A stretch of 61,558 nt of DNA, the filler included, from Hausera hauseri (Eukaryota), in the NCBI GenBank assembly GCA_046269625.1. It is 9 parts of 9 records of this genome, joined end to end, with 100 filler letters (N's around TTAATTAATTAA, not from the genome) between each part and the next. Parts side by side here need not be neighbours in the genome. Positions count along the whole stretch, not along the records: positions 36,773 to 52,089 come from JBJURY010455467.1; 8 more parts are not named here. One strand, written 5' to 3'. Positions 1 to 61,558 of this stretch are shown piece after piece. Under the pieces are notes generated by a model. That model saw nothing but the letters and a program-made list of their open reading frames with translations, did no database searches and was not told where the DNA came from. Numbering within the stretch: position 1 is the first letter of the stretch; each line of letters opens with the position of its first letter. The translations under genes and the position numbers were made by a program.

Positions 1-1510
1 ATCTTTGTTTGGACAACGTGGAGAGGCGAAGACCATGGAGATTTAGATCTACAAACAATACCTGAATGTTCGAGTTCAAAAAATTCCGCCTCTACTGCCT
101 GCCTGCGGCGAGGTGACAATGGACGAACCTTTTGTCGAATTGGCCTTTGGTGTCGTGTAATTATATGGTGGTAAATGCAGTTTACAGGAATGAAATTCCG
201 ATCTTTCTGAAGAATACGAGAACAAGAAGTATTGATGAATTGTTTTAAACTTACGGGTAGTTGCCGGAATATTGGAAGTGACGATGAACCGATGTTGCTA
301 GCAGTACTTGTTGAATGTTGATTGAATGTTGAAGGGAAATCGAGTGGAATTTGATGTAGAATGGTTGTGTCAAAGACCCTTTTGAGTAAGTGGTATTGTT
401 TAGTGATTTTACTGAAGATACAAGATCACATTGAGCTGTGATTGACTATCGACATTATCCTTTGAAAGCTTACAAAATAAATCGTGATAGTTAAGAGAAT
501 TAGGAAGAGGTATGGATTGTTTTAAGATTGATTGCCTACTTACCGTCGGCTGTGCTGTCGTCAGGGTGTTGCCTATTTCTGTACTACATTCTTCAGGTGT
601 ATTAGATTTGAGGAATCGTTGGTTAAATCGACTAGCAAGTTATAGTGCGACAGGAAATCGGAGCCAAGTATTGCCGTCTGGATGTTAGCGACTGTAAACG
701 TCCAATGAAATGGTGAGGAAAATTTTGGGAGAGTGAAAGATAATTTGCAAGTTCCGGAAATATGAAGGGGTTGACCGGATGCAGTGTATAACAGTTTTGT
801 TTTAAGTGAAGAAAGCTGAACCTGAAAAGAAAATGGTAGTAATGAAATCGCTGCACCACCATCGATGAGAAAGTCTATGGATTAAATGTTAGAAGTGGAG
901 ATAGCAGCTTTTAGTGTAAAAACTGCAAAAGAAGTGTGTCGACAAGGAGAATTAGGGAAGTTGCCTTTGCCAGATTCTGCCGTGAATACTGGCTGTGAAA
1001 TCAGTTTTTTTATATTGGCGAGTTAGGACGGTTATTGTTAGAGAAACTGGAACGTCTATCAGTGGTGTAGTTATGGTTAGTTCTATAGTTACATCCTAAA
1101 ATACAATTCCGAGCATTAGATCCAAATTTTGCATGAGAGATGCAAACAGTGTTATCTGAGTGTAGATGTAAGGAATAGTATCTACATCCTAAACAGAATT
1201 TATTTTCTTTTTTATTAAATTTGTTATGACAATAACATATAAATGGCCGCGCTGGTAACGGTGTTCGATTTCTTGAGACAGAACGCGTGCGGTGAGGAGC
1301 GGCAGCGTTCCGTCGATGTGAGGAAAGGTCATTCAGCTTACCATTGATGTTATGGATTGTATGTTGTAGTGCCGCATTTTCAGCGCGTAACTGGTTCAAT
1401 TGGTGTTCGACAGATGTATGTTGTTGATTGTCGTCGGTCGTGATTGCCGCTGATATGATGGGCTGTGATTTTATTTGTGAAACTTCATGTGAGTAGGAGG
1501 ATGTGAGCAT
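1..1510 (-). mobile_element. Degenerate Ty3/Gypsy gag (C-terminal half) - protease remnant, truncated at 1510
   Basis: ORF 1010..1510 has a coiled coil, RSVSR and two CxxHxxF/YG..A..C...C-type Gypsy gag motifs (CYCHNKF..C, CISHAKFGSNARNC). An LVDT protease-like motif follows at ~940-955 on the minus strand, with many stops. Confidence 0.7.
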
Positions 1511-1784
1511 ACGAGGCCAATATAAATTTCCTATCTCGAGACCCCCTACCCCCAGGATTAGAAATTGATAATCAATATTTTATATAGAAAATTTTGGTCT
1601 GGTCGTGGTTTCAATATTCCCACCCCAATTTTTTTTTAATTTTGCAAAGTTTATATAAATACCCCTGTGTCACTTGTGAAAAAAATTGTTAAAATGTACA
1701 CTATGACAAATATAAGACAAAACAGAAGACAAAGAAGTCTGTACAAAATATTTATTAATATAACAAATACAAGCAATCAAATAT

Positions 1785-4443
1785 TTACACATTTGTACAG
1801 TAATGTCCATATGCTATACTTTTGTTTTTCGATATCCAGTGTCTTTTGTCGTCGAATGGATCTAGCGCTTTCTTTTTGTTCCTAATCGTCATCAGTTTAT
1901 GATTCTTTGTCCCAATGCGTTCTTGATCATCAATTGTGCAACATCCATTTTTATATGCTTGTAAGTAGTTGTCAGTGCAAATCCGTTTGCTTCAGATTGG
2001 TACCCTTGCATTTCAACACTGGTTTGGTTTGGGTTTTCAGGGCATACGATTTCGGTCTTAGGAAAATAATTTCTTGGTATTCTGCACTACCCTTACTTTT
2101 GTCCTTAAATTTTCCAATTACCGAAGCTAAACGATTGGAAAAAGGGGGTCTGTAGCATCATAATTGGAAGTGTCCAACTGTTCATTTGTTATCATTGCCG
2201 GTAAGAGTTGAGTTTGCAAATCAACACCGCGACACTCAAGAAAGAAACTGTGAGTGTCACCAGCAACAATATTAAGTTCACAATTGAACTGATGCATATA
2301 TGACTCTAACTCTATGTAATTCAATTCATACATTATCAAATTGGAAATATCAAGTACAGCCTTACTTATATATGATGGTCTATCTAAGGTGACCATATCT
2401 TTGTCAAGGAGAACAGCAACAAAATCATCGTCTATTATAATATTCTCTTTAAACTGGGCCTTACTAACATATGTCACAAGCTTTTTAGCATTGTTACATA
2501 ATCTCAAGTTGGACCTTTTTAAAAGGTTTTCGACTGTCTTAACATATAAGCTATTGTTCTTGAGCTTAAAGAAGGATTTTTCACTGCAGCCCTCTTTGCA
2601 GTGTTTAGATCAATGTAATCCTTAAAGACAGCCTTGGTCAAACTCAACAGCTCGATGAACCTTTTCAACTATAGCGCCTAACTCAATGTACAACTGTAAG
2701 AAGCGATAATGAACATAGTTGGACTTACGCTCATGTGTCAGTAACAATTTCTTAACCTTAGTACCTGGAGGACATTGATTAATTGGGGCTAGAGGCAGTT
2801 GGTCCAACTTATCATGTTTGTCTGCTGAAATGCTCAAGTCAAACTCAAAGACTAAGCCTCGTTTTTCTTTAACACAATCAATGTAAGGTAATTGTTAAAT
2901 CAGACTAGTCAAGACGTCCTCATCGCAAATCCAAGTCAGATTCACAAATGGCAAAGGTTGAGATAAAAAACAGTCGTAAAATTTATTTACATCTATATAC
3001 AAGAGACTGGCGCTTTCATCAGAGACAATCCTATGCTTATTTACAAAAGTAATGCCACCGCGAATACCTGACTAAAAGAACTGATACATCTCAGGATCCT
3101 GTATAAGCACAATCTTACAAGGACTGGTTTTTAGTGCTGTGGCCCAACTTAAACCTGGAATTGAGACAAAGTTAGCGGCTTCTAAACCATCTTGCAACTT
3201 AACCTCTTTTCTAAACCGCTCAAAGACATCACCTAACAAGTAGACGTCGAGCTTCATATATACCAACATGTAATCTAACAGACAGTTGCAACTGTATTTT
3301 GACCAAACCAATTGTGCTTCCTCGTAATCACTGTCGCTAACATCATCCCATTTTGCTGGTAAGTCCTTAATTGACTGCAAGTCAGTGAAAGATTTGGCTG
3401 CAGTATATGGAAAAATCCCTTTGCCCTTAATTATGTCAGAAGGAAAAGCTGACTCAGTCAATGGGTAGTTATCTAAGTTTGAAGCCAAAGTCTTAAGTGA
3501 AGCCGGTAAAAATTGCAATGAGTCGAGAAATCTAATTGAAACAGACTTTTTACCAGAACATTGTATATTTGCCCGCATGGTTAAAAATTTCTCTGTCGTT
3601 TGTGGAATGACACTCAAGTCCCAACTGTTGAATTTACTTACTGCGTGTTTCAAGATATGATGGAGATCATAGCCACGCAAATTATGGAAAATTACAGGCA
3701 AATTATATCTAATCTTACGAGCCAAATTACATTGGTTGCAAGCCGGGCCTAAGAATTTACCTGTAACATGACAGTGATCTCTAACAAATTGTGAAGCGGT
3801 TTCATGACAAAGGTAACATTCTGTAGCATTTTTAAAACGAGACCATTCATCAGATGTTAATGGAATCATAGGCTTTTTGGCATTCTGGTAGAAAGGAAAA
3901 ACTAAGGTTTTCACTATGTCCTCCAGACAAGCTAAAAATTCGACTATACAATTTTCACCAACAAACTGTTTGTATTCAGTACCTGATGGTGAAACTAGCA
4001 AAAGACCGGCTGCAGCAGGCAAATGAAGATGTTTAACCTTTTCATCAGGACACAAAACAGATTCAAAGTCGGCATATACAAGAAAAGGTGGACTAATAGA
4101 TTTTGACCAGTCCTTAAATTCACAAAACTTATTTTCCGGCATTTTGTACAAAGTCATAAACTTGGCTGAAGAATTGCACATTGGTAAATGTTTAGTGTAA
4201 GCAGTATCAAGTCTAAATCCATGCAAACATTTTTCACACCAATGCTTACATTGAATTCTTATGCTTTTAGATCGAATGTTCAACAGCCGATTTAGATTGG
4301 GTACAGCAACATAGTGAAAGTGATTATCATTCTCCAAAATCAGCAAGTTCACTACAGTACCATTCAGATTTTTTGTACGATACAAAATATCAACGAATGG
4401 ATTTTTCACTATGTCCTCATCAAAATCCACATCATCCTCATCA
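1785..4443 (-). pseudogene. Polinton/adintovirus-type protein-primed DNA polymerase B with EndoVII-like insert, frameshifted
   Basis: ExoI YADFES, EndoVII-like RDHCHVTGKFLGPACNQCNL, ExoII FHNLRGYDLH, FLDSLQFL, KGIFPY, ExoIII YMKLDVYLL, KLKNN (~2560), AGDTHS (motif C-like) and C-terminal ALDPFDDKR..AYGHY. Split across ORFs 3072..4430, 2622..2837, 2127..2507; 5' end lost in the gap. Confidence 0.9.
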
Positions 4444-4543
4444 NNNNNNNNNNNNNNNNNNNNNNNNNNNNNNNNNNNNNNNNNNNNTTAATTAATTAAN
4501 NNNNNNNNNNNNNNNNNNNNNNNNNNNNNNNNNNNNNNNNNNN
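4444..4543. other. Artificial contig linker (N44-TTAATTAATTAA-N44)
   Basis: 100-bp N run with a six-frame stop oligo, identical at 8 positions. Confidence 0.98.
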
Positions 4544-5308
4544 CACAGCCATGATACAGTCACTAACGGACACATTTTGTAAACTTGGGGAATTTTATCT
4601 TTCTCATATTTGCCATATTCACGATTTGTGTTGATCTTATTCCGATCAGAGACAAACTATCATTGTATTCTCATCTTCGATACTGCGCCCTAGCTGTGTC
4701 TAATGTTCTGCTATCTTTTGAAACGCAGAGCAATTATTTAAAAATCAGTGTTATACCCTTGCTGTCTTTCGTGGAAAGTGTTGTACAACACATCGTGGAG
4801 AGTTTGGAATGTTGCTGAAAAAAAGATGCAGGTTATCAGTTACAATAATCTATTTGTTATTTCGCGATCAGGAAACTTGGAACCGCTCGTCGATTTTGTC
4901 TTTAAACTTCTGTTTGATTCACAGATTGAAGTACGCAAAGAATCGGCAAATATCCTTTTCGGTTTTATTCAGTTTCCTATGTTCGTTGTTGATTCAAAGT
5001 TTATTCAACAAACGAGTAGTAAAATCAAAAGGTTCCAAACAATAAAAATAAAACTAGATGATGTTGTCGAATCACACAGTGGAGTGTTGGGTTTATGTGC
5101 CTTCGTTCAGGTTCATCCATTTGACGTTCCGTCGGATTCACCCGAAATGTTGACAGCTCTTTGTAGGTATGTCAATCGTTCGTAATCCATGAGTGGAACA
5201 ATCGAAGAAACCTTAGCATAATACAAGAAGAATCGTCATGAAACTTGTCAAATGGAAAAACAATTTCAGTTCCGGTGAAAATTGTCCGGCGCAATAATCC
5301 TATATTGA
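4544..5308 (+). pseudogene. PSME4: Proteasome activator subunit 4 (PA200/Blm10) C-terminal fragment, disrupted
   Basis: LLFDSQIEVRKESANILFGFIQ and HSGVLGLCAFVQVHPFDVP match the PA200 C-terminus (LLEDEQLEVRE..ATTLSGLL; HAGVLGL.A.V...PYDVP). Continues as TIEETLA*YKKNRHE through in-frame stops. Confidence 0.8.
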
Positions 5309-7661
5309 AATCATGTCAATACTCGGTTATAACAAGGATGCTGTCGTGGAGTTCAGTAAAACCACATTAAGGCAGGTGGGTGAGATTTTTTTCACTGATT
5401 TGTGCCCACTGGTGCGACCATTTTTTGCGCATATGTAATTCTTTCATAACTAACACCAATTTTCATTTTAAAGGATTTTTGAGCTCAAGAACCTTGGACA
5501 TTCCTTTATCACAATCATCATTTTCCACTGCTTCCCGCGCTGTACGCCCGAACCTCTCCTTAACCCAGAGGGAAACCGCCCATGTGCCCCGTGCATTTCA
5601 TCTTTCTCCTGGAATCACATTACCATTTTCTTTCCTGGTCTTCAGCAATAATCAACATGTAAAAAGCATAAGAGCTCCACTCAACGATACAGGACAGCTC
5701 TTATATAACGCTTTTCCTCATCATACAACACTTCTGATTTCTGTGTCACATATCAAGGGCTTATAATACATTCTTCCGACTCCTTTTTGCTTTTCATATG
5801 CCACGAACGTCCCATCATCCATCTGGTGCTCTACCGCAGCCTTAGGGGAGCATCGGATCAAAATCCATCCTTCTCGGATAATAAGTCCACAAATACCAGC
5901 GAAGTCTATCGTTTGCCACACTCCCAACAATCGCGAGCTTTGTTAAATTTACCTTTTGTGGAATTTTTCCTTGACAAGAACAACTCCAGCAAATCATGGC
6001 TCCAATTCCACCAACAGTGGTTAAAATCGAACAACATCGCTGATTCTTTTGTGCGAGCAAATAGTGTCTCCTGCCTGCCAACGTCAAGCAGCAGATTAGT
6101 AACATCTCCGAGCTGCTCCAATCCTGGACACCTTAAGAGACACTCGGTGAAACTGTACTGCATGTCACGGATCCTTCGATTGACAATATAATACAAAAGT
6201 ATTTTAACGACCACGCGATAGAAAACCAAAAGCCATCAGATTTTCTCCAAACGGCCATTCTGCAGCTTAGCGCTTTAGGCGTAACACCTACGAATAACGC
6301 ACACTTAATTCGCTGTTATTTATTATCATCTCTGCCTACTTCAATCAGAGTCTTTCTTACTGTCGTCGATTAGTCTACTGTCATTGAGAAATGGGCCTTA
6401 ATGGCTGATAAGTCTTTCGAAATCTTCCACGCAAATAATTCCCTCCAAATTGCGGCTGCAACCACACGTACACAAAATATGGACACCACATCTTTCGCTC
6501 AACGACTGCAAATAATGTAGCAACAATTTGACTCGTTACAGCAGTCAATTTGGGCTATTACCACCCAACTAAATAGATCTAATGGGCCTCGACGAAGTGA
6601 AATCAGATCTTCAAGGGAGCGAAGCACTTAAAGACACTCTACCCAACCCTTTTCGCCTGGCGGACGCATGACTTATTTCTATCACAAGCGATTTCGAAAG
6701 GATGGTAGGAAATGTTTCTTGGGCTGTCTATTCTACAGCGAACGATATGATGTGGACAACCCTACCTGCATCTACCACACCAAATATCAGTCACAGGACA
6801 GATCGTGTGTCCCTGATTGCAAACACTACAAGAATAAATCAACTCCTTTTTTTCCTCTTTTTTCTTTTCTCCAAATACTTCAAAAAACTGATAATGCCGC
6901 CAGATCTCACGGCCCATTCTGGCGCAGGCAATATTGTTCAATCTTCTGGCCGTTTCAACACCGCCACTGCAGTCTTTCTGTTGAAAGCTGTACTGTCATG
7001 CAGAGATGCCTCATATTGAATTTCTATTAGATTTAGGAGCTGCCTCTTCGCTCCTTCCCTTGTCCTTCACTCCTACATCCACTATAATTTCCTGTCCTCC
7101 GCTCTTCATTGCCAGTGGACAACCGTTACACGTTGCAGGAACCACGGAACTGACTTTCACATTCGCCAGCTTGCCAGATAAGTTTGTCTGAAAATTCCAC
7201 GTGGCTAATATTAAATCCCCCATAATAGGTTCAGATTTTCTTGCCGCACATGATCTATTGGTCGATTGCAAATACGTCTGTCGTGTGAGCAGGAACTCGA
7301 TCGCAATTCCACATATATGTCTAGCAGACAATCTAGCGAACATCTAAATGCACACTTCTATAAATATACTGAAAACCTCGTCAGATGCTAACGAGTATAA
7401 CAATCACAAATCAATTTTAAAATAAAAATTCAAACTAAATATTGACAGTGGGAATGCCGGTTGTTCTTCATCAATTACTGCAAATGTCTCATCCGATGAT
7501 ATTCTTCATTCATTCTTATCTATAGACTCCGATCTTAACTCATACATCACAACGTCTTTCTTTCGCATAGTTAAAAGGGACGTCAGCTTTAAGCCTCCAT
7601 CCACAACTTATCACCATATAGTAACAGAGCATTAGAGGCCTATCAAACAAACGTCAGACCT

Positions 7662-8324
7662 TTGTCTCCACGCAGACGTAAAGCTGTGGAACAGGAATTT
7701 AATAAACTGGAAAAATCTGGCATCGTTCGGGAATCGAATTCTCCATGGGTCTCTCCTCTTCATGTAGTAGTAAAGAAAGATAATACTTACGGGCTATGTG
7801 GCGACTATCAACAATTAATCAACCTAACTATTACATATGCCTATTCACTAACACTCATTAATAATAATCTTCGTAGCCTCAATAACACCAATACCTACTC
7901 TACCATTGGTCTGAACAAGGCCTATCATCAAATTCCTGTTGCATTTGATGACATTCCAAAAACTGCTGTCATCACGCCATTTGACCTTTATGAATACATC
8001 TTTATGACTTTCGGCCTACGTAGCGCATCTCACACCTTTCAGCGCCACATTGACACCGTTCTCTCAGGTCTTGGTTTTGCTCACCCATACATAGATGACA
8101 TATTAGTCGCTTCCACCTCAATCAAACAACATCACGAGCACCTTAGAATTATTTTCCACAGATTGAATCAAAGCAACTTGCAAATCAATTTCACCAAATG
8201 CAATTTCTTCCAGAAACGCTTCAACTTCTTACGCCACATAATTACTCCCAAAGGTCATTCACCCCAGCCTGATCGCTTAAAACTTTTAAAAAATGTGACT
8301 TTACCAACTACTACTACAATATAA
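7662..8324 (+). CDS. Ty3/Gypsy reverse transcriptase domain
   Basis: SPWVSPLHVVVKK, LCGDYQQL, KAYHQIP, KTAVITPF, FGLRSA..FQR, YIDDIL. Confidence 0.93.
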   Translation: MSPRRRKAVEQEFNKLEKSGIVRESNSPWVSPLHVVVKKDNTYGLCGDYQQLINLTITYAYSLTLINNNLRSLNNTNTYSTIGLNKAYHQIPVAFDDIPKTAVITPFDLYEYIFMTFGLRSASHTFQRHIDTVLSGLGFAHPYIDDILVASTSIKQHHEHLRIIFHRLNQSNLQINFTKCNFFQKRFNFLRHIITPKGHSPQPDRLKLLKNVTLPTTTTI

Positions 8325-8362
8325 GGAGTTTTCTAGGGACTCTGCACTTCGTACACAAATAC

Positions 8363-9097
8363 GTGTCGCACTGCTCTGAACTAACGGCACCTTTAGCACA
8401 CCTCTCATCCGGGAAGAAAAGACAATTAATCCACTGGACACCCGATCTAGTAAATCAATTTGATCGCCTTCGTGAAGGTCTGAAAACCGTTGAAATCCTG
8501 GCTTTTCCAAAACCAAACGCGGAACTGATATTAACTACCGATGCTTCAACCACAGCCACCGGTGCGATATTACACCAAACATATAATGGTGTTGACGAGC
8601 CATTAGAATTCTATTCCCGAAAGCTCACGCAACGAGAAAGCCTATACTCAACATTCGATCGTGAACTCATGGCCATAGTTCTAGCGGTAAAGCATTTCAA
8701 ACATTTGCTTCTATCACGTCAATTTATCATCCAAACCGACAACAAGCCTCTACTTCATATCTCGACGTTGAAACAGCCATCATCCAGACAAGAACGACAG
8801 ATATCATACCTGTCGACATTTAGTTTTTCCATGAAATATACTTCAGGTACCGAAAATTTAGCAGCAGATTTTCTGTCGCGGTCAGTCAACTCGATTACAG
8901 TTCAGCCAATTTTTTCATCTGAAATCCCGAGAATTAATCAGCCATCGTCTAATATTCTCCAAGCACGTAAATCTGTTGAAATCACTGATGGCATCGCCTA
9001 CGACACTTCCAACTCGACTAACGAGAAAATCATTCTTGCTGCATCGTTACAAAAGACAGATTTCACTAATTTTCACTCTCTTCATCATCCGGATTAA
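8363..9097 (+). CDS. Ty3/Gypsy RNase H domain
   Basis: LTTDAS..ATGAIL, FYSRKL, YSTFDRELMAI, TDNKPL, ADFLSR. Confidence 0.9.
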   Translation: MSHCSELTAPLAHLSSGKKRQLIHWTPDLVNQFDRLREGLKTVEILAFPKPNAELILTTDASTTATGAILHQTYNGVDEPLEFYSRKLTQRESLYSTFDRELMAIVLAVKHFKHLLLSRQFIIQTDNKPLLHISTLKQPSSRQERQISYLSTFSFSMKYTSGTENLAADFLSRSVNSITVQPIFSSEIPRINQPSSNILQARKSVEITDGIAYDTSNSTNEKIILAASLQKTDFTNFHSLHHPD

Positions 9098-10030
9098 AAA
9101 GCCACATTTCGTATACTGCAACGCCACGTTGTATGGCCAACTATGCGTACAGATGTACATGTCTTTGTTAAGGGATGTGTATCTTGTCAACAATATAAGG
9201 TTAATGAACACCTCAAACCACCACTTTATCACTTTCCTTGCACATCTCGTTTTGACACCATTCATTTGGATCTTGTGGGCCCTTTACAATCCGACAACGG
9301 CTATCAATATATCTTATCCACAATGGACCACGATTTTCGCTGGCCGGAAGTGTTCCTCTTCGATCAACCAACATCGACTCAGTAGCAGATGCCTTTATCA
9401 AAATGTAGATCAGCCGTTTTGGCTCACCACGTCATATAATAACAGACAAAGGTCCGCAATTTGAAGATGAACTTTTTAAATCTCTAGTAAAGCACCTGGG
9501 GATAGCCCATTTCCATACAACACCGTACCATCCCCAAGCAAATAATCTTCTTGAGAGATTTCACAGAACCATGAAGATTTCCTTGAAAATCTTGGCAAAT
9601 AACAATTGTAACTAAACCTCAATTCTTCCTCTTGTCCTACTCGGTTGGTGCAACATGGCATCCACCACCACAGGCTACGCTCCAGCTGAAGCTCTCTTTG
9701 GGACACCAATTCTTGCCATTTTCATCTCTCCAACCTCAATTAAAGCCCGTCAGATGAATTTATTCGTGCGTCACAGTCCCACTTTGCAGATGTAAACTCA
9801 AGCACCTTTTGCTGTCTTATATATAAAGATAAATCCTATATTCCAGAGGACTTATACTCAGCGAAGTTTGTATGGCTGAAGAATCCGTCACCTTCTGGTT
9901 TTCGGCCTCAGTACGTTGGCCCTTATAAACTACTCAAACTTTCCTCGCACACCGCTACTATTTTACGTAATAACAGACCTTAAAATATACACATTTCTAA
10001 TCTTAAGCCAGTATTCTTCGTTGACGATGA
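9098..10030 (+). pseudogene. Ty3/Gypsy integrase, disrupted
   Basis: HH..CVSCQ zinc site, [42 protein letters not shown]; several stops. Confidence 0.85.
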
Positions 10031-10141
10031 CCAGGATAACAGCACTGTTTCAAATCCTAACACTAACATCTCTCTCCTTCAGCCATCTTCTCATTTCCTC
10101 GATGATTTTGCTCCGTCGCAGCAGTCACTCTCACGTTACAA

Positions 10142-10828
10142 TCAGTTTTCTTCACTTTCATCATCGTCTTCATCAAATCTGACCTCCTCACTGTTGCCAC
10201 TTAAGAAGTCTTGTGTAACCACTCCTCCCAAAGTATGACCGACACCAGAGCCATCTTCAGGCAATTGCCTGTCTATCTGCTCATCGTAGCTGTCATCAGA
10301 ATCATAAGACCTACTACTTTCTACATTATAATCATCTCCTCCATGTTTTTCTTCACTTCTATCATTGTCTTCATCAAACCTGTTCTCTCCATTGTTGCCA
10401 CTTAAAAAGTCTTGACCACTAACTTTTCGGAAACTTTCACCCTCTGCAACTTCACGGTCAGTATCTGTAATCTTGCCTAATGAGGCATCAATGATATCCA
10501 GGTTTCCCTGTAGAGGGTCCATGATGGGAAGGTAATCTGTTTCAACATCTTCTGGTCTAATGACAACTTCAAGTTCTGAATCTTCAAGTTTTGAAGAGCA
10601 TCTGGAATAGTTTTCCTCTCTAGAAAATCTACGATTTGGGTAGTCTTCAGATTTGGAAAACTTCCTCCCTGGAAAAGACTGAATGATATCCTCCTCCTCA
10701 TGCACACTTTCAGTTTCTGATGAAGGTTTTCTGTCTGGAAAATTTGTCATTATCTCATTCTCCATGATGGTCAAAGGCAAATCAGTATCTCTTGATCGTT
10801 TCTTTTCTGCAGATGATGAAGACACATT
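10142..10828 (-). CDS. Acidic, internally repetitive hypothetical protein (partial, runs into gap)
   Basis: 227-aa open frame with duplicated QDFLSGN..E.RFDED...SEE and triplicated (F/Y)P.R(K/R)(P/F)S; no recognised family. Confidence 0.4.
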   Translation of the reverse strand, partial: NVSSSSAEKKRSRDTDLPLTIMENEIMTNFPDRKPSSETESVHEEEDIIQSFPGRKFSKSEDYPNRRFSREENYSRCSSKLEDSELEVVIRPEDVETDYLPIMDPLQGNLDIIDASLGKITDTDREVAEGESFRKVSGQDFLSGNNGENRFDEDNDRSEEKHGGDDYNVESSRSYDSDDSYDEQIDRQLPEDGSGVGHTLGGVVTQDFLSGNSEEVRFDEDDDESEEN

Positions 10829-10928
10829 NNNNNNNNNNNNNNNNNNNNNNNNNNNNNNNNNNNNNNNNNNNNTTAATTAATTAANNNNNNNNNNNNNNNN
10901 NNNNNNNNNNNNNNNNNNNNNNNNNNNN
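10829..10928. other. Artificial contig linker
   Basis: N44-TTAATTAATTAA-N44. Confidence 0.98.
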
Positions 10929-11094
10929 GGAGAATCTGGTATGATGTCAGATATGTAAAAATAAGATGAAATACGCAAAATTATGCATGAAATATAGAAT
11001 GTGATGTATAGAATGATGATATATGAAATATGATGTATGGCATGTAGAATCATAAGTTGAATCATTCTTTCACCACCCAGGAATATAATATTTA

Positions 11095-11650
11095 CAGCTG
11101 CAAGCAGCTAATTAGAAACTATGGTATGGCAAATTCATTAAGCAATCTTTGCACTATCTGTCATACTTATTAAATTTCAGTACATTACATGTTTGTTTCA
11201 TGTTTATATTTCAAAACATTTATTATTTTGTTGTCAATTTAAAAATTTTAACGAGCAACTAATTAGAAACATTTAAATTATATAAAAAAATTAAATAAAT
11301 CCATTCATTTTGTATTTTTTGGTAAGAAAGTAATTTGTCAATAATTTGAATTATTTCGAACAAAAAAATTATTAGTAAGAACAAAACAATGAGAAAATCT
11401 GCTTCTTGTACACTAGCTGACCGAAAAGCGATTTTAGAACTACAGAAGACTGGTTTAACATTCAGTGAAATTACTAAACAGCTAAAATGTTCAAAAAATA
11501 AAGTTTTTGGTGAAGCATTTTAAAGAGTTTGACACTCATAAAAACGTTAAACGAAAACAAAGGCTACGTAAGACTTCGGTTCGTATTGACCGAAAATTTT
11601 CAAAGTTGTCAAAAATTGATCCGAAAAAAGACATTCAACTAGGAAATTTT
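11095..11650 (+). mobile_element. Tc1-family DNA transposon left end (IR/DR type) with transposase N-terminal HTH remnant
   Basis: TA|CAGCTGCAAGC terminus at 11093-11095; direct repeat GCA(G/A)CTAATTAGAAAC at ~11104 and ~11254. ATG 11389 gives MRKSASCTLADRKAILELQKTGLTFSEITKQLKCSKNKVF then RKTSVRIDRKF, a typical Tc1 paired-like HTH. Confidence 0.7.
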
Positions 11651-11750
11651 GAATTGAAATGTTGCTTTTAAACAATAGCCGTTTGGAAACTTTATTTCTA
11701 ACTTTCATCTTCATATCGTTATGCAATGTTAACCACATTTAGCGATTCAT

Positions 11751-14083
11751 CTAATCATCATTCCCATTGTTTTCATATTCTACATCCACCTCCAGTATGT
11801 AGCCCGTATCTCCATTGGGACCTACATCTTGTACTGCAATGTCCTCGGGATGCTTGACCCATTGGACGTTACCATACGACATTGGGGCGCTCATTGCCCA
11901 TCCATAGAGGTTGTTTGCATTAAAGTATGTGATATACGAGGATGGCTTTGATGCGTCATATTCGGCCACGTACTTGTTGGCATCACTATACATATTCCGC
12001 TCCTAATGCCTCTCGATCATGAGCTCATATAATAATCCCTCAAGATTTGCAGTCTAATACCGGTATATCGCAGTATAGCTGCCAATCTCATTCCCGGAGT
12101 TGTGAAGAAATGAGCAGGATCCAATTTGTGGCTTGCACGTTTTACTTATCGCAAGCTTTCAAAGACATCCGCCAACAGCGGCACATCGGTTTGGAGATGT
12201 CACTATATTCTCCTATTTTCCTACATTTTAATGCTTCCCAGACCTTTTGTGCGTGTTGATAATCCGCATTGCTGTTATCACTGTCTGAAGGCTAACTGTA
12301 AAAGTCCTTGTTGGTCGGCAATGCTGTTTCATCCAGTGATCCCCATGATGTGATGTAATCATAGGGAAACACTCCTTTTCTTTTGACCAAGTCAAATGTA
12401 GTTGGAAAGAACCGCGTCGTTTTCTTAAGTTCTTCTGATGGAAGGTTCTTCACGAGGCTGTCAACTGAAGATAGGAATCGGAAGCTGTCTATGAAGCGGA
12501 ATCTGACTTTCCCGACATATTTCGTAAAGATGACATGTTTCTCTTCACTGCTGGGAATCACATCGGTGTTACTCTAAGTGCTTACCAATACTCCGACTAT
12601 GAAATGGAAATCATAGCCAGAGATTGTGGAATACTATAGACACAAATGTAACTATTCTACAATGCAGATAACGTTTCAGGCTGTGCCTCGATATTTGCCT
12701 GTAAAATGGCAGTGATCCTTGACTTTGCAATTCTCCGTTGTGAAGGATTTGGAGCACAAGTAGCATGTTGTTGCCTTGCGCCATTCTTCTTGCTTCTATG
12801 ACACGGTCATTTTATCCAAGTCCTTATGCTGCTGCAACACAACTTCAATCCTATGGGCTATTTCTTCTAATCTCTTCATAAATTGTGCTGCTGCATTTGG
12901 ACCCCTGAATAGAAATGGGTCCTTGTCCAGTCCTTTTGCATACATACAATATGAGAGTTCGTGATATTAGTATGTTGTTGTGCTGCTTTGTTGCGGATTT
13001 GGGCTGCAACTCTGAACTGGACTCAGGATTGCTTTAAAGTCGCAATAGATGACTATTGGAACCTTGAGCTTCTTTTCGAACTCTTTAAATTCTATATAGT
13101 CCTGCTTGGGGAATTCTGTCCTGATATAATAATTGTTGTTGCAATGCATATTGTGCTCCACAAGCTTCTCCACAGTGTATAGCCACCGAAATGGGACAGA
13201 CATCTTTTGCAGATTTCAAATCTTCCATGTTTGTTTGTATTTGGGATCTTACTAGACGCTCAAAGTTCTCGATCCAAACGAAATGTTTTTTTCTCCATCG
13301 CCTAGCAGGAGCAGATCCCTATGAACTTCCATATTCGGCATCACATATTTGTAGCATATAGAATTTATCCTTCTCCAATCCAAAGATATTGATGGATATA
13401 TTGTTGAGTGGCCCGAACTTTTTGACTTCATCTATGGATAGTAAGAACGTAATGCATTGGAAGCCGTAAGTGTCCTGCAGATAATTTTACAACCAAACAC
13501 GACATGCATGTTTTTTATCCGGTATGGGTTTTGAAAGAATGGATTATTTGAAACAGCATCTTCATTATGGACATTGATGCATGCCTTTTTTTCTAAACAA
13601 TCCATTCCGGAAAATGTATATAGGAGCTGCCCTGCATGGGGAAGTACTTCTGCACAGACACAAGCAATCTTTTTACGGTAGCCAGAGTCCATCCACTCTT
13701 CTTGTTCTGGCTCTCCTCAACTACATGTATCAGTTTCGCGTGTTCTTCGTGCAGCCATTCTGAAATATTAGTGGCTTCCAATATTGGCCTATTTTTAGTC
13801 TTGAAGGCCCAATTTGATTCCTCGTCATCGACATTGGTTAATATGGCCTCTAATTTTAAGTTGACTTTAAAGGCCTTGAGCTCCACCATGTCTTGGACAA
13901 TCCCCATGGTTTCATCATTTGCATATTCCAGAAACTCGGAGCGTTGTTTGATAAGTTGCAGATGTGACATCTGCGGACTTTCATCTTCAATGCTGCGATA
14001 TCAATTGCTCGCTGTCTGACTTTTTGATGGAGAATTTGGAATGTCTGCGCTGTGCGTTTTAATCCTGTATGCTGCTGCGCCAT
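11751..14083 (-). pseudogene. Second Polinton/adintovirus-type pPolB, fragmented and 3'-truncated
   Basis: KVNLKLE, AFKTKN, SGWTL, GSSYI..P.WI, IYCDFKA, DHCHFTGKYRG (~12700), RFIDSFRFL, KGVFPYDY, YFNANNLYGWAMS, GYILEVDVEY. Confidence 0.88.
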
Positions 14084-14789
14084 TGATCAAGTGTGTTGCA
14101 TCAAGATGTGCTGCGTTGAAGTGTGTGGAACTGGTTGTGCAGCAGGATTATGTTGCTCATTGAAGATCGTCTCCTTGGACTTTGACTTAAAGTCTGTCAA
14201 ATGAGCATTGTAAATTTCATAGTTCTTGTATAGTGCACCACATGCAGTTTCATATCCTGGACAAATAATATTGGATCCGGTTGAATGTGTGTCCGTCGTA
14301 GCGCTGTATTGTATCATGGCAGTTCTGCGGATTGTGTTGTGGATGTGCAATACACATAGGAACCTCAGTTTTGAATTTTTTGTGGAGCGTATGACGTCAT
14401 CGGCATATTCTTGAATGTCTCTTCGACATCGTAAAGCAAGTCAGATGTTGTATGTTGGGAATGTAGAATTCCTCATAACTGGTTCGGCACACTACCGCAC
14501 ATTTAGGACATACATAGGATTCAGTCCTGTTGTAATTGTGGCAATTCTGCGTCTCATGAATCTGCGTAACAGTCTTTGTATAATTTGCAATTCTTGGAAG
14601 TGATTTCTGAAATAATGAAAAATATAACCATGTCAACCCGCACTGTCTATGTTTATCGATTTTGTAAATTCAAATTTTGAATTTTATTGATTTTCGAATA
14701 TTCCAGAACAATTTGTTTTAATGCATAAATTACATGAACTTTCCACTAAATTTGATGTTTTTATTGAAACCATGTACTGCACAGTGCCT

Positions 14790-15270
14790 ATTTCGATTTC
14801 TTTATAGGTTTTCATATATGGGGAATCTATTGGACCCATCAGATTCTTCAAATAATTTATGGATGACCGAGTTTTTGAGTTCGAATAGCTAAATATTCGA
14901 TTTGGAAACTTATTTTCAAATATCTGACGTCATATACCGATTCCTCATATATTGCTTCCTATCCAACCCCGCTTAAAGAATTTTCGATTTCTGCTTCATT
15001 GAGCATAAAATGTGCATTTTGCCTAATTCGATTTATTGATTTTTTAACTATATATTACATTTTCATTGAATAATTTAAATGGTTAGAGGTTTTGGCACAT
15101 GGGGAATCGGTTGACGTCGTCAGATTTTTCGAATAGTGCTTAGTTCGATATTCGGTCAAACAATTTTAATTCGAATATCTGACTTCAAATTCGGAATCTT
15201 CATACATAGTTTTCTATCTGTCCCCGTTCAATGTATTATTGAATTTTGCTTCCTTAAGGCGGAAAAACCT
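14790..15270. repeat. Two diverged ~270-bp tandem units, each with an internal inverted repeat (MITE/satellite-like); boundaries approximate
   Basis: GGGAATC.(G/A)TTG....TCAGATT at 14821 and 15102; AATATCTGAC..CA.AT.CG.AT..TCATA at 14919 and 15174 is its approximate reverse complement. Confidence 0.5.
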
Positions 15271-15323
15271 ATGTATCTACTACCCCACTAAATTTTCGAA
15301 TCGATATTATTCGAAAACCATGT

Positions 15324-15449
15324 GAGTAACTATGACTCTCCTGTGGTATCCAAATGCCTCGTCATCAAATTAGTGACATGCATGAATGGATTAACGAGAT
15401 TCCTATTGTCCCTATCTACTATCTAGCGAACCTACAGTATCGGGAACGG
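15324..15449 (+). rRNA. Short, diverged 28S (LSU) rRNA fragment (pseudogenic)
   Basis: GAGTAACTATGACTCTC..GGTA.CCAAATGCCTCGTCATC.AATTAGTGAC..GCATGAATGGATTAACGAGATTCC.A.TGTCCCTATCTACTATCTAGCGAA matches the conserved eukaryotic LSU domain IV core; flanks are not rRNA. Confidence 0.9.
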
Positions 15450-15676
15450 TCGAAAAAAATTTTTTGTTAATGAACCATTTAGGCATTATTGGTTCATATT
15501 GGAATTATCGGAAAACCAATATTATTGATTTCCTCCCATTTGCATTTGTGCACCTTCAGTGTACTGTGCACAAATCGATGTGTACTGATGTGCACTATCG
15601 ATTATCACTTTATCCTGATCGATTCGATCAATACTGCTCTGTGCAGCGATCAGTGTGAAAAGTGCCATAGCAACGG

Positions 15677-15776
15677 NNNNNNNNNNNNNNNNNNNNNNNN
15701 NNNNNNNNNNNNNNNNNNNNTTAATTAATTAANNNNNNNNNNNNNNNNNNNNNNNNNNNNNNNNNNNNNNNNNNNN
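15677..15776. other. Artificial contig linker
   Basis: N44-TTAATTAATTAA-N44. Confidence 0.98.
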
Positions 15777-16227
15777 AAAAGTGTAGACACTAACTCTACA
15801 TTTCTCTTCATTATATGCCTTATGTAGGCGTGAAATGGGCTTTCCTTAATAAGTATGTATGTCTTATATAAAGCATTAAGGATGGTTTATATATTTATTA
15901 GCGAAGACGGGAACGAAGTCATAACCAGAACATCATAAACAGCTGTGTGATATATAGCGTTAAAGAAGTTGGTAAAACAAGATAAACGTCCTTATGAGAT
16001 CTACAGAGATGATCCTATATTCAACCAAGGAAACGAACGTGAATTATTGGCAGTAGTAAAAATTGTCATGAGTGTATTGGCATGAGTGTACTCATCAACA
16101 GATGCAAGAAAAACAGATATAGTAGCAAACATATCACCTTAAATTGGTCTAAACGTACACAGAGAAAACACTACAGTTCTCAAAATAAATACAGCAGTAG
16201 TGTAGACGTCGGATCGGACGCGTATTT

Positions 16228-16343
16228 CAGGTGGCGCTTTTGTGGCGTTAAATGACTTATATAGAGAAATATCCAGGTGGCGTTAATTGACTTATATAGA
16301 GACATATCCAGGTGGCGTTGGTGGCGTTCTTGTCGCCACCTGC
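16228..16343. repeat. 35-bp tandem duplication within a GTGGCG/CAGGTGGCG motif cluster
   Basis: GTGGCGTTAA(A/T)TGACTTATATAGAGA(A/C)ATATCCAG at 16242 and 16277; further (CAG)GTGGCG copies on both strands. Confidence 0.8.
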
Positions 16344-17076
16344 CGGGGTAAGGGGCAGACAACTCTTTCATATTTGTTTTGGTGGTGCTATTGACACCTC
16401 CTATTTTTAAAATTAGTTGTTAGGGCAAATACCCGCCCGTTGTTATGAGTGGTGAGGCAGTGCCGGCTGGTCCCCCGACCGGTCATCATCCTCCCGGGTG
16501 CCGCATCGACCACCACGTGACTGAGATCTCCATTCTGGTCGTCGTCCGTTGCGTCATCCTCCCTGTGGCCGGGTCACTCGTGACTTGTGATGGTAGGTGT
16601 TGTTTATTTTCTCTTTCTTTTATTTCGTAATTTTATAACACAATTCTTTCATTTTTAGTGCACGTCTTCAATAAAATACTGCCATTTATATGACAACTAC
16701 AATATCACATAATGTGCCTTGATGACAGTTTATATAGACGTAATTACATTTTTGTATTACAAGGTACAGTTGTCCATATTTTAACACTGCGACTACACCT
16801 CGAATTTATACTCGTCATTTATTGAGTTACACATTTAAAGAAGTTCAGTAGAAATCATGCATCATACCTAATTTACGTCAATAAATATAAATGCAGTTCA
16901 CCTATCCAGTGAACTACTGGGTAAATTTAGCAGGATTTGCACAAAAAATAAAATTGTACAAAATTAACCATATGAAATATTTGGTTTTCCTGTATTACTG
17001 ACAAATTAATAAGTAACGAAAGATCAGCAAATTTTGATTGAAAATATGACAGGGAGAATTAGATCGAAAAGTCTGT

Positions 17077-19320
17077 TCAGAGCATTTTCAATAAAACTGA
17101 TCCCGTATGTTCTCTCCAGTACTTATTTCCAGAAATTGTATTTATCAATGTTGTACCATTGGAACACAATTTGATCAGTGGGATCATATAATCCTGAATG
17201 TCAAATGTAACCAAACTTAACTTTTCTATCAAACGATCAAAATGCCTTTGTTGATCACCATCAACAACATTATCGCCAAATGCTCTATTTTTCACCTCCT
17301 TATGATTCTGGTAAATCCATCGTTTCAATGTCGATAATCCATTGTTGGACTTCATGAGCCAAGATGTCAAATGCATCAAATCGTCCAATTTATAAGTATC
17401 CGATTTATGAGATCGACTTATCAAATACGAATTTAATAATTTTTCAATCAGATACGACTTTGATGTTCCAGAAAGACCCACAGAAAGTTGGTTTGATTCG
17501 ACATTGAATGAGTCATTGAAGTTTGTGAATCGATTCCACAAAATATCCCAATACTCGTATTTATCATTAAATTTCATTCCATAGTATAAAATGTCTTCAA
17601 TTAAATGTTTTGGCAATTCTGTACTTTCAGGAGTTTGAATCCACTGAAGGAAAATTTGGGAAATGCAGTCTAGAACTATCGAATTTTCAATGTCACAACT
17701 TAAACGTATTATCGTCATTTCATGAATTTCCTCTATGAGACTCAATGAATTTCTATTTTGCAGTTGTATCAAATCTTTTACAACAATCCTCGATATTCTT
17801 TCAATGTATTTCTTCCATTTCAAAAATATACTATCAGTTCTAAAGAAGTTGTACATCTTTATGAACAATCGATCGTAGAATATTCGCCACAGAATCGGGT
17901 CACTTTCTTTAAACAAATTGCTCATTAAATCCTTTGTTATGGACAAATTGAAAGTGCCCATTTCAGTGAAATAGAGACTATCATCATAAATGATAACTTT
18001 ACTGATTGGTGGAATTAAAGATAGATTGGATTGTAAATTAAAGATAATTCTTTCCCACAGAATGTTACTGTAGTTAACTCGTAGATAAGATCTCCCATTG
18101 CTGTTTAAAATAAAGAAATCATCCATTGCAATTTTCTGTTGAATTGCAAGTGAATTTGTGAAGTACAAAGGAGAATGACTCATTTTATCTTTTGTTATGT
18201 AGGCAACATAAATAGGCCACTTGTTAATTGTATGGCCCTCTTTGATTGATGGTGTTTGTCTAATGTTTATAATGTTATTTGTCGCATAATAATTGACATG
18301 TACAACTGGATACCCTGCATGATGTAACCATGGTTTAAAATAATCTTTCATTGTTGTTGCAAATGCTTGATTTTCTGGTCCGAATTCATCGAAAATATCG
18401 AATAATTGTTCCGTTGTTGGATTTCCTTTTCCATACTTTGCCAAATATTTTGTAATGGCCTTACGAAAATTTGACTGCCCCATTATCCAATTCATCCACA
18501 CAATTAAGTTATCTCCTTTGACATATGTAAAGGCGTTGAATGTTTTTCGGAAGTTTTTCGGTAAAGTGACATTTATTATTATTGGACTTGCTTTACGGCT
18601 ATTATCAAAGTCTAAAATGTATCGTCGGTCATAAGCATAAAATTGGTCTTTTTGACTTTCATTAAAATGCAGAATGTTGTAAAATGCTACTGATTCGAAG
18701 TAAGTAGCGAATGCCTCATTGATCCATATTTCACTCCACCAAGATGCCGTTATCCAATTCCCGAACCAGATGTGAGCTATCTCGTGACCAATTACCATGA
18801 AAGGTCTAAGACGTTTAGCCTGACTCGATCTATTAGAAACCAACAAATTTCTTTCTCTATATGTTATCAATCCCCAATTTTCCATGGCACCTGAAATAAA
18901 ATTGGGAATATAAATATGCGCCGTTTTTGGAAAAGGTGATGTAATATTGCAGTAATTTTCCAGAATCGTTTCTGCTGCAATTCCGTAGTTTAAAGCCAAT
19001 GTTGCACTATTCGATTCATTTTTCGGGAACCAAACTTCAACCGTTGAATTTTTAGTTCTTTGTCTTGTTATCACTTCGAAATTTTGAACCAAAGCGAAAG
19101 CGACTAAATATGTACTCATTGGAATTAAGGTAGGTTCGAATGTTGTTAATGTTGCTCGAACACCATGTGAATAGAACTCATCAGTAGAAATGTACTGAGT
19201 AGAATCAATAAAATGTTTGTTAGTCATTGGCATATTAGACAATGCCGTATAATGTTCTTCATGTATTATCGATATAGAATACGTAGCTTTAATGTCTGGT
19301 TGATCAAAACATGGAAACAT
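17077..19320 (-). CDS. M1-family aminopeptidase N, uninterrupted 747-aa ORF lacking the N-terminal region
   Basis: FPCFDQP, PMSTYLVAF, GAMENWGLITYRE, HEIAH-x18-E (HEIAHIWFGN...WINEAFA), YVKG, W..HAGYPVV, YLRVNY, ERAP1-like C-terminal domain. Confidence 0.93.
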   Translation of the reverse strand: MFPCFDQPDIKATYSISIIHEEHYTALSNMPMTNKHFIDSTQYISTDEFYSHGVRATLTTFEPTLIPMSTYLVAFALVQNFEVITRQRTKNSTVEVWFPKNESNSATLALNYGIAAETILENYCNITSPFPKTAHIYIPNFISGAMENWGLITYRERNLLVSNRSSQAKRLRPFMVIGHEIAHIWFGNWITASWWSEIWINEAFATYFESVAFYNILHFNESQKDQFYAYDRRYILDFDNSRKASPIIINVTLPKNFRKTFNAFTYVKGDNLIVWMNWIMGQSNFRKAITKYLAKYGKGNPTTEQLFDIFDEFGPENQAFATTMKDYFKPWLHHAGYPVVHVNYYATNNIINIRQTPSIKEGHTINKWPIYVAYITKDKMSHSPLYFTNSLAIQQKIAMDDFFILNSNGRSYLRVNYSNILWERIIFNLQSNLSLIPPISKVIIYDDSLYFTEMGTFNLSITKDLMSNLFKESDPILWRIFYDRLFIKMYNFFRTDSIFLKWKKYIERISRIVVKDLIQLQNRNSLSLIEEIHEMTIIRLSCDIENSIVLDCISQIFLQWIQTPESTELPKHLIEDILYYGMKFNDKYEYWDILWNRFTNFNDSFNVESNQLSVGLSGTSKSYLIEKLLNSYLISRSHKSDTYKLDDLMHLTSWLMKSNNGLSTLKRWIYQNHKEVKNRAFGDNVVDGDQQRHFDRLIEKLSLVTFDIQDYMIPLIKLCSNGTTLINTISGNKYWREHTGSVLLKML

Positions 19321-19322
19321 TC

Positions 19323-19495
19323 TGTATCGTGTAACTCGTCGAGAAAAACGTAATTCGAATTAAAAATTTCGTGACTCATTTTTCTCCAAGGCGGAAAATC
19401 GGGGTCCGTCTATGTGCCCGACTCGCCGGCGGGGGAAAGCCCGACCGTGTCCAACCGAATGGGCCGGAGGGCAAACGGTCGACGCTGGCACCACA
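19323..19495. mobile_element. 173-bp TGT...ACA LTR-like unit containing the conserved 109-bp GC-rich terminus (19387-19495)
   Basis: 19387-19495 is the reverse complement of 36336-36444 with 13 mismatches in 109 nt, no gaps. Flanks CATTC/TGGAC do not form a TSD. Confidence 0.75.
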
Positions 19496-19816
19496 TGGAC
19501 ATTGATGGATTTAACGAAACGGAATTCCAAAAAATAATAAATGAAGCTGAAGAAAGCGAATCGAATAAAAGTGGATGGACATTATCAGAAATCAAAGGAA
19601 CAAACATCAGACTGCATAAATATTCTCCAATGAGAGGCTCATCATATATGCCTTTGCCAGACTGGATTAAAAACAAAATCATGCATCAGCGTGCAGAATT
19701 ACACGAATAATCAGTGTTTCAAATACTCAATAGTGACAAAAATTCTATCAAACCAATATGATCAGCATCCAGAACTGGCTTCAAAATATGAAAATATTCT
19801 TCAGTAGTAGAAAATG
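19496..19816 (+). pseudogene. Third pPolB fragment (N-terminal region)
   Basis: EAEESESNKSGWTL..YSPMRGSSYMPLPDWIKNK aligns with EESQNKKSGWTL..YFPMQGSSYIHFPEWI of ORF 13593..13970; followed by NNQCFKYSI. Confidence 0.8.
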
Positions 19817-19916
19817 NNNNNNNNNNNNNNNNNNNNNNNNNNNNNNNNNNNNNNNNNNNNTTAATTAATTAANNNNNNNNNNNNNNNNNNNNNNNNNNNN
19901 NNNNNNNNNNNNNNNN
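19817..19916. other. Artificial contig linker
   Basis: N44-TTAATTAATTAA-N44. Confidence 0.98.
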
Positions 19917-20401
19917 GTACGTAATGTAATTGTTTGGTTTTGCTTATTCTCTGCATGCACTTGTACTATGTATTCAGATTGTGGTTTTAGTAAGTTGCAC
20001 TCTGTTTGATAAGTATTTATAAATAATGTTACAATTTGAATATTATATGTCGTTCGACAACTTATGTGTATATCGTAATTTTGTTTCTTCTCCACAAAGA
20101 ACACGATTGTGTACCGGTGCGCCGAATATTTGATAGATACGCTTTCCAACTCTGCTTTGGGTATGTTGCTCTCTGTAACAGTTTGAGTAGTGGGACTAAC
20201 CTTAGTAGTCGACTCTTTGGTAGTGGTTCCCGCTAAAATTCTCCAAATTTTATTTTCTGGATAGTAAGTTCGTAGTTGTATACTTGGTTTGTTAGGTCGT
20301 ACTTCATATAAGTCAATTTTTATTTTGAATTCTTGGTTCACGGATATTTTACAACATGGATGTTGCACACTTGCGGGAATAGAACAATATCTTATATTCA
20401 T
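19917..20401 (-). CDS. Post-integrase ORF fragment with Thr-rich stalk and fibronectin type III-like motif
   Basis: TTTKESTTKVSPTTQTVT followed by CNLLKPQSEYIVQVHAENK (FN3 signature L.P.T.Y.V.V.A.N); runs into gap. Confidence 0.5.
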
Positions 20402-21149
20402 GGTCGGTCAAATAGCGGCTTCGAAAGTGGTACTAATTTCTCAACTGACAGTTAGCTCAGTCCGGGCGTCTATCTGGATGCATTGCCTTGCCGTATTAAC
20501 TGAAATTCTCCGGATATTTTCACATAGTAGCTTTATATCTGGGTCAGTGAATCGTAGCATGTCGGCAGGTTTTATTCTCTAATGTCTGCTCCAAGCAGGA
20601 ATGACTAATTGGGATTATGGCTTTGTCTCGATGTAGACCTCGGATGAATCCGGTAAATATAGGCGATAAGTGGGATTATAAGTGCGTCAGAAATCTATGT
20701 CGCAACATTGAATATAGTCTCCAGGTTCAAAATAACATTTTTTCGCTTCTTTTGTTGTTACATCAAGTAAAACAATTTGAAATCTTCCGAAATTATGGTG
20801 CGGCCTCTAAGCCTTAAATCCAACACACACAGAGTCTGGCAAGTAATAATGAACAGTTATTGATTGTAATAATTTGGTATCTTCTTGTTTTTGAATTTCT
20901 TCAATTGTTGGTTTCTTTTCCGTTTTAGTAGCTTTCGATTTCAATCCGCTTTTCCGAATCTCATATATATCTCCTAGCTTAGATACATTGTGCCACCATT
21001 GAGTTTGTGTTCTCGAAATATAAGAAACAACTATTGAAGAAGCCTTGAACTCGCGTTGGCGTAAATTGTAAAGTTTATTGGGTCGTATCTCCGTCTTAAC
21101 AACTCTTTGCGTCGATACGACTTCTTCCTTTCCATTCTTGTTGATTTAT

Positions 21150-22285
21150 ATGGTGGTTGGCGTAACTCTGATAACTTCGTACGGTCCTCTGCCTGTACTA
21201 GTCAGTTTCAATGAGGTGCCTTTCCTGGCTACTGGATAATGTACATAAACCCAATTTCCTTGTTATAAATCGTGCAGTTTCGCGTTCTTATCATATTGCT
21301 TTTTAAACTGTTCTTAATACTCTTGAGATAACTCCTTAGCGATCTCCCAACATTTTTGTAATCGTGTCGGTAGCAATTTTGCAAAATTCTGTTCTAAATC
21401 CTCGGGATTGACTTTGTATGGCGTCATTTTTAAATCCGTGGGTAACACAGCTTTGCGTCCATACATCATCAAAAATGGTGTGAATCCTGTCACTGGGTGT
21501 GGGGTAGTATTAATAGCAAACTGAGTTCCTTCTAGAAATTCATCCCAATATTTTTGGTCTTTGGCTACTACCGTAGATAATATACGTATGACGGTAGCGT
21601 TCATTCGTTCGACCATATTGTTACATTGCGGATAATACGCGGTAGTAGTTAACCGTTCAATTTCAAATATCTTGATGACCTTCTCAAAGAGTTCACTAGT
21701 GAAATTTCTTTCTCGATCTGTCAGTATCTGCTCTGGAGGTCCATATCGACAAATGATTCTTCTTACTATACCTTCGGCTAAAGTTTCTGCCTTTTGATCA
21801 ATCAACGCTATTAACTATACAAAATTGGTTAATCGATCAATACAAGTCAAGATATACTTATTGTTCTTATGGGTCGTAGGAAGAGGCCCAACTATATCCA
21901 TGGACAAGGCTTGCATAGGTCTATCGGGCACATTAATTGGTCTTAATTCGGCCATGTAGTTTTTCGTCTTCTTTTGTTTCGTTGCGCATACTTCGCAGGC
22001 TTTTACCCAATTCCTTACATCAATAGGGATGCTAGGCCAAAAGTATTTATTCACTATCCTTTCTAATGTTTTGCGCCAGGACATGTGTCCTGCTAAATAT
22101 GAATCATGTTCCAACATTAGCACTTCGGTTCGTAAACCTTTTGGAATGACTATCAATTTCCTTCCTTTTCGTTCAAAATATAAAATGTTCTCGTTTCTCT
22201 TGTCATTTAGGACGCAGTATTTAAGCCCACGTCTGCGCAAATGTTTCGTTAACTGTCGACCTGTCGGTACGATATTTTTTGGCAA
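21150..22285 (-). pseudogene. Integrase (HHCC-DDE-GPY) of family A
   Basis: HDSYLAGH..CEVC, MDIVGPLP, ILTDRERNF, YYPQCNNMVERMN, GPYEV (~21180). Confidence 0.92.
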
Positions 22286-22429
22286 ATTCTATAATCTGGT
22301 GAATAATTTTATCTTTTCTTTGTTCTGAGGAAATTTTATTTGCTTTATCCACCGCTAAGGCGCGTTGGCAATCCAATATTGGTTCCAGTTGACTTTTCTT
22401 CATCACCGTAATTGCGCTCGTTTTAGTCT

Positions 22430-23600
22430 TCAATCTCGATAGTGCATCGGAATCTACATGTTTATTTTCTGGTTTATACATGTCGGGTTGTTTGCTCAGC
22501 CCTTTAAAGTCGTAACGGCTTTGTGATCAGTGACCATTATAATTTTCTGTCCGTATACATAAACGTTGAAATGTCGAAGTGCTTCTTTTACGGCTAGTGT
22601 TTCTAGCTCACTAACAAAATAATTTTTCTAGGCCTTCTTCAAGTAACGTCCTCCATAAGCAATCGGGTGTTCTAACTCTTCATCTTATCTTTTCTGCTCT
22701 AATTCATATCCAATGCCTTCTTTACTGGCGTCTGTCTTGATTATAAAGGGTAAGTTAAAATCCGGTACCGTAAAACAGGTTCGCTTGTTAATATCTTTTT
22801 CATCTCGTCGAAGGCTTTCTGTTCGACGTCTATCCATTTCAATTTAATTCCTTTTTTAAGTAGACGATATAAAGGTGCATTAATTTTTGACTAGCCTAGC
22901 ACACAGGTTGCGTAATATCTGCAAAGTCCTAGCCACTGTCTTAATTCTTCCTGGTTTTGTGGTTCTATATAGTCTGATATTTTATTTAGTAGTGACTTCT
23001 CTGGTTTCGATCCTTCTTCTTCAACTATATGGCCAATGTAGTATACTGCATTCTGAACCAATTTACATTTCTGCGGATTTAGTTTCAACCTTGCTTGTTC
23101 CAAACTCATCAGCATATGTTCAATGTTCTTTAAGTGTTCCTCTTCGGTCCTTGATGCTATCATCACGTCATCTAAATACGCGAAAGCGTGATCCAGTCCC
23201 ATTAACATTTTGTTCATCATTCTTGTAAATATGGCTGGCCCGGTAGTAATACCGAATGGCATGACATTGAATTCATAAATACCATTGTGTGTTTTAAATG
23301 CTGTCTTATAACGGTCCTCATCCTCGATCTCTACCTGCCAATATCCGGATTGTAAGTCCAGAGTGGTAAACCATTTTGCTGCTGAAAGTCGATCTAAAGC
23401 CTCTTTCACTGACGGTAACGGGAAAAATCTTTCATCATAAGATTATTTAAGGCTCTGTAGTCAATACAAAATCGATGTTTTGTGGTACCTTTCTTCTTAA
23501 CCATAAAGATTGGCAAATACCAAGATCTATAGCAGGACCTAATTATATCGGCTTTAAGCATTCGTTCAACTTCCTTCGTTATTTCTGGTCTTAGTGAATG
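22430..23600 (-). pseudogene. Reverse transcriptase + RNase H of family A
   Basis: RFCIDYRALN, FTTLDLQSGYWQV, KTAF, MPFG, YLDDV, KTDAS, ELETLAV, TDHK, DSDALSR. Confidence 0.93.
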
Positions 23601-24159
23601 TGTAGGGGGTACAAATTTGGCATTTTTTGGTCCTCTAAGTCTATTTCTTCGTTCGAACCAAGCTTTTTCTTGAGCGGAATAATCAATTTTAATGCTTTCG
23701 CTCTACCAATATCTTCTTCATATTTAGCGATAATCGATTTGTAGCGGAATAATAATTCGTAAAATCGACAATAAGATTCGGGAGGAAACTTAATTTCGAC
23801 ATGAGGTGGAAATTCAGCATACTTATAAGGCTTTTCATCAATAGTTATTGACGACACTCTATACGTATCTCCAACAGTAGTGTAAGCATAAAGCTTGACC
23901 GGAGTTTGTGCATTATTAGCTATTCTGATCGATACTCTACCGGAGTGTACTCTTGTTAATATATTTCTGAGTATTATATTCAGATCTAACGTATCACTTG
24001 GTTCAAAATATATCGGTTGATTGTCATCTTGCTCTATTTGGTCATAAATTATCATTTCCGTCCTCGGTGGAATGTCTTCGTCTACGGGTATCCATACCTC
24101 TCTAAATTTTTTATCCTTAGCGTTTTTCACGCCTTTATTTGGCCTGGTTTCTATTAACT

Positions 24160-24490
24160 TTCTTGTTTGTAAGTCAATCGCTATATTTGCTAGGCTTTTC
24201 AATAGATCACATCCTAAAACTACGTCATCAATTAATTGTTCCATAACTGCAAATTCGTTCTGGAAAAACTGTCCAACTATTTGGACTTCTGGATTCCATT
24301 TAAACATCGCTTTCGGTATTTAGCCAAAAGCTCCCGTACTTCCTGGATTTTTTGCGAATGGTGGATATAATTGTCCTCTTAGCGATTTAGGTATAGACTT
24401 GTTTTTAATGTAAGGCATTTTGGATCCTGTATCGATTAAGCCATAAACGTCCCAATCATCTGTAATGATTTTGGCGAAAGGTCTTCCTTC
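24160..24490 (-). pseudogene. Aspartic protease of family A
   Basis: YGLIDTGS (ORF 24320..24865) and DVVLGCDLL (ORF 23591..24307). Confidence 0.8.
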
Positions 24491-24939
24491 TATTACTGTT
24501 CCAAAACAGTTTGTTGCTACTTTTGGACGTTTAGTCGCCGATATTTTATGTCCATTGATTCGGATTTCTGGGGAGGATACTATATTCTCCGACAATTGTT
24601 TTAATTCTTCGTTTGGATACAACTCGTTGTTTTCTATGTGTAACTCTGCTGTTTCGTATGTACTAACTAATGGTTCTCGATTATTAGTGTGTAGTTCGGT
24701 GTTCTGGAAGGTTTTTAACCTTGGATTGTTCCAAACCGTTGATCTAATTTCTATATTCTGCGGTTCTCTCGGAATATCTTGGGACAGATTTGAACATTTT
24801 TGGACCATATATGGATTGTCGGTAACACATTTTCCGTAGGATCCCGTAACGTTTTGTTCATTCATAACGGTCTTCTACATTAATCATCCTTTTCCAGATT
24901 TCAGTCTGATATGAACTCATTGATCGTTTATCACAGTCT

Positions 24940-27008
24940 TCATAGATTGGAGCGGTGGGAGGTAGCAGGCAATGGCGCTTTAATGACAGAGTACATCTTA
25001 TGTCTGTTTATTCCTGAAAGTACTTCTCCTCCCTTGGGCTCGTCATCATCTGAATTATTTCTTCGTGTATTAGGTTTTGTAAATTTCCACTTGTATAAGA
25101 AAATAGGCCTCCCTTTTCGCTTGCGATTGTAATAACCGATATGGCGTTCTACGTCTGATTTCCATCTGTTCTGTTCGTATGCTTTTAAGAATTTTCCAAA
25201 AGGCGTTATGATTGCGGTCAGTATTTTACATGAAAATCCGATTAATGTAAATATTTCATATCCATTTATTACTGCTTGATGACTGCTTTAATCATATGTA
25301 TCACAAAATATGTCGCCAAGAATCCGGATGCGGCCTGCCTGAAGATCAAAAATCGTCCCCAAATTTTGTAGAGAATTTCTGTTGTTACTCTCTGATAATG
25401 GTTTACGCCAAATAATGATTCCCATTTAGCATGATATCGGGTATCGTCTATCACCGAGGCTATGGCTCGGTTTAATTTATGTGTTCGTTGTTGCGGAAAA
25501 GCGAGGAATTGTCTGAAGGCTTCGATTTCCTTAGGCTTGTATGTGCCTTTCGACCAGGTGTCTTGAAATTTATCGTCTGCAATTCCTTTCGTTAGGTTTG
25601 TTCCTGTTAATTTATTTGGAGCGGCAGTGATACCTCCATTTGGCAAACTAACCCACTCTGTTTCACTGCGTCTAAATATGGGCTTTCCTAAGCTGGCCTT
25701 ACAGTCTCTAAGGATGGTTGGTTGGGTTGAGTTATCCAATAGCACTCTCGTCAATGGCGTAGTTAACCTTGGAGTATTCTGATAAATAACATGGAGTTCC
25801 TGAATGCAACGTTTTTCTTCCACATTAATGGGTACATCTCTCTTTTCACATTTGTAAGTTATTAGTACTTCGCTTGTGACCCGACCGAAAATTCTCTCTC
25901 TCATAGGAATTATTGGAAAAGCCAATTTTGGGTTGGCATATATAATAGCCAATTTCGTCCTCATAATTTCAGTATCTAATTTGCAATCATTCATTATCAT
26001 TTTGTGATATAGTTCCGTTATTCCGACTTGCCCTTTATAATAGAAGTAATTGTCTCTGTTTTTTATGTAATCTTCAATTCGGACACCCTGCGTTTTTAAT
26101 TTGTATGATTTTGCATTTATTTCCGTTTCTGCGACGAAAAATGCCTCATAGTTAGTAGTGAACATCACTACGTCACAACGTGGGATTATCTCTTTTTTAA
26201 TGAATTACAGTCCATATTGATCTCAGATTAATATAGTGAGCGTAGGATGTTCTGATACGTCTTTGCGTATCCTTGAGATGGTATCTCATTTTCCACATAT
26301 CGCTTTCCGGTAGATTCATTAAACTTCAGTTCCTTAATTTTTTATAAAATTACAACTTCTTCCAGAAGGTGGTTCCCAGATTATAACAAAGCTTCTAAAA
26401 GCACATGTTCCATCTTTTAAATGACATTTCTGATTCTCAGTGTATAACTTAGTGACATTATGGAACATTACTTTCTGTGATCGCATCTCCGATTCGTAGA
26501 AATCTACGACTACCACATATGCTTGTAATCCTTTTCCGGTGCCATATTCTGCTCCGTAACAATGTCCACTATGCATATCTAACCTTCCGGCCACCACCTT
26601 GTACTCCCTAATTATCTTTCCTGGTTGCATTTCTAATTCCATACTATCCCATTGCACTCTTCCGGTCTCCTTAGCTTGTCTGCAATGCTGGCGTTCTAAG
26701 TTCATATGGATTAGCGGAGTTGTCGGTTTAATTATTGAGGAATGCTCTTGTACTAATCCACAATGAAAAATGCTACGTGATCGTCTCAGCATACATTCCA
26801 TTCCATCTAACGATATCAGTTCTTGTTGTTGGTACAGGAAGTAATTTTTCTCTCGTCTCCAACTTGTGTGATCTGGCATCTTTGCACATTTCCAGATCCA
26901 TTAGGGAATATCTCTGTCCTAGTGTAAACTTATCGCAGTCGTAGACGGTTACAGCGCCTATATGCTTTATTAGCATCATCAAGGTGAGTAAGCTAATTAG
27001 CAAATTTG
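24940..27008 (-). pseudogene. Chuvirus/Jingchuvirales-like envelope fusion glycoprotein (env), frameshifted; ends approximate
   Basis: Signal-like LLISLLTLMMLIKHIGA|VTVYDC..YSL.DLEMC; C..RRSRSIFHCG..EHSS; CRQAKETG; GHCYG.EY; CHLKDGTC..IIWE..C; NDCKLD; FGRVTSEVL..YKC; CIQELHV.Y; PLTRVL; C-terminal WGRFLIFRQAASGFLATYFVIHMIK..GYEIF.LIGFS.KIL.A TM region. This matches the chuviral G Cys/TM pattern as I recall it. Confidence 0.8.
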
Positions 27009-29872
27009 ATTCATTCTTCCGGCATCCCACGTCCGCCGTTGTCAAATTACGTAACAGATCGTCGAGTTTATTACTGGCCCGTCTGTCTTCTTCCTTGTCA
27101 AACAGTCTTGACCAATTTAATTCGCAGGGCAGTCTTTTTGCTGCTTTTCGTGCTAAACTTATACCTCTATTAATTTCATTTTCTCGATTAAGGTTTATTT
27201 TCATAGCTAGGTATAGTAATACTTTTCTCAATTCCTCGTTGGTGTTCTCTACCATGATCTTTTCGATTACCGATTCATCGGTTAAGTTACTTTTCGATAG
27301 TTTAAAACGTGAACTTCTCATCATTCTAGCTGCATCGAAAATTATCTTTTCTCTGTCATCTAGTGTGTCACCTCGAAGGCTCAAATAATTTCAAATTCGT
27401 ATTAAATTCTTCATTAACTCGCTTAATTTTTCATTATCTGTGCTGAAAGTCGGAATTCGCATATGTCTCAATTCTTTAAGCAATTCTCCATTGTAGTCCA
27501 CTTCTCGCGTTTTCTTAGGCCTACCGGTTGGACGTTTTGGCCTTGGGGCTTTAGTTGCTATTTCACTCAGTGTTACTAAATTTATATCGTATTGTTCCTT
27601 GTCCTCATCCGTTTGAAAATACTCGAAATACATTGCAGCATCTCGGACTCCCATGATTTGTCCGACGCATTGCTCTGTCTTAGCCTTACGTGTGGCTTCC
27701 TCTTTCGTCTGTTCGTTAGGCACTATTGCTACTATACGATTTGTTTCGCCGGGAATAATCCCGACATCTATTAAGTGTTCTAGATCGTCGAGTATTCTAC
27801 CTCTAAAGTAAAATCTGTAATTTAGCTCATTTGTTCCGCCATTATTTACTAACCATTCTCTTACGTTCCTTACATAGGAATATGTAGTTAACTCATTCTT
27901 TTTCGTCCATCCATTCGGACGGTACCATTACGTTCATCGTTACCTCATGTCTAGCTTTTAAGATTTTAGAGTATTTCCTTATTAGAAGTTTCAGCACCGT
28001 ACTATAAATGGCATTCTCACTAGATAATTTAGTTAGTGTCGGAATAAGTTGTCTTAACTTACTTTCAGTAATGTTTACGTTAATTAATTAGATTAAATCC
28101 TTTTCAGTTAGCGCCGAATCCAAGAGCATCTCCACATTGAATCTCCTGTCCTGCAAACGTTCCTGTTTCGTTTAGTTGTACTGGAATCACGGGTTTTTCG
28201 GCAAATATTGCGTCGAAGTATGCATCCCATTCGGGTTTGTTTCCACTAAGGCTGTATTCGTCCTTTGCACATTTTCTCGAATTTCTTTCAATCTGAGTTG
28301 TATTTCCTTCATCTGTGTAGTACGGAAACCTATTCCGTTTCCATAGGCATACTGAATCAGTTTCAGTAATTCACCTAATTCATCAAAATCGATGAGTCCT
28401 TTTTGGTGATAATCTTTTAATTCAATAATTACATCCTTTTGCCATCTTTGTACGAATTCTCGCTTGTTCTTAATTTCTGATTCGGTAAAAGCATATTTAT
28501 TTCGGTATATTTCGAATTTTTTCGCTAGTTCATCCAGCTTCGTTGCTCTTTGTTTTGTTCTGATGCACCTTTCTTCTACTTTCTGTAATTTGGGCACCAA
28601 CTGCCTTATCTCTTCATCATTAATCTCCGCCATTTCTACTAATAAGTAGGCTAGCCCGTACATCTCGTCTATGTCTTTTGAGTCAGAATTCGGTGCATCC
28701 AACAATTTCTTTACGAACTTAGATTCCTGAAAACTAAGATGTTGGTTATCTCTTATCATTGTCAACTTGGTATGGAAATTTTGATCTAATCCGGCCCTTC
28801 ATTCTTGTGGCTTATGCAAAAATTTTACAGCGTCCGTTAAGGCGGCTCGATTTTCCGGACAAATGTCTAAGATTTCAATATCTTGGACATAGATCTCGTC
28901 GATAGGTTTGTCAGTATAATGTTGAACTCCTTCTAGTCTGACATTTCTTAATCTTGGGTAAAAATTGCAAGTCATATTTCGCTTTTCTGCAAAATTCGTT
29001 TCCTCGACCATTTTATAAATCTCTTCCAGTATCATTGCTTCTTGTTTCTTTTTCATAAATTTTAGTCGTCGTAATATTGTATCTAGATTACGTGCGCTTT
29101 CTTCTAGCTGTTTCTTTATAGAAGGCTCATTCTCCAGAATTTCCTTCTTACGGTTTACCACTAGTTTACTTGGTCGCATTACTAATTCGGACCATTCCGA
29201 CAATTGGTTGTCGATCATTGGCTTTGCAATTATAGCCTTATTTAACATCTTATAAGCATTCTTTAACTTATCATCTCGTCCTTTTATAAAATCCATAATC
29301 CGGCTGACATTGTTAAACTCATCCTTATATTAGTCAAATTCTGTGATGCAAGCCTTTACTACGTATTGAGTCTTCTCGTGGTTCGGGAACATAATTCGGT
29401 TTTTCAAGCTACAAATCTGTCTTCGCTTTTCGTTCTCCATTTTAATTCGATTTTTTAAATTTGTATATCGTTTAGGGATAGCAAATGCGATTTTTATCAT
29501 CTCCCTTAAGGTAGGGATATCTATTTGGTCTATACCCAATATCTCTAAATCGACATCACTTTGACTACTAACCGGTTTTTTTCTAAGTCGATTAATTATT
29601 TCACAACGAATTTCATCTATCATACGTTCCAGGTTACGTACTACTCTCTTCAGTTTTGGATTTGCTTCTAAGGTAGACAATAGCGTTTGAGCCTTAGCGA
29701 CTTTTACGTCGACACTCTCTTCATTTTTGCTCCATCCTTCTGAAAATTCAACTCCACTTTTAATCCCTGATTCTAATTCATGTTTCCATTTTAACAATGT
29801 TTCAGATAATACCTCTTCAGGTTGTCCTAAGTCGATTGCTTCCTCAAGTTTCCTTTCACTATATAATTTCAA
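27009..29872 (-). pseudogene. Unknown charged/helical accessory region of family A between gag and env (ORF fragments 29330..29872, 28799..29296, 28187..28765, 27391..27723, 26773..27384)
   Basis: Homologous peptides in copies at 36773-37260, 44880-51000 and 55200-55500 (e.g. YVVKACITEFD vs LIEACILEFD; QLSEWSELV vs QLKEWSELL; EQCVGQIMGVRDA vs QQCVGRVMGVQDA). Confidence 0.7.
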
Positions 29873-30201
29873 ACTTTTATACAGTTCTCCGCATACTGTT
29901 GTTCTTTTCCCGATATGTCCACTTGATCGCTAATCTGCTTAAGCCTTTCTAAATTTCGCTGTAGTATTTCTGGATCGTGACATCTAATTCTCATTTTCTT
30001 CAATTCATCGGCGTTTTTCCATGAACGTCGGACTTTCCACTTTTTTGGATCAAAATCCTCAATATTTCCAGTCTCTTTCTCACTAATGGGAAGTGGGTAG
30101 ATCTCGTTAATTTCATTAGTTGACTATTGTAGATTCTTTTATTTCGGTAGGTGTGAATGGATTGATTTTTGGTGTAGTTAGGCTATGTTCTGCGTCGCTT
30201 T

Positions 30202-31030
30202 CTACAAAGATATCCGTTTTTTCGTTTCTTCTATTTTCTTTCTAGTTATTTGTGACCGTGAACGACTACGGCCTCTATTTTTCGTCATTTTAAGTTTTAA
30301 TGGCTCCATAAATTCTTTTTCTGCTGCATCGTAATCGGCAGGTTTATCTACTTTTTCAACTGTAAACTCAGGCTCTGCATCTAAGTCGACTTCTGTCGAG
30401 GTGTCTAGTTTATCGGGTAGTTTATTACTCGTCGGAACACTCTTTTTCCGTGTCATATCAATTCGCTTGGGTGCTACTGCACGTTCATATTCAGTTTCTG
30501 ATTCTCCTAAACCATGATACACTTCTAGTAGTCTTAACTTATCTCCATATTCTTTTCTGGCCATCAGAATTTGTGGATTAGTAGTTTTAGACTGAGCGTC
30601 TAGGAAATTTCGCAAGTCTTGTATATCAATGATAGTACCTGTGTTTGCGCGAACACCATACTTTACTTCTAAATTTTCGTTAATTCCAATCATACTGGTT
30701 TTATTAGGCTCAGTAAATAAAACACTACGTGGGTTTGGACATGACCTTGAAATCTGTCCTTCTTTTCCGCAAGTGAAACAAACTAAATTTCCATTTCTGC
30801 CGACTCTCTGGCGGCTATCTTCGTTTACAGGTGACTTAGGCCGATTCGAACTTCTACTGTACTGGTTCTGTGCGCTATCCTTGCTTCTTCGGTTATCATT
30901 ATTTCGATTATCAGCATTACGATTCGAATAATCAGGTCCTTTGTAGTTTCCTCTATTCGAGTTAAAGTTTGGCCTGTTCATATTTCGGTCATTATAGTTT
31001 TGGTTAGTCCTGTAGACGTTATTGTTACTT
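30202..31030 (-). CDS. Gag C-terminus (Asn/Arg-rich + degenerate CCHC knuckle) of family A
   Basis: CFTCGKEGQISRSCPNP knuckle after an N/R-rich tract. Confidence 0.8.
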
Positions 31031-31130
31031 NNNNNNNNNNNNNNNNNNNNNNNNNNNNNNNNNNNNNNNNNNNNTTAATTAATTAANNNNNNNNNNNNNN
31101 NNNNNNNNNNNNNNNNNNNNNNNNNNNNNN
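31031..31130. other. Artificial contig linker
   Basis: N44-TTAATTAATTAA-N44. Confidence 0.98.
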
Positions 31131-33160
31131 CATTAAAACAATGGATAAGATCGAGAAAAGGCTTTGTTGGGAATTTGAGAAAGAGGGGACTTGTAAATTT
31201 GGGAATAAATGTAAATTCTTGCATAATAAAGAAAAGAAAAATGAAACACGAATATGTAAATACTATCTGAATGGAAATTGTAGAGACGGAGAAAAATGTC
31301 ACTTTACTCGTGAATTGCCGTTAAAAAAGGATAATTTTAAAAAACAAGAAAAAACGTTCTATACACTCCATACAGAAGAAAGAATAAACAAAGCGGAAGA
31401 CGTAGGAGACGATATTGAGGCACGAGTTAACACTTACGTAATTCAACGATCAGAAGAGACAACGAAAGAAAATAAAATAGCTTTACGAACTGTAGACGTG
31501 TGGTTGTAGAACGGAGAGCAGAAAGTAAAGGTATGCATGTTATTGGACGATGCGAGCACAGAATGTTTTGTAAAACGCTCTATTGTAGAACAGCTGAAAT
31601 TAGTTGGTAGTCATAAAAGTGTATATGTTATGGTAGTGGGTGGGGAGACAACAAGGTCGAAAATGGAACGAGTAAAAATGATCTTACGAAGTAAGAACAA
31701 GAAGGTTAACATCCAATTTGAAGCGTTGGTTCTCCATGATCCGACTGGGAAAATGATGGCCGTGAATTGGGAGATGAAGAAGAACAAATGGCCGCATTTG
31801 GGAAATATAAAGTTTGCTGCTCAAAAATCGCTGAAATCAGTTGATGAAACAATCGGTGCAAACTATATGTATTAACATAGATTTATAAAAGAAATAGCGG
31901 TAAAGACAAATAAGCAGGTAGCAAGATTGATTCCACTTAAATGGACGTGTGTAGGGATAATCGGGAATGAAAAGAAAAAGGTAAGAGCCAACTTCGTTAG
32001 ATCATTCTGGACTAGAACCGAGGAAATGCAAGAAGATTGGAACAGACTATGGGAAGCAGAACAAGGATTCCAGGAAAGATCTCAGTTAAATAGCTGAGAT
32101 GTCGAGTTATTGAAGAGAGTGATTAGCGGAATAACATATAAAAAAGAAAGTTTTTATTGTTAAGTTACCTTTGAAGACAGAGAAACATGCAGACGTCAGT
32201 GATCCTGATTCGTCATAGATGGCGAAAAGTGGATTGGATCTATTAATAGAGAAACTGGATAAAGATATTAGAGTGAAATAGGAGTACAATAAAGTCATCA
32301 ACGAGTATGAGGAAAAATTGTATATAAGAGAAATATCAAAAGAAGAGCAAAAGGAAACGAAATGGTTAATGCCACATTTTCCCGTAATCAAGTTTGATCG
32401 CGATACCACAAAATGTCGGTTAGTATTTGACGCAGCTGCAAGGAATAAAGGGAAATACTTAAATGACTTCTTGGAGATCGGCCCAAAATTATAACTTGAA
32501 GTAGTTGACATTTTACTCCGAATGCGTCGCAACAATAAGTTTCAATCTGTGATATACATGAAATGTTTCTCCAAATTTTAGTGGATCCAACAGATAAAAA
32601 ATACTTACGATTTTTATGGAAGAAAAATGATAAAAAAGTTACCTACGAATTTAACAGATTGGTGTTCGGACTGAACTGTTCTCCCTTTTTAGAACAATCA
32701 GTGTCTATATTTAATACGGAAGGATTTGAAAAAGTATACCCGAGAGCAACAGAAACCATAAAGTACTCTACGTGTATGGATGACTGCATTGACTCAGCTC
32801 TAACAGGAGAGATAACAGAACTATATCATGAATTAAATGTAACATGGAATAATGCATGAATGGCTCCACACAAATGGGCAACGAACTCAGAACAACTTAT
32901 CACCGATATCCCATGCAACAAAAGATCAATGGAGTATAATGTATCAAAGAAGAACACATTGGCCACAAAGACGTTGGGAATGAAATGGAAGGTAAAGGAA
33001 GACAAATACGTATTCGATAAAAGAGACGTTACCGAACAAACGACAACGAAAAGGACCTTACTAAGCGCAGTCGCCAAAATATACAATCCCCTGGGATTTC
33101 TAAGTTGTTATACTATAATCGGTAAAATGATAATACAAGAATTGTGGATGCAAGCTTTAC
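31131..33160 (+). mobile_element. Degenerate BEL/Pao retrotransposon (zinc fingers - PR - RT - peptidase A17 region)
   Basis: LLDDASTECFV protease, TIGANY, HFPVIK..TTKCRLVFDAAA, MFLQI..YLRFLW, RLVFGLNCSPF, CMDD, KWATNS, TKRTLLSAVAKIYNPLGFLS (Pao signature). Confidence 0.9.
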
Positions 33161-34999
33161 AATACTCCCCCGTTCTTTTGATGTGTGGTGTTCATAGGGG
33201 TTCAATGATTTAATAGTATTAGCTAGTTCATGTGTAATTTGAAGTTTTGCAGTTGACTACTCAATTTCAAAAGTTTTCCTAATTCCAAAAAGAAATTTAA
33301 ATTGCAACGTTGGAAAAGATTGTAAAATACTGATGAACATTCTATAATGTGAAAGTTTCGAATTTAGAAATACCACTAAGTTAATATTATATAGAAAAAA
33401 TTGTAATAAAGCCACCTAAAATAAAAACATTATTTATGAATTACTGTTATGCATTTGAAAACAACGTAAAAGGATTTGCACCTTTTCCTAAAATATTCAA
33501 CTGCATAATTGTTTCAAATTTTAAATTATTTTAACGCAATCTGAAGACACTTATATTAGTTCCAGTAACCTTATTTTGTAACGCATTTTTTACATTTTGT
33601 GGAACTTTTGTAATTCAGTATGATTTACGTTACTTAAACATTTTTAAATGTTAACGGCATGTTTTAGATGTTAGATAAATGAATTTAAATTTTATCAATT
33701 GCGATTATTTCCATGAGAAAAAAGAACAAACTGTAATGTATTTGTTGATATCATATTGATCACAATAATATATTTCTAGGTGTATGTCACACAAGTTACT
33801 ATTTACCTATTAAATTTTGTTTAAATATTCATGGGAACGAGAATACAGAAGTATATAGATAAATTATGCATACATATTTAAAAATCTACTTTACATCTTT
33901 TGGTAAACAAAATTCTTGAATATTTCAAATCTTTAGGTAAAATGGATATTCTCGATATTTATGACTACATCCGTTCAAATTTTAATATATTTAAATCAGT
34001 CTGAATTTAATCATTTTCTTCCATTTACTTGTATTAAAATGCGATAAGACTAAAGGGATTTTTGTTTTTAAGAATTGGTAATTGTTATGGTCAATGATAC
34101 TGTCGATAGAGATTTAAGTCGAACCGATGTATTCCGCCAGTGACTTTTTAAGGTAAGTTGGTTTTCGGTTTATTCAAGTTGAATTATTATTAGTAAACGG
34201 GATATCTCTTCAGAAGCGATGGTCACTGCACTAACGTAAATCAATCGGTTTAAAAGTCGTAAAGAACTTAATGGATACCGGTAATTGCACATCAATAGCG
34301 TCAGCTAATGTGTCTAGGGTGGATTTTTTTGTTTTAAAATACATCGGGTGAATCTGGCAATGCGTTCTTGTTTCTACTTAAGATTTTCGAGTTCTTACAT
34401 TTAATATATACTGCAAAATGTGAAAAAAAATAAACCAAATAGTGCCAAGTTGAAAAGTGATTATAAATTTGTTCCAATCTCTGTTTCCTCACACAAATTT
34501 GAATTGAATTTCATCATTTCTATATGAAGTCATTTTAAAATATAAAATTACAGAAATATCGCCTTTGTTGACTTTCGTCGACTGCACTAAAAAGCTCCCA
34601 TGTTTGTACACCGTTAAATTTAATTCCGCAAATATAACCATATGCGCTGTTTGCTTTTAAAAATGTGGAGGCGGCAAAAATTTTTGAAACTTAATATTAT
34701 TACCAAATCAGACATACATGCTAAATTTCATGAATCGTGTTACGGGGTAGATAATATGGATTATTCTAATTAATAACAGCAACTGGATTGAAATTGATAG
34801 TATCCGTGAAGCTGTTCGAAATATTGCTTATTTTGCAAAGTGCAAATCGTTGTAACACGTGTTTGCGAAATGAGATTCCACATGTATACAAATCGAGACG
34901 GAACGTTTTGCATTCTCGATAGGTTTTTCGTATCAAAAGCTGACAACGAAATGAGACCACAAAGGAGTTGCGCATAATGCAACTTTCGTAGTAGGACAA

Positions 35000-35803
35000 C
35001 GGTTGTAGAATATCTTGCTAACCGCGTCAAATCGAAACAGAAAATCGGTAGATTGCTCGGCGAGTTCTTTATGCGTCAATGGTAGACAGCATTTTGAACT
35101 CTCGATTTTTTGTTGTGTTCAATTTGTTGTGTCTTTAAAGCTGATCGTGTATTGTTCGCCAAGAGGCCGGCTCGTTGACGCTTTTATAAGAAAAACAGCA
35201 ACGTTTGGACAACCTAGATGGATCGTAATAGGTGTAATTAGCTATCACGTTAGCGTTCTAATAAAAGCCGTTCAAGCTGGTGTCGGGCGGTAATAGCACA
35301 AGTGCGGTTTGGATTTGGTTGGGCAGGCTACTCAGGAAGTAGCGCCGTAGTGTGCTGGTTGGTGTGGAGATCCAGCTCAGCATTGCTCAAGTCTGAGCGT
35401 AACTTTTGAAGTATAGCAGAATGTTTCATATTCCCTATCTGTCGCTTGGCGAAGACCAAGTTGAACTGCTGTTGGGACGGCAGATATGCTTTGCATATGG
35501 CTGCTTTGATTTTGTCAAACGGTTTTTCATCTGACAGTAACGTGTTTAGATCCGTTATTGCTGCGAGCGTTTTTGGCTGCAGGTATTGAATTAGTGTTAA
35601 AGCCTTGTTTAGTTGGCCGGTGATGCTGCATTCAGTAGCCCATGTTTCAAACACATGGAACCACTTCAATGGAGTTCAGACCAAACCTATGAAGAAGGTG
35701 GAACACGTTAATTTAGGTGGTTTAGCCGGTGCTAATGATGCAGTTTCGGCTTTTTTGTCGGACTTAGGGGCGTCGATGCCTCCTTTTAATTTTGGCGTCG
35801 CCA
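35000..35803 (-). mobile_element. Ty3/Gypsy 5' fragment: PBS-like TGGCGAC plus degenerate gag; 3' end approximate
   Basis: Minus-strand TGGCGACGCC at ~35803; gag-like PLKWFHVFE..PFDKIKAAI..IGNMKHSAILQKLR; Cys/His gag motifs near 35000-35110. Confidence 0.6.
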
Positions 35804-36335
35804 GTATAGTGGTATTTTCTACGAAAATTGTATTGATTGCTCAATTATTCTTGATCAATAATTTCCCATTATGAGAAAATGTATGCTCAGGATATTGTTG
35901 GTTTAAGACCCAGCATTTCCGAAATATCTAAAGTAGGTGGAAAGCGATGAGCTTTTGTATGACGCCAATTTTGTACAATGAGTTTTACTTTGTTTGGCGT
36001 ACAATCGGTCGATGTTGTTTTACCATACTGAATTTTGTTGGAGATGTCAATCGGCTGACGATTGGATGAGTGGTATAAGAGCGAATTTTCGCTTGTGTGT
36101 TATATTTTGGCACGGTTCGTAAAATCGGGTTTCTCGGTGTTGGCATGTGTGTTAATGCTAGTATATTTTAGCACTTGTTCAGAAGCACTCATTGTGATTT
36201 TCTGATTGCAGTTGATTTTGCCTATACAACTGTCAGTGGCTGTTACGTGATCATACTTGCTGATACACGATTGTATGACCGGATTAATTTCGACGGCACT
36301 TGTGCGAATTTTAGCTGGACTGTTATGAACTGCTG

Positions 36336-36444
36336 TGTGGTGACGGCGTCGACCGTTTGCCCTCCGGCCCATACGGTTGGGTGCGGCCGGGCTTTCCACC
36401 GCCGGCGTGTCGGGCGCATAGGCGGATCCCGATTTTCCACCTTG
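36336..36444. repeat. Conserved GC-rich TGTGGTG terminus of the cargo-cassette family (element runs into gap at 36673)
   Basis: 96/109 identical to the reverse complement of 19387-19495; homology stops at CCTTG. Confidence 0.85.
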
Positions 36445-36672
36445 AAAATGTCAATTCTAAATACTTTTCGAAAGGACTAGTGACATTGTTGAATTAACGA
36501 ATTTGAGACCTCTACTGCAAGTTTCTCCGATTTTTCGATCTGATATTCATACCCACGAAATGGGTGTTCCCGATGATTCTATCACAGACATTTTCGAAAT
36601 CACTGAAATTTAGCAGACATTTTATTGGACACGATCTATTTTTCAGCGACATTCTCGACGTGTTAAATCAGA

Positions 36673-36772
36673 NNNNNNNNNNNNNNNNNNNNNNNNNNNN
36701 NNNNNNNNNNNNNNNNTTAATTAATTAANNNNNNNNNNNNNNNNNNNNNNNNNNNNNNNNNNNNNNNNNNNN
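36673..36772. other. Artificial contig linker
   Basis: N44-TTAATTAATTAA-N44. Confidence 0.98.
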
Positions 36773-38767
36773 TTTCTTGATACGAACTTCGATATTTTCA
36801 TACTGTTTAGGCTCGGTAGGTGCAACTCGAATTATCTCCATCAGAGGTGCAATGTCTACTGAGTCCACACCCAACATTTCTAAATCATTTTCATTTCGTA
36901 AATTGAATGGTTTTTCCATCAGATGAATAACCGTAGCATGCTTAATTCCGTTCATCAGTCTTTCCTAATTACGTTTTACTCGCTTCAATTTTAGATTTGT
37001 TTCTCGTGCAGCTATTAATTCTTGATCTTTACTATTTTATCTTCGATTGTATTTTCAGTTTTAGTCTATAATTATGGAACATTAATTTAACTTCTTATCC
37101 ATAAAATTTATTCATTTTTCCATTTTTCCAACAAGTCCTGAGGTATTTCTTTAGGTTCATCTAAATTGAATGGTTCGTCTAATTTTTCTTCATTGTAAGA
37201 CATTATTTCTTATACATTCTTTCTGCGAGTTGTTGTTCTTTGCCAGAAATATCTACTCGTTCCGTTATCCTTTTAAGTTTTTATCCTCTGATTTCCCTCT
37301 ATTTTCATTGTTTGTGTCACCTTGACTTTTTATAAATCGTTGTAAATCATGTATTTCAATAACCATACTTGTATCACCACGAATACCGTAGGTTGCATCT
37401 AAATTCTCATTGGTTTTAATTAGACTATTTTTGCTAGGTTCATCAAACGAAATACTTCGAGGAATTGGGCATGATCTTACTATATGTCTTTCCTGACCGC
37501 ATGTATAGCAGATTAAATTGTCATTTCTGCCGACTCTTTGGCGATCATCTTAATTTATAGGTGACTTCGACCTACTCATAACTCTGTTATTACTTTGACT
37601 TAGCCAACCTTGAATATTATCCCCATTATACAACTGTCGTTATTTCGGTTATCATTATATCCATTTCCATTATCAGGGCCTCAACTATTTTGGTTACTAT
37701 CTGCATTATAGTTTGACTTATCAATCGAATTATTCGCACTTCGATTATTACTGTAATTTCTATTATCATACAGGTTGCTTCGATTATTGTTATTACCGTT
37801 CTGGTTTCTATTATCATAACTTCTATTACTGTTATTAAATCGTCTATTGTGTTGGTTATGTTTATCATTTCTGTTTCTATCGTTGCAGTCATTTTCATTA
37901 TTATTTGTATCATTTCTGTCATTTTGTTTCGTATATCTGATTAATGCCATTTGTAATCTTGAGCTAATTGCAAGGTTTTGTCTAAATTTTCTGGTCGGCT
38001 AAAATCAACTGTTTTATCAAATCTCTAGACCAAATACCATTAATTAGTTGAGTCGCCATCACGACGTGTAAATCCAGATAAATTGCCTTTTCTGCGGCAT
38101 TATGTTTTGCATCAATTTTTGCTTTAGTTACATTAGTTTTCCTTAGAGTACTTACATAACTATTCACAAATTTCTTTAATGCAAATGAAAATTAAGTTAC
38201 CCCTGAGTTCAAACTTCTGTTGCGTTCTATTCTGAAAAGCCACAACTTTTTGTTGCGGAGTCTCCTTCGGTAATAATTTTTGATTTAAAGCTCCTACCAG
38301 GAAGGATCAAGGTTTCTTTTCACCATCAGTGAGTTCACTATTGGCGTCAGCAGCCAGTTCTGCTTATTTAACTTACTGGTTTTATTTCTCTTATCATGAA
38401 TTTTAAGTTCTATAGGTTGCGCAGCAACAGTTAAGTCTATATCGGTCAATTTATTTCTGGTTAAATTTGTTTCAGACAATGAGCGTCTGTTGAATACTTT
38501 GTCTTCTCTATAAACCTTATTGCGCGCCTCGCATAAATTTAGATTTTCTTTACCGTTAGGAATTAAATTCAGTTTGTCGTATGACGTCTGTCTATCAATA
38601 TTAGTTACCTATTCGATTTATTATCGTTACTAGATTCTGATTTTCTGATATCCCAGATTTTAAATTCGTCAGTAAATCTTACGATTACTTAGTTGATGTG
38701 GTTGGTCGGCAGCACTGAGACGTGTTAGTTTAGCTCTCAAAAGTTTAGCTAGGTGCAAACTGTCTTG

Positions 38768-38779
38768 CTGGGGTCGCCA
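38768..38779 (-). promoter_or_regulatory. Primer binding site TGGCGACCCCAG (tRNA-Arg type)
   Basis: 2 nt after the LTR end (...CATAACA-TT-TGGCGACCCCAGCAAGACAG); near-identical junction at 53097. Confidence 0.8.
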
Positions 38780-38781
38780 AA

Positions 38782-39066
38782 TGTTATGTTTCGGTGGGCC
38801 CTAAACAACACCCAAACTATGACAGTAGACTTAAAATATAAATTAAAAAACGTGCCGGAAATATCCGGCGTTCTCGCTCAGATGAATGTGTCTAGATAGT
38901 TTTAAGTGCAGATATTGCATGCGCTTCTGTGTGAGAAATTATCAAATTCGCGACTTAACTATATATACTACACTGGATTTATCCTTAATGTTCTCGAATA
39001 TTCCTTAAGGGGTGATGGGAACTACAAACGAGATTTTACAAATAAGACTAATTTATTTAAATAACA
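38782..39066 (-). repeat. 5' LTR of family A (285 bp, TGTTAT...ATAACA)
   Basis: 6-bp inverted termini, adjacent PBS, and colinear blocks (CCTTAAG, TAAGGAT, TAAGTCG, CGAGAACG) shared with 52814-53094. Confidence 0.75.
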
Positions 39067-40396
39067 AATTCAAAATACCAATCGACGTACAGCGTCGTTA
39101 CTAGCTTGGACAACTAAGGTATGAATTCTTTTTACTAGGACAGCAACCTTCGAATCTACAACGTTGAACTAATGCACTTGACATAGTTTTCAACATTCTC
39201 TTCATTTGAATTTGACTTCATCACAATTTGCTTCTCTCCAATGTTGTAATCACAAAACAATTCAATTCTCTCAACTTTTAGGTTTGCTTACATAGACGCA
39301 GCGATGAGTGAGCATTTATCACTGATTACTTTTCAATAATTATGAGAGTTTTTCGCCATTTATCAGATTTGCTGATATTTAAAATTGGTTGATGGAGAAT
39401 AATCTCATTTAAATTTTGCTAATCGTTTTAAGGAAATCGACTGTGGACGTTTTAATTTTTCTAAATTACAGTTAGTTCATATATTATATACAATTATGTA
39501 CATTTATAACCCCCTAGTGGGTCTTTTCACAACATCACAATTTCTCTGCTTGTTTGTGTGAAATTGAAGAAGTACAAAATGGTGTAACATCCGGAGGCCT
39601 ATATTGCATAATCTTAGCTTTGTTTGCAAATTTGTAAAACCCCAAATTGCAGTAAGGTGCTGGTCCTTGTAAGAAACCTTATATTTAAAGCATTCCAATT
39701 GTAGTGAATAAATGACATCAGGCAAAGCATATTCAAGCAATGTTGTGAAGGTTTGTTGCAGAAATGGTGTGTTAGGGGAATAATCAGGGGACCTTTTAAG
39801 ATTATGAATTAATATCAATGAAAAATGTTGATTCCAAGGAGAATAAAGAAAAACGACACTCTCATAGAATGTTCAATCCCCACCAATTCCTTTGGGAGAG
39901 ACTCTTACGTAAATGATTAGTTAATGGGGAGAACAAATATCTTTAACTTGGTTATTCTATGTGAGTGGGTTTACAGAGATGTGATACGATGACCTACTTA
40001 ACTATTAGCAGTTAATATGTAGAGGTCACGTCTTTACTCCTAATTACTCACTACTGTTTACTCTCTTATAATTTACTTAGCATTATACCGGCAGTCGTCA
40101 TGTAACGTTAGACCTGGTCGACCAAATACCAAAATTATTCAGGTATTACTTAGTTAATTATCTTAGTTAAACAATCATTTACTCGTAAGATAATTAATAT
40201 AATTTGCAAAAAATGACGATGACAACTCAAGAAATACACTTACGAGTCGACATAATACAAATCGTTTCACAAAAATCGTTTTTCACTAAAACTTGTTCTA
40301 ATTACATGCGGTATATATAGTGCTCAAACAGCCGCCATTAAATCATAAAAATGGCCGGATTTGGTAAAAAGAAAATGATACAAAAATAAACTTTAA

Positions 40397-40555
40397 TCAG
40401 ATCAAAAAGTTAATTGTTTTTGTTTTTCAATTCGGGAAGTCATTTTTATTTCGAATCAAAAAGGTAATTATATTTTTTTATATCAGATCAAAAAGTTAAT
40501 TGTCATTTTATTTGTCGAAGGAGCATTTCTCGTATCAGATCAGAAAGTTAATTCA
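40397..40555. repeat. Four spaced copies of ATCAGATCAAAA(A)GTTAATT
   Basis: Copies near 40397, 40451 (diverged), 40482, 40534. Confidence 0.65.
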
Positions 40556-40849
40556 ATTCATTCATCAAAATTTCATCAAGAAGTCATAATTGACACTGTC
40601 AAATTAAAATTTGTTAAGTTTAGTAAAAGAAGGCTGATCTAAAATAAATTGTTGTCCAACGATTATAGCACAACCACGTTTGAGGAGTAAAAAGTCCATG
40701 TAATTTTAAAACACTAAGAAATGTAAAGAGAAACTTTATTTCCTTATTTTGAAATATTATTCCGATTTCCTCAATCTACCATTGCTATTTCCTTATATTT
40801 TCTTTGTCGTAGACTAATGTATTCTGGATTGTTTCCTATGCCGCTTATT

Positions 40850-41680
40850 TCAGTATCTTCTTTTTAAATCATTTCTGTAATTAACTCTGCTATAGTTGTC
40901 TTTGGTATCATCATATCTTTGTCTATAGTATCTTCTTTCATAATCTTGTCTGTCATCACTTGTCGGGTCATGGTCTTTCCAGCATAGATTTCGGCTGTAA
41001 TTACATTGACCATCAGGACATATACTGTCGCAGTCTCTCAAGTAGTAAAATCTTCTTTCGTATTCTCTCCTGATGTCATTTCTGCTGCAAGAGAATTTAT
41101 TTCCATTATATCGAATGTCATTGTCTCTCCTATCATAATATATACGGTCATTATTTTTGCTGACATATGCTTTGCTATATGAATGGTTTCGACCTGTATG
41201 GTTTATGTGTACATAATAGTCTCCGTGTCTATTATGGTTGCTATCATGATCTCTATGGTCATGGTATCTACTGTTGTTGTTTCTTTGGCCATTATATCTG
41301 CTTCCTTGATCTCTGTAGTTCTCAAGTTTTCCTTCAAAGTCACTTCCGTGACCATTGTAGTCTCTGTTCTTATCAATTTCGTTGACATCCGAATTGCTTT
41401 CGAAAAATCTCTTGTCATTATCTGTACTTTTGTTTTGACTTGTTTCTTCGCCATTTTGATTTTTGTTATTCAGACTATTACACTTGTCACAGACACCGTC
41501 ACTCTTTGTAAAATCGTTTTTGCTTTCGTAATAGATTTTATAATAGTCAATATCTTCATTGTTATGTTTTTGTGCTTTGGAAACATCCGTATTAAACTTG
41601 TCTTGAATAAATGGTGCCGTGGGTGTTACTATAACATCGTAGCCTTTTCTCAAATCTTTTGCACTGTGAGGACTTTTCAT
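40850..41680 (-). CDS. Hypothetical Arg/Asp/Tyr/Asn-rich low-complexity protein
   Basis: 276-aa open frame in very AT-rich DNA; repeated RREYERR/RQDYERR; no family recognised. Confidence 0.4.
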   Translation of the reverse strand: MKSPHSAKDLRKGYDVIVTPTAPFIQDKFNTDVSKAQKHNNEDIDYYKIYYESKNDFTKSDGVCDKCNSLNNKNQNGEETSQNKSTDNDKRFFESNSDVNEIDKNRDYNGHGSDFEGKLENYRDQGSRYNGQRNNNSRYHDHRDHDSNHNRHGDYYVHINHTGRNHSYSKAYVSKNNDRIYYDRRDNDIRYNGNKFSCSRNDIRREYERRFYYLRDCDSICPDGQCNYSRNLCWKDHDPTSDDRQDYERRYYRQRYDDTKDNYSRVNYRNDLKRRY

Positions 41681-43738
41681 TTTAAATTTAATAACTATTC
41701 AACTTGTATTATAAATACGCAGTATAGAAACAAAAATTTTCTAACTATAATGTGTTGTGCAGTAGGTTAAAGTTAACATAGAATTGAAAAATTATGTGGT
41801 GTTGCATCTTTTAGTCTGAGAAATCTTGCAAAATGTTACAAGCAAACAACAACAAGTACCGATAATACAAAAAGTATTGTCCAGAACTCAGTATTTTCTA
41901 AATGATGGTAAAAATAATTTACATATTTAAATTCAGTTTAAAAAGTCATTTTACTAAACACATTTTCATCAAAACCTATGATTTGTATTTGCAGTACTGA
42001 AGCCATACACAAAATGTTTATAACATTTGTTGGAAATTTTATTCATCAACATTTTTGGTATCTCAGTGAGTTAAATTAAGTAATCAGGGCTCCTCTTTAT
42101 TTCCTACCAAATTTAATTTACTTTTTACAGCATTTAATCTGGATGAGCTTTGGCTTTTAGATGTTGCTCTTGTGCAACATTTTTATTCAATATATTATTA
42201 TTAATCAACATTAGATTTTTCATCTCGTTTCGGTTTTGAATCACTGTGAGTTCGGACGGTGGTTTGCCAACATTTTCGTTAGCCGGTACTTGTTCATGTG
42301 TCGAAAATTTTATTTGAAATATCACAAAAATTTTAATAAGAGAATTAAATATAACGGGATTTTAGTTTATTAATACTTCAATGAAAGGTATCAAATTGAT
42401 TTTCATCAAAAGGAGAATACTGTTTCGTAGTAGGAGATTGTATTGATAATTTCTGTCGCATTAAAAAATTTTGAGAACCGAATTATCGTGTCGTAGTCGG
42501 AGTTGATAAAGTTTGTGTTGTAGAATTATTATTATTGCTTTCGTCGGAATGGAAAATATTTCCATATAGAAAAATTGTCTGAAATATAGTATCTGGTCAT
42601 AGTAAGTATTGTTGAAATGGGAAAATTGAATTGAAGAATAACGAAATTGTTTTGAAAATTTGCGCTTAACGCTTGTCGAAAGTAGGAAATCGAATTGTAT
42701 GAGAGTAAAATTTAGAAGATTGTGTATAGTTTTCCTTTGATGGCGGTTAATATACCGGCTGGTGTGTATTTTGCCATTGGATGGCATTTTTTGAAATCAA
42801 ACAGATGCCGCATATGAGTCATTATGAAATCATTATGAAAAATTATGTATGCGTAGTCACACGACACCCGAAATTGTATGACTCATGAGTTACCATGATT
42901 TTAAACGTGATAATCTGACTCAAATGAGTTATCAAAATTTTAAATTAATTAAAAAATTTTAAAAATAATGAGTGAAAAAATTTTAGCATAGAATTTTGAT
43001 TTTAATTTTAATTTTATTTATGTAATTTTACACATTTGCTATTTCAGCTTGGACAGGGAGCAAGTCCCGCTATTTCGTGACAAAATGTGCCAGTTGAAAA
43101 AGCTCTTCAAAACTTAATTTTGGTGGAATACTTGAATATTGCACTCTATATTTCAATATACTAGTATTCACAATTTTTGATATATCTACTATTATTCAAA
43201 TAATTAATTATTTAGTTATTTTGCAGCCTCTGAGTAACAAATTATGTACATTACACAGAAATGGAGGAGATATCCATCAGGGAGTTTAACATATTAAAAA
43301 CAGGATGACATTTATATATACAAGGCATTTATTATTTATAGAGCAATATAAAATAGTCATTGTCAAATATGTCTGCACTGTGAATGTGATCACAAATTAT
43401 TGTTATTAAATGGTCAATATTATTAAATGATCAAATGTTCATTATCGGCAAGTTCGTATGTTTTAAAGTTCGGACGATATTGTGGTTTTTACATTCGGAT
43501 CGATTAGATTTTGCATTTGAATTTTTGTATCGTATTTTTCGAGTTAAAATGGTAAATTGATTTGGTTATTCTGGTTGATTTTGGTAAATGGAATTTGATA
43601 TTTGATTTTCGGGTTCACCTGATTAAGAAATCATAACACATTTAAGAGGAAATAATAATAGTGAAAATGGCCGATACCCTCATTTAATAACTATAAAATT
43701 TGTTTAATAAAATATAAACCATTCTAAAGCATTATCAA

Positions 43739-44155
43739 ATGAATCGTTTAATCAACATCTTCAGAAACGCTAATCACCTCCTTCTCAGTCACCCATTGCC
43801 TGACGATAATATTGTCGATCAGAATACCGTGGACATTAACAATAATGTTCTCCCCAACATTGCTGATGGAAATAACAATTCCCTTGAAGTAATTGGAGAG
43901 AATCAGTTGAATTTGAATAATGAAGGAGACAATTCAAATAATGTCAATAGTACAAACAATTTTATTAATCTTGAGGCAAGTGATAATCAGAGAGATGGAA
44001 ATAACAACTTTATTGATTTCAATGATACCGATGAGGAAATTTATTCGGAGGGCAATGGTTTCGATTATAACAGCTATGTGGAATATGAGGATTATGAGAG
44101 TGATGAATCCACAAACGATTCGTTTCCTGATGAATCTTCTAATGATAAGTACTGA
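43739..44155 (+). CDS. Hypothetical Asn/Asp-rich acidic protein
   Basis: 138-aa ORF, AAAATG start context, AATAAA at ~44223. Confidence 0.35.
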   Translation: MNRLINIFRNANHLLLSHPLPDDNIVDQNTVDINNNVLPNIADGNNNSLEVIGENQLNLNNEGDNSNNVNSTNNFINLEASDNQRDGNNNFIDFNDTDEEIYSEGNGFDYNSYVEYEDYESDESTNDSFPDESSNDKY

Positions 44156-46614
44156 AAAGTGAAAACATACGAAATGATGTGAATATGAAAAAAGTTCTAA
44201 AAATGATTCAATTTATTCATTTAATAAATTTTTATTTGTAATACTGATTTTTCATGGAGATTGAGATAAATTTTCATTGTTTGTTAATACCGATGCAATT
44301 TTGTTTTTGATTAGCATGTATGCATTTGATGTTGTCGCGGTGGTGGATCTAGATTTGTGCACTTAACTCCTCACGCTTATCGAATGTGGATTTTGTCAAT
44401 TTTATCAACTACTACTGCACTTCCGTCATTTTCTTTTTCAGTATCGTATTCTGCTCCAGTGCATATTCCTGTATACATGTCTGATTGTCCGACTGCTACT
44501 TTAAAAGATCTAATTCTTTTTCCTTGTTGCATCTCGAGCTTTATGCTATCCCATGCTAGTCTACTAGTTTGTCTTGTTTACAGTGTTGTCTTTCCAAATT
44601 CATTGGAATCGATGGAGTTGTCGGTTTTATTTTCGATAAATGCCCATGCATCTGTCCACAATGGAAAACACTACAAGATCTACGTAACACACATTCTACC
44701 CGTCTAACGATATTAACTCCCGCTGTTGATAGTGCATAAATTTTTCCTTGGTTTCTAATTTGTGCGGTCTAGCGTCTTTGCACATTTGTAAATCCCTCAA
44801 TGAGTACTTTTGGCCAAGTTTGAATTTATCACAGTCGTATACTGTCACAGCTCCCTTTTGTTTTACGAACTCCATCAATGTTAGGAAATTAATTGGCCAA
44901 TTTGAGTCATTTCCTCAATTATTGCCCTTTGATGTCAGATTCCTTACTACGTCTTCGATTCTGCTAACATTAATACTACAGGATGGTCTAGACTGGCAAT
45001 CGTCTTCTTTTCCAAACAATTTAGGTCAATTTATTTCACGGGGCAGCTTCCTGACTGCTTTCTTGGCCAAGTTGGTGGCTTTATTAAGTTTGTTTTCCCA
45101 CATTGGGTTCGTTTTAATAACCAAGTATGGCAGTTCTTTTCTTAATTCTTTTATTGTATTTTCTACCATGATTTCTCAATCATCATTTCGTCGGTCAGAG
45201 TACATTGTAGCATCTTGTACACCCATGACTCGTCCTACACATTGCTGTCTTCTGACTTTATGTGTAGCTTCTTCTTTTATGTCCTAATTGGCGATCGTAA
45301 CTACTACATGATTTGTTTCGTTTGGGATAATTCCAACATCTATTAAGGATTCTAATTCATCTAATATTCTTCCTCTGAAATATAGTGGATAATTTACGTC
45401 GCTTTTAGCCGTAGTTTTACGTCTCTAACGCATGAGGCCGCTGTGCACTCACATTCCTCTTTATCCATCCATTCAGACCACACTTTTACTTTAATCGTCA
45501 CATCGGGTTTATCCCTTAAGATTTTAGCACATTTTCTTCATAAGAATTTCGGCACAACACTAAAAGTCGTGTTTTCGCTAGATGACTAAGTTAAAGTAAG
45601 GATAAGTTGTCATAGTCTATTTTCAGTGGTATTTACATTAAGTAGCTCAATTAAATCTCAGTTAGCGCTGGATACAAAACCACTGAATTTCCGATTCTGT
45701 GAGTACATTCTCATTTCGTGAAGATATACTGGTGTTTTCGGATTTTCTTCCATTATTGCATCCATATATGCATCCCATTCTGGATCGTTCTCATTTGCTG
45801 GAGGTCCGTAGTCAATAACTGAAGTATATAGTTGCCGTATTAGATGTGAATTTTCTCGTATCATACCAAGTCTCCTTTGTATCTCAGTTATCCGTACTGT
45901 TTGAAGCCCGATTCCATAATAGTAGATATGTTGTAGGATAATCAATAATTGGCACATTTCGTCTGCTTGACTAAATCCTTTTCCTTGATAAGTAGTCCAT
46001 TCTGATGTTAATTCGTGTTTCTATCTTGACGCAAATTTTGATTTATTGGCCATTTCTAATTCCGTAAACTCGTACTTTTTCCTATAGGTTTTGATTTCTC
46101 TAGTTACCTTTTCCATTTCAGTTTTCCTTTGGTTAGTACGAATACGGGTTTTCTGGGTATGAAGTATCTGGCTTTGCAATCGCCTCATTTTCTGATCACT
46201 GATTTCGGTTATTTCGTCTAATAACAATGTTAATTTGTCCACTTCCTTTAACGTTTTAGATTCCGAATCGATTTATTCAATTAGTTTTATACCAAAATTA
46301 GATTCCTCAATGATAAACTCGTGATCGATCATTGTTTCTATTACGTCAGTGTGCCATTTCTGATCTGATCCTGGTATCTAATTTGAAGGATTGTGCAGAA
46401 ATTTTAACGCACCTTCTATAGAATTTTTGTAATCGGAACAGGTATCTAATACTTTTAGTTCTTGTGATGTAATTTCACTTAGGGGTTTAGTTTTCAGATA
46501 CTGGATTCCTTCTAAACGAATATTTCTAGTTTTCTTCAATCATTTTGTAAACTTCACTCAGCAACGATATTTCTTCGTTTCTGTTCATAAATTTCAGTTG
46601 TCGTAATTAATTCG

Positions 46615-48388
46615 TGTAGATTAGATGGGTTTTCGTTCCAGATTTATCGGATTACATAAACAATGTCAAATTCTTCTGATCTGTATTAAATTGTACACAC
46701 CTCATGGTGCCATGCTCGACTATAGCAGGTCGAGTTCAATAACACCATAATACAAATTTGGCATCGACTAGGAATTTCGTATATTTTATTTCTGAAATCT
46801 GAGATAAATCCTGCATGTTTGTGTACGAATTTCTCACAAGGAATAACCTCCAACAAACCTTTAGCTAAACTTGTTTGAACTTTACCGGTGCATAAAATTA
46901 TCTTCCTATCGCTTGGAATCGTTAGCAATTTAATAGTTTTGACAGTTTTTTCAGGTATTCCTCACTAAAAAACGATGGATCAACAATGACAATGCCAAAT
47001 TGATTGATTAAATTTTCTGGAACTTCCGTTGGAAATTTGTAATCATATTTATCAAACATATATTTGTTAAATCGATTGTCACGTTCAAGTAAAATCGAAT
47101 AGATGCTTTTCTTCTATAATTTCAAATGCAGAACGAGACACCTCACAAACCACTTTCGATATTTCAGTTTTATTGACATTACTGCATTTACCAATTTTTC
47201 CGTTATTTCATCATCATACCGAAATTGTGATAATTGCCGATTTCCTTTATCTGTTTAGCACCGGAATTGTCATGTACCTCTGTCCTGTGATTTTCGGATA
47301 AACTCTGTTAGAGCTTTCAAAGTTTCTGGAGTTAAATACAAATCATCGTCATAAAAAATCATTCTGAAATTTTCAAGTCAAAAGTTTAATTTAGATTAAA
47401 CGTGTTTATTAATTTAAACATGTAGATAATTTAAATTTTTTTCGTTACATTCAAACGAAACGTCCATTTCTTTTGAGCAAATAAACGCGAAAAAAGAAAG
47501 AGAGCAAATCGACTATATAGCGAACTCCGTACTTGTCCACTATTGCACTAACCATGATAAAAATAAATATAAAAAATCACGGCAACGTTTCGTGGGTAAT
47601 AAATTTTTTAACAAATGTATAATTAACGATTTATACTGTATAGCTTTTATGGACAAAAATGTTTTTAAAGTCAATCGTTGAAACAATGGCATTCAATGCA
47701 GTATTTTATCAACAGTACCGATTAGATCTTTAATCCATTAAATGCATCTGTGGAGATTGTCAAATTGACATTGTTCGACAGATAGAGAGATTCGAGTTTA
47801 CTCAACAACGAATACGTTTTGGATTCGGTAAATTTCACTTTGCAATGACGAATTAAGAGTTGTTTTATTCAAATATACGACGGAACAAATTGGGTAAAAT
47901 TATCTGAAGATAACGAGGAAATATAAAAATTTTGATTGGTAGCTGAGTTTTTCGACGGTTGATGAGATTTTGTCGGGGAGATTGTTTCTTCCTGGACTAA
48001 TACAGACTAAAGTTTCTTTAAGACACGTCTGAAAAAAATGGGACAAATAATATCTGGATATGAATTGGTATTGAATACATTGTTAAGTATGACTATGACT
48101 GCTTTGATAATATTCATTTTTATATCGATTCAAACGTTATTTAAGCCACTGAATTTACTCGGAACTTTGTGATAAAAGAACTCTGCCGTCTCTGAAAACA
48201 ACTTCGGGTGATGGAAATAGATTCTCATGCCATTCACATAATTTTATTCTTGTGGGGTGATCAGTTGTCTGCCAATTGAGCAAAGACGAAAAAGGCGAGG
48301 GCTGAGGAGGAAAACATACCGGTCTAGCGGTGGGGAGAGCCACGTTTAACACCGAAATGGCGTCGACACCTCCAACCACGGCACCACA
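46615..48388. mobile_element. 1774-bp TGT...ACA cassette with 5-bp TSD ATTCG carrying an EEF1AKMT1-like gene
   Basis: ATTCG(46610-14)|TGTAGA ... GGCACCACA|ATTCG(48389-93); family A accessory-region sequence lies on both sides. Confidence 0.88.
46780..47362 (-). pseudogene. EEF1AKMT1: EEF1A lysine methyltransferase 1 (N6AMT2)-like, disrupted
   Basis: Manual translation gives MIFYDDDLYLTPETLKALTEF, LSQFRYDDEIT, LLERDNRF, YDYKFPTEVPENL, FGIVIVDPSFFSEEYLKK, KIILCTG in order, matching N6AMT2 motifs LS..ALAAL.EF, LSQFWY, EYD.RF, YDYN.P, FDIVIADPPYLSEECL, KILLCTG. Confidence 0.8.
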
Positions 48389-48593
48389 ATTCGCGTGTGA
48401 TAGAATATCTGTTTCTTCTCTCATAGTGTCCAAATCCCGCATGATTTCATTCATTTCTTGTTTCAGTATCGGTTTGACATTTGGATATTCCTCTATACGA
48501 TTAATTATTATTCGGGTTAATTCAATCAACAATTCGGACCATTCTTTTAATTGGTTAGCAATTATCAGTTTGGCCACCTTTGTTTTATCCAGC

Positions 48594-50265
48594 TATTCAT
48601 CCTTTCATATGGAACTTTCAGTGGACAATGAGTGACAAAGGGCCAATGCCAGAATTCGGCACGGTAGCGAAAATCATCGATCTTATGCAACATTTCTTTA
48701 TGGCGATGAAGAAAAACCAAAAGCACGTCATTTATTATCGAATATAATAAATCTGTCAATTCCCTGTTTGGTGTTTTGTAATTGCTGTAGTCCTTTTCCA
48801 AATCTTTCTGAACCAAAAACGCATCGATGTCGGTAATATAAACCATGATATCTTCAAGAATAATATCCTGAAATCAACCATAAATTTCTTATTCATAATT
48901 TTCACCGCCTCAACGAATACTCCAATAATGGAAAATATTTTACTCTGATTATTATTGACGATTAAAGAATTTCGATATGCTTCAAACGAGGGATTTCCGA
49001 ATAAAATCTAAGAATTTGTGCTGATCGCCTTTTAATAAGTTGTGCTCGCCTCTGATCATCTTTTAGTCGAGGCAAATTGCGGCAATTACGTTGATATTCT
49101 TCACCGAGTGGTCGTTGGTTCTGAACAAGATCATAATAATGTGTGTTGCTTGTCAGTACACTATCCGACGAATAATAATTTAATAATCTATAGTTATCAG
49201 TTTCAATTTTCGTCGCGCGTTCTCTAAAAAAATTCATTACCAATTCTTCAACTTCTCCAACGGAAGGGATAGTCACAGATAGCTAACTTGATCTACCGAA
49301 TCCGTCAACTACGACTGACTGTTCATTAACCGACTGTAACGAAGGACAGACTTCTCGTAGATCGTTGACGAACGGTTTGAAATATTTAAGTTTCTGACCA
49401 GTGAGTCCACTGTCTGTACGAACAGTCAAATTAACGAGAAACGATGCCGATTGGAGCACCCGTAAAAGTGACTTGTAGATCAGACTGTTGCCAGAAATAA
49501 TCAATGATCGAATAGGAATAGAATGGAACAAGACTCCAAGATGGAAAACATACGACAGTCCGTTAATGCTGAGATCCAGTTCATTTAACGATAATCTGCG
49601 GATCGTCTGCAGCAAATTGGTATCGGCCTTCACGACAACGTCACAATGCTGGACGCTGAATGGATCAGGAATTTTCCGACAACTCGTTTTAAACATATCC
49701 AAACTTATATCCATCAATTTGACAAATACAATTGCATATTCCGATGTTGATCAGTAATTGTACGTTTGTAACAATCGTTCCATATGATTATTGTGTACCG
49801 TTGCTACATTTGCAATTCCTGTCTAATCCACTCGGAATCGAACTGAATATCATGTGTAAAAGTAACCTTGGCCTATAAATTTGAACCGAACTCTTGAATA
49901 AAATTTTTTGAATTTCGAAATTTAACACTTCGACTGGAATCCTGATTTGCGTCCACATTTGTTTTTTTAGTGGATATTTCAATGCGCTCATAATTATCAT
50001 TTCTGATAAATTTCGCTACATATAAAAATCTCTGTCAAATTGTTATTTCTGCCGTTATGTATTCATTTAAACTATTTTTTGTCCAAACATAAAAAAACGC
50101 CACAACAAACGGCACACATAAGGGTCAACAAATCCGGCATTTTCAGTTACGTACGACACAAAAGTTGGAAGATCAGACCCAACTATGGATCCGACGCGGC
50201 GGCAACGGACGCCCGGCCGTGCCTGAACAAATGGGCCAAAGGCACCGTCCGCTGTGGGCACCACA
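48594..50265. mobile_element. 1672-bp TAT...ACA cassette with 5-bp TSD CCAGC carrying an NXF1-like gene
   Basis: CCAGC(48589-93)|TATTCATCC ... GGGCACCACA|CCAGC(50266-70). Excision restores minus-strand AAAATGCTGGATAAAACAAAG = KMLDKTK, homologous to KMLNKAI in ORF 28799..29296. Confidence 0.88.
48650..50000 (-). pseudogene. NXF1: Nuclear RNA export factor NXF1/TAP/Mex67-like (RBD-LRR-NTF2L), disrupted, no UBA domain seen
   Basis: WTQIRIP (cf. WFKITIP, RBD); LNELDLSINGL..IRSLIISGNSL (LRR); LVMNFF..RLLNYYSSDS and YQRNCRNLPRLKDDQRRAQLIK..EIPRLKH (cf. [29 protein letters not shown]); FSIIGVFVE; SIINDVL (cf. CIVNDEL). Confidence 0.75.
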
Positions 50266-52089
50266 CCAGCATTTTGTGGTAATCTTTTAGTCTGTCGTCT
50301 GGTCCTTTATAAATCCCATAATTTGTTTGATATAGTTAAACTAATTTTTATATTCGTCGAACTCCAAGATACACGCTTCAATTAGAGCTTTTGTTTCTTC
50401 ATTATTTAAATTCATTATTCGGTTTCTTATGTTATAAATTTTTAATAGCTTGTCGTTTTCTTTCTTGATACGAACTTCGATATTTTCATACTGTTTAGGC
50501 TCAGTAAACGCAATTTCCATCATCTCCATCAGGGTTGAGATATCTACTGCGTCGACACACAATATTTTTAAATCATTCTCGTTTCGTAAATTCCATGGTT
50601 TTTCTTTCAATCTGTTCATATTACGGTTTACTCGTTTTGATTTCGAATTATTTTCTAACGTTGCTATTAATTCTTGAGCTTTAATTATTTTCTCGTTGGT
50701 TATGATCCCAGTTTTGGTCATAATTCTGGAATATGAATTCCACTTTTATCCACAGATTTAATTCATTTTTCCACTTGTCTATCAAGTCCTGAGTTACCTC
50801 AATGCTGTTCCTAGCCAGAAATATCCACTTGTTCAGTTATCATTTTAAGTTTTTTTATGTTTTGCCGTACTATTTCTGGATTCATCGGTGCGTCTCCGAT
50901 CTGTCTTAGCTCATTGGCATTTTACTTGGCTTCCTGATTTACCACATATTTTTATTGAATTTTTCAGATTGTTCTGTCATCCTCGCTAAGAAGTAAATGG
51001 CATATTTCGTTTATTTCATTTGCTGATTCAGTTGGTTCCTCAACAGTAATTGCCGTATTAAAACTAAGTTTCACGTCGCATTCTTCAAAGATTTCAGTCT
51101 CTTTTGCTTTCTTTAATTTTCTTTAGTCATTAAGGATCGTGAACGGCCTTTGCGTTTCCGTTTTATAGATGGGCTTCGACCTCTATTTTTCGTTATTTTA
51201 AGTCCTGGTGGTTCCATAAACTCCCTTTCGGCTTTGTCGTCTTCATTTCCTTTCTCCACGTTTTTAGTTGTATACTCAAGTTCCGCGAATAAATTTACGC
51301 CTATAGATGTTTCTTGTTTATCTGTTTTATTAAGTGTTTTATTTACTATGGGGATATTCTTTTTTCTTGTCACATCGGTTCGCTTCGGCGCTATGGAGTA
51401 CTCATATTCGGTTTGTGGCTCTACAGACTGTTGTACACTTCCATTAAGGACAACTGATTCTTATATTCTTTTCTAGCTTTTAGAACTCGCAGATTATTAG
51501 TTTCTCCTCGTTTTCTCGGTATATCTTCCTAAGTCTTTCATTTCAGTAACCATATTTATGTCCCCTCGGACACCATATATTGCCACGAAGTTTTCGCTAG
51601 TCTTAATCGCACAAGTTTTATTAAGCTCAATGAAGGATACTCTTCATGGATTCGGGAATGACCTTGCTATATATCCTTCCTGACCACACGTATACCATAT
51701 TAGATTGTAATTTCTTCCGAGTCTTTGTCGACCATCTTCATTTATATGTGATTTCGATATACTCATATTTCTATTATTGTTCTGGCCCCACAGACCTTGT
51801 CCATTATTCTCATTCTGTCGACTATCATTATTTAGATTATTATTATTTCGATTTCCATCATCAGAGTTTCTACAACTATTTTGCTTTGTATCTGCATTAT
51901 AGTTTGACTTTCCAGTGGAATTATTCATATTCCGGTTACTACCGTAATTTCTACTATGCTATCGGCTATTTCTATTATCACTATTACTGTTTTGGTTTCT
52001 ACGTATTATAATAACTTCTATTACTGTTATTAAAACGTCTATTATCTCGGTCTCCATTATCGCTTCGGTTTTTATCGTTGTGATCATTT

Positions 52090-52189
52090 NNNNNNNNNNN
52101 NNNNNNNNNNNNNNNNNNNNNNNNNNNNNNNNNTTAATTAATTAANNNNNNNNNNNNNNNNNNNNNNNNNNNNNNNNNNNNNNNNNNNN
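52090..52189. other. Artificial contig linker
   Basis: N44-TTAATTAATTAA-N44. Confidence 0.98.
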
Positions 52190-52813
52190 AATAAATATAC
52201 AGTAAATTATACAGTTTATAGAGTATAATAATACATGTAGTTATACACATAACTTAAAACTTGATGTTGTAAAACGCCGAAAGGTATGAAGTGGTATAAA
52301 TTGTATATAGAAACGAAACTGAAACCAGTCGTTATATTAGAAATTGAAAACAGAAATTAATATTGCTTAGACGAATGTAATATGATTATTCCTATACCTA
52401 CAATAATTCATGATGACTGTAAATACAATATGGAATGGGAAAGTCTAAAAGAAAATGGTTTATTTACACCCACAATGTCGAAATATGAGAAATAATTGGG
52501 CAGAAACAGAAAAAAATCGTTGGGAAAACCATTTAGAAATATTTTACCTACAAATCCGCCCACGATCAGCCAGCCATATAAACTGGCTCAGAAAGCAATA
52601 AAATGAACACTGTTGGTTAGCTATTGAAGACGTTTGGATCGAGCAAAACTTGTGAGTACATTTATTGAATCACTATTGTGAAGAAGTTTTATTCGAATTT
52701 TCGAGAATCACTTCGACAGTACGCAATTGATTACTTGAACAGATTCATTCCACAAGAAGATATTTGGATCCGAATTCGACGATTGTACTTCGTGGCACTT
52801 GTTTGTTTATTAT

Positions 52814-55507
52814 TGTGAAATATATTCTTGTATTCTAAAGTTACTTTTTAGTTTTCCAGTCGCTCCTTAAGAGGGACTTGACTACAGTAAGGATTAAATT
52901 CAAGAGTAAAATTCATGGCTAAGTCGAGACGTTTTAAAATTCTGTACAGGATATTGTATACAGTACACACATATTAAACTTGGTACAACATTTTAACGAG
53001 AACGTTAAAACTTACCTGTATATTTAATTTCTTAGATTTCAGTGCAACTTATTGTTATAGTTGGGCGTTGCATATGGCACCTTCAACTATAACAATTGGC
53101 GACCCTAGCAAGACAGTTTTCACCTTCATAGATTTTGACTTTCACAGAAAATTAACGGAATATTAACGATCAGCGCTACCGCATTAAGTAATTGATTATA
53201 GAATTGTTAAGAAATCAAATTTGGGATATAAAATGAAACCCTTAGTATTTTAACGGCATAATATTGACTTGAGAACAAATATTGATAGACACAAATTATA
53301 TGATAGTTTAAATTGAGTTACTAATGATAAAAAAATATTGATTTACGCGAAACACGCAATAAGGTTTATAGACAGTATAAAACATTGAATAGACGTGTGT
53401 TATCTGAGACAAACTTAACTGATATTGAACCGATTGACTTGAACGTTGCTGAGCAATCCATAGAATTTAAAATTCCTGATAAGAGAATTAGAACTCGTAA
53501 GTTAAATAAGCAAAATTTAAATAATGCAGAAAATATGGCTGAAAATGAAGCAATAGCGCAGAAACTGGACATTTTCACATTTGACTCTCTGAATCTACCG
53601 GCGAACGACGGAGACCCAGACGGATTGAATTAATTCTTAAGAACTTATAAATTGCATGCAGAAGGTGCCGGACTTGCATTTAACGTAATGATTAAGCTTT
53701 TGTCATTATATTTAAAAATTTGGCCGCTGATGCCTATAGTGAACTCATTGACGACGAAAAGAAATTTTGGTTCTCCCTAGTAGAAGCCATAAATCGAAAA
53801 TTATTACCGACGGTAACTCCGCAACAAAAACTTATTGCTTTCCAGAATAAGATGCAATAGAAGGGTGAATTGGTTATCCAGTTTGCATTTGCATTAAAGG
53901 AACTTGTGAATAGTTACGTGAATACATGAAGGATAGCTAATGTAGCTAAGGCTAAAGACGATGCAGAGTGCTATGCCATAGAGAAGGCAAGTCCTTCAGA
54001 TTTAGACGTCGTGACGACGACGCAATTAATAAATGGTAGCCGCTCTAGAGACATAGTGAAATAGTTGATTTTAGCTCGACCAGAAAACTTTGACAAAACC
54101 TTGCAGCTAGCCCAAAACTTAGAAATGGCACTGGGTAGATACGCCAGCCAAAGCGATAGAAATAATCGTTATGATAGAAACCGGAATGATAATCGCGGTA
54201 GAGATAATAGACGATTTAATAATAATAGAAATTATGAAAATAGAAATCAGAATAGTAATAATGACTACAGAAATAACCGACATGGCAGCAGAAATTACAG
54301 CAATGATCAAAATAATTCATCTAGCAAACCAAACTATGGTACAGATAGACATCCAGGCAGTCATAGAAATATTAATAATGGAAACCGATATAATGATAAC
54401 TTGTTCAAACTCACGACATGTTTCGTTCGTTGAACCTAGCAAAACTAGCGTAATAAATAACTAGAATTTAGACGCAATTAACGGTATCCATAGAGATGCA
54501 AGTATGGTTACTGAAATGCAGGACTTACGACGGTTTTTAAATGTCAAGTTGATACTAACGAACCCAAATTTTTAATGGCTAGAAATGAATATGAGCATAA
54601 GTTACGACTGCTAGAAGTTTATCATGGTCTTCCTGAGCCAGAAACTAAGTATGAGCGCTCGATAGCCCCACGAAAATAGACCGACATGGCACGGATAAAG
54701 AATGTTCCCGTAATTAATAAAGTGACAGATAAACCGGATAAACCGAAAACATCAAACGAAGTAGATTTAGACGCTGAGCCTGAATATACGGTCGAAAAAG
54801 TGAACAAGATTACAGAAGTTGGTGAAGAAAAGGAATTTATGGAGGTCGCGATCCCCAGTGACTAAGGAAAAATTAGAGGAAGCAAAAGAGACTGAAATCG
54901 ATTCAGAAAGCGACGTAGAATTCTCTATAAACACACTAGAACTCGGTTCAATTACACCCATTTGAGTAGAAGAGTTAACAGAATCGATTATTAAAGTAAA
55001 CGAAATATGTCCACTTCCTTTAAGCGAAGATGAAAATGATAAAATGAAAAGTTTGATAAAAAGATATGGAAAATCCTGGAGTCATGAAAAAATGCTGACG
55101 CATTAAGAAAAATCAGAGACGCTCCTATAAATCCAGAAACAATACGACAAAACTCAGATGAACTCCTCTGCATAGCCCAGCAAATAGATATTACTGGCAA
55201 AGAGAAACAGTTCGTCCAACAAATTCATAGAAAGCTAATGTCATACGATGAAAGAAAATTGGATGGTATAATCGACTCAAATGAATCGGCAGAATTGCCC
55301 CGAAAATTGATAGAAAATGGAAACATCAATTAAGCCTGTGGATAAAGAGTGGAATTAGAGCTCAAGAATACTGGGCTAAAACAGAAACCACAACTAAAGA
55401 GAAAATAATTAAAGCTCAGGAATTACTAACGGCACTTGAAGCCAACGCAAAGTTAAAACGAGTGAGTCGCAAGGTGCAAGGATTGATGAGCAGAATCAGA
55501 TATAATA
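52814..55507 (+). mobile_element. Family A copy 4: 5' LTR (~52814-53094), PBS (53097), gag and start of accessory region, cut by another Gypsy
   Basis: ...CTATAACA-AT-TGGCGACCCTAGCAAGACAG; NRRVLSETNLTDI, ILARPENFDKTLQLAQNLEMAL, EVDLDAEPEYTVEKV, IIKAQELL..LEAN.KLKRV shared with the other copies. Confidence 0.85.
53097..53105 (+). promoter_or_regulatory. Primer binding site TGGCGACCC (tRNA-Arg type)
   Basis: 2 nt after the ACA LTR end; same as 38768-38779. Confidence 0.8.
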
Positions 55508-55509
55508 TG

Positions 55510-57446
55510 TGTGAGGATATAATCGAGCAATGAGTATTTACGAACGATCAAATTTCGCTTCAGCGAACATACCAGGCGGTGGGAAGTTTCCAATCCTCCC
55601 TAAGCGGGGCGACGGTGTGGATGGCGTGGATGCACGCAGCTATCATGACGACTTACGCCACAACGGACATCTTCAAAAACCAATTGTTGCCAAACAAATT
55701 CAGGAAAGGTGACGACGTGGAGAAGTTCATTAAAGGATGTGAAAAATTCTTTAAATACATTAACACCCCAGCGGCGAAACGGTAAATCATGGTTGAATGC
55801 CTCTTGGATGAAGAAGCACAAGAAAGATACAATGCAATAGACGCAAATATAACTGGATACCAGTACCGACTACGGAAGGCTTTCGCCTAACACTCAACGC
55901 TGTGTGAAAATCTGAAAGAAGCGCTTGAGTACAGAATAAATGGAGCAGAACGGGAGGCTTACTTCAAGGCAATCGAGAAACTGCTGGATAAAGTCATGAA
56001 ACACGATCTTTCTCGCGAGGCTCTAAAAGAGGAACTATTGTTCCAATGTTGTAACAATAGAGAGATGAGAAGAGAAAAATGCGTCAGTAACAAACGAGAC
56101 GCGGAAACTATAAAGGAAAAAATACGGAAGATGCACGAAGTAAAGATTAAGACCGACGATGTAAACATGGTCAAGAATTATCCGGGGATCGGTAGAAGAA
56201 GCTACCAGGAAGTGGCAGCACAAAATATTAGGAAACCAGTTCCTAGAATCAACACGACGCCACTTAGATCGCCAAATAGTAAATTTAAGTGTTGGACATG
56301 CCAGAAAGAAGGATATGAGAGCAAAAGGTGCACCACATTGAGACCAATTACATGTTTTGGATGCGGAAAAGAAAGACAAATAAGCAGGCAGTGTCCCGAA
56401 AGAAATCCACTAAGATGCTACTCATGTGATTACAATAGGGGACATACCGAAAAGGAGTGCTACACCAGGCTGGAGGGGAAAAGAGAACCAGGATGGAATA
56501 CATACAAAGAGAAAAGAAGGTTCGGGGATAATCTGTACAGAAGACGGGGCCGAGTCGCAAACGTAGAGCAGGAAGAAACAAAATCCGATCAGGAGTCACT
56601 TGCCCCAAAAGGCCGAGCCTCTATAGAAGTGGAGCAAATCGGGGCACTACAATAGATTCCGTTTCCCAAAATATCGTTATGTATAATAGTAGTATTATAT
56701 CAAACACTATAGACGGATCAAGAAGAAATGGATACGGAGATATATTGATGGATATTTATGGATATTTAGTATGGAAATTTATGAAAACGGAAAATTTCCA
56801 GAAAGTATCCTACAACGGAATGGAGGAAAGTGGGAACGATACTCAGATCTTCACGCTAGAAGAATTGTATGTCGAACAGACATCATACAGGAAGTTTAAT
56901 GGACGACCAGGAATCAAATTAAAGATACAAGACAGATGGGAAGATTGCTTATAGGACACAAGGGTCAGGGTAATCGTCATAAGCAAAAAGATCGTGGATC
57001 AACTTGCAAATACACACATAGAGAAATCAGATACCACACTACGATGCGCAAACAACAACCCCTTATATTGCCTGGAAACACTTACAACAGACGTAGAAAT
57101 CAAGAGTCTAAGGAGACGTGTGACATTTCTGATAGTGTCGGAATTACGCCCAGAAATAATAGGTGATGTGGACCTGCAAAAGGCATTCGGAATAGAACTG
57201 GGGTGGAAACACACTGAAACGGAAATATTACAACAAGATATATGCAACATGGAGGCCAAGTTCGGCCGTAAGGTGAGTAACCAAGAACGAGTCAATAGAG
57301 CGAAGGAAGCTCTTCAGGTGAGTGACAACAAAGAGCTACTCAACATTATACAGAAATACCCAGAGGTACTCATGGCCGACAAGTGGGACATAGGGTGCAC
57401 ATCTCTCATCAAACACCGAATAGACACGACAGGAGCGCCGATTAAT
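55510..57446 (+). mobile_element. Second Ty3/Gypsy family: short putative LTR (55510-55662), gag with three CCHC-like knuckles, protease, pre-RT region
   Basis: LLPNKFRKGDDVEKFIKGCEKFF gag N-terminus; CWTCQKEGY..C, CFGCGKE..SRQC, CYSC..GH..KEC; DCL*DTRV protease remnant, IIGDVDL, DIGCTSLIKHRIDT. Confidence 0.8.
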
Positions 57447-57546
57447 NNNNNNNNNNNNNNNNNNNNNNNNNNNNNNNNNNNNNNNNNNNNTTAATTAATT
57501 AANNNNNNNNNNNNNNNNNNNNNNNNNNNNNNNNNNNNNNNNNNNN
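57447..57546. other. Artificial contig linker
   Basis: N44-TTAATTAATTAA-N44. Confidence 0.98.
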
Positions 57547-60500
57547 GGAGTCGAATTTCGCAGCAAATAATTTTCATGAGTTGATAGAATATACCCGACA
57601 AATGGCAACTCGAATAGATAAAACACGTGCCTGAACTAATTAAGCACAAATCTCAGCAGTAGCTACGACTCCATTATTAGTAACACCAGATGTAGTCAAT
57701 CGTAGTAATTCACCGTGGAGAGATCCTTCGGGAAAGAAGAAATTATAACCAATCACTCAGAGACCATAATAATAATGAAACAGATACCACATATCAAAGA
57801 AACAGAGGATACTATGAAGATCGACAGCGGAATTATGCAAGATATGATAGACCACAAGATTACTCAAGAGAGATAAACGATAACAGAAGTCAATTACCTA
57901 GTAGAGAAAGGTACAGTAATGATCGAAATCCCAATAATTATGATAATAGAAAAATCAAATGAATTCGTATTATAGAGGAGATGAGAGCCGAACACGATAT
58001 CCAACTAATCGGCCGGAAGGATCAAAACCTAACTATTCCAACGATAGACCAAGCGAAAGCCGTGAAAAATTTAGAAGATACGATAGTCGAGGACGATATG
58101 GTAACTTCAACAGGAATGATAGCAGAAACAGAAATAACCGACGGAATGATAGCAGAGACCGATTTAATCCTGGAAACGATAACAAAAACAGGTATAGTGA
58201 TTCGAGATCCGGAAACTATGACGAAAGATGTGACTATACCCCACCTCGACGAGAATCAGATAGATACAATAGGAACCCTAGTTTATATCCTCATGGAGAC
58301 CGAAATTGAACCCCTTCTTCTAGGCCAAGAAATAATAATGAGACATATACTAGATAAACAGATTATAATTCCAGACAAAATAAGACACCAACAAATAGAA
58401 ACACTTCCCCATCCAGATGCGATAGAAATACGACACCGGAAAATCATAAGTACTGAAATGAAAGAGAATTGGACCCAAAAATATCATCGTATAATAGCTC
58501 CATAACGGAAAAAGGAAACTCTTCAGACAATAGGAAAAGTAATAGCGACGAAAGGAGCGTTTCACCCCGCCGCTTAGTAACTTTTAATGAACAAACTGAA
58601 TCAGCCTTTACGGGTCTATTATTGAAAAAACCAATAATAGAACACCATCAAATTGTATCCAACCCATCATCCAACATTTGTATTTTAGAAAAGCCACCAA
58701 AACTATCATAAGAAAAAATTACTTGGATCAATTGGAATGAAAAGTACCAGATATCCAAAATAATACACTTCCGTATATGCTATGGCCAGAAACAAAGGAG
58801 ATCACAAACTTACTATTGATATTTATAGAGTAGAAAAAACTATCGAAGACGAACAGGAACCAGAAGTCAATCAAATAAGAATGAAGAATATCGAAGGTGA
58901 TTTGATAGTCTAGTTAGAAAAGGTAAACCGACAAAAGTAAAAATACGCTGAAAGTCTCAGACAATTACTCTATGGGAAACTCATTGTTGGAATCGAATTA
59001 CCATGGTTATTTAGGTAAATACAATTAAAGGAAACAGATATCTTTGGTACGTTTAGTGTAGATGAGTATTTCAACCTACCAAATGATCAATGGAAAAGAG
59101 AAGGTACATTACCCCAACGATTAATCAATCTACGGCAAGAATACAAAATTAAACTTAACAGTCAGGGATCTCCCTATTACATCTTTCCGAACAGAACCTT
59201 GTATAAAGATGACACGCATTCTTAACGAGAGATAACATGTAACATCACACTAATTCTAGAAGTAAAATTACAGTGTCTAGACATAGATACCGTTCAAAAC
59301 TGGGATAAAATATTCACTAACAGGAGGTCCAACAGAATAGAGTTCAAAGATATTGCTAAACAATGATTGATTTGTATGGAAGGTATTGATAAAGCCTACT
59401 TAAAGAATATCGATATCCAGATTAAAAAAACGATCTGCCATGTGCTATAATTACCAATCAAGGAGAAGCCAGACTACAAGTCAGTAGAAAACACTAATCA
59501 TTTCCAAGGAAACTATGATACTTCCTAATTATCGCTACGAGGGAGAGTGTCAAATTCAACCACTAGATAACAGTCCGTTATATTTAATACTATTATTAAG
59601 GAAATGCCCATATTACCTGTGGACGAATCTATAACACAGGATAGAGAAATAATACTTACAGGTCGATGCATAACCAAAGAAGATCAAAAGGACTTACTCA
59701 AGTCACCGCCAAAAGTTATAATGGAAAACAATTCTCAATATTCACGTGTATCCGACCATACCAGACACCACAAAATATACCGAATACAGTAGACGGTCCA
59801 ACCTCCTACGACAAGAATCGTTAAGTGAATTCATGAATAAATATTTACCAGGAAAAGTAATTATCGGACGCCAATTGCCCGAACTACTCATTATATTGAA
59901 AATAAACCCAATAAATCTAACCGCCATCTACGATATGGAACAAACCAACAAAACTTACAAATGTTTGTACCTATATCATGATCATAACTTAGAAATTATG
60001 GCACAAAGATATCTGTATGAATACTTGAAAACTGCAAGAGTGGAATAATATACCATAGATAATAGAAAGTCAAAAGACACTACAAATTGCCTTTCTGGCA
60101 ATACGGAAACTTGAAAAAACTACCGAAGCAAGAGCTATCTTAGTAATCGAACCAATTGTACAAAGATGGATTCTGACGAATACCCGCACAAGCTCTTCAG
60201 AAGAAAACCAACTGGAGAGTGGATAGAACCTTACAACAACGGATTAATCACACCAATATCACAGCCCAAGGTTCCACCACAACAACCAACATCACAAATT
60301 CATTATCCTAATTAATTCTTACCGACAAACCACGAAAATTCGATATTATAGCCATTCATTCTGCCAGTGGCAAACTAACTGTCAATATCAACTATAATGA
60401 TCCTATATTCGATATTAATCACGAACCACTCGATAACTCTAGTGTAATTATTACTATTCCTCCTGTGGAATTATTGCCTTTTACAATCGCCTCTTCAACC

Positions 60501-61400
60501 AACTGTATATATGCTGTGGAAATAATCCAACCAAAACTTATATACACCCACAATAAGGACTATGACCAACCAATGCGTATACCCAAACCATTCTCACCGT
60601 AAATGAATACATTTCAGCAACAGAAGGATTATCCCTATAAGATTTAGAACCCATATTGATTTTATTTTCTATAATTACGTCACCACTCAACCGAATCCGA
60701 CAACTATCGACCAGACCATCGTTTATATTGCTATGTTAGGTTATAGATGTGAAATTTTATTACAACAACAAAAGTACCCCAGACATAAAGTCGTTGACTG
60801 GAGAACACTTTTTACAGGTATATTCCATGATCTCATCCTAAATAAAATCGATAACGAAAACTTCTTACCTCTCATACAAGATATGCTGAAGCATAAATTC
60901 ATTATAACAACACAACTAGACTTATTCCTATGCTCATTGCAACTACTCATCACCCATACCAATGGCTTCTTCGATTTTAGCCATCACCCTATCGCTGCAA
61001 ATTTTTCAAAGGATTATGTACTCATAATACGGCTAAGCGAACAATTGTTTACATCACCACTATCCCTATATATACATCACCATTGGTACAGGTCCAGCTA
61101 CTTAGATATTTGTATAGCTACCTGTCAACACTGATAACTGTATAGATCTTAATACCATTGAATTAAATCGCAATTAATTCTACTTATTTTCAGATCTTCC
61201 GAAATGTATGGCATGCCGAATAATCCTCGATGTAGTGTACAGACTTACATCATGTCTACACATGCTATGTCTTTACTGAACAAATCAAGCCCGATCCCAA
61301 GCAAATCCAATACCATATTGCCCAATCTGTAAATAAGAGATTAAATATGCATTCAATATAATGCTTATCCATCTGATGCTGACCCATCTCTACTTGACGC
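57547..61400 (+). mobile_element. Degenerate retroelement-like polyprotein: Arg/Asp/Asn-rich gag-like tail followed by ~2.7 kb of decayed unknown coding sequence
   Basis: RD/RN-rich ORF 57959..58309 and RSVSPRRLVTF resemble Gypsy gag tails; A-rich strand bias and many short co-oriented ORFs; no RT/IN motifs seen. Confidence 0.35.
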
Positions 61401-61558
61401 TAAGATACTCAAAATCCTCGAACCTACTGATCATACCACTATTATTTCGTCCAGTTCCACATAAGTTTGATGTGGGTAGGATTTTTTTATCGATTTTAAA
61501 ATCGGTCATTTGAAGAATGTAAACCTGTAGATCATTGTCATCTTGTGCTTTACAACTT

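Follow-up and report, generated by a model that had tools for sequence, protein, structure and literature searches.

The window, the whole 61,558-nucleotide stretch of DNA that was analysed (filler included), consists of nine Hausera hauseri contigs with artificial spacers of the form N44-TTAATTAATTAA-N44 in between. One of these contigs, at 19917-31030, is filled by a single retroelement that lies on the minus strand and is truncated at both contig ends. Read from 5′ to 3′, it carries a gag zinc knuckle, a long accessory region (X), a signal-like peptide, a fusion glycoprotein (env), protease (PR), reverse transcriptase (RT), RNase H (RH), integrase (IN) and a tail beyond the integrase. Pfam matches and motifs bear out the original prediction of gag, X, signal, glycoprotein with transmembrane segment (TM), PR, RT, RH and IN in that order on one contig and strand; its lower limit, placed at 21150, moves to 19917, since the element in fact continues to the contig end. 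Self-comparison of the contig at 19917-31030, on which the element is truncated at both ends, found no LTR or other repeat pair, and neither a primer site nor a target duplication was found there. The features of this main copy, followed by those of three other copies in the window, are listed below.

30202..31030 (-): 3′ part of gag, an N/R-rich stretch with one degenerate zinc knuckle; the 5′ part of gag lies beyond the contig end
28000..30200 (-): charged part of X, with 33% E/K/R/Q in three pieces
27720..27990 (-): candidate ubiquitin-like domain (weak Pfam ubiquitin match, E 0.047)
27510..27545 (-): GRP motif, presumably AT-hook-like (from sequence)
27040..27390 (-): helical stretch at the position of the Bcl-2-like domain of the Burro element (predicted model, pLDDT 53)
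26944..27000 (-): internal signal-like peptide (hydropathy 1.94)
25270..26946 (-): env, a mononegavirus/chuvirus-type (gB-like) fusion glycoprotein (PF24664), with stops and frame changes
24450..25270 (-): env tail with the spacer that leads to the protease; relatives have a shorter one
24150..24460 (-): aspartic protease, DTG at 24433 (match to relative P0004, blastp E 2e-15)
23831..24103 (-): conserved spacer domain between protease and RT (24-29% to relatives P0002 and P0004)
22520..23650 (-): RT and RNase H (RVT_1; YLDD at 23178)
21100..22288 (-): integrase with H2C2, core and a GPY motif at 21187 (Pfam and motif)
19917..21100 (-): continuation of the integrase frame past the integrase, closing with a fibronectin-III-like domain at 20167-19919
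44404..52009 (-): copy 2, carrying gag, X, signal and the 5′ part of env at about 66% nucleotide identity, with two inserts in it
36776..37621 (-): copy 3, gag with the beginning of X, truncated at the contig end
54381..55521 (+): copy 4, likewise gag with the beginning of X

The pol region is of Ty3/gypsy (Metaviridae) type in its RT, in its order of PR, RT, RH and IN, and in an integrase with H2C2, core and GPY/F. The RT matches RVT_1 at 22891-23442 (Pfam E 4e-33), carries YLDD and LDLQSGY motifs, and has Ty3 RT as its top PDB matches (E 5e-34 and 3e-33, with the next classes at E>=1e-25). The RNase H piece at 22688-22843 gives a weak blastp match to relatives, and the integrase is recognised by Pfam through H2C2 at 21815-22288 (E 9e-19) and rve at 21314-21814 (E 2e-5). 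The distance from protease to RT is 357 codons versus 341-344 in relatives; the spacer domain between them stands where Burro has a dUTPase-like domain and gave no dUTPase match in PDB.

PF24664 matches env over 26334-26900 (E 3e-11) and 25269-26204 (E 4e-29), the outcome of the HMM search against viral fusion proteins that had been proposed as a check, and with the Ty3-type RT these matches uphold the prediction of a Ty3/Gypsy element with a chuvirus-like fusion glycoprotein between gag and pol. By this family assignment, and by PMC13524379, env would be a class III fusion protein. As in errantiviruses, its ectodomain is flanked by two hydropathy peaks, one signal-like (27000-26944) and one TM-like (25334-25278). 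The signal-like peptide precedes the env start motif YDC (26946) and lies, as had been predicted, in frame with the upstream accessory ORF, within a piece at about 26773-27390; a hydrophobic stretch before env is found in seven of ten relatives at a threshold of 1.6 and by eye in the other three. Env is 528 codons long versus 535-544 in relatives, and 308 codons separate its WGRF motif from the protease motif versus 130-194 in four relatives (110-180 longer); apart from this spacer, the spacing is colinear with that of the relatives.

Stops and frame changes divide the main copy into about 20 stop-free pieces, spread over three frames; the copy is dead and unable to encode the polyprotein. It thus lacks the uninterrupted ORF by which the errantivirus study selected intact copies, a difference that concerns this copy and not the family.

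Other copies and selection

Gag of the main copy is 38-58% identical to that of the three other copies. The original prediction of a second copy with the same order holds from gag through X and the signal into the 5′ part of env, however this copy breaks off within the first third of env, before pol, and is therefore no test of the link between env and pol. In alignments that favour conserved stretches, the copies differ from one another at 0.47-0.57 of third codon positions and at 0.24-0.37 of second ones, and gag, X and env behave alike. Third positions hence diverge about twice as often as second; in the proposed dN/dS check between copies, synonymous sites are near saturation and five of eight comparisons were not computable. 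Gag, X and env are under purifying selection between copies.

The family is apparently present in many old copies. Its sequences occur in one sequencing run among the matches listed, with no RNA run listed; in this run, X1, 34,943 contig pieces, mostly 80-95% alike, occupy every one of 30 bins along the element and cover the tail as well as the rest. Run X1 is possibly the source sample of the assembly, so its coverage provides no independent support. The env-protease junction is overlain in all 30 of its 30 bins by 3,579 diverged pieces, none of which spans it, with a low-cover spot at 24757-24793 in the env-protease spacer.

Relatives and published elements of the same order

A HMMER search with a 311-aa env piece against 1.84 billion proteins returned 234 matches at E<=0.001, and a word-index search with env among proteins of 546-2000 aa found nothing. 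The nine best env relatives are ORFs of 748-2855 aa (E 1e-52 to 2e-39, 28-34% identity) in which Pfam places a protease after env in seven of nine and an RT in three of nine, and in an eighth a DTG follows env; matches to stand-alone proteins of about 650 aa start at E 9e-15. Knuckle, env and protease lie in a single ORF in P0002, P0008, P0009, P0011/P0153 and P0020, which are five distinct relatives since P0011 and P0153 form one cluster. Because these five keep the three parts in one ORF, the intact element was likely a polyprotein, as had been suggested from the frame of the signal. The nearest proteins found are 33-34% identical in env and 46-47% identical in RT.

Phylogenies of both proteins, proposed with the original prediction, agree in placing the window with env-before-pol polyproteins. 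The env tree was made by a quick method from the window row, a long branch, and the best 60 among 116 eligible matches. It places the window row within a set of 23 rows (SH-aLRT 96) to which all env-before-pol polyproteins belong; outside this set are 38 rows, most of them stand-alone proteins some 650 aa long, with one integrase-then-env protein and one BEL-type protein. In the RT tree, whose nine rows were picked through env, the window's RT groups with five RTs of that env-selected set (support 97/98). A YQESDF motif is present in six of the nearest relatives and in two Schmidtea elements of the PMC13524379 supplement, and points to the flatworm group; env of the window is without the exact motif.

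The gag-env-pol order had been taken to mark a new, independent lineage, however the order has already been published, and so has the glycoprotein type, in Burro (2019, PMC6431247) and in the gB-type errantiviruses (PMC13524379), and the claim of novelty therefore fails. Burro/GYPSM1, a planarian giant gypsy-like element (Arkhipova and Yushenova 2019, PMC6431247, where the earlier work of Jurka 2007 and Grohme 2018 is cited), has one ORF for Gag with CCHC knuckles, Smc, MATH, ubiquitin/SUMO-like and BCL2-like domains, env, PR, a dUTPase-like domain, RT, RH and IN, with env in frame between gag and pol and matching mononegavirus fusion glycoproteins. Compared with Burro by description only, the window shares the CCHC-knuckle Gag, long accessory region, env before pol, PR, spacer domain, RT, RH and IN, and in the same order ahead of env it has weak ubiquitin-like and then Bcl-2-like signals, both below significance; it differs in its one degenerate knuckle, in a mostly unmatched X without a MATH, BIR or ankyrin match, and in a fibronectin-like tail of which section 7 of PMC6431247, on Burro, makes no mention. 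GAG-ENV-POL errantiviruses with an HSV/gB-type env are described from Nematoda, Bryozoa and Platyhelminthes (Chary and Hayashi, eLife, PMC13524379). They share with the window a Ty3/gypsy pol and a gB/chuvirus-type env between gag and pol, recognised here by PF24664 and by the env-before-pol clade, whereas that study kept intact elements and the window copy is decayed; its main text makes no mention of fibronectin, Bcl, ubiquitin or Burro. The element is a decayed member of this published gag-env-pol (Burro-like) Ty3/gypsy kind.

Anakin, reportedly described by Dezordi in 2020 as a mosquito BEL/Pao element with a chuvirus glycoprotein, represents capture of the same glycoprotein family by an LTR element, however its pol is of BEL/Pao type and the RT of the window is Ty3-type and not BEL/Pao. 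A BEL-type relative with DUF5641 before env (P0041) likewise falls outside the env clade of the window. The glycoprotein of the nematode NERV metaviruses is said, in the title of a 2022 J Gen Virol article by Sacco et al., to have been captured from an RNA virus. These metaviruses have a flipped env/pol order (Sacco et al. 2022, cited in PMC13524379), and by eye env of the window is nearer to the flatworm and insect rows than to the nematode rows of the PMC13524379 supplement.

The X region and the fibronectin-like tail

The zinc knuckle of gag, at 30780, reads CX2CX4QX4C with Gln in place of His, and its region matches relative P0009 (blastp E 6e-6). Downstream, X extends over about 1,000 codons (~30200-27000), gave no Pfam match at E<0.001, and by position corresponds to the accessory region of Burro. 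Its charged part, in the place of Burro's Smc/MATH region, is likely helical and is conserved between copies with an excess of third-position changes; it gave no match to relatives, and the piece at 28190-28798 gave no usable atlas match. Profiles of X built from four copies found only the env start and one short match (E 0.006) among 153 fetched proteins, and no MATH, BIR or ankyrin domain was matched by Pfam in 19 pieces of the truncated element; relative P0151 has Ank_2.

For the ubiquitin-like and Bcl-2-like domains of Burro, the counterparts in X are only weak. The candidate ubiquitin-like stretch matches PDB ubiquitin at E 0.6, below significance, and holds the top, non-significant site (E 0.93) for a profile of the corresponding stretches of two relatives. 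GRP motifs similar to that of the window lie upstream of env in P0004, P0009 and P0151. The helical stretch just ahead of the signal gave Bcl-2 folds at Foldseek ranks 2-7 (non-significant E 1.3-2.4) and VIA Z<=4.7, below significance; its model leans toward Bcl-2 because it was built with Bcl-2-bearing relatives. Neither a Pfam match nor a profile match to relatives (hhalign 0.6%) was obtained for it, and relatives do carry a Bcl-2-like domain just ahead of env (P0006, E 1e-3; a stretch of P0001, E 7e-3).

Of particular interest is the tail beyond the integrase, where the original prediction had overlooked a fibronectin-III-like extension. The integrase frame runs about 400 codons further to the contig end, with five stops below 21100. 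Pfam fn3 matches the tail weakly (E 0.038), and a profile made from the tails of three relatives, with the window excluded, has its sole good site in six frames at 20089-19931 (E 7.6e-5). In 16 of 18 rows, the joint tail profile matches Tie2, neogenin, Dscam, contactin, NCAM2, EphA2, Lar and fibronectin (best E 0.0045), proteins that have FN3 domains in common. In each of the four relatives that continue far beyond the integrase (P0002, P0004, P0151 and P0018), a signal-like stretch there has a further hydrophobic stretch downstream, a second signal-ectodomain-transmembrane protein that ends their polyproteins and that the window tail matches. The fibronectin-like tail likely belongs, on this sequence evidence, to such a second surface protein. 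In the integrase frame of the window tail no clear signal was found, and one hydrophobic stretch sits in another frame; the contig end cuts the tail off ahead of any TM, and its anchor would fall past that end. The predicted tail model has seven strands (pLDDT 63); fold searches with it gave no match, a result that at this low confidence excludes no fold, and the tail piece had no match in the word-index protein search. No published account of such a tail was found, though figures or supplements of related work may mention one; it is the part of the element for which no earlier description was found.

Proposed working and its alternatives

The locus is very probably a decayed copy of a Burro-like Ty3/gypsy element whose intact form was likely one polyprotein, Gag-X-class III fusogen-PR-RT-RNase H-IN, likely with a second membrane protein. 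In such a polyprotein, the internal signal peptide would send the env ectodomain into the ER and the env anchor would bring the chain back to the cytosol, so that pol would stay cytosolic. Signal peptidase and the element's own protease would cut the chain into its parts, and a second signal after the integrase would export the fibronectin-III ectodomain with an anchor of its own. Particles bearing both the fusogen and this second surface protein, whose role is likely attachment, would then pass between host cells.

Herpesviruses and paramyxoviruses divide attachment and fusion between proteins. By this parallel, a tentative reading is that such elements may be two-glycoprotein viruses, with a class III fusogen encoded ahead of pol and, after the integrase, an attachment protein of host-like FN-III type, and that the ubiquitin-like and Bcl-2-like modules of X might keep the producing cell alive. 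Since the headline layout is known, the value of the element as such is that of one more divergent family, and the tail matters more than the layout; the undescribed tail and the unmatched X carry most of the interest. If a fibronectin-like membrane protein were general in this class, it would be a candidate for the choice of target cell by gB-type retroelement fusogens.

It is conceivable, if doubtful, that env and the tail protein act within the cell or at cell contacts, in particle anchoring or cell-cell fusion, and that no extracellular particle is formed. A one-ORF layout would tie pol to the ER membrane, and the three stop-free env pieces are without a furin-type R-x-[KR]-R motif; however, gB-type env proteins do not all retain this site, and their ectodomains preserve the trimer fold (PMC13524379), and env is constrained between copies. 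Less probable again is that the tail is a scrap captured from a host receptor gene, with no role in the element. Its FN3 scores are low and this genome holds LTR-like inserts with host mRNA pieces, yet the tail is in the integrase frame, is covered by family contigs like the rest, and finds its match at the corresponding position in the tails of three distant relatives.

Neither a nested pol nor a passive viral insertion is likely. That an unrelated gypsy pol was inserted behind gag-X-env, giving two elements, is suggested by the longer env-to-protease spacer with its low-cover spot and by a copy 2 that yields no pol, but is highly improbable: env and pol lie on the same strand, the RT groups with the RTs of the nearest-env polyproteins, diverged family contigs overlap over most of the junction, and the window tail matches the tails of the same relatives. 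Because the env and RT trees agree and the relatives are intact single ORFs of the same order, pol is not taken to be a nested element. An LTR between env and pol had been named as refuting evidence; no repeat pair exists on the contig, though no single record spans the junction. The passive landing of a chuvirus glycoprotein (EVE) in an ordinary gypsy element is the least probable of all and largely refuted, since although PF24664 is a viral family and such EVEs often adjoin gypsy fragments (PMC10084718), the nearest relatives are retroelement polyproteins far ahead of the stand-alone proteins, the env tree groups the window with them, and copy 2 has the same junction with a synonymous excess, in keeping with the original view of an element architecture and not a chance insertion.

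Apart from this family, the Hausera hauseri genome contains LTR-like inserts carrying pieces of host mRNA, and a BEL element lies on another contig of the window. A host-type aminopeptidase gene, also on a contig other than that of the element, places the host only among animals: over most of its length it shares at most about 30% identity with any of the animals listed.

Inserts within the second copy and a shared head

Two inserts interrupt copy 2 of the gag-X-env-pol element (X being the accessory region between gag and env), each with flanks of 5 bp, direct ones in the case of insert 1.

48594-50265 (-), insert 1, 1,672 bp
46615-48388 (-), insert 2, 1,774 bp, TG...CA
17077-19495 (-), region holding an aminopeptidase N frame, intron-free, 760 codons (Peptidase_M1, E 9e-50)

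Insert 1 begins with the 9-base head TGTGGTGCC, ends in TA and contains an intron-free NXF1-like piece (NXF_NTF2, E 3e-8); it looks like a solo LTR bearing host mRNA. The same head opens insert 2, whose content we take, judging by eye, to be leucine-rich-repeat-like and EEF1AKMT1-like scraps. This head recurs 136 nt ahead of the aminopeptidase N frame, which is possibly host mRNA cargo downstream of an LTR head.

Other mobile elements and gene pieces

Further features were identified elsewhere in the window:

3072-4442 (-), presumably Polinton-like: DNA polymerase B of the protein-primed type plus an endonuclease VII motif
4742-5185 (+), PSME4 C-terminal piece (E 6e-7)
7593-9744 (+), further gypsy RT-RH-IN, on one contig with the PSME4 piece, which lies upstream
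31132-33213 (+), BEL/Pao element fragment with RT and Peptidase_A17, preceded by two CCCH zinc fingers (E 2e-12)
55521-57446 (+), distinct gag bearing knuckles, plus a protease-like stretch

The last of these starts where copy 4, a partial copy consisting of gag and the start of X, breaks off, and is likely a nested gypsy element.

Features of the relative proteins

Among the relative proteins found through the window env, P0001, P0003, P0004, P0005, P0009, P0011 and P0151 carry aspartic-protease domains in tandem. P0151 has as many as six DTG motifs, and some lie after the integrase. NCBI lists the retroelement polyprotein P0002 under Flavobacteriaceae, with the label hypothetical protein; this entry likely represents animal DNA within a bacterial bin. 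Residues 100-300 of another relative, P0018, form a globular-looking stretch preceding env that does not resemble X in the other relatives.

Follow-up and report, generated by a model that had tools for sequence, protein, structure and literature searches.

Host-gene sequence behind CsRn1-like Gypsy ends in two Hausera hauseri insertions that are probably overwritten solo LTRs

The analyzed window, a 61,558-nt stretch of H. hauseri DNA made up of nine contigs with N spacers (a composition that the earlier sequence-only reading did not mention), contains two genuine insertions, units A and B, in which host-gene pieces follow an end with a CsRn1-type motif. Both are probably solo LTRs of CsRn1-like Gypsy elements: template switching would have replaced the LTR body with sequence copied from host RNA, sparing the first 100–110 bases, here called the head. 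The empty sites, the CsRn1 motifs, the sense orientation of the cargo, the coding stretches free of intron-size gaps and the read depth of head B favor this reading; the 5-bp target duplications, the failure to see paired LTRs, the likely retained intron of unit A, the lack of a common tail in the two units and the low copy number of unit A weaken it. Coordinates of all features are given in Table 1.

The insertions themselves are established by exact 5-bp duplications together with run X1 contigs of related elements that lack units A and B and are shorter by the unit plus 5 bp. The net length difference was 1779 (1774 + 5) in 4 of the 6 computable joints for unit A, with 1780 and 1781 in the rest, and 1677 (1672 + 5) in one of two joints for unit B (1676 in the other). 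The two units, proposed as complete with ends TGT/ACA (A) and TAT/ACA (B), were thus confirmed, and they are the only complete duplication-bounded units in the window. They do interrupt a retrotransposon ORF, as had been suggested: their flanks match consecutive residues (aa 16–29, 29–85 and 86–118) of a paralogous Gypsy ORF at 28799–29329. This decayed target element is not the donor of the heads; copies related to it have short LTR ends (..ATAACA) and the primer site TGGCGACCC. Terminal repeats were not detected at the ends of either unit, end-to-end matching is limited to 4 of 5 bases in unit A and 2 of 3 in unit B, and none of the 12 frames of the two units contains a retroelement domain, in agreement with the claimed absence of a recognizable transposase or RT.

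Table 1 Features of the window (positions along the whole stretch).
Feature	Position	Strand	Remark
PSME4 C-terminal piece	4781..5272	+	Degraded; colinear with PSME4 1650–1824, E 2e-13
M1 aminopeptidase ORF	17077..19359	-	760 stop-free codons; ~230 N-terminal residues missing
Head C	19386..19495	-	88% identical to head D over 109 nt
Head D	36336..36445	+	Next to DUF7041-like gag on opposite strand (E 9e-5, under cut-off)
Target element	44510..52089	-	Decayed, Gypsy-like, different family; paralog carries Monjiviricetes-type fusion gene
Duplication ATTCG, unit A, left copy (5 bp)	46610..46614	.	
Unit A (1774 bp), TGTGGTG...ATCTACA	46615..48388	-	Likely solo LTR holding host sequence
EEF1AKMT1-like coding piece	46809..47362	-	Stops and one frameshift; no gap of intron size
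Candidate retained intron (85 nt)	47364..47448	-	GTAA..TTTCAG, 81% AT; ends one base before ATG
Leucine-rich-repeat gene piece	47668..47871	-	Degraded; LRR_8 E 4.3e-4 (under Pfam cut-off); LRRC4B E 5e-4
Head A	48289..48388	-	GC 57%; CsRn1 5' motif at start
Duplication ATTCG, unit A, right copy	48389..48393	.	
Duplication CCAGC, unit B, left copy (5 bp)	48589..48593	.	
Unit B (1672 bp), TGTGGTG...GAATA	48594..50265	-	Likely solo LTR holding host sequence
Last 22 nt of unit B	48594..48615	-	
High-copy repeat piece (280 bp)	48616..48895	-	LTR body or other element
NXF1-like coding piece, LRR to NTF2-like	48900..49771	-	Degraded; no gap of intron size; several copies
Head B	50156..50265	-	GC 61%; member of very high-copy family
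Duplication CCAGC, unit B, right copy	50266..50270	.	

Judged by its sequence, the terminus corresponds to the 5' att motif known from LTRs of CsRn1-clade Gypsy elements, published as TGTGGYG (PMC3601003 Table 3). All four heads carry this motif and begin with TGTGGTG. The motif occurs in the window at a frequency of 1.6e-4 per position, and the ends of units A and B were set independently by the duplications. At the other end, unit A (ATCTACA) fits the CsRn1 3' motif MSYYAMA at 6 of 7 positions and unit B, which ends in ATA, at 3 of 7; TGT..ATA is described as a CsRn1 end variant, with variant ends AAA/ATA, in the relevant section of PMC2582038. Unit A has the TG..CA ends, the single duplication and the lack of an internal region of a solo LTR, and unit B the same apart from its TA end. 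Elements with a CHCC gag lie at 1144 and 6767. According to the accounts at hand, CsRn1 elements typically make 4-bp duplications, with one 6-bp case; the duplication is 5 bp in both units, and the units are therefore classed as CsRn1-like and not as members of the clade. Within the window, none of the heads was found to adjoin a polypurine tract or to flank gag-pol as one of a pair, and no head-bearing unit was linked to a tRNA-Trp primer site plus CHCC gag. The proposal that a retroviral-type integrase made the insertions is supported. The 42-nt TG..CA hairpins that precede the primer sites at 38784 and 53094 were rejected as entire mini-LTRs, since similarity runs ~200 nt farther upstream.

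Comparison of the heads revealed that one conserved terminus defining one family, in four copies of ~110 bp, was an overstatement. The heads at 19495, 36336 and 50265 are homologous, as none of 1000 shuffles equaled a pairwise score, whichever of three parameter sets was used, whereas for the head at 48388 no homology could be demonstrated: 798–927 of 1000 shuffles scored equally well against 50265, 125–781 against 36336 and 13–108 against 19495. A profile built from the three homologous heads fails to find 48388, and head A confidently shares just its first 9 bases with the others; it is also low-copy, and unit B contains a second high-copy part in addition to its head. Beyond the terminus the copies are indeed unrelated (0 of 6 pairs of sequence behind the heads beat shuffles), and the joint between head and cargo lies at a fixed position, ~nt 110, in three heads. 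The contig of head D stops at 36672, leaving the head 337 bp from the contig end. For head C, a matching duplication was sought and none was found, so that its far end was not located; a GC-rich TGTTATG end at 16441 was discarded as that far end, having neither a matching duplication nor similarity to the heads. Head patterns gave no match in viral contigs, where relatives of two retroelement proteins were not found either, and a metagenome scan gave three hits in GC-rich contigs unlike the heads apart from the pattern. The head was also considered as a structured RNA, a reading left unsupported by the absence of an Rfam family, folding z-scores of -1.6 to +0.6, and two-sided change in 5 of 32 base pairs among three sequences; its possible interpretation as a tRNA primer site (TG+TGG..) was given up once the CsRn1 motif matched.

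The proposal that the copies carry host genes was borne out by EEF1AKMT1-like (PF10237), NXF (PF22602, colinear with NXF1) and M1 aminopeptidase matches. Unit A has low depth in X1 throughout (21–66) and is a mosaic of a leucine-rich-repeat gene piece and an EEF1AKMT1-like piece; the former, the candidate intron and the repeat piece of unit B were absent from the earlier reading. The EEF1AKMT1-like piece matches PF10237 with E 2.7e-15 (positions 2–114 and 105–152, in two frames) and has a second copy at ~90% identity in X1; a search against the protein collection gave no match for it. The candidate retained intron has a pattern that was picked post hoc and that 38 of 2000 shuffles yield likewise. 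Other copies also align across it, and this likely intron is easier to reconcile with unspliced RNA or DNA than with mRNA. An X2 contig is ~90% identical to the last 180 nt of unit A and diverges exactly at 46615. AATAAA lies 176 and 143 nt from the unit ends, a weak sign in AT-rich DNA.

Unit B combines NXF1-like sequence with a high-copy repeat. Its head has a summed X1 depth of 14,123 (bin) and 31,458 at 50224, compared with 15–22 for the locus's own contigs, i.e., ~1000-fold above single-locus depth. The NXF1-like piece, with a depth of 89–183, is colinear with NXF1 107–381 over 48974–49771 (E 0.0046) and matches PF22602 with E 2.5e-7; its boundary at ~48900 is an extension judged by eye. 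The repeat piece reaches a depth of 1,620–8,112, and its typical copies continue on both sides into other, constant sequence, with loose ends at two identical places in X1 and X2; its 93-aa frame has no match in Pfam, the protein collection or Atlas. An X1 contig with a depth of 58.6 that differs from unit B extends from the NXF part as far as 48870, ~25–30 nt into the repeat. We infer that the NXF–repeat joint is also present in other copies, and hence that it was amplified after capture, although the overlap falls short of the 31 letters required for bridging. The cargo of both units is dead coding sequence.

Two further loci hold host-gene sequence. The truncated M1 aminopeptidase ORF, which has no gap of intron size, begins ~30 nt behind head C, and its best matches are 25–35% identical and spread over many phyla. 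The PSME4 piece lies where a CsRn1-type element would have its 5' LTR, with RT and RNase H downstream and a CHCC motif at 6767; it is in sense and ends ~140 nt ahead of the primer-site-like TGGTGCGACC at 5410. It could instead be flanking DNA, since the contig contains no head, the end of the locus fits the clade 3' motif at 3–4 of 7 positions, and the primer site departs from the tRNA-Trp consensus. Among RT relatives of this element, CHCC was found in 7 of 150 and CCHC in 44 of 150; among the 17 that are at least 45% identical, two have CHCC and none CCHC, which is weak evidence. All five identified gene pieces are in sense, and gaps of intron size are absent from the NXF (800 nt), aminopeptidase (2.28 kb) and PSME4 (490 nt) stretches.

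Under the solo-LTR reading, host transcripts would be co-packaged and the reverse transcriptase would switch onto them and back, as can be supposed from Tan 2016. The switch would land directly behind the head, in keeping with the joint position in three heads, presumably because the head, with the integrase site beside the polypurine tract and perhaps a promoter, is indispensable. The chimeric LTR would then be copied to both ends and could be overwritten again in later cycles, giving mosaics such as those observed; integration would produce the 5-bp duplications found at both units, and LTR–LTR recombination would delete gag-pol and leave the unit. Of the two models put forward earlier, giant solo LTRs or one-ended cDNAs, the former is the better supported, though unproven, by the PSME4 piece in the 5'-LTR position and the probable presence of the NXF–repeat joint in other copies.

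The one-ended cDNA model, which we regard as rather unlikely, supposes that synthesis of a cDNA starts on host RNA and then moves to the 3' end of the element RNA, where the U3 head and polypurine tract alone are copied. Integrated in trans, each unit would have a single true end, with a cryptic CA/TA end opposite it, and would be a dead end. It would account for the fixed joint at ~nt 110 in three heads, the missing shared tail, the TA end of unit B and the low copy number of unit A. The X2 contig leaving at 46615 fits host 3' sequence up to the very end but is equally consistent with a sister insertion, and the model is at odds with the several-copy NXF part and the probable recurrence of its joint with the repeat, the PSME4 piece ahead of a primer site, and the 6/7 match of unit A to the 3' motif. 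Still less probable is capture at the DNA level, in which host DNA subsequently entered ordinary solo LTRs with passive ends through gap repair, the process that PMC8277862, in the part drawn on here, names as the main source of single-copy Pack-TIRs. In unit A, the probable intron and the upstream sequence, present in other copies too, together with the low copy number of that unit, would suit such filling; the sense orientation of every piece, coding stretches of 0.5–2.3 kb without introns, and the identical joint position in three heads argue against it. Pack-type derivatives of a TGT..ACA cut-and-paste transposon (Ginger1, Ginger2/Tdd) are largely refuted and scarcely credible: TGT ends and the 5-bp duplications of TDD-4/5 are shared, but Ginger TIRs measure 40–270 bp, animal members make 4-bp duplications and Ginger1 targets CCGG/CCGT, as far as the cited parts of PMC2836005 go, and the units have only the few matching end bases given above and no terminal inverted repeat. 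The idea of a separate Pack-type DNA system found no support.

LTR-mediated capture of host genes is already known (Tan 2016), but with the cargo in the internal region. As in the LTR-mediated retroposition of animals described in the passages of Tan 2016 (PMC5131818) used here, partial host genes, multi-gene chimeras, adjacent LTR-element sequence and repeated rounds of copying are found, and a fixed switch site is reported there for Gypsy BLASTOPIA. In those passages, however, the retrocopy takes the place of some internal ORF sequence flanked by two LTRs, whereas here the cargo begins immediately after the initial 110 nt of the LTR, direct terminal repeats are absent, and the unit lies within one duplication without an internal region or second LTR. 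The CsRn1 clade shares the TGTGGYG 5' end, TGT..ATA-type ends and the CHCC gag of elements in the window, but the cited sections (PMC2582038, PMC3601003, PMC3630058) give LTRs averaging ~330 bp with 4-bp duplications and mention no cargo, in contrast to 1.7-kb units with 5-bp duplications and heads physically unlinked to pol. In barley BARE-2 the LTR itself was likewise altered through template switching, as a single event with another retrotransposon's sequence in the portion cited (PMC13317346), unlike the repeated use of host genes in an animal seen here. Pack-TIRs and Pack-MULEs also carry host-gene pieces in mobile units bounded by target duplications, but by the cited account (PMC8277862) have TIRs and DNA-level capture, whereas here TIRs are absent and the cargo is in sense and mostly intronless. 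An exact-word search of titles and abstract openings, which does not establish absence from print, returned no report of host mRNA inside animal LTRs.

Since the cargo of units A and B is dead, new gene function is not demonstrated. Such units would pass as host pseudogenes in annotation or escape repeat finders. If the cargo does lie inside the LTR, it would be doubled at each insertion, outlive the recombination that deletes the rest and, standing behind the element's own start, allow a much more efficient spread of host-gene pieces; it would also show how little LTR conservation replication needs. It is conceivable, though we lean against it, that the LTR serves as a standing cargo slot in which only the 110-base head is fixed, host transcripts fill most of the remainder and the slot is rewritten at each cycle. 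Such a lineage would amount to a genome-wide exon-shuffling engine with about a thousand different head-plus-gene chimeras in the genome, some with intact frames such as that of the 760-codon aminopeptidase.

Units A and B, two stretches that interrupt a decayed Gypsy-like element (44510-52089, minus strand), are real insertions. As the sequence-only reading had proposed, both carry exact 5-bp target-site duplications inside a retrotransposon ORF: the three pieces flanking them match consecutive residues of a paralogous ORF at 28799-29329, and each unit is skipped in contigs of related elements. The net length difference equalled the unit plus 5 bp in four of the six computable joints for A and in one of the two for B, the remainder being off by 1-2 bp. 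Neither direct nor inverted terminal repeats were present at the unit ends, and none of the 12 frames contained a transposase or RT domain, in agreement with that reading.

The nine contigs of the window, separated by N44-TTAATTAATTAA-N44, consist chiefly of decayed Gypsy, BEL/Pao-like and Polinton-like sequence from an animal with AT-rich DNA. Short contigs of two sequencing runs, X1 and X2, represent 0.68 and 0.14 of the words of the stretch, respectively; X1 is possibly near the source of the window and was not counted as independent support.

Features of the window and their coordinates
Feature	Position	Strand	Description
Unit A	46615-48388	minus	ATTCG on both sides; starts TGTGGTG, ends CTACA
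Unit B	48594-50265	minus	CCAGC on both sides; starts TGTGGTG, ends GAATA
Decayed Polinton-like DNA polymerase B	1780-4443	minus	PF03175 and endonuclease VII at 3072-4442
Decayed Polinton-like DNA polymerase B	12000-14500	minus	read by eye
Decayed Polinton-like DNA polymerase B	19496-19816	plus	read by eye
Eukaryotic LSU rRNA match	15294-15391	plus	98 nt; Rfam RF02543, 56.7 bits
Further GC-rich end	16441-16620	plus	starts TGTTATGAG; points toward head C, to which it is unrelated; no duplication detected
Aminopeptidase behind head C	17077-19359	minus	N-terminally truncated, frame unbroken, GAMEN and HEXXH motifs intact
Decayed element	31131-33160	plus	BEL/Pao-like by eye; CCCH zinc fingers at start
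CHCC-type knuckle pair	6674-6820	plus	tandem in one gag; first knuckle without its first Cys
Similar knuckle pair	near 1144-1240	minus	
PSME4 piece region	4544-5420	plus	no intron-size gaps; directly ahead of primer-site-like motif
TG..CA hairpin	38784-38826	minus	formed by last 42-43 nt of LTR end; immediately precedes primer site
TG..CA hairpin	53053-53094	plus	as preceding row; 11-bp perfect stem
High-depth stretch in target element	50756-50900		both runs; 3,494 in X1

Four copies of a ~110-bp GC-rich terminus (heads A-D, at 48388, 50265, 19495 and 36336) had been claimed, and three of them stand. Heads C and D share 88% identity over 109 nt, and both are homologous to head B: under three parameter sets, with the first 9 nt excluded, 0 of 1000 shuffles scored as well. 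Head A was borderline at best against C (13-108 of 1000 shuffles) and showed no similarity to B and D in the shuffle test; because of this, the heads are counted as one family of three copies plus one GC-rich head that begins with the same few bases. From about nt 110 onward similarity is absent in every pair, including C and D, so the copies are indeed unrelated beyond the terminus. Head C is located within one of the decayed Polinton-like polymerase stretches. Summed contig depth in X1 reached 31,458 for head B, versus 15-22 for contigs of its own locus, and 33-66 for head A; since depth is not a copy number, these values were compared solely as "very many" versus "few". The alignment of one X2 contig ends exactly at 50265 and continues with 44 different letters, which fits another insertion site.

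For LTRs of the CsRN1 clade of Gypsy elements, TGTGGYG...MSYYAMA is given as the pair of integrase motifs (PMC3601003, Table 3). Each of the four heads fits the 5' motif, and the 3' motif is matched at six of seven positions by the end of unit A and at three of seven by that of unit B; TGT..ATA ends have been reported as a variant among CsRn1 elements (PMC2582038). The CHCC signature typical of gag in this clade is present at 1144 and 6767. Whereas CsRn1 target duplications are reported as 4 bp (PMC2582038), those of units A and B are 5 bp, and the heads, which we infer to be LTR ends, are therefore termed CsRn1-like. The target element belongs to a different family; in its relatives, at 38784 and 53094, the LTR ends are short and terminate in ATAACA, and the primer site is TGGCGACCC.

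Both units are mosaics. Unit A contains a weakly matching LRR piece (E 4e-4; E 5e-4) and the greater part of a coding sequence resembling EEF1AKMT1, with a candidate intron (85 nt, 81% AT, GTAA and TTTCAG ends) just before its ATG; other copies, about 90% identical, align across this stretch, so that the intron, if it is one, was retained. Unit B comprises, in this order, a stretch of about 800 nt that is colinear with NXF1, a 280-nt piece of a high-copy repeat and the last 22 nt. In both runs, usual copies of the repeat piece part from unit B at 48616 and 48895 and continue into different sequence that is constant among them. The NXF part has a depth of 89-183, and a contig of depth 58.6, distinct from unit B, stops 25-30 nt inside the repeat piece with an end resembling that of a contig entering a repeat; we infer that the NXF-repeat joint is common to sister copies. 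An aminopeptidase frame of 760 codons, missing about 230 N-terminal residues, begins about 30 nt behind head C and is either very young or maintained by selection. The proposed host-gene cargo reading away from the terminus was recovered for all three genes, and a search for the far end of the unit behind head C found none.

A degraded PSME4 piece in the second CHCC-gag element (6767) is colinear with PSME4 residues 1650-1824 in sense orientation and ends about 140 nt ahead of the primer-site-like TGGTGCGACC at 5410, the expected place of the 5' LTR. As the head is absent from this contig, the piece may be flanking DNA instead of LTR content. All five identified cargo pieces point away from the head or toward the primer site.

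The units are probably solo LTRs of CsRn1-like elements that captured host RNA inside the LTR by template switch. LTR elements copy host mRNA via template switching, and the resulting retrocopies include multi-gene chimeras that are copied again (Tan et al. 2016, PMC5131818). In those cases the cargo takes the place of internal ORFs, whereas here it is proposed to lie inside the LTR; a switch onto host RNA at this position would be the simplest extension of that mechanism. The head would be retained, because it carries the site for the integrase, adjacent to the polypurine tract, and the rest of the LTR replaced; U3 apart from the head is described as the most variable part of the LTR (PMC3601003). 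The chimeric LTR would be duplicated to both element ends, and recombination would leave a solo LTR within one 5-bp duplication. That the units are one-ended cDNAs seems a good deal less probable, and solo LTRs filled by DNA gap filling are more doubtful still. A Ginger-like transposon (PMC2836005) is very improbable, as the units lack TIRs.

Capture by LTR elements as such is already known; in reviewed cases the cargo is situated between the LTRs (PMC6431247), and in one plant case foreign element sequence entered an LTR (PMC13317346). Among the titles and abstract openings listed by exact-word literature searches, none described, for animals, host genes captured repeatedly behind a constant LTR head. 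The Gypsy-like element at 19917-31030 (minus strand), with decayed relatives at 36773-38827, 44510-52089 and 53050-57446, has a gene for a fusion glycoprotein of the Monjiviricetes type (PF24664, E 4e-29), which lies ahead of pol, after a long gag-like ORF, and not behind pol; capture of a Chuvirus-type glycoprotein is in print for Pao elements.

Follow-up and report, generated by a model that had tools for sequence, protein, structure and literature searches.

A solo-LTR-like insertion carrying a decayed NXF-family fragment, probably a chance passenger of an LTR family that takes up host mRNA scraps

The DNA analysed here, a stretch of 61,558 nucleotides from Hausera hauseri that we call the window, consists of nine short AT-rich contigs joined with N linkers. 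Two sequencing runs contain the stretch: X1, which has 46% of its words and may be the source sample, and X2, which has a small share at low depth and was used just for the junction near 48895. Since X1 covers both element bodies and empty sites, we treat it as a DNA run, although its kind (DNA or RNA) is unrecorded. The contig at 36773-52089 holds a decayed Gypsy-like element into which a discrete unit, cassette A, has been inserted, and the features of this locus are as follows.

44404..52089, minus strand: decayed Gypsy-like element into which cassettes A and B have inserted, and a homologue of the one at 19917-31030
48594..50265, minus strand: cassette A, a solo-LTR-like insertion of 1672 bp, which begins TGTGGTGCC and whose last bases are GAATA (not CA)
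50266..50270: right copy of the target-site duplication of cassette A, CCAGC
48589..48593: left copy of the same duplication, CCAGC
50160..50265, minus strand: GC-rich (61%) family head of about 105 nt, common to cassettes A, C and D and very deep in X1
49867..50155, minus strand: 5' cargo of cassette A (the RBD of the initial annotation), with no family match in any frame
49819..49866, minus strand: intron-like GT..AG segment of 48 nt, present in cassette A and missing in three X1 contigs
49283..49750, minus strand: NXF-type LRR piece with an in-frame stop on either side (49751-53, 49283-85)
48962..49282, minus strand: linker and first part of an NTF2-like domain (PF22602 positions 11-91 of 158), with a frameshift near 48965
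48897..48986, minus strand: probable further NTF2-like stretch in another frame, a weak colinear match (E=2.6)
48594..48896, minus strand: 3' block of cassette A, with high X1 depth from 48619; either the tail of an LTR or an older second cargo

Comparison with the related, uninterrupted element at 19917-31030 places two breaks in the Gypsy-like ORF, at 50267/48592 and at 48422/46606, and each break holds one insertion bounded by a perfect 5-bp duplication, CCAGC for cassette A and ATTCG for cassette B, both within the 4-6 bp by which a solo LTR is recognised. The interrupted ORF resumes past cassette A, and X1 contigs of related Gypsy copies join across the A and B sites, as expected of empty sites. 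The mobile cassette with NXF-family sequence proposed in the initial annotation is therefore real as a discrete unit, while its extent, placed there at 48650..50000, is in fact wider. Cassette A has a TG start and an ATA end, cassette B runs from TG to CA, and neither has terminal inverted or direct repeats above shuffles, their end-to-end scores lying in the shuffle range. The 3' block of cassette A contains an open frame of no known family (48568-48873) and a single AATAAA at 48736, and the last 22 or so bases of the cassette are unmatched by the high-depth X1 contigs. In another frame the block gives a weak Pfam NIF match (E=0.047); an identity as NIF phosphatase found no PDB support and was dropped.

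The homology of the interior to the NXF family is clear. The ORF at 48965-49282(-) matches Pfam NXF_NTF2 (PF22602) over model positions 11-91 of 158 with E=2.6e-8, and its score of 34.6 bits exceeds the cut-off of 27. In the PDB, the five top matches of this ORF are all NXF1 or Nxf2, with human NXF1 at E=0.0013. The longer frame, 48965-49750, searched with X at its stop against 1.84 billion representative proteins, matched three proteins, two of which (P0002 and P0003) belong to the NXF1 family, carry LRR_NXF1-5 and NXF_NTF2 domains, and are colinear with query positions 48-260 at 28-35% identity; the top phmmer match, P0001, is an FN3-repeat protein and was set aside. Scored against P0002 as well as P0003, both ORFs, LRR and NTF2, exceed 500 of 500 shuffles. 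The LRR ORF alone, which has no direct Pfam match to LRR_NXF1-5, scores 85 against the LRRs of P0002 and P0003, where the maxima of 500 shuffles are 59 and 56. A profile built from P0003, P0002 and the frame reaches human NXF1 at E=1e-23, a signal that comes mainly from the two database proteins. Searches for further relatives yielded little: word-index protein searches gave no NXF relatives of near or greater length, the profile of three sequences recovered nothing from the proteins but its own member, the ESM Atlas held no usable match for the NTF2 piece (best 0.80) or for the 3' frame, and a single-sequence AlphaFold model (mean pLDDT 36) was set aside.

The initial annotation was thus right about the NXF family, and its reading of the ORFs as RBD-LRR-NTF2L holds for the LRR and for the NTF2-like domain, although the latter is cut short, reaching about 48909 past the frameshift, some 33 residues before the domain end in P0002. 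The RBD is not confirmed: the first ORF (49788-50015) has no Pfam match in any of three frames and is unmatched to the N-terminus of P0003, a single full-length comparator that a very diverged RBD could escape. Absence of a UBA domain agrees with the lack of any TAP_C match in the six frames of cassette A. The four ORFs do not, as had been thought, fill the cassette almost wholly, since NXF-matching sequence makes up 854 of its 1672 bases (51%) and the fourth ORF (48756-49007) lies mostly in the separate, high-depth 3' block. Set beside the NXF1/TAP family as described in the available part of one account (PMC4330390), the copy shares an LRR followed by an NTF2-like domain in colinear order; unlike the family, it has no RRM match, a truncated NTF2-like domain, no UBA and a broken frame, with two stops in 284 codons and one frameshift.

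Cassette A is one of four insertions of this kind in the window. Its first 105 or so nucleotides recur at 19495(-), in cassette C, and at 36336(+), in cassette D, with 74 of 119 columns shared between A and C (above 1000 of 1000 shuffles) and 97 of 116 between C and D, and the head pattern, which occurs three times in the window, does not occur in 100 shuffles. The head of cassette B is weakly related (B-C p=0.002, B-D p=0.009, A-B p=0.15).

46615..48388, minus strand: cassette B, TG..CA, duplication ATTCG; begins TGTGGTGCC and shares its Gypsy ORF with cassette A, at a distance of 200 bp
17077..19495, minus strand: cassette C, the head joined to an aminopeptidase N (APN) frame, with a polB-like right flank
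36336..36672, plus strand: cassette D, the same head, ending at the contig end

Cargos were identified in three of these four cassettes, and all are different, only one of them (NXF) being linked to RNA export. Cassette B carries a broken EEF1AKMT1/N6AMT2 (PF10237, E=2.7e-15) together with an LRR_8 piece below the cut-off (E=1.7e-4). The APN frame of cassette C, 760 codons long, stop-free, intron-free and 5'-truncated, is the best-preserved cargo in the window; the 3' end and target duplication of this cassette were not found. The 3' ends of A and B are unrelated to each other, and the Gypsy LTR tails in the window (38782, 53093) resemble neither. Beside the four heads there is no polypurine tract, primer-binding site (PBS) or second LTR within the window. 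Folding gave no evidence for a structured RNA, all four heads lying in the shuffle range (z -1.56 to 0.57), with a consensus covariation term of 0.45 and one sub-threshold Rfam match. The head pattern had no match in viral contigs, and two matches in metagenome contigs, which come from one unrelated sequence otherwise dissimilar to the window, were attributed to chance.

The run X1 shows how unevenly the parts of cassette A are represented. Contig depths sum to about 19,500 at the head and to 1,400-8,700 in the 3' block (48619-48913), compared with 51-252 (median 90) in the interior; the head is roughly 200 times deeper than the NXF part, whose depth is about 0.5% of that value. As summed depth is a rough proxy and not a copy number, we place weight on the gap, which amounts to two orders of magnitude, and on the contig counts, which are 123-124 at two head sites and 1-7 at the listed NXF sites (1-2 at most of these). 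Contigs nearly identical to the cassette have depths of 15-22. One contig of 227 nt, at depth 58.6, spans the joint between the NXF part and the 3' block without the frameshift, and a few sisters therefore share the truncation of cassette A and are better preserved at the frameshift site. Among the 40 of 61 majority differences listed, neither stop codon of the NXF frame appears, and 16 fall in the confirmed part of that frame (11 nonsynonymous, 5 synonymous; codon positions 5/5/6), with omega at 0.66-0.86 (interval 0.21-3.2) and neutrality not rejected (p=0.30-0.48), in a test made weak by few sites, mixed contigs and no polarity and in which the differences may mostly be cassette A's own decay. 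Furthermore, three X1 contigs (depth 14 and 22; joints read by eye) skip a net 48 nt with GT..AG ends, 49819-49866, hinting at an RNA step. This intron-like segment is separated by 69 nt from the LRR frame downstream of it and is at most a candidate NXF intron; if X1 is DNA, contigs without this segment would reflect splicing during RNA copying.

We propose that cassette A is probably a solo LTR of a family that takes host mRNA scraps into its LTR, and that the NXF sequence is a chance passenger. The TG start, the 5-bp duplication, the fixed head, the changing and chimeric cargo, the intron-free APN and the intron loss all fit a transcript-capturing solo LTR, and the APN frame and the precise GT-AG loss in three contigs point in particular to an RNA step. 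As no head in the window has a polypurine tract, PBS or partner, we infer the LTR identity from the termini and the duplication. Capture purely from spliced mRNA is argued against by the intron-like segment that cassette A retains. In the sequence of events that we envisage, reverse transcriptase, once past the head, would have left the RNA of the element and continued on host transcripts as template, with the result, apparent in the window, that the same head fronts different host genes. The contents of the LTR would then be copied in every round, which may account for the few NXF-bearing sisters and for possible intron loss, and either recombination between LTRs or integration of a single LTR would have left the solo unit. 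The sequence itself shows that a discrete unit landed in the Gypsy-like ORF, leaving an integrase-type duplication, and that this copy has decayed. With heads in the hundreds to thousands, chance capture of an NXF gene is unremarkable: if 900-4000 independent captures and 10,000-20,000 genes are assumed, any given gene would be caught with a probability of 4-33%.

The atypical end of cassette A leaves some room for a one-ended route, in which a DDE enzyme would use the head as its sole true end together with a chance second end, moving pieces of genomic DNA or pre-mRNA, with no full LTR ever involved. We give this route a small chance. It would account for the unrelated 3' ends of A and B, for the missing CA and the intron-like segment in cassette A, and for the absence of a polypurine tract and PBS beside all four heads; the intron-free APN frame, the two-gene chimeras and the precise GT-AG loss are nevertheless a better fit to RNA templates, and the 3' block of cassette A is itself of high depth, like an LTR tail. 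Terminal inverted repeats are a feature of Pack-MULE, Ginger and Transib elements, and their absence here sets cassettes A and B apart from all three.

Capture from transcripts by an LTR element has a close precedent in LTR-mediated retroposition in animals, for which the available part of Tan et al. 2016 (PMC5131818) documents capture by template switching, two-gene chimeras and renewed copying of what was captured. Partial copies of host genes joined to LTR-element sequence are common to both cases. In that system the retrocopy replaces the internal sequence between the 5' and 3' LTR (PMC5131818, same part), whereas here the cargo stands behind a fixed head of 105 nt, the whole unit lies inside the target duplication and there is no second LTR. 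Cassandra, so far as the accessible text describes it, also holds host-derived sequence within its LTRs, although as one conserved 5S rRNA piece that gives a promoter (10.1101/2023.07.14.548913), in place of the changing protein-coding scraps seen here.

The initial annotation had suggested an adaptive capture, as a private export factor or a decoy, and this gains no support, as the copy is broken and truncated, the same head fronts unrelated genes, NXF-bearing copies form a very small share of the family, and comparison with the sisters gives no sign of purifying selection, at low power. Of the single, neutrally decaying copy that had been set against an adaptive capture, the neutral-looking differences are indeed found, whereas the copy is not single, a few sisters being present. 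Broken frames are no argument against a role at the RNA level, in which the NXF piece would be kept because small RNAs from the element knock down a host NXF silencing gene, with no intact frame required. We think the odds of this slim. In its favour are the several NXF-bearing copies in X1 and the Drosophila precedent of TART-A and nxf2, a retroelement likewise carrying NXF-family sequence (PMC7785250, in the part available), and a second account reports, in its accessible text, that piRNA genes are involved in 8 of the 9 captures made by telomeric elements of Drosophila (PMC13534243). As the accessible parts of these two accounts present it, TART-A is a non-LTR element with piRNA evidence, most or even all of its copies contain the fragment, families with a capture have larger numbers and captures of this type measure 140-235 bp (PMC7785250, PMC13534243). 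Here, in contrast, the NXF sequence is about 850 bp long and sits amid unrelated cargos in a tiny share of the family, at about 0.5% of head depth; the genes in neighbouring cassettes have no known silencing role, and the chance capture rate estimated above would apply to NXF as to any gene.

A role at the protein level, in which the product of an intact sister would be an LRR-NTF2L protein lacking the UBA, with the task of exporting the element's RNA or of titrating NXT1 or silencing factors, is unlikely and in our judgement has scarcely any chance of being correct, since the NTF2-like domain is truncated by about 33 residues and, also in the deeper contig, runs into foreign sequence, and there is no RBD match, no UBA and no selection signal; the two stops and the frameshift of cassette A, the absence of either stop codon from the 40 of 61 majority differences listed and, as weak evidence, the failure of protein searches to give an intact relative weigh against it further, set against the lack of a frameshift in that contig (depth 58.6) and the finding, in the available part of PMC4330390, that NXF1 domains, together with NXT1, make up a platform for CTE binding even when the UBA is missing.

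For NXF biology a decayed fragment carries little weight. For transposon biology the interest lies in changing pieces of host genes behind a fixed head at high number, four heads being present among short contigs that total 61 kb. An LTR family of this kind would contribute on a large scale to gene fragments, to exon shuffling and possibly to small RNAs against host genes. Hundreds of cargos per genome would provide the null distribution that is missing from the Drosophila cases, against which selection on captures of silencing and export genes could be tested. What is added here is the NXF cargo, the evidence of a few sisters and the possible intron loss; neither an LTR-borne NXF copy nor flatworm LTRs with gene fragments were found in the literature covered, which took in little of the subscription literature. 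It is conceivable, if a long shot, that the family samples the host transcriptome and that the NXF lineage is an early selected capture acting through small RNAs or a UBA-less LRR-NTF2L protein. If true, preserved NXF copies would turn the host export or silencing machinery to the element's benefit, making this an LTR counterpart of TART/nxf2.

The window contains several further mobile elements. The uninterrupted Gypsy-like element used for comparison has the following features.

19917-31030, minus strand: Gypsy-like element with RT, integrase and an env-like gene of F type (PF24664)

Its order is gag-like, long ORF, env-like (PF24664), protease-like, RT and integrase, with env before pol, and a further ORF follows at 19865-20407. 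The Gypsy LTR tails at 38782-39040 and 52838-53093 have the same PBS type and about 250 nt in common, and show no relation to the 3' ends of cassettes A and B. A stretch of 5.5 kb (38782-44330) with no Pfam match separates a truncated env-like gene from the LTR tail and PBS of the next element (TGGCGACCCC, at about 38779), and contains low-complexity ORFs at 40850-41698 (-) and 43718-44155 (+) and short tandem copies at 40396-40565; this could be another cargo-filled LTR position. GC-rich islands with a TG start occur in 16200-16640 (16418 +) and 55560-55662 (55662 -), neither matching the head profile, and a 35-bp tandem pair lies at 16242-16311. Finally, decayed polB-like sequences at 2127-4443 and 10929-15676, with an endonuclease VII-like match at E=0.014, are present, and we take them to be of Polinton type.
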